The notes below the pieces were generated by a model, which saw nothing but the letters and a program-made list of their open reading frames with translations, did not search any database and was not told where the DNA came from. From Tubulanus polymorphus (lineage: Eukaryota > Animalia > Nemertea): a stretch of DNA of 64,000 bases. Location: assembly GCF_964204645.1 (NCBI RefSeq), contig NC_134025.1, positions 7,626,001 to 7,690,000 of the forward strand. Reading direction: 5' to 3'. Below, in pieces: positions 1 through 64,000 of this stretch. The position numbers were made by a program, and so were the translations under genes. Position 1 is the first letter of the stretch. Each line of letters opens with the position of its first letter.

Positions 1-1547
1 GATATTTCGAGGACGCTGGAATGGGAGTGTTTTCCGTGTTTGAAGCTCAAATTCCACCAAAATAAGCCTTTCTCTATAACGAATTCAGAAAGGCTCGTTC
101 GTTTGCGTCAATGCTTGTACCACCATTGTTTGATCGTTCACGGCGCCTTAATCAACTAAAAGGCAATCAGATATAAAAATAACATTATTACCCAGAACAA
201 CGCAAAAATATGGACTTTATTTTGACGAATTGACCCGACCAGGACGAGTGAATTATGAATTATGAACGACTCCATTGTTCGTTTCGTTCACTGGAATGGG
301 TCGTCATGGGGTTCCCACTGTTGTTCTTGTTTAATAAGCTATGGTTTCATATGAATTGCTTATAAGCTGTAATTCTAGCTAAACAGACAAGAACTAGTAT
401 TCTTTCGACACTGAATTACTTAATGGTCTTACTTACATGATTTGCGAACGATTATCATGATTCACGCTGATAGTGATTATACCGTTTACGATGTAAGTTG
501 ATGTAATCAATTTTCACTGACTGAAGTAAGGTGATCTGAAAAAGTTTTACTTTCTTTTTAAATGATTAACTAACGGTAAAAAGTAACACGATATACAAAA
601 TACAGTGTATCGACTTTCTCTTAGAATATATTTTGTGACTTTCTGCATTAATTAAAAAGGTCTTAGAAATAAACCTGTGGATACGTATGTATGGTTATGT
701 TGGTATTTAACTATTCTCCTAGTATCAAATTCCTGTTTGATGTATTAGGTTGGGTGAATTCTAAAAACCGCAGTGGGTTTCGCCTGAAAATTGAAGAGGC
801 CATAATTGTACATGAATTGTTAACTCTCCAAAAACTGGATAGAGATTCGATGTTTTTTAATCTAATCAATGATATCGCTCGCCAAAACAGAATAATTCAA
901 GTTCAGTGTCTTCTTATTCAGCCCGAGGTATTTCCATCCAAATTTAAGATACTTATAGTAATCTTGAATTGTTCCTGCTTCGGCGTGCTTTATAAAGTAC
1001 GATATGTTTTTCAATTGGTTTTATATAACCTGTTCATTAGCCATTTATAACCCTCGTGTGTCAAATACGCGCACGGAACTTTTGTTTGATAATTTGTATA
1101 TTATGCCGATTTGGGCCGCTTCACAGTTTGAAACCCGATTACAAAACCGTAATAAATCCACAGATGATTAACACGTTTCTAAATGATCCTTTCATTCAGA
1201 AAAATTCAGACGCCTGCACATTCACGCATGCATTGTTATTTACATTTAAAAGCTGTACCAAGGAAAACCCGATCAAGAATAACTGCCGTAAAGATCCATT
1301 TGCAAATGCCTTCATATAATATATATAAATCCTTAGAATTTTTGTTTGTTTTTGACAAATTGATTGTGTCATTTATGAATTTTAAAGCCTGTCACGACGC
1401 TTAGTTTTCAAGTGAATTCTTTTTCTCAATAATGAACTAATCGTCCTTTTTCATGACGTATTGTACAGTATTTATTTGTTTTTCAGTTCAGTGTATATAT
1501 GTTACACGATAGACATCGACCGGGAAGGAAAGTTTTCAATAATCAAA

Positions 1548-2504
1548 ATGCCTATCTCTCACGGTAAAGTGAACTGGTGGACAAATCCCCGAAAACAACA
1601 ATCTTCTTCACGGATACGCGTTTCTACCAATATTGAAGAACGTTATCTTGAAAATGATCGTATGGATGATGCGTTAGACACTTGTTTGGATACATTTGAA
1701 AAGGAAAAGTTGCGAGTGAAAGCCGACCGGGAATTCATGATCAAACAGGCGAAAGATGATGCACAGCGTGTCTTCGACATGAGAAGAGTTGTTGAACGAT
1801 TACAGGCTGAGCAAAGAGAGAGAAAATTTCAGGAAGATCATGCGAAACGGAAAGCCAGTGGATGGCGGATTGCTCGTATCCATATGGAGCAAATGGCTCG
1901 CGCCAAAACGGCGAAGTCACTGAGCGCTCTAACCGCATCGAATAGCACTGCTTACACCCCTGACGAATGCGTCCGACTCCCATCGAGGAGATCAAAGTCG
2001 TCTAGATCATTCGCATCACCACCAAGTGGAGAAATAAACAACAACGACGAAGCTTTAGACGACGAAGATGATTATGGCACTGAATCTGCATTCGTGCCAC
2101 CATACCGTTCATCCCGACCGTTCAAACCTCCAACTAGAACGCCCAAAGTGCGACAAAAAGTAGCGGATACAACAGCAATATTCGGATCAAAATGCCAAGA
2201 AGAAAAAAAGTCAAAACAACGCCCCCAAACTGCATTTGCGCGACTTGCTGATCGGAAAACTCCGCGTGTAGCAGGTTCAAGGGGTCGCTCATACCAACAT
2301 CTTAAGACTAGTTTACATATTGACAGTAAAACCGACAATGAAAGAGACCAAGCCAGAAAACAAGCAATGAGTAAACTACAAGAAACCAGAAAAATGGAGG
2401 AAAATCGTTTAAGATCCCGCATCGATGCATTTTATAAGGATTTAGATGGTTTTGTTACACGACCAAAACCTCTGGAGAAACGCGATATTGAATATTCCTT
2501 GTGA
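1548..2504 (+). CDS. Uncharacterised basic, coiled-coil-rich protein (~318 aa, single coding exon)
   Basis: Long uninterrupted ORF in AT-rich DNA. First ATG (MPISHGKVNWW...) is at 1548 in an AAAATG context. Heptad-like charged stretches at both ends flank a low-complexity middle. No recognisable family motif. Confidence 0.7.
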   Translation: MPISHGKVNWWTNPRKQQSSSRIRVSTNIEERYLENDRMDDALDTCLDTFEKEKLRVKADREFMIKQAKDDAQRVFDMRRVVERLQAEQRERKFQEDHAKRKASGWRIARIHMEQMARAKTAKSLSALTASNSTAYTPDECVRLPSRRSKSSRSFASPPSGEINNNDEALDDEDDYGTESAFVPPYRSSRPFKPPTRTPKVRQKVADTTAIFGSKCQEEKKSKQRPQTAFARLADRKTPRVAGSRGRSYQHLKTSLHIDSKTDNERDQARKQAMSKLQETRKMEENRLRSRIDAFYKDLDGFVTRPKPLEKRDIEYSL

Positions 2505-3271
2505 TACAATATGTTGATGAAAACGATGCCGATTGTCTCCGTCGGGTGATATAATGAGCGATGGGATGAATCTAAGAAATCTGATGAAGACCATCAGCGT
2601 CATTTGTTCTGAAAAGGTCACTGACTTCACCACCAGAAAGCTTGTCACGCGATTCTCTCTCTCTCTCTCCACATTAGAGCCTTCAACCCCGCTCTCTCAA
2701 CTCTCTCTCAACCTGCGCTCTCTTATTTTCTACTAATTCATCATCTGGGTTATTGATGAAATAAAGATTTTGACTATATCGACCTCAACTAAACCAAATA
2801 ATAACGCCTGGATTGAGTATTGAGTGTTGGCCTCCATCTCTGTTCTAGGCCAAGAGGACAATTACTGAATAATAATTAATTGTTCAATTTTTCAAACAAT
2901 TGAATTCAAAAATATTAAATTCTTTACACACAAACCAGGATGAAATATTTCACAATTAAAAGTTAATCTGAAGTAATGATTTCTGTCCATCGCTTTCATT
3001 GAAATAGAGGCGCCCAATTGTAAATGACTTAAATATTCTATTCATCTTAATTTTTACGTGTAATTTCTTGTTCCATTGTTACTTAATTGGTTGTATACGT
3101 CGTAACTTTTCGGTAAACAACTAAACACAGCTAACTTTATTCAACCTAAAAACACCTCTTTCACGAAGTCTACTTCGCACCGCCTACGACGATATTTGCG
3201 CTTAAGAACATTCGTAATTGCCATGTCACAGTAGACATTACGGCTTATATTACATGATGTATGTCCATAGT

Positions 3272-3368
3272 ATCCTCCCTCGGCAGGGATTCGTACCTGG
3301 TGGCATCACTTCTGTACCGTGGCAATCTCAGGATGCCATCAGGTTCGAATCCATGCCGGGGGAGGATG
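3272..3368. mobile_element. Short MITE with tRNA B-box-like inverted ends (copy 1)
   Basis: Arms 3272-3307 and 3332-3367 are reverse complements at 32/36 positions and contain GGTTCGAATCC. Flanks gtccatagt/ggccattgt look like a decayed 9-bp TSD. Homologous to 15048-15349. Confidence 0.7.
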
Positions 3369-4400
3369 GGCCATTGTCACTGGAAAAATGAACCACTTCT
3401 CAAACAGGACTGGAAGTTGCTTTTTCGAACTCGCAAATGTTTTCATGGTTTCGACGATTAATACGTTGTGCACTAATTACGACTTATGAAGACAATGACT
3501 TAGACTTAGTTGGGACTCAGAATTAAATGAGACGATATAAGTTATGCCCGAAGTTATGTGAAAGACTTTCAGTGACCGAGTTTGATTGTATTGCACTGTA
3601 TAAATGCGATTCTTCCAAGAACGCAGACACTAGCCATGTCTGTTTCTGTAGTTCTGTCGATGAATAATTCAAAATAGATTCTTTATATTTTACCTACCAG
3701 TACACATGTGTGTATGAATGATAAATGAAAAAGTGGCTGCTGAGCAGCTTATTTTTTATGAACCAAATCCATGTTTCAGATGAGGCAATGTCAAACGTTT
3801 CTATCAAGATTTGTCAGTTCAAATGAGGGTTTCAGAAAATACGAGGTTTGTAAACGATTTTAGAAGCTATTGAAGACTTGTTGAGCGTTTTCTGAGCAAT
3901 CACTCCTATGGGATCCTGCTGCAAATGAAAAACACGTGATATTCAATATCGTGTGCGTGCTCGAGATGTTATCTGTTTGGTACTTGACACGCAGTGCATC
4001 CATTATAAATGAGTGTGATTTTAAGCGGCGTTTGATCTAGACTATGTGACTTCTAGCCAAATATAAGCTACGTCATACTTAAAAACGAAAGGAATGCTCC
4101 ATTTGATAAATAGCATTTTTGAAAAATGACCTTTGAATGATGTCTAACATTATAGAATCAAAATTTCTAAGAAATATTCATGAATGTTTCGAGGAAATCC
4201 CCAGCTACACTAAATCAGACATTATACATACAGACATGTATAAAAGCAAATGATAGGTCTACATTTTGTTCGCTTGGTATATGTTCCATATGGCAATCCA
4301 TTTACGTAACACTGAAAAACTTGTATATATGTGTGTATGTGTTTCAGGGTACAAGATTCAGATACAAAATTCAGAATAAAAACTTAGAACCCGTGGAACC

Positions 4401-4500
4401 CATCCTCGCTTGCCAGGGGTCCGGTATCACTCCCGAACTCGCTTCCCAGCGAACAGCTTTAGCGTAGTGGGTTCGAATCCGGCCTTGACTGGTGAAGATG
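4401..4500. mobile_element. MITE with CATC...GATG ends, B-box-like motif and perfect 9-bp TSD (related copy)
   Basis: CGTGGAACC is duplicated at 4392-4400 and 4501-4509. Ends are imperfect inverted repeats, with GGGTTCGAATCC inside the right arm. Confidence 0.7.
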
Positions 4501-5005
4501 CGTGGAACCTAGTTCAACGTGCCGGGTATCTATAGAATACATATTTCTACATTTTCCTACAAAATAGGCTTTTAATAAAACCTTTATTGCTTTCCACAAT
4601 TTCTGCTCGCATTTGGGAACGTCCATCCGATAGGGGATACAGGCGAACACCGTTTTCACACTTTGGAATAACTTCATCTTTCCCAGGAATAAGATAACGA
4701 ATCGTTGGAATAGTTGAAATCCGAACAGGCGCATCTATTGACTGCTGGAATTTGATACTCATTACGCCAACAACCATTATTAACGAAGTAATAAACAAAC
4801 AAAAGAGGTTTTGTGATGAATTAACTTTTTCATATTTAATAATCCGGATTTCATCATAATGTTATAATGTTATAATGTTATCAACTCTTGGAAGATAAAT
4901 CCACCATATTTCGAGATTATTCAAACTGAAAATCACATTTAATTAAGGGATTTCCCTAATTACGCGCGCATAGAGATCGGATTAGCTTCATGATTAAGAA
5001 TTCAA

Positions 5006-5416
5006 TTAATTCGTGAGTAACGTCATGCAAACCTTCGGTACTGTGTAACACTCGCAAGATTCACCGCAAGCCTCTATCCGCGTTGGTTCACAACTATCAT
5101 TTTTCTTTATCATACCGGCATCATACTCCCTTTTACTATAACCTCTCCTGAAAAAGCACAATTCTGTCCGTGGTTTAATTCATGAATTGACCTTTTTGTT
5201 CCGAGTGGTTGTGTGTTCCTCCGAGGGATAAGAAAAACCGAAAATCGTTTAAATAGGAGATGGTTGAGAAATAGTAAATAAAACGCGGTTGTTGACTTAC
5301 GTACTTGCAACATTGATTTTCTTCGCACTTGACGCACGTGGTCAGTACCCAAGTTCCGTTCTCAGTGGTTACGTAATATTCGCTGTCCAATGTGTTGAGG
5401 AAATCTTCTTTGATTT
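5006..5416 (-). CDS. Putative last two exons of a small cysteine-rich protein (5416-5305 and 5147-5006); upstream exon(s) not found
   Basis: Pyrimidine-rich acceptors (ttattgcag, tttttcag), a GTACGT donor and matching phase 2. Spliced product: ...TWVLTTCVKCEENQCCK|RGYSKREYDAGMIKKNDSCEPTRIEACGESCECYTVPKVCMTLLTN*. Confidence 0.45.
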
Positions 5417-6369
5417 CTGCAATAACCAAAACAAATTAATACAAGACAAATATGTTTTCAAGACTAAACGATAAAAGTCTGATAAAAGATAAAAACTATA
5501 AAAAACAAATAAATTATCTTATAACTAGATGATAATTTCTTCGGAAAAATGTGGTTTTCTCTGGGGGTAATATTTACCTTCAGCCGTCTCAGCCGTGAAA
5601 CATTCACCAACGTGACCGAAAATGTACTGCTCGGTTACAACAAATAGTATGAGAAAGTAACAGCAGAACATTTTTAATTTCATCCCCGAGAACATTGTGA
5701 AGAGCGTTCGATCTTTGGTTCTATCTTCAAAAAACCATGGAATGATTGAAAAGAAAAAGTAGAATAAGATAATAGAAAATAGACTAATTCAGTTTCTTCA
5801 CAGTGTTAAGTTAGACATTTCAGAGTAATTTTTAATTATGGTTAACGACACCTTAGTAAAAATTAAAATCCACAACTATGAAACTGAATCTGCATAAATC
5901 GCCTGGGAGTGGCTCTGTGCCTTCTGGAACAGTGATAATCCAGTTCTGTTCGATTCCGTTAGTCGCTAATTAAAAAGAATTGCCCACAATAATTCCAACA
6001 TATGGCACTTTTCACTTGACCCTTTAATCATTGTCGAGAGCAGAAAGTGGTGTAATTGGACAATTTCTATTGCAAACATATTGTAGATCGTGTAGAATTT
6101 TTCATGGAATAGTTCACAGAATTAGTGAAGTTAATGAGGAAGGATATGGCAATTCAAGTACCACAGGAAACACCCGCGGGTACCGAAACCCATCGTGAAG
6201 AAATTCAACTTAAACGGTATTAGATTGTCATTACTAGAATGAAAAATCTTTGAATGTTTATGATGCAATGTTTTGGGATGTATTAGTGTATGTCGGGGTA
6301 GCATTCGAGGAACTACATCAAACAAGGAACCGCTAGAGGGTGTCATTTTCAACCTTCACGGCGGCGGCC

Positions 6370-6408
6370 GCGCACCTAGAGCGGCGCTGCGCGCCGCTCT
6401 AGGTGCGC
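6370..6408. repeat. Perfect 18-bp GC-rich hairpin
   Basis: GCGCACCTAGAGCGGCGC (6370-6387), TGC loop, GCGCCGCTCTAGGTGCGC (6391-6408). Confidence 0.9.
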
Positions 6409-6473
6409 TGCGCTACGCTGTCACTTCCTGGTTCCGCTGCGGAATTTAAACATTTAACTAAAAGATCCACAGG

Positions 6474-6569
6474 GACTTGAAAAAAGGATTTTGACCCCAG
6501 TATCCTAGGTACTATATATAAAAAGACAGTACCTAGGATACTGAGGTCAAAATCGTTTTGTGTCAAGTC
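6474..6569. repeat. Long inverted repeat with an AT-rich (TATATAAAA) loop
   Basis: GATTTTGACCcCAGTATCCTAGGTACT versus AGTACCTAGGATACTGaGGTCAAAATC (27 bp, 1 mismatch), extended outward by GACTTGA/TCAAGTC. Confidence 0.85.
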
Positions 6570-7322
6570 AGTGTAAAGATCTGCTCTGTCATGTTTTTCA
6601 CGTCACTTGTCTTATTCAACAAAATTGGCTAATTTTTTGCATGTCCTAATTTACTGCATGTTTAGGTCCTATCATTCAAAATCATCGATATCATCTCCAA
6701 AACCAAAGGGACGTTGAACCAGTCCAAAGTCTTTGAGAAATAGACACTGGCCCAAGTGTCTATTCGTAACTTTTGGAGCCTACCAACTTACCCCGGTATG
6801 GTATGTAGAGTAAATTACTGGGAGTTTTTCGGACGGGATTGTCTTACTTGTTTTGAGGGATGCTCAGATCCAGGGTTTCAACCTCTTTTCGGACCAGCCC
6901 TTTTGAAAATCTCACTACAAAAGATTCCACCCTACAAATGATCTCAGCATATGACAAAAGTCTGCAGCTTAGTGGTGTGTCGCGCCTGCCCCACTCAGTG
7001 CGATTGGACACTTTTCACAACGATAAAATGCCCTTGTCATATAAAGTGAACCCCCACCCCATTTTTCCCAGCCTGGATCTGCCCCTGGGATGCTTATATA
7101 GTCACATGTCACATTGCTTGGTTTTCACAAGCATTTCTTACTTACTTGCTGGACAGATAGGAGATATTTATTTTTTGCTGGAAACTGCTCGTGAGAGTGT
7201 GTACATCTGTTATTGTGAAATATGCTGTCTGGGTGATCATGCACATTAATTTTTTTCTTAATTGAGTTGGCCCCCGGGTTAAAGTTAATACCACAGTCTG
7301 GGCCTGTGTGTGTATCAGTAAT

Positions 7323-7614
7323 CATGGGCGTCGCTAGGGGGATTCGGTAGTTAAAACGAACCCCCTTTTTTTGAATTTTCAAACGTCGACGAACGTCGGC
7401 TCATGGTTTGCATTTGCTAAATTAGCAAAATAAAATCAATACATGCAAAGACAAAGTAAACGGGAACCAGTCTACCTATAAACGGGAACCAGTCTATCTA
7501 TCGGCCTCAGATTGCACCAGAACATGCCTGCTTGCACAAAATTTTCTGGGGAGGACACCCAGACCCCCTCTATTCCTAAAAATGAACTCCAAAAAAATCC
7601 TGGTGACGCCCATC
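7323..7614. mobile_element. MITE with ATGGGCGTCGCTAGG / CCTGGTGACGCCCAT terminal inverted repeats
   Basis: Imperfect ~15-bp TIRs and an internal tandem duplication (aaacgggaaccagtctac/t). TSD unclear. Confidence 0.6.
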
Positions 7615-9617
7615 ATAATAGACATTTATGTATTGTCCACGTTTTTATTAGCAGGGAAGATTGCTGTTTTCGTATTGAGTCGACCACCAGTGCCTCCTAG
7701 GGTTATAAGTAAATGGATTGGCAGATAATATGTTACCAGGTTATGATGATTCATGGCTGAACTGGCGAGCATAAAGAAGAAATGCTGTGAACAGTTATGA
7801 GTATTCATTATTACATATTTATACAAAATCACATAAAATTTTGATAATTGACATACATTTTTTTATCTACTTGCAGCATACTGACAGAAAACTACAAACA
7901 GAGAAACAGAGTGGGAACCAATAAGACTTATCACGCTGTTAACTCTTCTTCTGAACCGTATCTGAACCGTATCGAGTGATTATAAGACCGTTGGGTGGGA
8001 CTCCCTTTTGATGTGTTGATTCAACTAAAACAGTTAACCACGGTTAACTCGACACTTAGGGGATTGTGATAAAAGTGACGACTTATCCAGATGATCACTT
8101 ACATTTGGCAGATTTGATTATAAATACATATTAGAAATACAGATTGTGACTTGAGTATTTATGTTTCAAACATCACTTTGACTTATCATTATGAGCACTT
8201 AACCAAATTTGACTTTGGATTGACTTCCTTGTACATCTCTGGAGTTATAAACATAATGATTATCAAACTGTAATCTTGGTTGATGCTTTATAATGGCTGA
8301 TTAATTTGGGGACTGGTATGATAATGATGAACTTTTAATTAGTATCTGGTTAACGTTAAAATATGAGGTTATGTAGCTGGTAGATGTGTATATAGCAGTA
8401 TACAGCATGTATCATCCAACTGCCTTATTTCTATTTTTTTTTACAAGTGGCATGTATAGATTGAATATGTGATTGAAAAATGAAAATAAAGCTTGAATAG
8501 TAATAAAGTCTTTGTATGGAAATTTTCGTTTTATCTATCTGATTCCAATGTGGATTTTGTTTCTAAGGAAATGGAGATTGCAGGTGATCCCAGCCCTTCA
8601 CACATTCTATATTTATTACATTTGATCTCGCATAACAATTTTATACGACGGAATTTATCAAAATCAAACTACGAAGTTTCGGCTGTTGACTCATCGGCGA
8701 AAAATCCAGACCAGACTTGCAGGATATAGAGGCCATTTTCTCCCATACCGTATTAATTCGTTTACAGACCTACTTTAATCAATGCAGGAACTAGAGCTGC
8801 CAGTAGCCGATGCCTGAATGTGGCCCTGCTTTAAAATCATTGAATTTCCCATCTAACAATCTTCCATCTAACAATTTTAATAAAAAATGCACATTTTTAT
8901 TACATATATTAATAAATATTTGTCAAAAACATATTGTGTAATTTTTATCTAATTATGATTATTGACGTCAGGGGAATTTTTGTGAACTGAGTTCAGGTTT
9001 GAAATTTCGAAAAGATAAAAATTGTAGAGAATTTACTCAACCAAAAAGTTCAAAGAAACCTATGGCTGGCCCATCAAGTACCGTAAAATGCAACGTTTAC
9101 CAACACTTACTTGTCAGGATCACTGGGGATAAGGCCATAAGGGTTATCACTGTAAACATGGCAGAAAAGATTCATGCGTCTTTTAAATTAATCTGAAAAA
9201 AGCGCCTAGATCGTGATAAACCCCACTCCGTGATCGACATGAAGAAATGACAAGTTGTTTTTGGAGAAATAAAAAGATATTGCATTTGCAGCATATTGAA
9301 CATAAACAAATTGACAATTTTGATGGTTTTACGAGAGTGTTGGTTATTCAAATGAAATGGTCACTTGGAAATACAATGAAAGATCACCAAGTTTTTGGGA
9401 GTACCCTTTTCAAAGCGCTCTTTCGAATTGTGCACAGGCAAAACTAGGCGCTGGGAACCTCGATCCTGGCGACATGGTAGGGAGGTCAAGTAGAATTGTT
9501 GCTAAAAGGTGTTTTTATGATCTTTAGCAATGTGAAGACATTTCTAGCTATGGTATAAGCAGCAATTTGTTCTTTTTAGTGCACAATCATAAATGAAACG
9601 GATCCACCTGTACTATG

Positions 9618-9791
9618 CACAGGGGTTCGTATCAGAGTTGTAGGTAATGATAAAACGATAATCTGTTAATGCAATGTCTATAGTATATATAAAATAATAT
9701 AATATATAAAGTTATTTTATATATACTATAGACATTGCATTAACAGATTATCGTTTTTACATAATCTACAACTCTGATACGAACCCCTGTG
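9618..9791. mobile_element. Foldback MITE, hAT-type 8-bp TSD
   Basis: Near-perfect ~80-bp arms CACAGGGGTTCGTATCAGAGTTGTAG.../...CTACAACTCTGATACGAACCCCTGTG with a short AT loop. Flanks gtactatg (9610-9617) and gttctatg (9792-9799). Confidence 0.85.
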
Positions 9792-9851
9792 GTTCTATGG
9801 TTTGAATTTCAGATAATTGCTCGTAGATTCGTAGAAGTACGTGAATAATAT

Positions 9852-9996
9852 GAATAAATTGACCTTAAAATTGTATCTACTTGCACTCCAAATCAAAATG
9901 TAGGGGGTTACCTACTTTGGAGAATTGGGGTTTTTCACCGAGGGGACATTACCTATAGGGGATCTTTAACTAGGTGATTTTTTTTACCCCTAACCC
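9852..9996. mobile_element. Solo degenerate Mutator-type TIR copy
   Basis: Direct similarity to 12451-12593 (aataaattgaccttaaaattgtatcta...tacctacttt...aattgggg). Confidence 0.6.
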
Positions 9997-10208
9997 TTTT
10001 AATTAACTAGTGATTTAAAGAATTGTAGACTGAGTTTAGATAACCGAATTAGATACATCGATTCGTAATATCAATATATAGTGGCCGAGTAATTATTCGT
10101 TATCACCTGGTACGCTTTCCGTGATCATATTGTGTACGTACGTAATTGAAGGAATTACGGGGTCATCTAGATTTAATAAGGTTCAATGTATAATGGCTTG
10201 TAAGCTCT

Positions 10209-10876
10209 GGTTAGCGGTAAAAATCCCCAATTCTTCAGAGTAGGTAAAAATCCCCCTCCTTTTGAATGAAGTGATACAATTTGAGGTAAATTAATTCAGA
10301 TACACATATCCAATTTATTTATATTTTACCGTGGAAAACCATAAGGATATCACGAGCGTACAAACTATAGTATACACTAATTGCATTAAAACTTACAACA
10401 AATTAACAGTTCATTAATACCAAATTAGTACTTTAAGTTATAGCAGTTAATGAAAGGGTTCATCGCACATTTAAAATTTATCGCACTAGCTTGAATCTAA
10501 AGTATTTCAAATTAAAGGTTCATTATTTCTATTAACTCATGGCATCGCACAGCTGAAATACAAGTTAACACGATTTCACAGTTCAAAAATATACCATTTC
10601 AGTTCGAATTGTACGATATAAAGAATAATAAGTTCATTATTCTTATCAATTCTAACAATTTATCTTATTCTAAGAGTTAACTAATTCACCCCAACGAAAG
10701 ATTTCATTGCGCAGTTCAAACATATTTCAATCTCATTGCAAATGAATAAAATTTCAGAAACATTTTGCTTTGAAATGTTCTTGAACATCATTGAAAAGTG
10801 GGGAATTTTACCTACTTTGAATATTTGGGGATTTTTACCTAGAGAATTTTTACAGAGGGGGCTTTTAACTACAACC
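10209..10876. mobile_element. Non-autonomous Mutator (MULE) element
   Basis: Left end GGTTAGCGGTAAAAATCCCC... is inverted relative to right end ...GGGGATTTTTACCT...ACAACC. 9-bp TSD gtaagctct (10200-10208) / gttagctct (10877-10885). Confidence 0.75.
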
Positions 10877-10977
10877 GTTAGCTCTTTGCCTATGCTTACT
10901 TTGAATTACGACAAATTTAAATCGAACTGTTTTCCGCTTGCTGCTTTCAAGTTTTTAATTCCTCACCAATATCCTTT

Positions 10978-11936
10978 GTGAACTTTGCGATGGCACCACC
11001 GCTTTTTTCTCAGGTGTATGTCATCCATGCTCCTTTGGTTGACAATATAACAGTTCCTTTAGTGTACACATTCTTACAGCGGAAGTCAGAAGGTACATAC
11101 GAGGATTTGTTCAATGCCATCAGTGAAAATGTCGATGGTATTGATCCCGATACAGTTATAGTGGACTTTGAGATGTTCATCACGCGTTAAGAGCTGTCTT
11201 CGGCGATGCACTGCAGATTCAGGGTTGTTTTTATCACCTAAGACAATCAACCTGGCGCAAGATACAAGAGCTCGGGATGGCAAATCGGTAAGAAAATGAC
11301 CTTTTTTTAATTTTTAAAATAATTGAATGATTTTGTACAAATTGTTGTTGACTCATTTACTCTTATGTATTCAGGTATCAGAATGAGGACGATTTCAAGT
11401 TATTCTGTGGGCTTGATGGTTTGGCATTTCTTCCCACTGCGGATGTTGTGGCGGGAATGCAACATCTACGAGATGTTGCCCCAGATGGTTGTGATCCTCT
11501 TATTAACTACTTCGATGCGACATATGTTAATGGAACATATAGGGAAAGAAGAATCGGAGAAGAGAATCGACACATAATACGGAGAATTGCTCCGAGATTC
11601 GCACCCGAGAGATGGAACGTAAATCGAGCAACTTTAAACTCTGACCCCAAAACTAATAATGTTTCAGACGGATGGAACAACAGATTCCGCAATTTGATTG
11701 GGCACAAACACCCTTCTATATGGCGCGCCATCCGTACCATTCAAATGGAACAGAGTGTCACAAGCACCAAGATAATGGAAAACGCCATCGGTGGAGTTCC
11801 ACAACGACGGGTTAGCAACATCCATCGTCCGTTACACGAACGATTACAAATACTGTGTCGACAATACAATGATGGACATTTGAATATGGCCGATTTCCTG
11901 CGTGGTGTGGGTCATAACATTCCGCTTGGAAATTAG
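10978..11936 (+). pseudogene. Decayed Mutator (MULE) transposase, C-terminal part, with one intron (~11288-11374)
   Basis: MULE motifs PPLFSQVYVIH, PLVYTFL, IVDFE, GCFYHLRQSTWRKIQELG, LAFLP, YFDATY and TNNVSDGWNNRF...HPSIW. Frameshift after VDFEM, D in place of the usual catalytic E, and 5' truncation. Confidence 0.85.
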
Positions 11937-12450
11937 AATTGATAAACGTTAACTAAAGTAACTTTTAACTTGGCGTACTTTTTGAAAATAAAACTGAACT
12001 GTGCGATGATCTCTTTTTAACTTATATTTTGCGCGATGCAGTACTGTGCGATGTGATTTACAATGTGATGCGATTTTGTACATTAATTAACTTCTAATTT
12101 GTAATACTTTTTAAACTTCAAAATGTAATATCTTTTACCTATTTGATGAGCCATTTTTAACTTGTGATATATTATTTAAGCTGTGCATTATAAATAAACT
12201 TTTAATTTAGAGTGCTTTTTGAAAATTAAAATCATAATATGTTTGAACTGTGCGATTGTTTTCTTTTTAACTTATATTTTGTGCGATACAGTATTAATGA
12301 ACAACCAATTTGTAATTTTTAATGTGATGCGATTTTGTGAATTAATTAACTTCTAATTTTGTATTTTTCATTGAAATGCGATAACTGCTATACATGATAT
12401 TTCTATGTAACGCAATTATAAGGTAAATAATAAATAGAATATATTAATAC

Positions 12451-12593
12451 GAATAAATTGACCTTAAAATTGTATCTAATTTGGACTCCATTCAAAAGGT
12501 GGGGGATTTTTACCTACTTTGAATAATTGGGGATTTTTACCTGGGGGATTTTTACCTGGGGGATTTTTACCTAGGGGATTTTTACCTACAACC
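12451..12593. mobile_element. Right TIR of the MULE, with tandem GGGGATTTTTACCT sub-repeats
   Basis: Several tandem copies of the ~15-bp motif ending in ACAACC. Same terminus family as 10209-10876. Confidence 0.75.
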
Positions 12594-14730
12594 GTTTATT
12601 CATATTCAAAATTATAACAACAAAAACATAATTTTAAGCCAGTGCTTTCAACGAAACATTTGATTCGAATAACTAACAAACTAGTGTATCAAATCTCCAT
12701 GCACTATTCAGTTATATGTTAATTTGATATTTCATGTATAAATTACAAAAAAACTAGCTCATTGTGGGTATTCTTTCGAATATACATACAACGTGCATAG
12801 ATATTTTCTATCTCCTACCCCTATAAGCGTAGCTAGGGCAATCTTTGAAAATTGTGAAATTTAAGTTATTCACTTATCCCTAACAAATCGCACAGCTTTT
12901 CCTCGAATTTCTAGATGATTATTCCTAGTGGCGATGCTCTTGAAACGATAGTTCTTTTGGCAGTCTATACACCATGTTTCATTTGCTTATTGCCAAGTTC
13001 CAGATCCAGAACGTATTTTTTTACAACAAACATAGAGAGAACTTAATTGACAGGAATCGTATCTAGGAATTGCGACGATCTGTATGCAATCTTCTTTGCT
13101 CGTCAGCAACGTACGTAGCCTTGTTACAAAGAATGGCATAAAAACAATTGAAACCAAACTTAATTAATACAAAATACCTTTATTTATGTCATTCATAAAT
13201 GCACTACAAATGATTCGTCTAGAAAATATAAGTAGTGTAATTCAAAAAATAACTAAATTGCTATGCATACTGGAAAGACGATCGTACTTGTGAAACGTAG
13301 CATGTATAGTGTGAGCATATTACAAATATTTAGCAACACTTAATTTCACATATATTCTTTATTGTAAATGCATGTATCAATCTGATAATATCAGTTTTTC
13401 ATTGATGCGAAGTTTAGATGGCAGACGGAAAGGCAGACTTTATTTTACTTTGATTATTTATCGGCAAACACGTTGTTTTGTCTCAATTTTCAGGAAAATC
13501 AGTCGAATTAAAACTGTGAATTACTGTGAGCACCTGTGTGTCTACCATCTTGCTCAATTGATATTTATCACTATTATCATTAAACAAACTTATCAATTAT
13601 CAATATTATAAAATCTGGCGGTTTGACGATACACTCAAACAAGGTAGTAATAGCGTGCAGTAATCGACGAGTAATAGCGATTGATTGCACGAATAGTTTG
13701 TATTTAATTAAATATTAGGCCATCTGACACCAGCTAGCCCAAGGGTAGATATATAGTCGCAGTGACTCAGAAAGTTATTCAGATTTTAAAACTCTCGATA
13801 CATATACACATTAATTTTATATATATTACTCTTTCTATTCGCTGATATTTACAGGTAAGTATTTTAATCTATTTCATTTAGCCAAATTTAGTGTAAACAT
13901 TTGACTAGGCCCAAGTTTTCATACTACGCATATCAAATATTTTGATTTCATGCATCTAAGCCTAAATGAATTAGACTTTTTATTGAGTTATATGATATGT
14001 AGACTAGTTAACTTCAGATCTATTCGAAAACAGAGCTAGATATGTAGTTATAAGTATGAACTGATTTAACATGTTATTGAGCATTTTGACATTTGATAAA
14101 AATAGGATAAAAGATATGGCCAGTACATCTATGTATGTGTCTGAATTATGCTCTATTATCATATAAAATATATCAGTAAACATACAAATGCATATTACAT
14201 CTAAAGGACCAAATTAATATAATAACCATATGTATAATCTCTTTTAAAATGAACATGTCAATTTTACAAGATTCTAATTTTACATCCCTCTGCGTTGACA
14301 TTAAAAAATATATACACAGGAATATTATATACATGTACCTCTTTCTATCCACTGATACTTAGTTCTCTCGAAGCTTATAAAAGACAAAACACAACGGACG
14401 TTTGTTTTGTTGATAAAATTTTCCTAACCCAATACCTACTCTACGTACATTATTTGAATGTTTTCGTTTTCACCAAACAATAAAAAAGAATATGAAAAAC
14501 ATCAGTGATATGTGATTGTCAGAACAGTTCAACATACTTAATATACCAATACAAAATTACTTTGTTTCAGTATCAATGAATTATAATATACAACGTACAT
14601 TGCCACGTATATGAAAAATATTTTGCTCTATGTAAAACACAAAGTCAATTACGAAAAGCATGGATGGAACATACACTTCAATCATGTAACAGTGGAACCT
14701 CGTAATAACGACTATAGATATGGCAATTGA

Positions 14731-17700
14731 TCAGCTTTCAGTGTCTTCATCACTTTCACTTCCCAAAAGAGCATCGGCCAAGCATTCTTCTGCTAGTTCA
14801 TGTGATGTTTGATGGACCTCCATATAGATCTTTATCAGTGTTTCTGGCAACAAAACTCGAAACACATAATCCATGTACTGAAAATATAATTCAAAAGTTT
14901 GGTGAGGTCCGGCTAACAAAGTGTTAAGAGACAACATGCACATTTGCTGAAATGCTTAGCAATCAGACAATTTCAATATTCAATGCCCCCTGTGAACAAA
15001 TTAAGGAATCAATGACATTAAAAATGCAATATATGCAGGTACATCTACATCCTCCCACAGCAGGGATTCGAACCCGATGGCATCGCTTCACTCAGCCACA
15101 CGGCACAAACCCCTGCCACACTTGACCGGGTGTGCAGCTTTGCCACGCGAAAACTTACGGCACCAATCAGATTGCTTGTTGTAGAATCGCGGAGGTAAAT
15201 TTCACGGAACAACTAAGAATGGGAAAACCCGGGATATCTGATTTGCTAATAATGTCATCATCTAAGCTGCCTGGTAGCTGCGCACTCGGTCTAGTGTGGC
15301 AGGGTTTTGTGCCAATGCCATCGGGTACGAACCCTGCCGGGGGAGGATGGAACATCTACTATTAAACAACCCCTGGTGAACATAGCGAGACAAGCATTGA
15401 AGCATATTTAAAACAACCCAAAATATTTTGTCTACACAGAAATGGCTCACTTAAGTGGGTTACATGCGCAATACTTGATATACTAGGGTAAATTACTTAA
15501 AGCTTTACCGGTATATACAAACCTTCGTATCAGTTGGGCAAAACATGTCCATTAATCCCTTTATTATTACATCACATTGCGCATCACTGTACAAAGTGAT
15601 TGGTACTTGCAAGGTCAAGTTACCTGAAATACAGTAAGCAAGGCACATAAACACTTGGTTACCAGGGTATTAGTTACTGGTTATTGTACTTAATTTTCAA
15701 CTTACGCCTGCTCTTTCCGCCATTCTTGTAGTCTTCATGGCGTCGACATTTAGTCTAAAAGTATATATATATAAAATGAGCATTACTGTTGACTACAAGT
15801 AATGAATACTGTGATACATATCAGTCATGGAAGACTAATATAATACCTTAGAGAGATAGTTTTGTACGACACCTGAACACAAAATTAATCGCTAATGACT
15901 GGTATATATGATTATTTTAAGAACACTACCTTTCCCTGGAAAATATTCCTCAAATAGCACTCATTCTGCATAACCAAATAAGTTAATTGCTTATCTTCTA
16001 GCTGCGAAACATCTCTGTAAGTAAAAATGATTCCTTCTTTAGCATTGACTGCTCTTAGACCATTCGGATTAAATACAATAAAGCTTGAGGCAGTTTGATA
16101 CCAGTGTCTAATATCAAAATAATTTTGCTTTACCACTAATGTCAACCCCTGGTATACTGCGCCCACATCAGTGCAGAACGATTTTGGCGGTATAGAGAGT
16201 ATGACACTATAGAGAGTATGGCGGTATATCGGAGGTGTTTTGAGATGTACATGGAGAAAACCTGGCAGTAGGCGGGGAGGGCGGGATATCGGGGTGGACT
16301 GTACATTCATCATGACTACTCACTTCACTGTCTTAATAAGAGTCATCATTCCTTCCACGCCCTGCTTGTGAGCGTTGCTGTCACCCTGATCAGAGCTGAA
16401 ATATTCAGGAATGAGATATTGGTATGAATTAACGTGTGGAAATTGCAAACCATTACAGTTATAGTTTATAGTATGGCTTACCTGTGACTAGCTTTAATCT
16501 TATCAGATATTTGTTGCGCACATTGATCAATATGATGAGTGTCTGCATTCAACTGGAATGTTAAAGAAAAACGATACAATTAATGTGATCACACAGGGGT
16601 TTTATGGATATTACATGATTATTTCACTACATACATAGCATAAAAGCATAGTGTAGCAGAATTAGAAAAATACACTAAGACTAGGGGTGCAGGCCCACTT
16701 TGCCCACTTGGGAGCTGGTTTGAAGTGCTTAACTATCAACTGTCTACCGCAGCATCTGTAAAACTTCCTTAAATAACTGGATTCTGTCTACGGACCGACA
16801 AACTGAACCTTCATAGCCCGCTGGGACTAGTTGGCTAAAAAGCAATGACACAATACCTAGACCGTAAACTGATCACGGGATAATCAAAGAATATGATATA
16901 TGATTTGTTAAGATATCAATAGTGTACTGGTCCATGTGTCTTCCAGACACACAGACACATACGCTAAAGCACCTGCAGAGATTAAAGTAAATACATGTGT
17001 TTCACATTGATAGCGTGTTATAAAAGGCAGAATATGTGCACATACACCAAGATGTAAATATATATATATACCCTTTGACAAATAATACCAACTGTTATTT
17101 TCGAATTTATTTAGACCACTCACATTAAATTAAAAGGTGTGAAAATCAAAACAGAAACCATGTGCATGCGTCACTTGTATACACATGATTTGGTGTGAGC
17201 CAAAAAATACTTACGAATTAGCATCTTAAACTGAAAAATTATGGCAAAGTTTAGCCTCCTATTATGTATATTCATTAACACAACAATTCAAGTCCTTAAA
17301 TAGACCTGGTACTCTAAATGAAGATTTCAAATGAAAAGATCCGATAGGATTGATTTGACAGAATTCACAAAAAAATGCTCTACCTCACCAACAACGCGAT
17401 CCATGATGTGCCTGGTTTCAGTAGAAATGGTTTCATCACCCCTAAAATGGAAAACCATTCTCAATTAAATACACTTTCATAGTTGTATATACCATTAAAT
17501 CCATCATATAAGCCATCATAAAATCTAACTATATTACCAGTATATTGAGAACGTGTTATAAAAGACAGAATATGTGCAGATACACCATATATATATATAT
17601 ATAATTCTCACCACTCACTTGAGATAAATTTCAGATAAATTTCATCTATCTACAAATCAATCAATCGGATGATTACTTACAGGATATTGTGAAGAGCACA

Positions 17701-20280
17701 CTTTTTTCCTGCACTCTTGCAGCAGTCTCTGTGCATATAGTTTTCACACTTCGGTGCCCTTGTCTTCTTGCACTTGGAAACACACATACAATATCTATTT
17801 AGAGGAGCTGTCATAGAATAAAACAACATCATTCATCAGTAATTACAGTAAAACCTCTTTTATGCAAGTGTGAATAATTCTAATGAATCAGTGCACTTTT
17901 GGAAACAGTTAATTCCGTTAGTACTTACATTTAGTTCCTAAAAGCTTCTTTTGCTTCATCCTTGTCAGGGATGTCAGCATACTAATATCCACCCACAACA
18001 GAGAATCTTTGACCAGGACTTGGTACTTTCTTCCCATTTTACCGACCTTTAGGATGACTCCTTTATGGCACTTTGGCCCAGTCTTACTATAAAGTTTTGT
18101 CTTTTTCATTGCTGTTGCCTGATAATGATAAACTGATTTAGAACTCATTGCACGTACTAGGGGAAGCAGATTTTTTGGAAGTTTGTAAAATATAGGGAGG
18201 GGGTTGAAAATTGGTAAATTCTTTAATAATTGTACATAAAATGTAACTAGAGCTACACTATGAAGGCTCTATAAATATAGCTGTGGCGGCTATCTTGGAT
18301 AATCTACACGAGTAAAAACAATACAGCACATCTTCCATCCATTATTCACCTACCATGTAATCAGAAAATTGGTTCAAAACAGAAGTAGACTTTAGAGCAG
18401 GAGCATTCTCTTCCTGACAGATGGCAATACCCCTAAGCCAGTAATGTTTATTGAATACACAATGTGTATAAATGGAAGATAAAAGCATTTCAAGCTTTAT
18501 TTCCACACTGGATGAAAGAATGCAGATTTAACAAGTACTTACATTCACCAAAACACGGTGTCCAGGTTCATACTGGGAACAAGGGTATCTATTCTTATGT
18601 CCCTTGACCATTGCAGCATTATATACAGTTGAAAGTGCTTCAGCTGCTTTTCGCTTTGAAGCGGATTCATTCTCCCAGGCAGTGAGCTTGAAATTTTAAA
18701 GTACAAAAGTTTCATGTGTTATATAACACATCATCAACATGTATTATTACTAGTCACATCTGAAGTAGAGTAAAGCCTCTGTATAGTGAACGCCATCGGG
18801 ACCAAGCAAAGTGTTCACTATGGGGAGGGTTAGGTAATGATGTGACATGGGACGACACCAGGTATGTTCCTATGAATCCACAACTACACAGCCAAACACT
18901 AAATTGATCTAAATCATGACTGCAATACACTTTCATTCAAGTAGGATAACTTATCGCATCAATTATCCAAGTAGTTTAGAGAGATAGTTTGGTACAACAC
19001 CTGAGCAGAATGTGTGATCGAAGTGACTAAATAGCCAGGTTGGCACATACCATAACGGACCATCTCTACTAGAAAAAGTGCTCACTGTCCACTATAGGTA
19101 GGTCATGATCTTGATGTAATACTGCCTCTATGACTGTGTTAACGCATAAGTACTGATGCATGTATTTTAGGTTTTGGGACCACACATAGGGTGTTCATTA
19201 TAGGAGGTGTTCACTATAGGGAGGTATTCATGCAAGGGGTTTTACTGTATTCACATTTGAAGAAGCCACATCTGAAGTATTTTCTTCATCTACGGAGTCT
19301 GCTTTCGTCATCTGACCATTTTGAAGGCCTTCACCTTGATTGTGCTTCCTGGCAAAAAATACTTCGAAAGGAGTCATCTTATCGGCTGAAAAAGAAAATT
19401 AGTATTTTATTTTCATAGCAGATGAATTGATAGGAAAAGCCTGGTTAAACCAGACATACGTAACGAATACCCTTCGGCCAGTGAGTGAGTCATGTTCAGA
19501 TCACAAAATTGTAATAGGGTACATATTCCTGACAAGTTTCATACACATACAAAAATCATTAAAAAGTGTAGATTATAGAGCAAGAACGAGTTCCATAATG
19601 CCTATTTCACATCACCCTGCCCAGATGGAGACAGGTGATGACAATACCGCATGAAGCTTATTGCCAAGGGGTATATCTATCTTTGGACCCCTAAAATTTG
19701 AAAAGGTACAATACACCCGGTTCCAGCGCGGTAGATATTAAGGTGTAGTATCTTCTATACTGCAAATTTGCAGTTTAGAAATAACAGAGGAGTAGGGCTA
19801 TTATTATGATACCTAGGATAACAATAAGGTTTCTAACAAAGGTAGGCAGAATACCCTAATTACATACAAAATGCTTTATGTAATCGTTGATTCATAATTC
19901 TCTGGAGCTCAGGAATGTGCGCAACCCAATTTGTCTCATCATCTCTCCCGAGTAGGTACCGAAGCATCTTCTTCCAGCTCCCATGTGATCTTTCGGACTG
20001 TAAAGAACGGTAAAAACATTGTTAAATTTGTAATACAAAAACTACTTCCCAATTTTTTCAATCAAAATATAATCATTACTTTTCCTTGTGATTGGGGATG
20101 CCTAGGCGAACCAAATATATGCTTTATTTTTGCAGTCTTCAAAAATGAATCAAACTCTCCTTTGAATTCCGTTCCATTATCGGTCTGTACGTATTGCGGG
20201 TTGCCGAACTCACAGAATATATTTTTTGTCACTTCGGCCACCGTTTTCGATGTTTTGTTCTGAATTGGGCGTAACCAAAG
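14731..20280 (-). CDS. 5'-truncated 13-exon Ginger/KRBA2-like DDE integrase gene with an SHI-like zinc finger and a PWWP3A/MUM1-C-terminal-like domain (~501 aa recoverable)
   Basis: Exons 20280-20080, 19997-19868, 19385-19255, 18686-18543, 18118-17929, 17807-17681, 17441-17384, 16552-16482, 16395-16324, 16014-15930, 15754-15706, 15623-15523 and 14877-14731. All introns are GT-AG and phase-compatible, with no internal stop. Integrase motifs LWLRP, FGNPQYVQTDNGTEFKGEF, SPRHPQSQGK|SERSH and TPFEVFFAR. The middle exons (17441-16324) are supported by splice phase only. Confidence 0.8.
15048..15349. mobile_element. Longer MITE with tRNA-like inverted arms, inside the last intron of the integrase gene
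   Basis: CATCCTCCC...GGGATTCGAACCCGATGGCAT at the left and its inverse at the right, with arms of about 80-90 bp. 9-bp TSD gtacatcta (15039-15047) / gaacatcta (15350-15358). Confidence 0.8.
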
Positions 20281-23200
20281 GTGTACCCCTTAACGATTAA
20301 CCAAACCCTCATCACATTTGCCCGATGAGCCTTGGCCCCGGGACCCCCCCTAACAGGTAAATGGACTCCTGGTGGCTTTACCTGTGGTCCGATTGGTGCT
20401 AAATTTAACAAGCACCTGCAGGGTGTACCCCTTAACGATTAACCAAACCCTCATCACATTTGCCCGATGAGTCTTGGCCCCGGGCCCAGGGACCCCCCTA
20501 ACAGGTAAATGGACTCCTAGTGGCTTTACCTGTGGTCCGATTAGTGCTAAATTTAACAAGCACCTGCAGGGTGTACCCCTTAACGATTAACCAAACCCTC
20601 ATCACATTTGCCCGATGAGTCTTGGCCCCGGGCCCAGGGACCCCCCTAACAGGTAAATGGACTCCTAGTGGCTTTACCTGTGGTCCGATTAGTGCTAAAT
20701 TTAACAAGCACCTGCAGGGTGTACCCCTTAACGATTAACCAAACCCTCATCACATTTGCCCGATGAGTCTTGGCCCCGGGCCCAGGGACCCCCCTAACAG
20801 GTAAATGGACTCCTGGTGGCTTTACCTGTGGTTCGATTAGTGCTAAATTTAACAAGCACCTGCAGGGTGTACCCCTTAACGATTAACCAAACCCTCATCA
20901 CATTTGCCCGATGAGTCTTGGCCCCGAGCCCAGGGACCCCCCTAAATGGACTCCTAGTGGCTTTACCTGTGGTCCGATTAGTGCTAAATTTAACAAGCAC
21001 CTACACGGTGTACCCCTTAACGATTAACCAAACCCTCATCACATTTGCCCGATGAGTCTTGGCCCCGAGCCCAGGGACCCCCCTAACAGGTAAATGGACT
21101 CCTAGTGGCTTTACCTGTGGTCCGATTAGTGCTAAATTTAACAAGCACCTACACGGTGTACCCCTTAACGATTAACCAAACCCTCATCACATTTGCCCGA
21201 TGAGTCTTGGCCCCGAGCCCAGGGACCCCCCTAACAGGTAAATGGACTCCTAGTGGCTTTACCTGTGGTCCGATTAGTGCTAAATTCAACAGGCACCTGC
21301 ACGGTGTACCCCTTAACGATTAACCAAACCCTCATCACATTTGCCCGATGAGTCTTGGCCCCGAGCCCAGGGACCCCCCTAACAGGTAAATGGACTCCTA
21401 GTGGCTTTACCTGTGGTCCGATTAGTGCTAAATTTAACAAGCACCTACACGGTGTACCCCTTAACGATTAACCAAACCCTCATCACATTTGCCCGATGAG
21501 TCTTGGCCCCGAGCCCAGGGAACCCCCTAACAGGTAAATGGACTCCTAGTGGCTTTACCTGTGGTCCGATTGGTGCTAAATTTAACAGGCACCTGCAGGG
21601 TGTACCCCTTAACGATTAACCAAACCCTCATCACATTTGCCCGATGAGTCTTGGCCCCGAGCCCAGGGAACCCCCTAACAGGTAAATGGACTCCTAGTGG
21701 CTTTACCTGTGGTCCGATTGGTGCTAAATTTAACAGGCACCTGCACGGTGCACCCCTTAACGATTAACCAAACCCTCATCACATTTGCCCGATGAGTCTT
21801 GGCCCCGGGCCCAGGGACCCCCCTAACAGGTAAATGGACTCCTAGTGGCTTTACCTGTGGTCCGATTAGTGCTAAATTTAACAAGCACCTGCAGGGTGTA
21901 CCCCTTAACGATTAACCAAACCCTCATCACATTTGCCCGATGAGTCTTGGCCCCGGGCCCAGGGACCCCCCTAACAGGTAAATGGACTCCTAGTGGCTTT
22001 ACCTGTGGTCCGATTAGTGCTAAATTTAACAAGCACCTGCAGGGTGTACCCCTTAACGATTAACCAAACCCTCATCACATTTGCCCGATGAGTCTTGGCC
22101 CCGGGCCCAGGGACCCCCCTAACAGGTAAATGGACTCCTGGTGGCTTTACCTGTGGTTCGATTAGTGCTAAATTTAACAAGCACCTGCAGGGTGTACCCC
22201 TTAACGATTAACCAAACCCTCATCACATTTGCCCGATGAGTCTTGGCCCCGAGCCCAGGGACCCCCCTAAATGGACTCCTAGTGGCTTTACCTGTGGTCC
22301 GATTAGTGCTAAATTTAACAAGCACCTACACGGTGTACCCCTTAACGATTAACCAAACCCTCATCACATTTGCCCGATGAGTCTTGGCCCCGAGCCCAGG
22401 GACCCCCCTAACAGGTAAATGGACTCCTAGTGGCTTTACCTGTGGTCCGATTAGTGCTAAATTTAACAAGCACCTACACGGTGTACCCCTTAACGATTAA
22501 CCAAACCCTCATCACATTTGCCCGATGAGTCTTGGCCCCGAGCCCAGGGACCCCCCTAACAGGTAAATGGACTCCTAGTGGCTTTACCTGTGGTCCGATT
22601 AGTGCTAAATTCAACAGGCACCTGCACGGTGTACCCCTTAACGATTAACCAAACCCTCATCACATTTGCCCGATGAGTCTTGGCCCCGAGCCCAGGGACC
22701 CCCCTAACAGGTAAATGGACTCCTAGTGGCTTTACCTGTGGTCCGATTAGTGCTAAATTTAACAAGCACCTACACGGTGTACCCCTTAACGATTAACCAA
22801 ACCCTCATCACATTTGCCCGATGAGTCTTGGCCCCGAGCCCAGGGAACCCCCTAACAGGTAAATGGACTCCTAGTGGCTTTACCTGTGGTCCGATTGGTG
22901 CTAAATTTAACAGGCACCTGCAGGGTGTACCCCTTAACGATTAACCAAACCCTCATCACATTTGCCCGATGAGTCTTGGCCCCGAGCCCAGGGAACCCCC
23001 TAACAGGTAAATGGACTCCTAGTGGCTTTACCTGTGGTCCGATTGGTGCTAAATTTAACAGGCACCTGCACGGTGCACCCCTTAACGATTAACCAAACCC
23101 TCATCACATTTGCCCGATGAGTCTTGGCCCCGGGCCCAGGGACCCCCCTAACAGGTAAATGGACTCCTAGTGGCTTTACCTGTGGTCCGATTGGTGCTAA

Positions 23201-24400
23201 ATTTAACAGGCACCTGCAGGGTGTACCCCTTAACGATTAACCAAACCCTCATCACATTTGCCCGATGAGTCTTGGCCCCGAGCCCAGGGAACCCCCTAAC
23301 AGGTAAATGGACTCCTAGTGGCTTTACCTGTGGTCCGATTGGTGCTAAATTTAACAGGCACCTACACGGTGTACCCCTTAACGATTAACCAAACCCTCAT
23401 CACATTTGCCCGATGAGTCTTGGCCCCGAGCCCAGGGAACCCCCTAACAGGTAAATGGACTCCTAGTGGCTTTACCTGTGGTCCGATTGGTGCTAAATTT
23501 AACAGGCACCTGCACGGTGCACCCCTTAACGATTAACCAAACCCTCATCACATTTGCCCGATGAGTCTTGGCCCCGGGCCCAGGGACCCCCCTAACAGGT
23601 AAATGGACTCCTGGTGGCTTTACCTGTGGTCCGATTAGTGCTAAATTTAACAAGCACCTGCAGGGTGTACCCCTTAACGATTAACCAAACCCTCATCACA
23701 TTTGCCCGATGAGTCTTGGCCCCAGGCCCAGGGACCCCCCTAACAGGTAAATGGACTCCTGGTGGCTTTACCTGTGGTCCGATTAGTGCTAAATTTAACA
23801 AGCACCTGCAGGGTGTACCCCTTAACGATTAACCAAACCCTCATCACATTTGCCCGATGAGTCTTGGCCCCGGGCCCAGGGACCCCCCTAACAGGTAAAT
23901 GGACTCCTGGTGGCTTTACCTGTGGTCTGATTAGTGCTAAATTTAACAAGCACCTGCAGGGTGTACCCCTTAACGATTAACCAAACCCTCATCACATTTG
24001 CCCGATGAGTCTTGGCCCCGGGACCCCCCCCTAACAGGTAAATGGACTCCTGGTGGCTTTACCTGTGGTCCGATTAGTGCTAAATTTAACAAGCACCTGC
24101 AGGGTGTACCCCTTAACGATTAACCAAACCCTCATCACATTTGCCCGATGAGTCTTGGCCCTGGGCCCAGGGACCGCCCTAACAGGTAAATGGACTCCTG
24201 GTGGCTTTACCTGTGGTCCGATTGGTGCTACATTCAACAGGCACCTGCACGGTGCACCCCTTAACGATTAACCAAACCCTCATCACATTTGCCCGATGAG
24301 TCTTGGCCCCGGCCCCCCTAACAGGTAAATGGACTCCTGGTGGCTTTACAATACAACCCTGGGGACTATTCTTGGCCCCGAGTCCAGGGACCCCCTCTAA
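20281..24400. repeat. Tandem satellite-like array, 148-bp unit, ~28 copies, with a duplicated 9-unit (1325-bp) block
   Basis: TAACAGGTAAATGGACTCC recurs every 148 bp from ~20350 to ~24319. Diagnostic variants recur 1325 bp apart: GGTTCGATT at 20830 and 22155, and the 7-bp deletion at ~20942 and ~22267. Confidence 0.97.
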
Positions 24401-25249
24401 GACCCAAAGTGCCTTCATATTTGGCCTGATCAGCACCCAATTTTTTGGGGATATTTTGCTTAATCTTTTCAACACATACCTCAAATTTGGTCTTAATTAA
24501 ATACCACCCGTGAAACTGTGCAGTCTCAATATAGGCCTACCATCATTTTATATCCATTGATTTTTCACATGGCATTGAAGGATTGTCAAAAAGTCTTCAT
24601 TTTCTCATGTTGAAGAGAAAAGGTTTGAAATTCTTGAGATGTTTCCTGTTTCCATGCTTATAAACCATATTTTTGATGATTTGAGATTAATTTAAAACGT
24701 TGGGCACGTGAACAAATTGTTAAAATTGATTTAGGCATAGTTCATTAAGTATTCTCTGCTCTGATTCAGATTGAAAGAAATTGATTCAATGACGACTTTG
24801 CCTTGGTATCGGTACTATCAAATTAAGACCAAATTGATTTAGGGCTCCTATTAATTATGGCATGTTTCAAAGTTCAAGAGAATAAATCAATCAGTGGAAC
24901 CTTGCTAAAACCAACTGGGATAGGCCGAATATAGAATTTTGTCCAAATTAAGACAATTTGATTCATCCATGGCTTGTAGCCTAGGGCGCTGTAAGTACAT
25001 TCAATTCATGCAGCAAAGATTTCCGCATGATTTTGCGCGTTGTTACACAACCTCATTCGTCACGGAACTTTGATCCAGGTAAAACCTCCCTTCTGGATCC
25101 CCTAAATTCGAGCACTGTGGAAGCATAAAAATCTAGCTTGAAATTAAGGCCTAAGCTCATCCTATCATCATTTTTTGAGTGCATTTTTCTCGCATTTTTT
25201 CGATATTTACAGTTCGATTGGCAGCCATTACTCCTACTGATGAAAGGAA

Positions 25250-25289
25250 CGCCATCTATTGAATGAGCGATTGACCCGCCATCTACCGG
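25250..25289 (-). promoter_or_regulatory. Two tandem CTCF-like motifs upstream of THADA
   Basis: CGCCATCTATTG (25250-25261) and CGCCATCTACCGG (25277-25289) resemble the reverse complement of the CTCF core (CCNNNAGATGGCG). Motif match only. Confidence 0.35.
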
Positions 25290-25526
25290 TTCCTCGATTC
25301 AAGCGGTTCCCTGAATACTACTCCAACAAGTGTACGATATGAAATATAACCAGTGGCCCGCGAGTATGGATAACGGAGTGCGAATTTGCAAACACTATGT
25401 ATTGTCCACCCTTAAATCATTGGCGCGCAATTTCAAGGTCGCGAGGATCCGAAAATAAATTTAAATCAACTTTTGCATTTGAAATTTATTTATTTATACT
25501 CCAACCAAGACATACATTTCGAATAC

Positions 25527-28500
25527 ATGTACTTGATGGACGACGAAGTTTTAGACAAAATCGATGAGATAATATCGAATTCAAGGTAGAGCGAAAAGCT
25601 GACACTCATGTTGAAGTAGAACTAATAAGTCTAAAAGTAAAACTAAAGAACTGAAAGAACTAAAAAGACGAGACGTATTTATATTTCCTGTCTGCCTGCC
25701 TGCTAAAAAAAAATCTAATTAGTTTTCCTTCTTCTTTCAATGCAGAGGATCCAAACTTGTAAAACTTACAGCAAATGAGTTTAAAATTCTGGAAGGAGTT
25801 TGGATAACATTTCAAAAAGATGGAATATTTTATCATGAAGATGCATCCTTGTTAAATGCATCAGCAGGATGGATGAGGTTTTTAAAGCAACTCGTTGAAT
25901 TAGCTATTCTGTGTAGTTCTCACACCAAGGCTCTACACATATTAGAAAAGGTGATTTGATTTTTAATAGGCATACCTAATTGAATTGATGAAAGCATATT
26001 GGTTGAAATTGATATCTATCATCTTCTTGTACTGGAATTAATTTTAAATTATCAATACCTAGGCCTAGGCCCATATTAATTTGATGCAATTCTTTCAGAT
26101 TACCAGTAAATGCTCATCTCTAGACAGTGATGGTGTGATATTTGCTATCAAAGAAAATTTGATTCACACTAAAGAAATATTGAAATGTAAGAGCGATCTA
26201 TAAACAAATATTACAAGTTTAATTTCAAACCAGTCTCAGTTGCTAAAGCTGTAGGCCCTATTTCGTTTAATTCAATTTTGAGGCTAAGATAAAGTAAGGA
26301 CTGGTGTTGAAATGTGTATGTATCTTGTAGGGTCACCTATATTAGATGTCAGCAATACTTGGAGGACTGCTTTGAAATCTCATTTCCCTGGCTTTCTCAT
26401 CAAACTAGAGGAAGAGATGAATGGAGAAATGACTCGGTCTTGGGGAGAACAGCAAAGTCTTCTTACTTGTGTGAAGGTAGGATATCCACAATTTTTATTT
26501 AGAAATTTATTCCAGAGATTTTTACATATGATACTCATATCTTTTTGCAGCTATGTTTACAAGTTCTTAACTTCTACCAGAGTGAATTCAAGGAAATTAA
26601 CTTCAATCATGTAACTTCAAGTGAATTCGGTGCATGTTTCGCTAAACTTATGCAGTATCTTATTGATATTCTCTCTGATGCTGTAAGTTTTTCATTTGCA
26701 TTTAATAAAGAGAGATGCACACAAGAAAATAACGTTTATTGTAAGAAAGTATGTATACGTTTCAGGTTTATACTCCAGGAGATGTGCATCTGCTTGCTGG
26801 ATCTGCGGTGGGTCATTTTTTGAACACACTTCCAGTTGAACAAGGAATAAATTTCTATTTGAATTTCGATCATTCATTAGGTGAGAATTATACATGTGTC
26901 GTAATATATTGTAGAGAAACATAGGCAGCAGTAATCAAAGGAAAAAAAAATTTTCTTTTCAGGTAAATCGTCAAAGCTTTCATTTGATTTGATGATGCAG
27001 GGTATAACTTCATCAGAAGACACAGCAAATTTGCAATATAACAAAGTGTGCCGATTTGGTGAATTGTGTCTTATATATGGCACGCTTTCTTCAGCATCAT
27101 CAGATATACTTCTAAATGACATTCGCTCAGATATAAACACCATAACAGCATACAAGACGTGTATACTTACTGAAGCCTTTCCGAAGATTGTCAAGTTCTG
27201 TTACACAAAGCATGTTTACCATGCATTTCAAACTTTACTCTTATGGTTTAAAACAAATTTAAAATACCTTGATCTGATGCTGCAGAGGACTCACAATTTA
27301 TCAGATAAGGCACTAGAATGTACTAGAAAGATTTTTGGTGCTGATAGTCATTTTGTGCAGAACACTACTAAAGCAATTTGGAATCACTGGGACAGCTCCG
27401 TATCTGGTGTGCCTGAATTGACATCCCAAGTGTTCACATGCTTATTGGATATTCATAAGAAAGAAATGGATTCCTATTCAATGAGTTGTGATGAATTATT
27501 TGATCATTTGCTGGAAACTCTACTGCAGATGCCATGGCAAATTAAGGGCAAGCATCGCATGCTCATTTGTTTAGTAAAATATGTTGGTATCAAAAAGGTG
27601 AGGTCTTAATCAGAAAAATTTTAAATAGATACTTTGATTTTCGTTAAATCCTTGTTCTGATTAATACCAGTAATTTGTTTAGTTGCTGGTTCTCGTTGAA
27701 AATACTACCGTAATAAGAGATGCCATAATTAAAGGGCAAGCATTGTCTACTATGTTTGTTATTGAAGGTCTTGCTGATAGATCCAAATTTGCCTAAAGAA
27801 CTATTCAAATGCCAGGCTGTAAATTTCATGGCTTCAACATCTGCAGAACTGTACAAGGAACTTATAAAACTGCAAAGAAATACGGGCCATGTTTCTGAAT
27901 GGTCTGAGACATGGCTGGATGTCATAATCGAAACTTTGATTAGCAGAAACAGGTATTTCATTCATTTGCAAACATTTACTACATTGAAGTAGATTATACT
28001 GAAATTTTCTGTGATTATTTTTGAATTTCTAGTGTTCTTCGTCACAATTGTTCCCAGTTCTGCGTGAAGTATACATTAAAGGTTTTCCCTGAAGCTTTCG
28101 ACATACTTATTCAAACCATCATTCAGAGACGACTTGAAACTGGATCTAATGATTATTTGAAATTGCACTCCAGCTACCTCTATGCATGGGTGATAGTGAT
28201 GAAATTAGCAAGACAACAGCAAATCATTGCTCTTAATGTATGTGGACGTGGTTGACGATGGGTAATCATCTACCTTTTGCAAAGCCTTTTATTTCATAAG
28301 AATTAACTGATTATCAGAAATTCTATTTCAGGGTGAAGAACCTTTACGTGAAGCTCTTTATCATACTGATGATGATATAAGAGCTGATGCCTTCCTTTTG
28401 TTAACTGTGACAAAAAAAAAATCAGGTAACTGGTATACAAAGAAAGATACTACTGGTACTGCTATTATTACATGTATTCAAGCTTTATACACTATCCTGG

Positions 28501-31500
28501 AAGATTTTGATTTGGTTCTTATCCAATTTCAGAAAATTTGAGCTGCATTGAACGTAATCTGATCAAGGAGTTTTTAGCTATAAATCTCAATATTGATTCC
28601 CCTCAATTTCGTACAGCTTTGCTGTTTGGAATTAAAGCTATATGCATTCGAGTTAGGGATAGTAGTCTGTCCTTATGGAAGGCATTTGGCAAGACTTGTC
28701 AAGCGGATAAAACTCTGCAAGGAAAGATTGATGATAATTTAGGTTTGTTAAGTGATTAGAATTTCTAATACCGGTATTTGTGATATTTGTGAAATAAGGC
28801 CTATTGATCAAGATCTGGAGGATCAATGAACACTAACAACGAAATTGAAATTGTATGTCCAGATTTGAGGGTAGCCCAACATCCAATATATATCTATGGA
28901 TCATATATTATAGATTTTGTTGACTGGATCCTAAATCTATGTACATCGAACCTATATCCTGGTGCATCGTTTCAAAGGAAGTCAACTGTGATTGAAGTGA
29001 TGACGGCATTATATGACGCGTTCATTTCAAATGAGGCTACTGGTTCGTCAATGAATTTTCATGTTTCTCTCTTTGATATTTTACTTAAATAATGTCGAAG
29101 TGAAGGTAAAATTGACGATATTCATTACAGATTCTGTTATTTTGCTCATATCATACGCACAGAGCAAGGGTTGTCTTCTCTTCCATTCTCAGACATGTAT
29201 TAAAGCATTATTGGCTTGTACGCAAGATGATTCAAGTAGTGTAAGTCTTATAAACAAATTCAAAGAACAAAATGTATTACCCGTAACTATTATTAGATAA
29301 GTACGGGAGTATCTGTTCTTTCTGTAGATTCAAATAGCAACCTGTAAATTGCTGCGGTCTACTTTCCCATGGCCAATACAGTGGACATCAATTGACCCTG
29401 AGTTGTTCGCAACACTATTACTTAGACAATGCTTGACGCTCTGTTCGAGTCCCAGACAACAGGATGGTTCGTGTGGTGCTCAACTTTTTAACATGCTAGT
29501 ATCGATGTAAGTATATTCTTAGGTAGTTACTATCCATAATCAAATTCCAGGATATGACTCAGTTTCCATCTTTTTATAGGTATGTGATACAGTGTAAATG
29601 GCATTTCAAAACTGAAAATGATTTGGCCACAGTATCAATGGAAAAAAGTGGTTTCCCTTTGATAGAATCGGTTGAATTTCTTATTAATGAAATAGAAGTT
29701 TCCGTGCTGAGAGCAGAAGAAAATATTCAGTTAGCAGCTAGTACATCTCCGGGATATGGCTTAATACAATGTCTGCTGCAAACATTGAGACTAGTCAATG
29801 CAGAAATGTGTGAGAGTGGTTCTGTGGAGTGGATGAAGACTGTCGAAAAGATGCTGTCATTGTGTAGAACAGTCATTAATGATGTCCTATCTGTTTTAGG
29901 AGGTTGCGCTGAAGATAAAGGTCACTATTGTTACATAGTTATAAGCTTACTCCAGTATTTTAAGATTGAGATCATTAACCTTTTGAATGTACATTTTGTA
30001 TTCAGCCACTTCACCATCATTTGCAAAGATGGGATTATCAATTTTGACAGCCGCTAATCAATTTGATGAGGACATTGAAGATTCGACAATCCTCTCTGAA
30101 CACTATAAAAGGGTTCTCACTTGGTGTTGGCTTAACTTAAAGGTAACAGTATATCTGACAATACAATTGTATGTATTCGGGCTTGTATTTAAACATTTCA
30201 AACTTGGACTTATTTTCTAGGAATGCAGTTTACTATTAGGTCAAATAGTTGAGTCATTTGGAGTAGATGGGGTAATATTGTCAGAGAAGTCTATTATTCA
30301 GGACATAGCTGATTTATTTTATAAGATTCTAACTAAGTGCAGACACAGGGTATGTTTTACACCGTTTAACTATTCGATATTCCCGTTACACTGTAAACCG
30401 TACAAAGCCACATTGTCTTGTTTTGTTTCTTAAAGGGAGCAATTGAAAAGTGCAATAAAGGATTTTTGCAGTTTTGCTCGTGCTTAATTACATCAAAATG
30501 CCGAAGCATTCAGGAAATTCCCAAACAAATACTGCAAAAGGTAGATAAAATATTATACAATGAAATATAATACAAGTTTATTGACGATAAGATTTTACAA
30601 TTAATACAGAGAGGTAATACGTATATGAATGTATCTCTACTATACATTGTATGTAACTAGTAGATTAAGTACGTTTCTAATGACTCATTCAGGTGCTTTC
30701 TATGCTGACGACAGTATGCAAAACATCATCAATAACCCGCAGATCAGCTGGACTCCCTCTTCTAGTCACGAGTATAGTTGCAAGTGAACTGATAACAAAG
30801 CGTGTAAATAAATTTTTGTTTCATTAGAATTTTTTTTGATACGCTACTTGTATGCTTAGTATTTTCTCTACTGTTCTTCACGTCAGACGGTTTTGTTAAA
30901 TGAAGCTGTACAAACTTTGTTAGATGTTGGTTCAACTCCACTGCCCAATGATGAAGACCAGCGCATTGACTTGCCACAGGTTCATGCCATCAACATAATG
31001 AAGGCAATACTGAAGGAGTCAAGTTTGTCATCTGCTATTCAACCATTTCTCAGTGATTTGATGATTTTTTCAATCACAGGATTCAGTTCCGCTTCCTGGG
31101 CACTAAGGAACGCAGCCACACAATTATTTGGTAAGTAATATATGATGAAAAAAGTATTTGATTCGTTCACAAGAGTTACTGCAGAGATACACTTTCATCC
31201 CCATTCAAGGCACAGTATTGTCGAAAGTTCTTGGACAAAAGAGAATGAAGGATGAAACATCAATTTTCAACTCTTCATTGACATTGAATCAGTTCTTTGC
31301 TCAGTATCCTGATTTGAGACAGTTCATGTTTGGATTATTAAGAAGTTGTCATAGCACTGGTCGAATTCAACCAACTATATTTCCTATTCTGGCCATCCTT
31401 GCTAGGCTATCTCCAGGTGCTGATATTGATCTGACAGAGTTTAAGGTAAAGACTGCGTAAAATGTTTTAACACTGCATGTACTGCCATTGTTACTGTACT

Positions 31501-34106
31501 AGATTTGCGTTCTACTTTAGGAATTTCATGAAGCATTGTTTGGTTTATTGAAAAACCCAATTTATGCTGTTCGAGAACTTACTGCTGCCTCCACTCCGGT
31601 TTTTATCGCCAAAAAAGATATACACAAATACATGCTTGATATTGTTTGTGATAAGCTGCCAAACTCTGCTGAAGTATGCAATCAGAATGAACTTCATGGC
31701 CTCCTTATGTTGCTTGAAAAACTTCTGTCCTTGGAAAGGTTGGTTTTAGGTATATCATTAACTTGTCGCTAAGGCATTTTTCAATATCCTTTTATGTTTT
31801 GTTGTTTTATTCCAGACTCAGTGTTTCGTGGCAGGAAATTTTAGACAAGCTTCTGTTGAAATCATGGATAAACACATCACAAAATCCCTGCAGTTTGACT
31901 AGAGCATTGTTCCTTCGAATTATGAACAAAGTTTGTAAATTATCAGGTGTTAGGCTCCAGGATACAATGATGCATTCCAGTATGAAAGAAATAAGTTTGG
32001 ATGGTCGAGAAAGCCTTGCAACGCATACCCAGGTATAAATGATGCTAAACATTTGGATAGATCTACTGGACGTATAATATGCATCTATATTTATGTAAAA
32101 TGTTTTGTCTGTAGATTGGCTATGGGAAATTTCAACAAGTAGTTGCGTCTTCAATAATGCAGAGTAATGCCAATGACGTAGAAAAATTATCCGAGGATTT
32201 AGAGATTTTGCTCTTGAAAAACAAGCAAGTTGAAGTAAAGAAATCGGTTCTAAACTGGTTACGCAGTACTGATACATCAAAATATTATGCAATAAAGGTG
32301 ATTATCTTTCCCAGGGAATGATTTATATCAATGGTATGTTTATCACGTAAAGTCGTCCATTTTATTTGCAGGCGCAACTTCTTGAATTTTTTGATTGTGA
32401 AAAATCTATGAACTTATTGCAAATGTGTATTGATGTTCTGGTTTCAATTCATTATGAAAGACGAGTTGAACAGACCTGCAAACCCAAAAGCTTTAGACAT
32501 ATGCTATCAAAATTGGACTCAATCTGCAAGTCAGAAAAAAGTAATAGCCTTACTGCTGGATCACTGTGTATCATTGCCATCATTTTGTCTGATAGTGAAG
32601 ACGCCTGGCAGAATGTTGAATACCGGTAAGTAAAATGTCTTCTATTGCAGTGACTGACTGAAATCAAATCTACAAATACACACTTGTCATTTTTTTCAAT
32701 TCAGGAAATTTATACTTGCTTGGAGTGAGAATTTGGTGAAAGTCAGTCATCCAAAAGAGAACGTGGCTGTCAGACTCTACTGTGCTCATGCACTGAATAT
32801 TGCTGGTGGAAAATCTTTCACGGATGAAAATTCCGAAAGCCTTTACATTCAAAAGAAGTATATATCGTTTTATCTAGTGCACTGATCAGTTCACACTAAC
32901 CTAGGAATCATCAAATATTCATATTGTCGTGTCTTTCTAGTTTGTTTGATGCTGCTGTAACGCTTCTACAAGATGAAGATCCAGAAATCCGTCGAATGAT
33001 AAGTCAATTTGCTGTTTCATTGTCACCTGCTATTGATGATGGAATTCAGGTATGGGTCATTTATCTTTTTGACTGCAATTAAAATATTGTTAAGTAACCT
33101 GCGCTGTACCTCGGGCCGGTTTCATGGACATGGTATGATTTGGTTTTAACAAAACAGAAATTTCCTAGTATCTAATTTGTCCCCGGTGATAAATGATTTG
33201 CTGAGTAGGGAATAATATACTTACCAGGTATTCTATGTCTACGTAACTGGAACTTCTGTACCATTATTGCTATCTTTTCAGTACACGAGTGTGCAGTTCA
33301 ACCATGGACTGTTCTTAGTTGCTAATTACGTCGTTCAACAGTCTAAAACTATCTCGGTCTGGCTGCCATTTATTTGCGAAAAACTCTACTTGAAAGGATC
33401 TCTCATTAATATATTACAAAAAACTGCTACATGTGAAAAGTATGTCTGTGTAATAATTGATATCTTTATTAGTGATTTATTTAAACAAGACCTAATGATA
33501 TTTCTAAATCATTCTTTAGGTCACTGATCTTGTTTGAACAAGAAGAAATAAACATGTTTGCCGAGAAAGTTAATTTGTTAACTACATTACACAAATGCAT
33601 GATGGTAGGCTTTGAGTAAACTTACATAATAAATATTTTATGACATTTAGCCCACATGTAGCAGAACATAGTTAGTGTTGTTGATTATATTTTGACCTTA
33701 GAATGCCTCCTCATTGTAGACTATTCCTGCTGGATATTTCAAGAATTCTGAAGATAATATTAACTGGTGTTACATCCAACAACTAGCGACTGATATCTGT
33801 GATGATTTCATTGATGCGATACCAGAAATTTCTCGATTATTTGAAGGTACTTATCTTATTACATTCATTGCGTAGTTATAGAGCTATCTATGTTTTAAGT
33901 GAATCATTTGTGTTTGTGTTGCAGAAAAGAATTTATTCAACATAATCTGGACAGCTAAAGTTCATGGCGTGATAGAAGGTATACTGCTGTTAGCCGATTT
34001 TCTTCAATGTCAAATTGATGATTTTTCCGATACAAGTACAAAACTGAAAGGATTTTCCGCGGTCCTGAGAGGAATATTATTGGATGGACTACCTAAGAAA
34101 ATGTAG
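25527..34106 (+). CDS. THADA: THADA (Trm732-like tRNA methyltransferase regulator, DUF2428), many short exons
   Basis: Spliced motifs CRHR|GAIE, SITRRSAGLP, VHAINIMKAIL, WALRNAATQLF, LARLSP, LLQDED and LFEQEEINMFAE. In-frame ATGs at 25527/25536 and TAG at 34104-34106. Confidence 0.9.
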
Positions 34107-35526
34107 ACAATTATAATAATATGTTAGAGATAACTTAATAAATTGTGAATTAGCAACTGATGTTGTACATGTTGGTATTATCTAGTGGGGAACAGTCCTC
34201 CATATTATCCAAGGTTCCATGAATCGCTGCATTGTCCTAGTACAGATTGCATCCTCGAAGGATGCCTAGTAAAACATCCCAGAAAATGTATAAAACTAAG
34301 GAAGAGATGGAAAGGCCAGAAAGACAGATCCAAGTTTGAACCTAATAAACTAGCCATACACATGATTATTATTATAAAAAAACAATTTATTCATCCTCAT
34401 CAACCAATGTGCAGGTTTTTACAGTGCAAAGATTAATAATACTGACTTGAAACCACATTAAATTTTCAGTCAAAAAGTTGTTTTACATCATTAAAGACAA
34501 TGCGCTATACAGTCAAAGTCCGTTATATCATTATCCTTTTTAATGCCAATGCTCATTTCACATTCAAAAAAATATTCTTTATAATGCCAAATTCGTTATA
34601 ACGCCATATTTTTCTTGGTCCCGACGATGGTACTACAACAGGCTTTGACTGAATTTTCTAGCAAAAAAGCCACACTATATATACAAAACAATTTACCACT
34701 CATGTTTGTTGGCAAAGACTTAGAAAGGATGCAGTCTACTCATTGTACAAAAGATTTACAAATTAGTGCTATGCAGTGGACAAGCGGCCAATGGCTACCC
34801 TAAATCCTAGCTATGAAGATTTTGGGAAGATGCATAGAATCTTGTTCATTTGCAAAATTATACTGGTATTGTATGAAGTAATAAATACATGTTTTGGCAT
34901 ATTGGTACAGGCTGTACAATTCTATTTACAATAATGAGCCCAACTGATAGTTTCGTGTCGTGCAGTTTTCTTTGCTCTTCTATGGATTTAATTGAATAAT
35001 AGATACATTTTTAATTGCCTTCTAGATTTGGATGTGAAGTACAGTCTAAGTGAAGTTTTACATTGCTTGTATTTCCTGGTACAGTAGAATAATACATTAT
35101 AGTCCTGATAAAACCTATGAAAATGCATACCTCAACATGATTAAAGCAAAAACCAGATAGGCAAATGCAGTATATTTTCTTTTCAATTACCAGTATGTTT
35201 TAATGCGATATTTCCTAAGTAATATACTGGTACATATATGAATCATAAATATCCTGTTTTAACCAGTTTTTAATGATAAGTCGCTACAAAATGCATGGTA
35301 CTGACCAGTTCCATAAAATACTGCCCAAATGTATACATACCAGTACAAATATTGCATGTAAAATGAAAATTTATTTGATTATTGGCAGGTATCTGTATAA
35401 AATACTATTTCTTGTTATTGAAACATAAGTTATTCTATAAATGCCATTCATATGTTTCTAGCGATTGTTTCAATAAATTTTCACAGCTGTGCATAGCGCA
35501 CACAGGTCATACCTCTGGTACATAGG

Positions 35527-38500
35527 TCATATCTCTGCTTCATCGGGAGCCTCTGCAACTAAAACCTCCCTGTTTTCATACGTCCAGAAACCATTGAGAT
35601 CAATCAAAATACTCACAACTGTATCCCCTTGTCCACTAAAATACAAAAGATATGATTATCACTGAGTTAAATCTTTATATACTCATTATGCTTAAGATAA
35701 ACAACTGCTAAAATAAATCATACATTTTATGGTTTACAAGAGAAAATTTGTACAGCGCATACCTGTTTATTAGGTCGAGTAAGGCTATCTTTAAGGGATC
35801 TGCCGGTTTAACCATATCAAAGATTTCATCTTTCACATCTATGAACGACACCGGTTCTTGACCATGGGCTCTCATTTGTTCTTGAATCGACTGAAGGCAA
35901 AGAAAAATCCGAAAATATATTAAGTCCGAATAATGCAAATGCTCATTTCAAGCCCAGCTATATCAACATATGTTTATTCTTTACTTACTCTAAAGAAGTA
36001 ATTCAGGGCAAATACATTCAAATAGCCCCTGTTCTGGACATCAAGTATTCGAAATAGATACTGTAAGGCCTGGGGCTCTTTTCTATTCTCTAAAGCCAAC
36101 ACAAAGTCGAGATAAGTCTTGTAATCCTAGAAAATGTTCGAAATATATAAATATAACAAATCTGGAATTTTCTATAGAATTTTCTCGAAGTGAATGTTTG
36201 TATTGCATTTTACCATTTCTCCATCGTAAGTAAGACACTCTTGAAAAACACGGTCAAGGAATACAGCTGTCAGCGTTCCAGTGCCATATCTGGAAATTGA
36301 ATGATAAATGGAAATTCAATTGGTAAATGTCACTGAAAGACGTGGCTTGATTCTAAGAATTTTTCTCTGCGATTGATTGTATGTAAAGATGAGTTTAAAC
36401 TCCAATAAACTACATACATATTATGAAATACAATAACAGGGATTATATTTCTAGGTTTTAAAGGCTATGTTGAAGCAAATACGCTTTCTGATATATGGTA
36501 AAATGGTTAGAAAATGTATATTCAGATAGAAGAGGAGCTTATGTAGCATTTCTTTATAATTAGTAATCGCAGAATTTGAAAATAAGATCATTGCCGTCGT
36601 AGTCAGTCCAACCGTACTCGATATTTGTGCGAGAGCAATTGACGATTTAGAATTTACATGGTCATTCATTCACCAAAAATGAAAGCACCAATTCCACTTT
36701 TTCCCGTGTCATATGAATTAAATTTCGTTCCGAGATAGGAAAAAGTTACCATCACCACCCGAACGAATCCTCTGCATTTAGAGAGTAGTGCAGAGAAACA
36801 AGAGAGATATTCTGTAGAACCGTTAGCCTACAGAGTTGGCTATAAAAGCATTTAATATTGGTCTTACCGATACCTCCCAGCAAGTGGAGGAAATGGCGTT
36901 TCTGTATAACTGCGGGGCATAACATAAAATTCATACCGAAATCAGTTCAGATCGGATCAATTTGACTACATGGAGCCATTATTTCACAACTAATCAAAAG
37001 AATAAAACATGCTGTTTCAACCGTTTGTAGAGAACTGTACCTTGAAAGTTCCTCTTTACTGAGCATTCCGTTGTGATCTTTGTCTAAATTCAAATACTGG
37101 CCGTATACTCGTAAAGCTGAAGGCGCGGAAAACCAGTTTGATTCCTGGACCTCTTTGGGTAGTTCTTCATCGCGTAGCTAAATAATCAGTCAAACAATAA
37201 CCATCATCATCGATCACCTGAATGATTTGAACAAAATAATCGACGCGTTCACAAACCTCTAAAAGATCGTCAAGAAAACTGCATGCGAGAATATCTTGAA
37301 TTTTTACGCGACCAGTTCGTAGAGGATCGAGGAAGAAAAAGAATTTGCGCACTGCCGTACAAACATAGAAGGAATAGAATGATTTCTCCAGACAGTCTAA
37401 TTGTGGTAAAGTTGGAATCAACTCGAGAATGTAGTTTTCTAAGTCCTGCAATTGAAAAGAGAAATACTTAAAAAAATTAATTCTCAATAGAGTAACTGTT
37501 TTGAAAATGAACCTGAAATATTTGATCGGCCCTTAGTAAAAAGGTAGTTCTGAATGAAACATCTTTAAAACTACACAACTTACAGACTCTTTCAGGTATC
37601 CTTGGCCAGCCACGTCATACAATGATAAACCAATACGTGTTTGATGCAGCCAAACTTTTCTCATTACGTAATTGAAAAATTGCATGATGGAAATACGTCC
37701 ATATGGGTCATTTTGGAGAAGTTTCGCAAATACAGTTGCTGTGAAAAATGGCCTGAAAGAAGAAATAATACATCATTATTAATAATCAAATCATATCAGC
37801 TAATTAAACTTATCATTTATCAATCAAAATAACAAGCAAATGCCCAGTGTCCCCATGAATAATTAGATATTTGTGGAGCGGTGTAGGTGAGTGGCAGTGG
37901 GTAGTGTTCAAGTCTGGGAAGCCAGGTCGTGGGTTCAAACCCTGTACACCGCAGCGTCTCTGGGCAAGACACTTATCATCATTGCCTCTCTCCATCTAAG
38001 AGTAAATGGGGAAACTGGCCTGATAAATGACTCTTAGTACTGAGCGCTAGTAGTTGCTCGGTATTAGAGTTATAAGCTGGGGGTTATGATGATAATTAAA
38101 TGCAAAGCACCGTTGAACATTGTATCACAGTAAAAAGAGCGTTATAGAAACCGAATTACTATTAGGCCTACATGTACTAGGACTATTTGATACATAAGCA
38201 TTTTTAGCTTACCTGCATTTGATGCCAGCTTTGTCACCAACTTTCAAGAAATCGGCATAGTTAATCATTTGCTCATCACCGACCAGTGGGGGAGTGTGGT
38301 GCTTATCCAACAGAAACCATAAACCCTACAAATACCATCCAAAATTACTGTGTCAACACTTGTTACAATACAGTGTCAGATTTGCTCTTTAATCGGCACA
38401 AAATATTCACCTGAAGTTCCTCGTTATCCAGCAACTCTTTACTTCTTCTTTGTAAGAAGACAGCCCTAGAATATCAAATTAAAGACATATCACACAACTT

Positions 38501-39027
38501 AATCTAAGCAGATAAGTGAGAATCCTCATAAATCATGGAAAGGCGATAAAAATTAGATAGGCCTACCTAGATTCTTCTCTCAGCTTTTGGAGGAGTGTCT
38601 CATCTTCAGAAGGCAACTGTAATTGAACATTTTTTAAAGCTTTAACAGAAACGAAATTATGCGAGCAATTAATAAATGATTCATGATTCAGGATCATGCT
38701 TTTTATTTGTTTTTTTTTTTGTTGGGCGAAATATTCTTACTTACTTTGTAATAAAATCGAGGGATGGCTTTGTAAGTTCCCATTCTGTGTTGATCGGGTC
38801 CTTTCCATTCTTGATAGATCTTCGTAAACAGATCCAATTCGTTGGCTTTTAGTTGGTCTAAAGATGAATTATCTGAAAATCACGACGATACGCCCGTTGA
38901 GAAATATAATTATAGTTTTCTTTCGGTAATTAAGGCGACCATAACACGGAAGTGAATGAAACTTTTAAAAATATTTACCTTTTTGACGCATTTCGTTGAA
39001 CTTTCGCAAACTATCAGCAATATTCAT
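35527..39027 (-). CDS. PPP2R3C: PP2A regulatory subunit B'' gamma (EF-hand)
   Basis: Motifs IPRFYYK, DLENYILELIPTLPQL, FYVCTAVRKFFFFLDPLRTG, NWFSAPSALRVYGQYLNLD, DVKDEIFDMVKP and ILIDLNGFWTYENRE. ATG at 39027, TGA at 35527. Confidence 0.95.
37875..38164 (+). mobile_element. tRNA-derived SINE in a PPP2R3C intron
   Basis: A-box-like head, B box GGTTCAAACCC, conserved-core-like GGGCAAGACACTT...GTAAATGGG, and an L2-type tail (GCGTTATAGAAA...ATTACTATTA). Confidence 0.75.
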
Positions 39028-39568
39028 GATGCAAGATACATCAAGCCTAATCAGCAACTAACATTAAACCGAATATCAAACTGTGATGAAGGTCTGAATT
39101 TCTAATAATTTAAATTTTTCGAGGTCGTCTCTAAAAAGGCGGCCATTTTGTTTTGCTCTGGTTGAAAAATGATAGGAGGAATCTGATTGGACGATATCAG
39201 AGCAACAGCCAATTACAATGAGCGTAACATAATCATCCGCTATTGACAGAAATATGTTCCGAAAAACACCGAATTACTGAAACCTTGGAGTAATCAGACT
39301 GAACTAAGCGATGTAACTGGTTAAAGATGACAATTCGAGATGCGGTTCTCTAAATTTGAACTGAAGCTCTGATAACTTCTATAAAAAGGTATGGTAAGCC
39401 AAATTTTGAATAGGCCTAGAGTAAATGAATTCCATTTTGTTCCTCTCTGTCTCACTCTCAGACTCAGCAACTTCTTAAACTTGACTCAAACTGTGTGATT
39501 AGTCTCAGATTGATACCTGATTGCCCATCATCTTTTTCTTTCAGAGGAATGTTTATGTCAGATTTCAT
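39028..39568. promoter_or_regulatory. Probable bidirectional promoter shared by PPP2R3C and the Kelch gene
   Basis: Start codons are divergent and ~540 bp apart. YY1-like GCGGCCATTTTG (~39139) and oppositely oriented CCAAT boxes (CTGATTGG ~39183, GCCAAT ~39208). Confidence 0.55.
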
Positions 39569-41483
39569 ATGAGTCAGGAATCGAAACGACCTCGGAGAGA
39601 TTCTGCCATGACTGATGGCGAGACCTCCCAGAACCTGCCCCCGCCACCGGAAGGCAATAAAGACCACGGTATGCGTATGTTGCAAGGTTTGAATTCGTTG
39701 CGAAATGATAAAACTTTATGCGATGTGACGCTCATAGCTGAAGGTAAAAATCAAGATCGTCTGTTTACGATACAATGAAGTACATTTAAGTCGAAGAGTT
39801 GCTCATTGATTATTAATTCATGCTTTATCTCTAGGTCAAAGATTCGATGTTCACAAAGTTATCCTGGTGTCGTGTTCGGACTATTTCCGCTCGATGTTTA
39901 CGAGCGGTATGAAGGAGAGTCACCAGAGGGAGGTGGAATTGAAAGGCGTCACGGCGAAGGGTTTGGAGAAAGTTTTAGAAGTGATTTATGCGTCGACGAC
40001 CATCTTGGAAACGGATGACATATTCGACGTAATCGCGGCGGCCACTCATTTACAAGTGACTTCTGTGATCGAGTTTTGCGAGCGTAATTTCCTCAGCGGA
40101 ATTACCACTTTAGATTTCTATGATTTCATCAATACGGCGAAGCTGTATAACATGCACAGCGCTTTGCTGCAAATCGATAACTTTATCACGACAAATCTTC
40201 TGCAGATAGCGCGTGACGGAAATCTGAACTATCTCACTTACGAGCAGATGTTTAAATGTGTGAAGTCGAATCGAAGTCAAATTCACGAAATCGACTTGTT
40301 CAAAGTCGGCTGGGAGTGGATTCGTTTGGATCCGAGTCGTCGGACGTACGCGATTCCGTTGATGAATGAAATCCGTTTCATCCTGATGGAACCGGCCGAT
40401 ATAGTAAACCACGTTCAAAAAGAAGAGGCCATGATGACCGACCGAGATCTCGTCCAAATGGTCATCGACGCGCTGAATTATCACGTCGTCCCGCATTCTC
40501 AACCGCTTAAAACCGGTTTGGATATGGGCATGAGGTCTTTCGTGACGCGGGTCGTCAGTGTAGGTGGGCGACAGATTCAACCGGTGCCCGGTCTGTCGAG
40601 CGACGTCCACATATTCGACGAACATATTACATCCGATAGTTTAGTTCATCGACGATGGTTCGACAGTATGCCGAGTCCGCTCAGTCACTGTCAGGTCGTG
40701 ACGTTTCACAATTTTCTATACGTTCTCGGCGGTTGTTGTACGCAGTGCGCGCACGGCGAATCGGCCGTCAATTCTGTTCATCGGTTCGACGTGCGCTTCG
40801 AAACGTGGTATCAGTGTAACTCGATGTTGTATAAGCGCGCGTACTTTTTCGCCGGCGTTCTCGGTAATTTGTTGATCGCCGTAGGCGGCAAGCAAAAAGA
40901 CGGAAGCTTAGCGTCGACGGAGATCTACGATCCGGCGGATAATGCCTGGGAGACTGTTAGTTCGTTACCGGCCGTGCGGCACGCTCATTCGGGAGTCATT
41001 CATAATAACTACGTTTATATTACCGGCGGCTACAGTCATAATAACTTCACTTCGGAGATGTTGAGATTCGATCCGGCCACTAATATGTGGGATGAAATGG
41101 AACCGATGCACACCGCTCGTGGCTGGCACGTGATGTGTCAAACGAACAATAAATTTTATGTGTTCGGCGGCTGCTGTCTGAACGCGAATCACCAATGTTT
41201 ACCTGTGATGGTTTCCGAGAGTTACGACCCGGAAGTCGGTCAGTGGACTATTATAGCTCCGTTGTCGTTGTCCCATAAAGAAGCTTCGTGCGTTGTTTAC
41301 AATGACTCGATATATGTCGTGGGGGGTTACAATGTACAGACGAAAACTGGCCAGAAAATGGTTTCACGGTTCGATTTGCAATCTGGAACGTGGGAAGCCA
41401 TCGGTGAACTGCCTCAAAGTATGACGGGTGTCGGTTATGCTGTTTTGAAATTTTCTGAAACCCACAACCAAGATATAATCTAG
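39569..41483 (+). CDS. Kelch-like BTB-BACK-Kelch protein (exons 39569-39743 and 39835-41483)
   Basis: BTB LCDVTLIAE|GQRFDVHKVILVSCSDYFRSMFTSGMKES, a BACK domain and multiple kelch repeats (GG...Y/F-D...W). Paralogue not assignable by eye. Confidence 0.93.
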
Positions 41484-42550
41484 GCTGAATAGACTCAATA
41501 TTTTATCTGATTGAATATGGTTTACAGGGAATAAGATGCTTAATACTACTCTGACAAAATTGATGATCTTTCTATTACGCTAAGCCTAATTACTTGTGGA
41601 TCATCTTATGCCAAGGTTTGTAAAATTATCAATTGGTAAGGAAGTTGGTTGCGCCTGCTTTTGCAGCAAATTGTTCTATCCATGATTTTCTTAAATGACT
41701 GTATAAGGCCTTCAAGGTGGAAGCTTACCATTCTAATCCTTTGTAGTAAGCAATAGTTAGTACCTAGGCCAATCAATAATCATGTATCATTTTATACCTG
41801 CTAATCACTAATAGTTGAATCTCAAGAGATTTGAAGCCTATAATCAATTTTAGTCGTTAATATGTAATGATTTCTCTCTGCAGTTGATTTATCCATACTA
41901 TGTAAGTAACGTGAGAATAGGTACCGTAACTTGGCCAATCAAATGCATTTAACTCGTGAAAAGCATGCTTACGTTTATAGATCATGTTCATCACCTGCGA
42001 TGTAGTCAGATTCTCCATGTTATTTCCAGCTTGTTATTGAAAAGATTTTAAGCTTATGTACATGTACATATTTGTATCACCAACGAACTTGTGTGCTAAA
42101 AATTTAAGCTATGTAAAGATTGGATATGTAAATATATGAATTATGGATTTAAATAGTAAATTTTTATCATTTCTGTGGATATCTGGTAAAATTCTCATGA
42201 ATGGTAGTTTGATTAGATATTTGGACAGGTTTTAATTGTCAACTCACTGCAGAACTAGGTGCCACATTTGAAACAAGCATGTTTTTGTTGGGAATATTGC
42301 GCTAGGGGCCATCACTTCTAAATCAATGAAATGCCAACTAAGTGAACAAATAACGCAGGAATATAATATACGATTCATATCATTTAATACTGTTGTCATA
42401 GGTCGAGGTATAACCCTTCAGTAAAAAAATCTAAGAAAATGAAAAGCTATTTAACAATTTTGTAAAACATTTCTAAAAATCTCTTCAACAAGATGCATAA
42501 GACACTGATAAGCACTACAGAACACTGATAACACTCAAAACATTGTTTTT

Positions 42551-45500
42551 TCAGTGATTTACTAAAGTTTGTCGTTCTACTAATTTCTTAAAGAGTCCAT
42601 TTTCGATGTTCATTAAATGTGAATAACTTCCAAGTTCTACCACGTGACCATTGTCTAACACAGCAATTTGATTAGCATTTTTTATCGTTGATAATCTATG
42701 AGCTATTGTGATCACCGTCCGTCCGACCATCAAGCGTTCTAAGGCTTCTTGTACTAGGTATTCACTTTCAGCATCTAGAGCACTAGAAAAAAACAGATCT
42801 TTCTTTAATAGACTGACTAGTTTGAAGCATTTGTAATTGCAGAGAAAAGTAAGTATTGTACCTAGTAGCCTCATCTAAGACAAGAATTTCAGGATTCTGG
42901 AAATATAAGTAGAAATGCCCTTTACAATTTTCTGTGTAGTGCTGTAAAAACTGAATTGCAGTTTGTAACAAACTTACTCGTAGTATGGCTCGAGCAATTG
43001 CAATTCTCTGCCTCTGACCTCCCGAAAGCATAAGTCCGCGTTCACCAACCAAAGTATCGAAACCATCAGGAAAATTATTCACAAAATTGAATGCATTTGC
43101 TTTTTTGGCAGCTTCTGTAATGTCTTCTGTGGTAACGCTATCTGGGTCGAAAGCTCCATATGCTATATTTTCTGCTACAGAACAGGAAAACAATACTGGC
43201 TCCTGTAAAAACATGAAAATTCAATAAGTCTAAGATTTCAAAACTGAGTACATCAACATTAGGATTACCCATTATATTAGCTGGTAGCCAGAAACATGTC
43301 TGTGGTCTAGTTTCACGATTGGATATTTTCACAGTAGGTTCAAGCCCATCTGATTAAAAAAGCTTACCACCAACGATTAGGTAGCTGGTACATACCTGAC
43401 TTACAGTTCCGATATGGCGTCTTAACCACGAGGGACTCATATTAGATATATTGTTACCATTAATCATAATGCAACCTGAAATTATGATCATTTAACATAC
43501 AATTCTTAATCTGTTTCTCAAATTTGCTGTATTGATGCATTATTAGATCGTAAATGAACTTGAGATCATACCTTGATTAGGATCATAAAATCTCAGCAGT
43601 AGACTGGTCAGGGTGGATTTTCCGGAACCACTCGGACCTACCACCGCTGTCACCTGACCGGATGGCGCAGTTAAACTCAGTTCTTTGAATAACTGGACAT
43701 CAGGACGACTGGGATAGGTAAAAGAAATATCATTGAAGATGATATCACCTTTGATACCGTGTTGACTAGAGTGAATGTGTTCAGTGAAGAGGGGAATTGA
43801 TGGTTGACGGTCAGTAAGTTCCCATAGACGTCCACTAGCCCCTAACCCTCTCATCATTTCAGTGTAAAAAGAGGAAAGACCTAAACAAATAGGCAACATG
43901 TACAGTATTGCATAATATCTATACGACAAATTTCAAAGGAAAGTACATTTTTCAATATTTACCTCCCATGGCTACACCAATGTAAGCTGCATATAGCAGA
44001 AAAGCAGACAAATCTCCAACAGTCATTTGGGCCTCTTGCATCTGTAGTCCTCCATTATAAAACACAGACAACATAATAAGGTTTCCTGAAAGTCCAGTCT
44101 GCAATCAAAGGATCGAATAGCTTTTAATTAGCGTACTTCTCAATAAAACATACTACCGGTACATAGAAAATAATTCAGATAATCATATGCTGTTTACTTA
44201 CAGAGGCCCAAAATAATCCTCGAGCCAGGGCTTCCTTATAAGAAAGATTTAGTACGTGTTCAATACGTTGGCGATACGATTTCATTTCTTCTGGTTCATG
44301 AGCGAATGCACGCACTGATCTTATATTGCTAATTCTTTCTTCAGCGACCTATGAAATACGATTTTATGCTTATTGTAGCTCAAAGATAAGAAATCATAAT
44401 GGACAAACTGTCTAGTTACCTGTGTAGCATCTGCCAGCGAATCTTGAACATTTTTAGTAATCGAACGAACGTATCTTCCATAAATGATGGACACTATAGC
44501 TATAGGTGGAACTATACTCAATGCAACTAGAGTCAGTTTTGGCGACACGTAAAACTGAAAAATAAGCAATATACAATGCGATAGATTTCATGAGATTGCT
44601 TCAATTCCATTGAGACATCTAAATTGCACTCGTTGAATTATGTTGGGTGAGACGTTATACGTAGGCCTAAAGCAATTATTGGTATTATGATTATACCATC
44701 ATTCCAACTGCCCCAATGGCTTGAATTGTAGACCGTAGTCCATCAGAAATATTCTGTGTGACTGACTGGCCGACTAGAGCTGTATCAGCAGAAAGACGGT
44801 TGATTATTTCACCAGTTTTCGTTTTATCGAAGAAAGCCATTTCTTGAGTCATTACAGATGAAAACAGGGAATCTCTGATTTGTTTGATGATTCTTTGACC
44901 TACACAAAATTAAGCAGAAAAAATTGAATTGAAGAAGAGAGAACTAAGGAAAATAAAAAACCAGACGCAATCCTTTTTAAAGCCACGCATAACTCGACCT
45001 GATATCTGCATCAAGTAAACCCTTCCAAAATTAGCAGTTGCTCCAGATATGAACACTGCACCTAAGACGGCACAGATTTTCTGTAATTTTTCAATGGCAT
45101 CAGCGTTAGTAGCAGCTGCATTCACAATGTCGATTATATGCCCCATGAAGAATGGAACTGACATTGTGACACCACTTGAAATGAGCAGTAGACTGACCCC
45201 TCCTGTAATGATTAGAAAAAATACAACTTAGCTCACAAACTCATCAGCATTATACAATGAGCGACAGTATCGTGCAATATCTTACCAGCTAATCTCCATT
45301 TTTCTGGACCAGCTAATGACAACAAACGCTTCACATCTGTAGACTTGATCTTACTCTTAATACCTTTCTTATCGATATCACTATCTGGTGATACAGCTAC
45401 ACTTCGTTGTTCTTTCATGGACCTGACATTCCTTGTTGTTGAATAGAATTTGCAGCAAAAGTACAATGGATAACGCACAGTAATTTGTCTATTTTCATCA

Positions 45501-45643
45501 TTTGGAAATCTATATATATTTTGACGCTTTGACGTCTTTGTCGATATCGATGAACAGCTTATTCTAAGGTAAGGCAGTTGTAGATGAATTGATCGCGTGA
45601 TTAATGTTTTCCGGTAAATTAGACATGACGCACGTCGCAACAT
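42551..45643 (-). CDS. ABCB10: Mitochondrial ABC half-transporter ABCB10
   Basis: Basic N-terminal transit-like peptide, [21 protein letters not shown], Walker [10 protein letters not shown], signature [19 protein letters not shown]|SALD and IAHRLSTI. Confidence 0.93.
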
Positions 45644-46099
45644 CGTGTCAATGGCAGTCGGCCTATAAACAGCAGGTAGCACAAATCGTGAGTCTCCAGA
45701 CCAGGTGTTCGCAGCAAATCATCTACTTTCTAGCAATCAGTCAGATAGCCTTCATGATATCCATCAATCAATCAGCATCACTTCTCATCCTGGAAAATAT
45801 CCAATAAAAACAATACAAAAATATCCACTTCCAAAATGTTAATGAAGAAATGACAGCCACCTCCATTCTTCTATCCATTTGTACAAAAGTATAGCTCACT
45901 CACCTAAAAAACCTACGGCAATGGGGAATACTAATCAAGGCTATAGTTTGACGTTTCGCATGGATGGATGTGTTTTTTGACAGTTTACTAATTACAAGGC
46001 AAAGTTCTTTACTCAAGTTACGCGGATGTAATAATTTTTCTTAAGGTCAGTGGACCTTCAATTCAATTCAATTCAATCAACAACTGTCAAAAGTGTGTA

Positions 46100-47541
46100 A
46101 TGAGTTCATCGCTTCCTCCCAGGCCGCCTCCCCTACCCCCAGTACCGCCTCCGCTACCTTCAAAAACAATTCAGCAGAACTCCGTCAAACCACTGACAAT
46201 TTTTTATCCGTTAGACAATATTATAGAAGAGATTCATCACGTTTTGAGAAGGAAACTTTCGTTGTTGAGGTAATCTACTTTCACACAGTGTGACAGTTTT
46301 TCCTTGACTTGGCATATTTCCATTTCAGATATTTTCTTAGCTAATAAGTATCATTTCTTAAGTCGTGATCGTTCTTATTGCAGTTCAGAGAAAAGTTGTG
46401 ATTTGTTATTATCGCACTATATGCCGGTTCCATCTCTTCTTCAAGATGGACCAATGTGAGTAAACAAGTTGCTTCTCTAGTCTCGTGTTCGATTAACTTT
46501 TTTTCACTTTTTGTGCTTTTATTTGTCGTAGGTGTGGTTTGGTGGCATTACAGTTGGCCGCTGAATGTCTAAAGGTGGAAATTAACGCAAAGGAATTGCT
46601 GAAAGTTGCCCAAAATGAAGGCTGGTCTAAACAGGGAGAGATATTCAATGGTAAGTCACGTTACATTCTGAAAGAAGATAGGTTGCTCATCTAATAGATC
46701 ACTCAGTTAATACCTTATTTATTCAAGCATTATTTACTTTTACAGCTAAACATATTTCGTTACTTGTTGAGAAATGTTTAAAGTGTAATGCTGAACTTAT
46801 AACCGGTGGGTTGGACGTCAATCAGGAGAAGATCTCTCAGCATCTAATGAATGGTTTACCCGTGTTAATTCCGTATCCTTTTATGAAATGAGAAAGATTC
46901 TCAGTAGATTAGTCCTGTGTCAGTGGTCGTTTAATCCTTGACGTGATTTCAGGTATGATTCAGATGGCAATCATGAACCTTGTTTTAAGAAGGGCCATAA
47001 AGCTCATTGGGCTGTCTTAACAGGTATGTATAAACAGGTCGTTTAGAATTATTCAGAATTGTAGTTCCACAGTTAGGAGTTAATTAACCTCTAGAATAAA
47101 GTAGTTAAGTCCACTTCCAATTCTGAATTCTGACAGCTAGATTTTAACCCAGTACTGTTGAACCAGCCTGTTTTCTATTCAACTGCAGGGATGGTGCTTG
47201 TATTTAATAAAAGTGATTACTCTGCAGCATCCATTCACGAACTTCATTATCACCAAGATGAAATGTTGCCTAATGTTTTCCACGCTGAGATTTCAAAGGA
47301 CATGAACTATGATGAAAAACGTTTTGCATTGATGGATTATAAAAGATCTGATATATATGTTTATGCCAAACATGGTAAAAGTAAATATCTTGATTTGTGG
47401 AATTATGAACAGCTAGCAGCAAGCAACAATAACTTAGTGGAAGTATCTGGTGAAATTCTACAAGATAGAGACAATTTTGTCATACCTATCGATGGTGTTA
47501 TTTCTGGATTGATGGGTAGAAGTGTTCTAATTTGGAAATAA
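46100..47541 (+). CDS. ACTMAP: Actin maturation protease (C19orf54/UPF0692), 6 coding exons
   Basis: Pro-rich N-terminus, QDGPM|CGLVAL (catalytic Cys), QGEIF, LIP|YDSDGNHEPCFKKGHKAHWAV (catalytic His) and HGKSKYLDLWNYEQLAASNNNL. Confidence 0.9.
46873..46952 (+). other. U12-type (minor spliceosome) GT-AG intron in ACTMAP
   Basis: 5' splice site GTATCCTTT, branch site TCCTTGAC at 46935-46942 about 10 nt before the AG. Splicing restores LIP-YD. Confidence 0.9.
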
Positions 47542-48031
47542 AATGAAACTCTCATTTGTAAGAAATATTTTTGGTGCTAAAGGGTTCTACAATGTACTCG
47601 CTACATGTATACCACAAATTAGCTGGTCAATGTTTACTCAATTTGTTATCCTTTTTCGATGAATAAAATCAAAAAACAAATCTTATAAATTTCTTAAAAC
47701 TTAATCTGAATTTTTTTATTTTCAAGAATTAGTTTATTGCACAAAAGAATAACCATGGCCTTAGGGCTATCACATACTCGCTATTTTTTAATCTGTCTTT
47801 TTGGTAATAAATTAAACATAACTAAACAAGATTGGAACAACTTTTCAATCGGAAGTCTATACAGGAACAAGAATAACAAAATATACCTTCCTTGGAGTTC
47901 ATTGATTGCACAAGTTATTGACTGAATGGAGATTCAAATACGATATCTCTGATATCTATCTTGGCATTCAAAGTTTTTTTCTCGTTTTAACATAATCCTG
48001 CCACAGTCAAGACACAATCTCTGATTCCATT

Positions 48032-50138
48032 TCATTCCTCCCATCCCTTTGCCCAGATATCATCATCGTCCCCTTTACACCGAATCGAACCTGAAATTTG
48101 AAGAGTTAATGGTAAAGCAAGAGTTATTGTAATCCATTCAACTAATGGCAATAGAATTTCATAGCCTACCTGAAGAAGCTGTAGCTGGCCAGGTGCTGTG
48201 GTTGCTGGGAAGAGTAAGTCCCAAACCTTTTAGAATATATAACGTTTTAAGAATTAGCCATATTATGACAAATCTCTAGAAAATTGTAGATTACGCCTAT
48301 TTTAATCTTTTTCAAGGAAAAAATATTGAAGGGTGAAGGGAAAAAGATAACACATTTTTTTTTTAAAAGCTTTTATTATATCAGTATCTGATGAGTATGC
48401 CATTATCTTTATCAAACACATTCAATTTATTCATAAAGACTGCAGAAAAATAATTTGCATTGAGTGAAAATTGTGATGAATTGAATTGGCAAATGATTGG
48501 AGAAACTAAGAAAAGTGAATTTTTGCAAATCACTTGATTGAAAATAAGGAAGACGGACTGATATAAAAAATTGAGATAAATTTTCCAGATAAATTGTGGA
48601 AAAAATGACTAGAGGACTGAAATTCTTTTTCAAATTTATATTTTTTTGTGGATCCGTACTTAAAGTAATTAAAAAGGACCTTACCATGCATATCAAATGA
48701 AGATTCTGGAATGACACACACAACTCCGGGTGAAGATTCACTCGACGCTCCTGACGACACAAACCAAGTGCATTCACTGCCTGGACTTGCAGAATCATAT
48801 TCTAACATGTCATCACATAGTTTACAGGCGTGTGGTGACCTGTTCGGTCCTCTAGGGTAGAAGTCGATATCTGGTCCTCTTGTGTACTCTCTGTAAGCTC
48901 CGCCGTGGTGTTCAGGTCTTTCACGTTTCCAGGCGTTATGATCAGGTTCAATAGCCATCACCTTTCAGGTAAAAAAAAGCAGTGATAAACTAAAGAAAAG
49001 TGATGCTTTCTTCGCTGGACCATCCCCTTTAGTTTTTACCTCTTCACAACATTTTTTACTGACAACAGCTCGGTATCCAATTCGCTTCCACAACTTATCC
49101 CTCTTCAGCAGAAAACTTGGGTATCTTTTACGCCAGTTGCGACCCAGCGCCCAGGGAAATATTTCATATTTATAATCTTCCTCATCTTCCTCCATATCAT
49201 TAGCCAAGTACCTTAGAATTCGAATGGAAAGTTTCACCGAAGACGTAACTTAGATATTTCATATATCAGAACTAGCTCATGTAATTCTCAGAAATGGCAT
49301 CTGATCAGGTCTTAAAAAACTTACAGAGCAACAAAGAAGTTCATGCGACTGTATTCTCTCAGTATAAACGATGCTCTTTTGAAGTAAGCAAATGTCATTG
49401 CCAGGAGATACTGCAATTAAGAAAGACATTTTGTCCAAATTTGAGGACAACGGCTTTTAACTTAATCAGTTAATGTTACAGGCCTAATGTCGATGTCGGA
49501 GGAAATGTATCAAAGGATTTTTGAAAGTATGACTGAAGTAGCCAAATTTCACTGTCGAAAGTTTCATTTTAACCTTGTCTGAAATGCGTCTACAGGAATC
49601 TCTGGCCAGGAAGCTCAAAATAATATCATCTGAAAGATTCAACGAAAATAATGAATGAACTATTTCACAGGGAACATTATTCAGAACGTTTTTTGGCTCT
49701 TATTTATTTACCTAATAGTATCAGCTTAAAGAATGCTTGCATTTCTTTAGCCTTAACTGTGAAACTAGTACTCTTTCTCAGTGATATCGGTGCATCGTAA
49801 TCCCAGTTCGATGCTGCATGTTTTATGCGTTTATACGGACTGTTGAATACCGCAATTGAATTCTTGTTTTTATGCGTCGCAGATTCTTCGTCGTCGATTG
49901 CCGCGTCTCGGTTTCTCTTTTTCGGCGCTTTATCGATGGCTTTCGACGGTCTTCGTTCGATGGTCGGATAAAATGTTCGGAATGTTTTAGAGAATGAGGC
50001 GAAATTTACTTCGTTCTTATCCGCGATATTATCGCAAACTTGGGAAACGACTTTCCCTTTGCGGTAATAGTAATAGATTGTCTCGGTTTCGACTACGTAA
50101 CTACCATTATTGTAAGCAGTGGGCCTGTAAGCCATCAT
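48032..50138 (-). CDS. SPDYA: Speedy/RINGO CDK activator
   Basis: Spy1 box assembled across exons: ISDK|[13 protein letters not shown]...NFFVAL|[26 protein letters not shown]...[12 protein letters not shown]|[25 protein letters not shown] at 50138, TGA at 48032. Confidence 0.92.
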
Positions 50139-53100
50139 CTCAATCAAATAAAACGGACCGGTCGTCCTGAAACAGAAAAGGGAAAACCAAGGAATGATTC
50201 AAAATTGTCATGCGAATTTCGAACCTTTGGCTCTAAAGGGCTGCTAGAATTTGGTGCAAACAAAATGATAACAAAAAATGAATATTAGAGGTCTGTTGGC
50301 CATTATTTCCTATCAAATAAAAAGGGACCGGTGATTCTGAAAAAAGAAACATGAGCTCGAGGATTGATAAATTTTCAGCAGCCTATTTAATTCATTTCAG
50401 ACCCAACCGACCTTTGTTGTCTAGGTGGCCTGCTAAAGAATATTGATGAATAAAATAAAAATACAAATGAATGTGAACTCACTCGACTACTCGCGGAGTC
50501 ACTTCATTTTCATGATCGATGATGTTATCGAAAATAAAATCTAATTGATTTTGACTTGATTTGAAGTTTAGTTAGTTTTTACTCCACAAAAACCGTTTAT
50601 CGATACTCTGACGTTGATAAAAACTACAAATATTCGATCATCCAGTTCTTTACCTTCATATAAACAATAAATCAGGCTCGTTTGTAGTGTTATTACTCGT
50701 TGAAATTCATTTGTTCGTTCCGGTAATTTCCAACATTCATCGTCTGCATGCGGTAGAGTGCACGCTTCCTCCATCTATCGGCTTTAACGCAAACAACGAG
50801 GGCGCAATTTACAATTTAGGCATTTTTTGGATCCGCCCCTAGAATTCTGCAAAAATCATCAAATTAGAAAAAAAACTGCCTACTTTGTGTTTCCATCACA
50901 ATTTTTCAACACATTTTTTTTCGTTATATCCGTCTTGATTTTATGAGTAACTTGTAGGCTAATTAACATTTCTCCCATCATCTGAATCAAATGGATCTCA
51001 ATTTCCACTCCCTTTTTGTTTTTCTGCAGCTTCTGTGAAAATACCCGAATAATGCTAATGAAAAATTGTATTCTTATGATAAGAAAGATTGTATGTATCT
51101 TTTCCTGTTCAATAAATTATCAATATTTAGTAACGACTGTATGCCATATTACCTCGAAAAAAATTTTTCGTGGTGAATTGCACTAAAGATTTTTGAAAAG
51201 TAAGAATATATCATTTGATTTCCTCGGTTTTTTCTCGGGCCAGTGTTTCATGGCCAGCACAGAACTCTACATCTAAAAGGACTGTCGAAAACTTCACGTG
51301 AACCTTGGTGTCCCACTAAGTAGGCCACCGCAGGCACGAACTGGTACGAGTCCAGAGTTAGCACGCGGCCGGACTTCAATATACAATGAGTGTTGATTCT
51401 AACCATGTCCCGTTGATTCTAACCATGATAAGACTTACATAAAGAAGAAGAGCTGAGTTTTGGTTGTAAAAAATGAGAAATGTTTTATTTTTATCGAGAA
51501 GAACAATTATTTACAAATTTGAAATGACTTTTTCCAACAAATGACTATAATACACCAATTATAGGAAATATTATACAATCCGCTATATATACATTTGTAA
51601 TTTTACATCAATTCACACGTTCGATTCGGTGACGTAGTACGTACTTATTAATATTCAATTCCTATATATAAAAATCTTTCAATGAAATAACAAACAAGCA
51701 ATGGATAACAAATTTACGATTTGAAGAAAGACAAACTCCACTGTCTCGGGTATGACACGCGATGCTACATTATGATATAAAAACAATGGTTATCCTCAAT
51801 GATACAATAAAACACCGACAACTTGATATCGGTTTAGTTAAGCCATGGATTAAAACCGTTTATAGTCCATGATTTAGCGGCTGATCTTGGTGTTGTGAGA
51901 TACCGTTTCGATTATCAAACAACTTGTTGACATTTCACTATATGGTTATTGATTCCGCTGGGGAGCCTTGATTTTTCTAATGGCCCAAATTAGCCATCAA
52001 TCATTTTAGTATCGATTGAATTATATTAACAACATCAATTTGCAATGGATACGATTTTTGAGGTCTAAACATTCACAACGAGTTTTTAAAGTACATTTAA
52101 TAGACTCCTTGAGTTTTGAAGGTCTAGTATTAAGATAGTTGATCAAATGAACTTTCAATGGAAGAGTTACAATACATCTATATAATAGATGAACGGTAAT
52201 GCTTGTCCGTTATGATTTGTGTAGTAGCTCCGTGTGTGAAATGTAACCTATCCAGTCAAGAGAGGCACTGCAAGAGGGCCCTCAGTGAACAGTATGTATC
52301 ATCACGGTTTATTGCGCACAACCGATGTGCAAATCTAGAGCTCATTAATATCAAAACTAATGGAGCGAAAGACCTGTCGTAGAAGCTCAATTTGTGGACG
52401 ATCCTCTGTAAAACTAACCATTGGCTTACTAGCTCTACTACTATCACACAAATCATTTTGATGATCTTCCAGAGTTTCAGATTCTCAACCACTCGTGTAA
52501 AATATAGATGGAATTCAACGACATTGTTCCTAATTTCAATTGAAAACAAATAAAATATCGTCAATTAAAAGAAATTATTGGTTTATATACAAATATGCGA
52601 CAACAATTTCTAGTCTGGAAGATCGTTATTATTATACGTGGAAATTCTGGCATTCTAATAGAAAACTTATACTTGGGAAACCTTTTTGGATGTGATAACG
52701 GTTAATAGCTGCACTTTAAAGTCTTGGAATTGAGATCCGAGAGACGGCATTTGTAATTGAGGAAATCAACGAAGAAATCTTCGATGAGATTAGCATGGAA
52801 TCTACATTATAAGATGCAAGTAAGCAGGAAATGTGCTCCAGGGATATCTAGGCATTTTGCGTTGGCTGAGCATGAAGAGAAAAAGTGTGAACGATCGTAA
52901 AACGGTGAAAAAACGTGAATGTGCAGAAGCCAGATCTTCCGATAAAATATGAAATTGTCCTAGCAGACATGAACTGCCTGATCATGCCAAAGTGTGTATA
53001 GGTTTGAACCCGGTGCAGAGTGAACAATCAGGGTCAAAACAGACAAAGGCAAAATTTGGCTAACGGAGTTTTCCGGATACTAGGGATTTCAGATCAATCA

Positions 53101-55065
53101 TCACCAATGGAGATCTTTTAAACGTATGATACACATGTATAATACATTCACATACATATTTCGTTGCTGATTACAAAATGTGTATCTACATAATTTCAAT
53201 AGACATAGATCTTATAAAACCTTCGACAGAGAAGTGTTGAAAGGACATTGAAACCGGCATCATATAATTTCCATAATATTGGTAATTTTCGTAATCCCTG
53301 GCCCCGTTCTGATAAATTATCAAAATTCATTTATCCCACTTCATGGTCAGAAGAATTTAGTCAGTTTGCAAAGAGTTTCATGCAGGATCATTTCATTAAA
53401 CCGCCACAGAAAAACCACTTCTCTGTTTTAATTAACATGCACTTCTAATGGCTGAAATCTTACCAACTATAATTTAGATAAGGCCAGATAGCGAGCGACT
53501 CTCTGAAAAATATGACATATATTTTTGAAAATCTCACCTAAAAAATGAACCACGCATTTCCGGTGTTACCCATGGCTCCTCATTCTAATCATGTTTCTAA
53601 AGGGGTACATTTTAAATACATACACGGTAAGGTAGCCTTCAAGTTTTAAAATATAGCCTTCATGTTTTAAAATAACTGCCTGACGATACGTTTTAAATAT
53701 TTTGGACAAATTTTCGCTTGAGGAGCTCACCAAAAATATATCCATTTGTTTGCATCTTAAATTCCAGCATTCACTGCAGCTTGTATATATTAATTTTATA
53801 TTGCATAATAGAACACTTGCAGGCGAGTGAATATAGTTACATGGACCTGCATTCAAACTCAGATTACGATGTGTCCAGTTAACACTATAATAGGGATCAA
53901 AAAGGTCAGATTTCTTATTTCAAGTTTCGAAGAAACAATCATGTTTAAAAAAATCACAGTTTAACCTTGACAAGGCAATTTCACACGATATGACCACACA
54001 TCCTGGTTACCCAAGGCATAATTCATATGACAAGTCCAATGATTCATACCTCTATCACCAGCCGTAAATAGCGTCTCAGTCTAGACTACCAGTATAATAG
54101 GCAGTTTGTTATTATGCCATTATTAACAAAATGAGAGTGTGCTTTTGAAAGCTAAACAAAAAACTTGATACTGAATGAATCCTCTTTGATTAGATATGTT
54201 TTAGAACCCCTCCCCAAAATATGATTAAGGTCGACTTAAAAGCCATGAGCTAAAATCTGAAAACAATTTACGAGAACATTAAAGATTCATAATACATGTT
54301 TAAATCTCCCTTGAAATTAAGACAGCAGCAAACATTATACGAGAGATATATTATTGAATTTAAAACAAAATTTACATCATGCAAGACTAGGATAAGTATC
54401 ACAAATTGCTCCATTTTTGACTAGAATAACCAACCTCTACCATGCAAACCATTTGTAAAAACCTTTCTTCGCAATGATGCATGCATTTTAAAGAAAATTA
54501 GGAAAAACTTGTTTTACCACTGAAAACCTTGTACCACCAATGCATGATCTGTGTGTGCTGAATGGGCAAGTTAAGATGACACAGGCGATATTCATTGGCC
54601 ATTTGAATACTGCTTTTTCAACAAAAAGTATCGCAAAGACGAAGAATAAGGGTTAAGAAAGTTTTGTGAAGATAAAAATACGATTGAACATTTGTAACAA
54701 ACGTTCAAAAGATTTTGTTTGCAAAGACTCTTCGTCTGATACACGTACAGAATTTTGAAACTAAATTCAAATTCTGAGGTTGCCGTGAAGCTTACGAAGT
54801 CATGCAAAAATCTAATCACCGGATCAGGGGAATAATTGATCCTGCCCTAAGGAATACATATAATGTGTACAAAGCGTGTATTACAAAATAGCTCAAAGTT
54901 CCCTGAATCGACTTGCCATTATGTATATATAAGAAAGTGATATCATACAATGAAATTGAATTCATAAACATGCTTGATTCAAGCTGGAATATCTGGAGAT
55001 AAGTAAAAAACCAACACATCCGATGTCTCATTAAAATGCAGCAAGAAGGGGAAGGCTTGGTGTTT

Positions 55066-58000
55066 TTAATAGACGAGTTTTGAATCCTTAATCACCTCAT
55101 CCGGTATGTCCTTAGGTGGTACTTTAACAGGTTTAGTCGTATTATAGCAGTCTACTAAGAAATGGGTCATACGCTGATACAAATGCGTTAAAGTTCGTCC
55201 ACCATTTAAATTATGATTTTGATCTGGATAAATCTGAAATTGAACGGGATAAGATTTTTTAGGATCGTGAAGTATTACATATTTCATAAATATACGTGTG
55301 CCTTATGCTTACTTGTGAATCAAAGCTAATGCCCTCATGAACTAGTGATTTCATTAACTGAGCTGAATTCTGGAAGTGCACATTATCATCAGCGGTACCA
55401 TGAACTAGGAGAAACTTTGAGCTCTTGAATCCCTTTGCGTGATTCATCATTTTCGCTCTCTAAAAATCATGAAAAGCCATTTTTACAACACAATCTTTGT
55501 AAATATCAATCAGATTGAAAGAAACGATTAATTTCGATAACCCGATGAAAATCCTACCTCATAACCCTGGAAGTTATCTACCCCTCTTGGTGTACCCATA
55601 TATCGTTCGGTATATGCGGTATCTATAAAACATTCGAGCAATTTCAGCACTGAGACGTTTTCTAATGATTTTTGAATTACATAGGAATTTGTTCACAAAG
55701 CTCACCATAATATCTGAAATCCGTTACGGGAGCAACGGCTATACCACACTGGTATTCTCCCTCGCCTCGACCAATTGCATGGCCAGCTACAAAGCCTCCA
55801 TAGGACTGTAAAATGTGAAATCAACTTATATACCAGCTTTATTTTGTCATACATTGATTATGCAATCAAGTTAATCACTATCATATATAGATATAGCCAA
55901 TATCAACCACTTACCCAGCCCATGATGCCTATTTTACTTTGATCCACAAAGTGCAGCGTTTTTAGGTATCTGTAATACAAATGCATTTCTAATATCAGCT
56001 TACCTGATAGGAGGATTTAAGTAAGAACTGTAGTAAAGTACGCACTAGTCTACTTACTTAGCTACTAATAGCTGGTCCTCAACGTCAGGACCACCAAATT
56101 TTCGCCACAGCTCTCGTAGGTACTTGGTACCCCTATAGCCAGTACCCCTACCATCTAGCGTTGCATGAATGACATCATGGGCACTAGATAGGTACGAGAA
56201 CCAATCTAACTTGAATTTATCATTAACTTTTTGACTTCCCGGGCCCCCATATCTAGAGGGAGAAACGTAAAAATAATATATCAGATATATTTTATATGTT
56301 CTTTATGAAAATAACTTATGCTAGTAAAGTAATTCCGAAGATACATACACAGATACTAAAACAGGGTATTGTGTCACGTGTTCCTTTTTAAGTAATGGCG
56401 GCAAATTTAGTTGCAACCACGCCTCTAGAAATGAGAAATGAATAACGGTTTTAGCAGAAACCTTTGGATAAAATGAAAATGAACTGACTGTATCCACTGG
56501 CACTTACTATATCCACCACCAATATCTATTTGGTGGTATTCTTTTATCGGTAACGCCATATTATCTAGAGTCTTTTTTATGAGAGTGTTGTTTTCAACGA
56601 TTACATCTAGATAAAGATCATACAATACAATTATGCTTATTTCAATGTATAACGCAGTAATTTAAGATTTTCTAATATCCATACCTAGATCACTATTCGT
56701 ACTGCGCAGATAGTACGTCGGCACATCAGGGCCATGACAATTCAGAAAATAGTACTGACTATCTGGACTAAATGTGGCTGAGGCGTAATCACATCCGGGA
56801 ATGCATGAAAGACACTTTGGTGTCGGCTGGTACTGATTTGCAGCGACTGTATATAGACGGCGCTTTCTTGGGTCTCCAGCAGTGGTTATGTAATATCTGA
56901 AATTAGATAGTTTCAATAATCAATTTTTTCGCTATTTGATATGAAAAAAAACCTTTCCGTATTTTCAAACTGCTCGAACGTAGGTTTTTTTGCTTACAAA
57001 ACTTCTTTTTTTCCATCATACTTGAGAATTTCAGTGTCGTCGAAATTCCCTTGAGTGATGAAAGCTTTATGGACAGAACTGCCCTGTAATTAAAACCGGA
57101 TACAACTTTTAGAAAAAAACTGAAACGGAAGATCATACAGTACATATAATTTGACAATAAATTTGCCTCTTATGATTAATTTGCATTTAGAATTATGTAA
57201 AACGTCCCAAATCAAACAAACTATGATATTTGTCGACATAATAGCACCAATAACGGAACTAACACGCGAGCCGCTCAGTGAAATCGTTTCTATGGTTACA
57301 CTTTATCAGCACAGTACTCTCCGAAAGCATTTAAGCGAAAAATTGTATAGTTGTAGCAGAGATATAACTCTAAGCTAGATTTGCAAAAAGATTTTGAGAG
57401 ATAGTTACATCGCTGCTAAACGAATAAGACACTTACTACGACTGGTTTTCTTTCTATTTTTGCTATATGATTAAAAGCGCCTAGCTCGCCTTCATTCAGT
57501 GGAAGTATAAGAAAGTAGTTTTTGCCATTTGGCTGTAGAATTGGTGCTTTGTACTGAAAATAGAAAAAAAGGAAAACATGATCTCAATGGTTTTACCACC
57601 CAGTATTTGACGATAAGGCACATGGAAAAAAGACTTGAGAGCACTGTTTAAACTAGGACATTTAACTTACCAAATTTACCCAACCGTCAGTTTCCCTTTC
57701 ACGTAATCTCTAAAAAGAACAATAATGTCATATATTCGGAAAAAGAATTGATACAGTATATATATGTTATCATCTGTATTAGCATGAAGAAATTGCCATG
57801 CTGAATGCATCGTTATTGAGTGGGTGAGGGGTTAATGGGTTGCTTGGTACAGATCCCACACTGTAATATTAAAAGCATAATGGGGTTAAACAATTAACTG
57901 GCGTATCATCTATCAAAATATAGATTTATGTTATGTGTATCTCGTCGAATTGACTGAAGTTTTAAGTCATATTTTGCAATTAAGTCCCGGCTCACTACAA

Positions 58001-61000
58001 ACGCAACTCCGGAGTGATACTGACTGTTCAACCACTTTTTCCAATGGAAATTACGAAGACACCTGGCGTTACAGTTATTATCAAAATTATCAACTATACT
58101 TCGCCACTTATTTCTCAGAGGTAGGCAAACAATCTATCGTTGAAAATCAATCGCGACGTTGTTCCTGATTACCCATCATTATAATTCCCGGGAGTGAACA
58201 CTCATTATATGGAATTTGAACAAAAGATTGGATGCTGAACTCTTTAATCACCAGACGTTTTCAAGTTCATTTGACAGTTCACGAGATTTTTTCAGTTCCA
58301 GAAAATGCCGCTTTCGCGATCAAAATAATAGAGCTCAATCGATCTATCAGATGCCGGCACTGAATAACTCATGTTTCTTTCGGCTGTCAAGAAAACAAAC
58401 CTCTCGACGACGTCGTAAGCGACGAGAAATTGTTCAGCGCATTACAAAACCGTTTATATCGAGAGTATGATATTTAGTGAGGGTGATGGCTACGGACTTA
58501 CCGGCTCGCATGCTCCAGTTATTGGCGAACAAAACGACACTATAGCTAGATTCTGGGCTCTGTTCATCCATATTACGATCACCTCAGTTTCCGATGCCCA
58601 GGACACCGATGTGAAGTAGTATTCCCTGAAGTTCACAAGAGATATGTTAATGAAATCAGATATCAAACAGCACTTAAATGAGCAACAGCTTCCAAGGGCC
58701 AATTATTTTTACTTACTCTTTAGTAAGTTCTGGTGGTGGTGATAATTCTACATGCACTTGACCGTTTCCTTTGAATTTAGCTATTTTAAGCGTTACTTTT
58801 GGGTTGATATTTGGTCGAAGATCTCCAGCCTATAGCAGAAAAAGAGATGCACTTATCCATGTTTAAGCCAGTAAGATTTGTCCACGGTGCGACCTAAACT
58901 CACTTTAGGATATCTGACTTTTCTGTTCTCACTATTTATTTGATTGCTTCCTCCATATTCCGGAAATTCATACAGAGGAACTTGTGTATCATCAAACATT
59001 GCATAGCACAAATATGTTCCCTGAGGGGACCACCAGAAGGCTTTACCAGAATCCAAAATTTCCTCTGAAGATAGAATGATGATTTGTGGTTAGTTTGGTT
59101 TGCTCATTTTCATAGACAATCCTATTTCGTGATGTCAGAAATGGAAGCATACATTAGATATCCAGTACATGGATAACTTCAGCTCAAAACTTTGTTCGTA
59201 TTTTAAGTTGTGATATATTCATTTGCTTTGACCGTTTCATTGCTGATTCCGATATAACACACGTAACCAGTTTTCTAAGTTTCATAGTCATTATATTTTT
59301 CTAGCTAGTCAGAAAACGTATTACCTAATCGCAGATCAATTTGATTAAATGTTTAAGGTCACATACAGACAGAGGTGCAATAATCTTACTAGTCAATTAA
59401 TTCGTCTGGAAGATTTTCTAATTACCTTCATACAGCCAATCTGGTATTCCATTATAAACAGTGCCTTTCACCCCAGTCGTGGTGATTCGGTTTGGTGTTG
59501 TATACGGATCTCTATGGTAATATATATCATTATCTCTTATATACAACTGAAAAAAAGATATGGCAAATATTCAGCGCTAATGCGACTGTTCAGCTCTTCA
59601 CTTATCTAATATTTCGATATTCATGGCTCTGAAAAAAACAAAATATATTCAAGTCTGCGACAAATATCGCAATTCTATCACTCTGAATCTAGTCTTAACA
59701 ACCAGAGATTTTTCCGCTGTAATAGACGACAACAGCTCCAGGCTCCCAACCACGCCGGAATTGTGTTATCAGTGAGTTTGTGTACGCTGCGAGCTTGCTT
59801 TATTCAATAAGCCAAGAAATGATTTATACCTCAGAGACAAGAGACCTTTAGGTGACATTTCTCAGATAATTGTCAGATGAAAATAAACGATTCTTCTATT
59901 AACTACGCTAGTTTGTCAAAACTGAATAGTTTTTGACCAGATAGGTATTTGTGAGATACACGGGATACCAAATTGGTGCAGTAGGATTTTATGAAGCTTT
60001 TACTCTCAATATTTTCACATCACCAGACTTTTTTTTAACACGTTAAACCTCCGAAAGCAACTATTTGATATGTTCTGCACCGGCAAGCCATATAATGGCT
60101 CTCTCTCTTTCTGATCATCCTTATCTCAGACTAAGCCACATCTCAGTCAGTCGAACTGGTCTTTCAGACGATTCTTAGAAAAGCCAGTCTCACAAAGCTC
60201 ACGTATCGAATCCTAAAGGTCACTTTTCATCTAGTTAAATGTCAAAGCGTTATGAAGAAGGTGCACTATACAGTTTTGGAAAATGAAATATCACCTTACC
60301 AATTTATTAGATTTAGGTACCCAGCTTGCGTGTTGTAGCGCTACAGGATCTCCTATCTCATCTCCGGGAACTGGCGTTATTTTCCTGATATCAAAGACAA
60401 AGGCAACGAGTCACTGAGTAAGGTGAAACGAAAACAATAGAAGAAGACGAAGTGAGAAGGCATGAACACTTACCCCGTCGTTACATTGTAGATTTTATAA
60501 AATGTTAAATGGGTATAACGATTTATCTGCGAATAAGAAACAGAATATTCGTGTAGCAGGGACGGATCTAGGAAAATTGGAAAGCACGGGTCCAGAAGAA
60601 ATGATTAAGGAATCTTTCATAGAAAGCGGGGTATCATGGGCTATTAGCGGGGTCCCTACGGTGTTAGACGTATGCAATTTTAAAGAGGATGAGTGGCAAA
60701 TTTTCAGATTTCAGTTATCTTTATCTTGATAAAAGGGGCAACTTCATTGGAAAGGCAGGGGTCCGAACCCCAAGACTTCACCCCCTAAATCCACCCCTGG
60801 TGTAGATTCAATAGACTTTCAAAGAAAAGACAATTTTTCATCCATCTACAAGTGAGGGACTTGACACTTAAAGGATTTATGGAATTTAGCCGATCCCATT
60901 CAAATACTCAAATATTGTGTAGTCATTTTTGGTTTACTTACGGACTGTTTATCAAATCCAATTAAAACATAATCTAAATCATCTGATACTTGGAATTGTT

Positions 61001-61016
61001 CCGTGTTTAGACGCCT
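55066..61016 (-). CDS. Dipeptidyl peptidase 4-family (S9B) protease, 5' exons not located
   Basis: NGIPDWLYE|EEI, WWSP, YPK, YGGPGSQ, DGRGTG and catalytic triad motifs GW|[21 protein letters not shown]. Confidence 0.92.
60557..60799. mobile_element. MITE with CAGGGACGGATCTAGG / CCTAAATCCACCCCTG TIRs in a DPP intron
   Basis: Imperfect TIRs. GTGTAG is duplicated at 60551-60556 and 60800-60805. Confidence 0.75.
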
Positions 61017-61975
61017 CTGCAAGTAGAAATAAGGTAAACACGTTAATATCATGTGGCAATTATCGGATACTTTGAAGGGGGCCGTCGGTGAGATGCGACT
61101 ACGGACCTCTTGGCAACTAGTGCGAACATTCAATATGAAAATATCTCATCTCCATTAACAACATCAAAAGCTATCCACAAGGCTTTTGTGTTCAGGATAT
61201 TACCGGATTTCCTCTGAATAGGCAGCTACCTCAAGTAATTAATTTGTCAGCATGTAGAAGACGTACCGGTAACAGATATCATCTATCCAAAGTGGGTCGG
61301 TAGATGGAAATTGCGCAAAATAGACGACGAACAGCTCATTAATGGGATTGTGGGTGTTCAATAGACAACATGAATCAATTTAAATGTCTTGATACTTTTT
61401 TCCTCAATAAGACCATCGGATAGATGATGAACTATATCATTAAAAAGCTTGTCTTATGACACCTGTATGTAGATACTTTTCGCAACGACACAATCGACTC
61501 GTTATACGCATGTGTATGTTGGAAAGTAATAAAAAGAGCTGTAAATTCCAGCTATGAAACGCCAATAATTTCGCAAAGATGATTAAACGCCAGGTCGATT
61601 GAACGTAAATCCGTCAAATAACAACAGACTGCAAAAGGTCAATAGGTAGTTAAGCGGTGTTACGGTGTTATCAGCTTTACAGTCACGTAATATAACGTAG
61701 AAACGGAGTTCATTGTGGTATGCCACTCGGAAGGCAGATCTACGAGGCTTATCCCGTATATGATGGTACAGATCGACTGTGTCAATATATTGCAGATTAC
61801 GATAAGTCAGCACAAGGGGCTATAAACTTGGCAAAGGCTCCAACCGAGCTGAACGATAAATCTATTTGGACTGATTTCACAGATTAATTACCACCGCAAA
61901 ATAAGAATCACCATAATCTTGATGTAATCTCGTGACTAGTATGTATCGGTAGTTGGGAGAATTTTAGCGCAAGCA

Positions 61976-62133
61976 AAAAGGTTCCGAGTCTATTCATAGT
62001 TCGTATTAGATTTTCTAGTTTCTCAGAAATGTAATTTCTCTCAGAGGCTGTAAATTTTCTCAGAGAAACTAGAAAATCTAATACGAAGTATTCTTTAAAT
62101 CAATCTGATCAATGAATAAACCCAGAACCTTTT
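61976..62133. repeat. Nested inverted repeat (foldback MITE remnant)
   Basis: TTCGTATTAGATTTTCTAGTTTCTC and GAGAAACTAGAAAATCTAATACGAA form a perfect 25-bp pair. Outer imperfect arms AAAAGGTTC...ATTCAT / ATGAAT...GAACCTTTT. Confidence 0.7.
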
Positions 62134-64000
62134 ACTTCTCGCAACAAAGCTGAAGTCGAGTCAAGAATTTCAGTTGCAACGCCTTTTGTTGAATAAACAA
62201 TCTCAAGTCTTGATCAATAGACTATACTTAGATGGTCGGGTTCTTAGAAAGGTTTTCGACGACCATGATCAGTTTCAAGTATATGGACCTGGAAAACCTT
62301 CTCCGATTCACGAATCGATATCTAGGGATGGCCGTGTATCTTGGCTAATGATGAGAAGAACATGTCTCTCTATTTCTCATCTGGGAACATATTACATCCA
62401 GATAAATCGCTAAGCTCAAGCAGAAAATGAATCGCACCTAGATCATATTCCCAGACTTATATCCATGACAACAGCATAAGTGCCACGCGAACTGTCATCC
62501 GAGTACACGTACACGTAATTGCATAAAATGGGCAAATATTTCGTCGAAATATTGGACAAAAAGTGCGCGTCTCACGTAGATAATTGATTTCAACTTTTAG
62601 GATTCTCAGGTGGCGCGTGATATTACTGCAAAATGACGATGTAAAAGAGCGTAGACTCAAGACCGTTTTAAAGACCCATAATACGATGGCACCAATTGGG
62701 AATTAATCGGTTTGAGATATTCTGCTTGGTAAAGAATGAGATTAAAATCTGATTCAGTCCCCAAGAGTCGAATGACGAGTGTGATTGAGACAGAGATGAG
62801 GCAGATCTTACAGCACTATTATAGCGTCGGGGCGGCTTTATTTTTTTTCAAACTTTGGCATTTGGTTGAAAGGAATTCTTAAAAACTTCATCCGTAAATG
62901 GATGTACCGAATATTAAAGAAATACATTAGCGAATTGATTGGCTATTGTCAGATGGCTCAGACGTCGCCTAACAGAAATTCTCAATTTCCGGCTTCTTAA
63001 TGTCACCGTATTTCTTTATATACCATTCAAATAATCCGGATTTTTGCCAATCACTGATAGGTATTATAGCACAGCTGTCAATCTTAGATGTTCATTTGCA
63101 GGTATGCCAACGAGTTCTGGATATAAAAACACAGCCAAATATTGCGACGTGGATTAAGAGAAGGAAAATGTAAAAAAATACCAACATCATTAAGGTCAAC
63201 ATTGTACAATGTTGAAATTAACTATAGAAGTGAATCGGATGTTTTCCCGAACACTAAGAATTATGTTGATATTCCCGGATGGTGTTCAAAGAGAATGATG
63301 GAAATTGATCAGACGGCATATTTGAATACTTCGCAGAGTAAATGTTAGCAGGCAGCGGAAATAGAGCCGTGATGAGGAAATCGTTGTTTCTATACATTGC
63401 CAGTATATAAGTACCTCGGCTAAAAACTTGAATACAGCATGATCCATGATGCCTCCTAGTAAATGTCATTTGATTTAAAAGAATCGATGATTTATTCATT
63501 TTTCAATACACGAACTGCTAAACTGTTTAGTATCGGGGAATTTATTATCATTAAAAAATGAACACATCGTCCTGAAAACAGGCCGTGTTATGAGATTTTT
63601 TTAACAACTGGAAACTAAGACATTAGCCGAACTGTTTTTCGAAATGCGATAGCCATGTCCACCCAACAGCAACCACTTCAGAGATGCATGTTTACAGTAA
63701 ATGGAGTAAGGGCAATAATATAAAAACAATTATTGAGTTTCTTTCAGTTTCTAACGGAAAATGTAGTACAGAACTGCATGGTGACGAAGCTTCCATCCCT
63801 GCGAGAACTTTTAAGCATTTTAGAGACAGTAGTGGATATCCACTAAAAGTTATCCTCTTTTTTCAGTGAAATCCACTTGAATTTGCTTGAAAACACGATA
63901 ATATAGCGAGTATGACGTCGGTCAGAAGTGGGAAAAGATTAGCACATGCTTTTATCAATCAAAAGCGCTTTAGAAATAAAATGCAATTTCGTGGGTATAC

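Follow-up and report, generated by a model that had tools for sequence, protein, structure and literature searches.

The integrase gene described here is, with a probability of roughly 0.8, the 3' part of the transposase gene of a 19-kb Ginger2-related DNA transposon, and the copy in the window (the whole stretch of 64,000 nucleotides analysed) lacks the front of the integrase and so is likely to be non-autonomous. The element is bounded by terminal inverted repeats (TIRs), spans 19,038 bp (6291-25328) and holds the 13-exon gene. The original prediction had offered either a large, recently active Ginger-like element or a domesticated gene. The former is borne out by the TIRs, an exact flanking target-site duplication (TSD), copies that are almost identical and a further flank at which the element is inserted. 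The latter is not supported: the gene, unlike domesticated integrase genes of the GIN1/KRBA2/SCAND3 type, is multi-copy with TIRs and a TSD, and it has lost its first catalytic residue, so that the window likely holds a mobile-element copy. The features of the element outside the exons are as follows.

6285..6290, plus strand: left TSD, AGTGTA (flank comparison)
6291..6340, plus strand: left imperfect TIR, starting TGT, with GGAAC at positions 19 and 36
9846..12585, plus strand: nested MULE-like element (from repeats; boundaries approximate), transposase fragments at 10921-11936
15048..15349, no strand: MITE-like high-copy insertion in intron 12 (inverted repeat I4; depth peak and many loose ends)
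20280..24349, no strand: 148-bp tandem array, 27.7 copies with 96% matches, in the place of the missing 5' coding part
25279..25328, minus strand: right imperfect TIR, the minus strand reading TGT; contigs break at 25328/25329
25329..25334, plus strand: right TSD, AGTGTA (flank comparison)

The two TIRs are identical at 37 of 50 positions (74%), and their outermost letters, TGTCG on the left and TGTTG on the right, give TGT...ACA termini that satisfy the pattern TGTNR. Their match of 21/30 is the single best within the window, and none of 200 shuffled 30-mers reached 21. The flanking duplication is exact over 6 bp, with only one insertion site behind it; the hexamer AGTGTA occurs 11 times in 1-25000 and is followed by TGT just once, at the TIR match. 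TIRs and 4-bp TSDs had been proposed as a check, and of these the TIRs were found; the 4-bp reading was dropped because the 4-base flanks do not match, and 5-base flanks mismatch too. Four public runs, X1-X4, all from one study, were available; the type of X4 is not on record, and we treated it as RNA-like because intron-less contigs occur in X4 alone. Reads support the right end but not the left. A contig of X2 departs at 25328 into a different flank, so that the right end is seen in a second flank, and contigs of X1 and X2 coming from the THADA side pass 25329 into non-element letters, which suggests that these two samples lack the insertion at this site.

The nested MULE-like element matches PF10551 below the cut-off (E 0.003). 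Among 23 frames of the element scanned for a second gene there was no Pfam match under E 0.09, and no polymerase, ATPase or capsid gene; an Rfam search gave 0 matches. Three RefSeq models of the nemertean Tubulanus polymorphus, each on a contig of its own, match at 98-100%: 387/387 residues on the contig of 32.1 Mb, 182/185 on that of 24.9 Mb and 259/260 on that of 111 kb, although the first may be the window locus itself. Depth over the element is ~100 against 38.5 in X1, a hint only, as depth is not copy number.

The 13 minus-strand exons and 12 GT-AG introns join, as originally proposed, into 501 codons and a stop.

20280-20080, minus strand: remnant of exon 1, truncated at its 5' side, with the second D of the integrase core (rve E 1.3e-9)
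19997-19868, minus strand: exon 2; together with exon 3 it codes for the catalytic E and the last part of the integrase core
19385-19255, minus strand: exon 3, as exon 2
18686-18543, minus strand: exon 4, with exon 5 a putative SH3-like integrase C-terminal region
18118-17929, minus strand: exon 5, like exon 4 collinear with the integrase relatives
17807-17681, minus strand: exon 6, Cys/His finger also present in relative P0004 (17/37 identical)
17441-17384, minus strand: exon 7, with exon 8 a linker (16482..17441); alternative donors 17388/17383 (RefSeq models P0008, P0030, P0033)
17230, minus strand: likely alternative exon 7b of the linker (same three RefSeq models)
16552-16482, minus strand: exon 8, linker
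16395-16324, minus strand: exon 9, first of the PWP3A/MUM1-C-like domain exons (9-13)
16014-15930, minus strand: exon 10, same domain
15754-15706, minus strand: exon 11, same domain
15623-15523, minus strand: exon 12, same domain
14877-14731, minus strand: exon 13, same domain and end of the frame

In X4, exact splicing is seen for 8 of the 12 introns, with joints at both sides of exon 6. All of the motifs quoted in the original prediction are present, the suggested profile check places exon 1 in Pfam rve above the cut-off, and the secondary insertions it saw in introns are high-copy ones in introns 7, 9 and 12. Residues 1-306 of the model align with P0004 at 31% identity (E 1e-37). The Cys/His finger gave no match in the Pfam scan, so that 'SHI-like' describes a resemblance only. 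The single frame is open through the 13 exons as claimed, but it is not a whole gene: it adjoins the tandem array and has neither a start codon, nor an acceptor, nor the first D.

The array cannot supply the missing part as coding sequence, its 148-bp unit having stops in all three minus frames. A tblastn search with five relatives found the integrase N-terminus and first catalytic Asp absent from the window, leaving the D-D-E triad of this copy incomplete. Contigs of X1 and X2 run past 20281 with no array, and in X2 the letters beyond this point read in frame as IDVFSRF, a motif of the relatives. The letters coding for it are absent from the window, where both loose-end strings had 0 matches; of the lost 5' coding part just 30 letters are seen, in other copies. 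The junction of array and exon 1 carries a short microhomology (CCT). Were this junction an assembly error and the locus in fact intact, one would expect, as observed, that no contig among those listed bridges array and exon 1 and that full-depth contigs run on into other sequence. This is very unlikely, since the two ends and the TSD fit together, the junction carries the microhomology, and X1 and X2 run past 25329 into non-element letters; samples that seem to lack the insertion therefore need not show the junction.

The claim of one 501-residue gene is sustained over exons 2-7, which match P0033 at 259/260 residues, but not across the joint of exons 7 and 8. There the open frame needs donor 17383 joined to 16552, a joint used by 0/3 RefSeq models and not among the read joints listed. 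Two of the three models join donor 17388 to exon 8, whereupon the integrase frame stops after residue 333, and P0033 uses donor 17383 and ends shortly past exon 7. The X4 joint of exons 10 and 11, as listed, puts two stops in the 501-codon frame, an X4 contig of depth 61 is unspliced over 16524-17223, and the read-contig search found no joint of exons 1 and 2. A single 501-residue fusion protein is thus unproven, and the 3' exons probably often go untranslated or are read out of frame. It is possible, though doubtful, that intact copies make the full fusion of integrase, finger and MUM1-C-like domain, with or without a ubiquitin-protease (USP) part, the host domain aiding targeting or repair in transposition. 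The open frame through donor 17383 and its use in P0033, the 3' domain still open at ~30% divergence from its parent in both the window and P0008, and OTU accessory domains at the equivalent position in relatives speak for it, against the splice and stop evidence just given.

An abundant spliced form joins a USP exon to the acceptor of exon 2 in place of core exon 1; an X4 loose end at 19997 falls exactly where the USP part of P0033 stops. The USP exon may belong to the element or to a single chimeric locus. Spliced X4 contigs reach depths of 120-316 against about 5-10 for unspliced ones, and the X4 transcript differs from the X1-X3 DNA contigs, for example, by a 10-nt insertion at 14630. These depths and differences, together with the USP and exon 2-7 chimera of P0033, would fit a derivative locus that has become a host deubiquitinase-DNA-binding gene, with the window copy as its sibling. 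We regard this as distinctly unlikely: copies that are 98-100% identical are too recent for a domesticated gene to have become established, TIRs and a TSD bound the window copy, 5 of 8 exonic variants among those listed change or end the protein, and a relative search gave no close relative of the USP part besides itself. P0033 is alone among 105 candidates in fusing USP and rve, which is weak evidence. The USP part also resembles viral USP clusters in the Atlas, a lead only. The element ends, the array-linked 5' loss and the USP exon all lie beyond the original prediction.

Exons 9-13 are 69% identical to P0009 (model residues 364-499), and this identity to the end of a host gene makes it likely, from sequence comparison, that they were copied from it. 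The domain is 69-70% identical to this same-species protein against 43-50% to other animals, and is sister to it with support 100/99. P0009 comes from a host gene that is conserved and has an N-terminal part similar to that of the DNA-repair gene SLX4IP; the case for orthology is the match of the host-family profile to human SLX4IP (E 0.0076). The family (P0009, P0012, P0014-16, P0020, P0023-24 and P0026) shares the C-terminal PWP3A-C-like domain with the element, but its SLX4IP-like N-terminus is absent from the element and no rve match was found in the host proteins scanned. The MUM1-C-like assignment holds as a PF20886 match of P0008 (E 6.5e-5) that lies below the Pfam cut-off. The captured domain was found in none of 113 loci examined, and an Atlas search with it gave no usable match. 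That the 3' exons might belong to a separate gene, named in the original prediction as grounds for rejecting it, thus proves partly right: they lie inside the element and splicing connects them with each other, but they likely originate from a separate host gene, and it is unproven that they are fused in frame to the integrase.

In a tree of 92 rows, which excluded loci with <105 aligned core residues and included no named Ginger2 or Polinton reference, the core of exons 1-6 falls in a clade with rve+OTU proteins (support 98/92), most members of which carry OTU. This clade is sister (96/80) to a KRBA2/SCAND3-like clade holding the Znf_SCAND3 protein of L010, and stands apart from Gypsy. OTU is present in P0003-5, L002, L003 and L006, at the position of the captured domain, and absent from our model and P0033. 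No Integrase_H2C2 match was found and the finger was not seen in relatives covering the pre-core region, which is missing in the window copy; no GPY/F motif was seen after the core in alignment A4. TIRs were found around the gene in 0/5 close relatives (L001, L002, L003, L006, L007).

The element shares with Ginger2/TDD and KRBA2/SCAND3 its TGT termini, TIRs of ~50 bp and the lack of GPY/F and of a reverse transcriptase (PMC2836005, PMC3575427), besides the sister position of its core. It differs from Ginger2/TDD in size (19 kb against 2.7-6.7 kb; PMC2836005, PMC3575427), in its captured host exons, in relatives in which no H2C2 finger was seen, and in its 6-bp TSD against 4-5 bp (PMC2836005, PMC10045372), values with which the 6 bp given for Ginger2 in PMC6839031 is at odds. 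Ginger1 (PMC2836005) likewise has TGT ends, introns and a protease accessory domain, whose counterpart here is OTU in relatives and USP in the transcript. The element, however, has neither the CCGG/CCGT 4-bp TSD nor GPY/F, it has 12 introns against 0-4, the C-terminal OTU or Ulp1 is absent from the model and P0033 (PMC2836005), and its core lies outside the Gypsy-side clade. GingerRoot/IS3EU elements (PMC6839031, PMC10045372) resemble it in their 6-bp TSD, in ends that are at times TG..CA, in a size that can reach 12.9 kb and in the capture of intron-containing host fragments with frequent loss of the transposase, but mostly have TA..TA ends and TIRs of 100-150 bp, and by eye only their DDE motifs printed in PMC6839031 differ. 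Polinton/Maverick elements are of a similar size, near 19 kb. They share the 6-bp TSD and an integrase without HHCC (PMC10045372) but have AG termini (PMC6839031), whereas ours is intron-rich, and the frames scanned held neither a polymerase nor an ATPase or capsid gene.

No description of such a lineage was found in the literature searched; Repbase, subscription journals and supplements lay outside that search and may hold one. A more speculative and rather improbable reading, taken as a whole, is a lineage, so far undescribed, whose integrases stand between those of Ginger2 and Polinton, marked by TGT ends, a 6-bp TSD, no HHCC and deubiquitinase passengers. Its nemertean family would have grown to ~20 kb, traded OTU for a USP exon and captured a DNA-repair gene domain, and exon skipping would yield an abundant integrase-dead USP-DNA-binding isoform regulating the family's own transposition, by analogy with the P-element repressor.

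Under the preferred reading, that of a Ginger2-related transposon copy, intact copies would encode a complete retroviral-type DDE integrase that may bind the repeated GGAAC motifs in both ends, excise the element and reinsert it with a 6-bp stagger. The window copy may have arisen by an internal deletion that reached from the tandem array, itself part of the family, to within exon 1, at the CCT microhomology, and would be mobile only in trans. Pack-type elements pick up pieces of host genes at the DNA level, and the family may earlier have acquired the last exons of the SLX4IP-like gene in this manner. The abundant transcript appears to bypass the core exon in joining USP to exon 2, and its product is therefore predicted to be catalytically dead as a transposase.

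We thus take the copy in the window to be a non-autonomous member of a large, unusual family related to Ginger2. Pack-MULEs are plant elements with the habit of copying host exons. The element provides a worked case in an animal of a very large Ginger-related transposon copying host exons, as described in plants for GingerRoot (PMC6839031). Its integrase clade combines rve and OTU, with no H2C2 seen, and its ends fit no published Ginger group cleanly. The proposal in PMC2836005 that ubiquitin proteases serve transposition becomes testable, because the protease spliced here to that scaffold, a USP, belongs to another class. Annotators may note that three RefSeq genes labelled 'uncharacterized' represent parts of a single transposon family.

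The integrase gene is real and spliced. On the minus strand, 12 GT-AG introns of 82–831 bp each link 13 exons (window 20280–14731) into 501 codons and a stop, as the original prediction of canonical splicing into one frame of ~501 residues had it, and the profile search proposed for the spliced exons gave a match to Pfam rve, the integrase core, in exon 1 (E = 1.3e-9). The joined model is collinear with integrase proteins P0003 and P0004, with the latter over residues 1–306 (31%, E = 1e-37), finger included. This exon 6 finger may resemble the SHI finger, and the C-terminal integrase region in exons 4–5 is probably SH3-like. Similarity to gene calls P0001 and P0002 ends directly after QGK, suggesting from sequence an intron at the same place as in the window gene. 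The predicted junctions were recovered in part: eight of the 12 introns are precisely spliced out in contigs of X4, a sequencing run treated as RNA-like, with a depth of 0 at the same joints in runs X1–X3; the exon 10–11 joint is present in X4 as a variant form, joints 7–8 and 8–9 are not among the X4 joints listed, and joint 1–2 is neither among the joints listed nor in a separate look that covered it.

The gene is nevertheless incomplete in the window copy, which is likely non-autonomous. Exon 1 has no splice acceptor and no start, and adjoins a 148-bp tandem array (27.7 copies, 20280–24349); the N-terminal ~140–220 residues of its relatives, including the first Asp, have no match anywhere in the window. 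An X1 contig fits 19592–20281 and continues into 435 letters of other sequence, and a loose X2 end at 20281 reads in-frame IDVFSRF ahead of LWLRP, the motif of the relatives, so exon 1 is whole in other copies. Since X1 covers the array units and 24350–25328 deeply, the family as a whole probably carries the array, and what has likely been lost here is the stretch between it and exon 1.

The transposon itself is real and unusually large (19,038 bp). All three runs X1–X3 have contigs interrupted at 25328/25329, where the minus strand begins with TGT. The best match in the window to the 30 bases of this right end is at 6291 (21/30, runner-up 18; 0 of 200 shuffles reach 21); this left end likewise begins with TGT, and GGAAC lies at positions 19 and 36 of each end. 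AGTGTA stands immediately outside both ends, a 6-bp duplication in place of the 4 bp expected. An X2 contig runs from 25328 into a different flank. Of the two options originally offered, a large Ginger-like mobile element is thus supported, and a domesticated gene is not. Contigs of X1 and X2 from the THADA side pass 25329 with 24 and 18 unaligned letters, which may mark an empty site. X1 depth (~100 inside the element, 38.5 outside) is a hint only. A THADA/TRM732-like gene starts ~200 bp beyond this element, whose insertion may therefore have hit the promoter of that gene.

Other features in the window
25527–34100, plus strand: THADA/TRM732-like intron-rich gene (ATG 25527)
39810–41483, plus strand: BTB-BACK-Kelch protein, one 557-aa frame
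42786–43220, minus strand: ABC transporter ATPase exon
1416–2504, plus strand: open frame of 362 aa, no Pfam match

Within the element, 9618–9791 is a near-perfect 174-bp palindrome (arms 87 nt, 92%), and 13000–14400 has an X4 depth of 170–280 with indels relative to the window, either an extended 3' UTR or another copy's second transcript. Outside it, at 3272–3369, the ends of the intron-12 MITE occur once more.

In a tree of 92 rows, the window core falls inside a clade of 13 rows (98/92), in which P0003–P0005 and the loci L002, L003 and L006 carry OTU; RT-bearing Gypsy rows lie apart. Its sister clade (96/80) contains L010, a locus with rve and Znf_SCAND3. Neither H2C2 nor GPY/F was seen in the aligned relatives. 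Four of the rve+OTU members (L002, L003, L006 and P0005) share a further conserved C-terminal domain without a Pfam match, and L010:503–3084 is a compact element, KRBA2/SCAND3-like, whose TIRs contain TGT...ACA and whose flanks are imperfect. Reported duplications measure 4 bp for Ginger1 (PMC2836005), 4–5 bp for Ginger2 (PMC2836005, PMC10045372), and 6 bp for Polinton (PMC10045372) and GingerRoot/IS3EU (PMC6839031, PMC10045372), although PMC6839031 gives Ginger2 as 6 bp, contrary to the others. The element works like Ginger2 but differs in its duplication of 6 bp, read at a single site, and we do not file it as a Ginger2 member.

With exon 13 as query, 22 proteins were found. Three Tubulanus polymorphus RefSeq models, on three different contigs, match the window exons at 387/387 (P0030, possibly the window locus itself), 182/185 (P0008, two of its differences being run variants at 16486 and 14784) and 259/260 (P0033), pointing to this species as the source of the window. 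The single frame predicted to join the integrase to the 3' exons is open in the window, and the probably captured domain that these encode is still open there and in P0008, but their fusion in one protein is uncertain and unproven. In both P0030 and P0008, donor 17388 links exon 7 to exon 8, and with it the integrase frame ends after residue 333; P0030 keeps a frame only through an alternative exon 6 acceptor, at the cost of the finger; in P0033 the donor is 17383, with a stop seven residues later; and the exon 10–11 joint as displayed in X4 puts two stops in the model frame.

A different form is expressed. In an X4 contig of depth 193, 30 foreign letters are fused exactly to the exon 2 acceptor and translate as the end of the ubiquitin protease (USP) part of P0033 (PF00443, E = 1.6e-18), whose annotation spans no more than the domain's C-terminal half (profile 123–254). 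The USP–exon 2 form is without both core Asp residues, and such an integrase-dead isoform might, on a less likely reading, regulate transposition in the manner of the P-element repressor. PMC2836005 describes OTU, Ulp1 and peptidase C19 domains on other transposases.

The probably captured domain, residues 364–499 (last part of exon 9 through exon 13), had been called MUM1-C-like; its match to PF20886 (PWP3A/B C-terminal) lies below the cut-off. A profile of nine host proteins had one match among 177,635 PDB sequences, human SLX4IP (E = 0.0076), over the N-terminus. The family of P0009, a host protein of the same species, comprises invertebrate SLX4IP-like proteins whose conserved C-terminal PWP3A/MUM1-C-like domain lies outside the structure match; our literature search found no paper on this domain in them. 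Residues 364–499 share 69% identity with the P0009 C-terminus and 43–50% with mollusc, brachiopod, annelid, hemichordate and soft coral proteins, and rve has no match in the host-type proteins scanned (P0009 and the relatives from other animals). In a tree of 13 rows, P0009 and the domain of the element come out as sisters, with support of 100/99. The simplest reading of these sequences is that the element captured the exons from a host gene.

Follow-up and report, generated by a model that had tools for sequence, protein, structure and literature searches.

In a 64,000-bp stretch of contig NC_134025.1 of the nemertean Tubulanus polymorphus (hereafter the window), a coding tail that recalls the C-terminus of PWWP3A/MUM1 (EXPAND1) lies downstream of an integrase. 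The first-pass annotation of this DNA had read the two as one fused protein, and had proposed that the tail is a transposon accessory module, either captured by the element or donated to host genes, that might help to target integration. The questions raised by this locus are what kind of element it is, whether the tail is joined to the integrase, from which gene and in which direction it moved, and whether the element makes use of it.

Ends, transposase and family placement of the element

The locus is occupied by a transposon that spans positions 6291-25328 of the window, 19,038 bp in all (Table 1). Its terminal inverted repeats (TIRs) are about 50 bp long, start with TGTCG and TGTTG, and agree at 37 of 50 letters; the pairing is imperfect (33/45 letters), and the runner-up place in the window reaches 24/45. 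Both flanks carry AGTGTA, a word counted 18 times in the 64,000 bases. A target duplication of 4 or 5 bp was rejected, since the flanks disagree at those lengths, and the value of 6 bp comes from one insertion only. The sister copy, represented by P0001 (a 185-aa NCBI model), sits on another contig, so that a second, near-identical copy exists; the two are 99% identical.

Table 1 Features of the transposon and its surroundings, in window coordinates
Feature	Position	Strand	Remarks
Left target-site duplication AGTGTA	6285..6290	.	Identical 6-mer at both flanks
Left TIR	6291..6340	+	TGT start
Nested MULE-like element	10216..12541	+	57-nt inverted arms, 93% complementary; MULE E 0.0029, under cut-off
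Exon O, final captured exon, with stop codon	14731..14877	-	Joint skips 645; PF20886 E 0.041 alone; 65% to host P0002
Exon N, captured	15523..15623	-	X4 joints; P0002 homology
Exon M, captured	15706..15754	-	Near-invariant Arg-His and Gly-Gly positions
Exon L, captured	15930..16014	-	Acceptor 16014 from X4 joint; P0002 homology
Exon K, linker	16324..16395	-	X4 joints
Exon J, linker	16482..16552	-	8 codons in, stop of the transposase frame that includes exon F
Exon G, two reading frames	17389..17441	-	ATG at 17436 opens a 190-aa frame finishing in the captured domain
Exon F, 127 nt, frame switch	17681..17807	-	Cys/His cluster in transposase frame
Transposase exons	17929..20281	-	E (18118-17929), D (18686-18543), C (19385-19255)
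Transposase exon B	19868..19997	-	Catalytic Glu region
Transposase exon A, remaining part	20080..20281	-	Second Asp region
148-bp tandem array, 27.7 copies	20280..24349	.	Abuts exon A in place of the transposase 5' part
Right TIR	25279..25328	-	TGT start on minus strand
Right target-site duplication AGTGTA	25329..25334	.	Identical 6-mer at both flanks

Four public runs (X1-X4) contain the stretch, and none of them bears an RNA label on record. In X1, contigs within the element have depths of 86-103 and the flank contig starting at 25329 has a depth of 38.5; both the contig boundary and the depth step coincide with the end of the right TIR, in a test that covers the right end and the window from 9000 on, and in which depth is no copy number. 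The flank contig extends 24 letters beyond 25329 with sequence unlike the element. These letters possibly represent the empty insertion site, in which case the insertion may be polymorphic. The next gene begins a few hundred bases downstream of the element.

The transposase lies upstream of the tail domain on the same strand. Exon A matches the integrase core (rve, E 1.3e-9), and only exons A and B match the integrase-core profile; exon A has no cover in X4 and the A-B intron no joint, and joints B-C, C-D, D-E and E-F are all present there. Nothing 5' of exon A in the window matches the core profile, and an X1 contig (depth 97) follows positions 19592-20281 and then continues with 435 other letters. 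As read here, this copy lacks the 5' part of its transposase and, with it, the region of the first catalytic Asp; an H2C2 zinc finger, expected before the core in Ginger2/TDD, would fall within that missing part. In the metagenomic relatives of exon A (14 loci), only the core was matched. The units of the 148-bp array are 96% alike and include an internal higher-order duplication of ~1.3 kb. Further out, a short ATG-started stretch on the minus strand (24900-24975), noticed by eye, may be a broken first transposase exon; X1 contigs differ from the window by 12 gaps in 24440-24974.

By eye, the core is nearest to Ginger2-2_CGi, Ginger2-3_CGi and Ginger2-2_NV among the sequences in the supplement of PMC10045372, and differs from IS3EU/GingerRoot. 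Animal Ginger2 elements have, according to PMC2836005, TGTNR ends, TIRs of 50-180 bp and a 4-bp duplication; for Ginger2/TDD, the duplication is given as 4-5 bp in PMC2836005 and PMC10045372 and as 6 bp in PMC6839031. The present element has the DDE core, the TGTNR ends and TIRs within the 45-300 bp of Ginger2/TDD, and departs from the 4- or 5-bp duplication of that group. With the elements of PMC2836005 it shares the ends, the ~50-bp TIR and, by eye, the likeness of the core; it differs from those described there in its 6-bp instead of 4-bp duplication, its size (19 kb against 2.7-6.7 kb) and its captured host exons. We call it Ginger2-like and not a proven member, the core having been compared by eye. 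The 6-bp duplication would fit IS3EU/GingerRoot, which was rejected for its ends (TG..CA here, rarely allowed, instead of TA) and its core, dissimilar by eye. A Polinton/Maverick was rejected since the ends are TGT and not AG..TC, no DNA polymerase gene is present and the longest frame of the element has 194 aa (in the MULE part). The intron-rich gene, the TIR ends and the lack of long ORFs also speak against an LTR retrotransposon or a Polinton.

Captured exons and the frame set by exon F

The four peptides on which the first-pass annotation had based the C-terminal domain are present, as exons L, M, N and O of the minus strand (Table 1), with GT-AG introns and compatible phases; their joints are backed by X4 contigs and NCBI models. 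We take X4 to be RNA, because its contigs skip introns exactly and those of X1-X3 do not, with a processed DNA copy as the alternative. X4 contigs bear variants and thus represent the element family, not surely this locus. Introns 16323-16015, 15705-15624 and 15522-14878 are skipped exactly, and 10 of the 12 modelled introns are skipped cleanly in this run; the exceptions are A-B, for which no joint was seen, and L-M (15929-15755), which X4 holds only in an altered form. NCBI models P0001 and P0003 use the L-M intron, and the sequence of the host protein P0002 runs on unbroken over this joint. Likeness to the host protein begins in the last third of exon K (residue ~52 of P0001). X4 contig depth over the exons is about 190-320, a measure that does not rank genes. 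Two candidate exons, H (16972-16857) and I (16808-16748), were rejected since X4 joints skip both, and so was a longer exon L from 16107, the added part of which is skipped by an X4 joint. The last intron harbours a small high-copy inverted-repeat element (15048-15350; X1 depth >20,000 in that bin), a relative of which lies at 3272-3369.

Whether the integrase and the domain form one protein depends on exon F. When it is included (X4 depth 124), the transposase reading frame crosses a Cys/His cluster and meets a stop after 8 codons of exon J, which leaves the captured domain in another frame, opened by the ATG at 17436 (190 aa, the frame of P0001). When it is skipped, the two frames join. A single X4 contig (depth 73) joins a point within exon E to exon G and keeps the fused frame; its short side measures 29 letters, and 8 letters in it are absent from the window. 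The NCBI model P0003 reaches the fused frame through an acceptor at 17794, inside exon F, which is not seen among the X4 joints. The proposed fusion thus stands in part: both pieces share a strand and are in frame if exon F is skipped or acceptor 17794 is used, but the better-covered path (depth 124 against 73) stops before the domain. A fusion may exist as a minor form, from a variant copy, and is not the plain reading of the locus. Exon F has no Pfam match, and we take the spacing of its Cys and His residues to recall SHI/STY-type zinc fingers.

Kinship of the tail domain and its likely donor gene

In P0001, the only Pfam family at E<=1 is PF20886, the C-terminal domain of PWWP3A/B (E 6.5e-5, 23.3 bits, profile positions 14-123 of 141). 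The cut-off of this family is 27 bits, and both P0001 (23.3) and P0003 (19.8) fall below it. A search of 1.84 billion representatives returned 206 proteins at E<=0.001, of which the best 150 were examined. Two of the 67 relatives in one scan clear the cut-off (P0064, 28.4 bits; P0096, 28.3 bits), and none does in two other scans (63 and 22 relatives). We accept the kinship despite the score below cut-off, since P0064 and P0096 are themselves homologous to P0001 (E 7.8e-11 and 8e-8) and pass. Profile comparison thus confirmed the captured domain as a remote homolog of the PWWP3A/B C-terminal domain, and the likeness pointed out in the first-pass annotation is real. Among 82 aligned relatives, PF20886 is matched by 45 and RTC4 by 31 at E<=0.05. 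The homology to the PWWP3A/PWWP3B (PF20886) and RTC4-like (PF14474) tails is remote and extends over ~110 of the 141 PF20886 profile positions; unlike PWWP3A/B, the domain of the element stays below the cut-off and goes without a PWWP part, and its nearest relatives are the tails of invertebrate SLX4IP-like proteins. No PWWP family was found in the scanned exons of the element, in P0001-P0003 or in the scanned relatives.

The predicted model of the domain consists of helices throughout; confidence is high for residues 52-180 (mean pLDDT 85.7), and in residues 61-180 pLDDT is mostly 96-98. Among the near-invariant positions of the domain are a Gly, an Arg-His pair, a Leu and a helix motif, Tyr-Val-Leu-Pro-Glu. 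Foldseek found no match at E<=0.001 in the PDB or among viral folds, the best VIA-align hit (Vpx; Z 5.1, rmsd 3.3, 66 aligned) lies within noise, and the ESM Atlas gave no usable match. The tail-domain profile matched none of 177,635 PDB sequences, the 408-aa human SLX4IP chain 9qed_C included. No Rfam match was found. A profile search for longer proteins, a weak test restricted to lengths of 948-2705, found none.

The closest relative outside the element is the worm's own. P0002 (LOC141911569), a protein of 536 aa, is 73% identical to the element over the domain, and is sister to the two element copies with 100/98 and 100/99 support (trees of 34 and 135 rows, which left out 16 of 151 rows as too short and in which bootstraps have not fully settled). 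Its last ~135 residues are the sole part found in the window. At its other end, P0002 carries an SLX4IP-type (UPF0492-type) N-terminal domain, detected at E 2.1e-12 with a profile built without P0002; this domain was not found in the six frames of the window (best E 0.61). No closer donor appeared among the 150 best of the 206 matches or in a further search for longer proteins, in protein libraries that collapse close relatives and may hold few nemerteans. Protein comparison and both trees thus trace the tail of the element to the worm's SLX4IP-like gene, not to a PWWP3A gene, and a PWWP3A-type origin falls away.

The family of the donor is broad. The domain forms the end of the protein in 144 of 151 relatives; the UPF0492-type N-terminal domain accompanies it in 40 of the 151, and in 38 of the 67 with at least 380 aa. 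In the starfish protein P0028, only the N-terminal 220 residues match human SLX4IP (9qed_C, E 7e-10). Hosts include two choanoflagellates, a coral, an annelid, a brachiopod, molluscs, a tick, insects and echinoderms, from names looked up for 20 of the 150 best matches, 14 of them with a named cluster member. Other partners of the domain are MBD (tick), a UCH deubiquitinase, C2H2 fingers and CXXC plus WW (among P0077, P0078, P0116, P0146 and P0071); the survey of co-occurring domains that the first-pass annotation had suggested yielded these and the SLX4IP-type head, and neither PWWP nor an integrase family. One choanoflagellate member shows a weak DUF5891 match. The invertebrate SLX4IP-like proteins (P0002, P0004-P0040 and others) have a long low-complexity linker followed by the conserved folded tail. 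According to PMC12804970, the C-terminal half of human SLX4IP is disordered, and its XPF-binding part is the N-domain. The donor family thus shares its N-terminal domain with human SLX4IP (9qed chain C; UPF0492), whereas the human protein has no match to the tail profile and the element carries the tail only.

The direction of transfer was likely from host to transposon, with the parent gene known at the protein level. We draw this from three observations: the domain is widespread in host genes, the other relatives are without an integrase, and the element copies nest beside P0002. The integrase-core profile matches none of 178 relatives (best E 0.34), and the transposase frame is matched by 1 of 151 proteins, P0003, which is likely the NCBI model of this very locus. 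The two routes left open by the first-pass annotation can thus be told apart. Capture agrees with an SLX4IP-like piece inside an element bounded by TIRs and a duplication, with P0002 as its sister. That the domain was instead born in a transposon and given to host genes such as PWWP3A is scarcely credible, given that it ends host proteins from choanoflagellates, coral, annelid, brachiopod and molluscs to arthropods and echinoderms, in 144 of 151 cases as noted, that more than half of the long ones bear an SLX4IP-type head, and that the element copies group with the host gene of the same species.

A passenger or a working part

The pattern of change in the domain differs with age. Over 118 columns, element and host differ at 32, of which 14 fall on the element side, 15 on the host side and 3 are unclear. 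Of the 36 well-conserved columns, a single one changed on the element side (p 0.014 by permutation; 0.019 hypergeometric), and the domain profile scores element and host alike (161 bits each). Neutral drift that spares the frame and the splice sites has a chance of 0.16, 0.10 and 0.035 for 14, 17 and 24 changes, insertions and deletions not counted. Among variants seen between sister copies in the 190-aa frame, 5 of 6 are non-synonymous, and in the X4 contig with the greatest depth over exons K-L-M (316) the altered L-M joint reads into two stops, letters as reported by the tool and possibly an alignment artefact. The older divergence looks selected and the recent variants neutral; the old conservation may predate the capture and stem from a host paralog or a related species. 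The domain is most likely a passenger.

We therefore favour, with a probability of about 60%, a Ginger2-like, 19-kb cut-and-paste transposon that captured four and a half SLX4IP-like 3' exons in the manner of a Pack-TIR and carries them as a likely passenger. The ends, the duplication, the exon structure, the kinship, the second copy and the splice paths are observed; for the capture we infer the following steps. A template switch during repair or replication, as in the models of PMC8277862, would have copied the host 3' exons with their introns to a place downstream of the transposase, so that they would now form the 3' end of its transcript. Exon F would then set the frame: with it, the transposase would end in exon J, and the internal ATG would be the only source of the domain; without it, a fusion would result. 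The element would have kept moving; this copy, whose transposase would have lost its 5' half where the tandem array now stands, would need a partner enzyme to move.

The domain may instead be kept as a working accessory, with the exon-F-skipping fusion or the free domain engaging SLX4IP-like partners and aiding repair or insertion placement. The retained conserved columns, the near-equal counts of change (14 and 15), the confident predicted fold and the in-frame path at depth 73 point that way, as do the extra C-terminal domains of Ginger1 transposases, listed as OTU, Ulp1 or PHD tails in PMC2836005. We consider it unlikely, as the arrangement is known from one species, none of 178 other proteins has an integrase, 5 of 6 recent variants alter the protein and the deepest contig appears to contain stops; the fused joint comes from a single contig, the short side of which has 29 letters and which includes 8 letters foreign to the window, and the XPF-binding N-domain, as delimited in PMC12804970, was not captured. 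A bolder version, in which a Ginger2 transposon recruited the SLX4IP tail, a cassette exon switches between a plain transposase and a fusion engaging repair or chromatin partners, and the tail connects invertebrate SLX4IP with vertebrate PWWP3A/B and fungal Rtc4-like proteins, seems to us more doubtful still. PWWP3A/EXPAND1 acts with 53BP1 at breaks. The idea that the tail helps to target integration finds no support in the sequences compared, since the tail comes without the PWWP part that reads chromatin, and the N-domain with which SLX4IP binds XPF was left behind.

A recent capture is another reading: its source would be a diverged paralog, or the ortholog in a related nemertean that later passed on the element, and the conservation would have been earned in a host gene. 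Two host genes would show what both branches show here, changes of like number (14 and 15) and like restraint; the 99% identity of the element copies and the neutral look of recent variants also agree with a recent capture. It is nonetheless an improbable course, P0002 being the closest donor among the best 150 of 206 matches and in the longer-protein search, albeit in libraries that may hold few nemerteans. Far less probable is a chimeric gene kept by the host, with a duplicated SLX4IP-like tail on a transposon promoter and useful to the worm. The X4 depth of about 190-320 over the exons and the broken transposase of this copy would suit it; against it, copies differ between runs, the deepest contig contains stops, and the X1 flank contig passes 25329 with 24 non-element letters, as an empty site would.

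A passenger captured in this way has precedents: capture of genes by TIR elements is known in animals (PMC8277862) and in GingerRoot of clubmoss (PMC6839031). As in Pack-TIRs, a host piece lies inside TIRs with a target duplication and has its parent elsewhere, here known from its protein alone. With the animal multicopy Pack-TIRs of PMC8277862 (e.g. Ssk-FB4), the element shares a host piece in a mobile TIR element and a chimeric transcript. The Pack-TIRs of that paper belong for the most part to hAT and Tc1/mariner, and the median size of their captured pieces is 224 bp, whereas the element described here has, behind its own transposase and on the spliced transcript of that gene, four and a half coding exons together with their introns. 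The word "Ginger" is absent from its main text, and the Pack-TIR lists of the supplement may hold Ginger cases. GingerRoot (PMC6839031) likewise combines an integrase-type transposase, a 6-bp duplication, intron-bearing fragments and frequent loss of the DDE region; it differs in its IS3EU-like ends, mostly TA, its core motif (by eye, PMC10045372) and its clubmoss host. In a literature lacking most subscription papers and Repbase entries, no paper that we found describes coding exons captured by a Ginger2 element; in one lacking most subscription papers, none linked the SLX4IP, PWWP3A and RTC4 tails; and no title or abstract start in the SLX4IP literature searched concerned the invertebrate tail domain. 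What is new here is the extension of Pack-type capture to animal Ginger2-like elements, with a multi-exon piece on the transposase transcript. Captured exons in this position represent a raw stage of exon shuffling towards transposase-host fusion genes, and the invertebrate SLX4IP-like tail, related to the unstudied PWWP3A/B and RTC4-like tails, offers a target for a search for binding partners.

The surroundings hold further features. Within the transposon, the MULE-like element nested in its left arm has an interrupted transposase, with a further related end at 9846-9982, and a palindrome at 9618-9791 consists of two 87-nt arms, without spacer and 92% complementary. On the plus strand, an open frame of 362 aa at 1416-2501 encodes a charged, likely coiled or disordered protein that matches no Pfam family significantly; a multi-exon gene at ~25700-34000, also on the plus strand, presumably resembles THADA; and a single 557-aa frame at 39810-41480 of the same strand encodes a BTB-BACK-Kelch protein.
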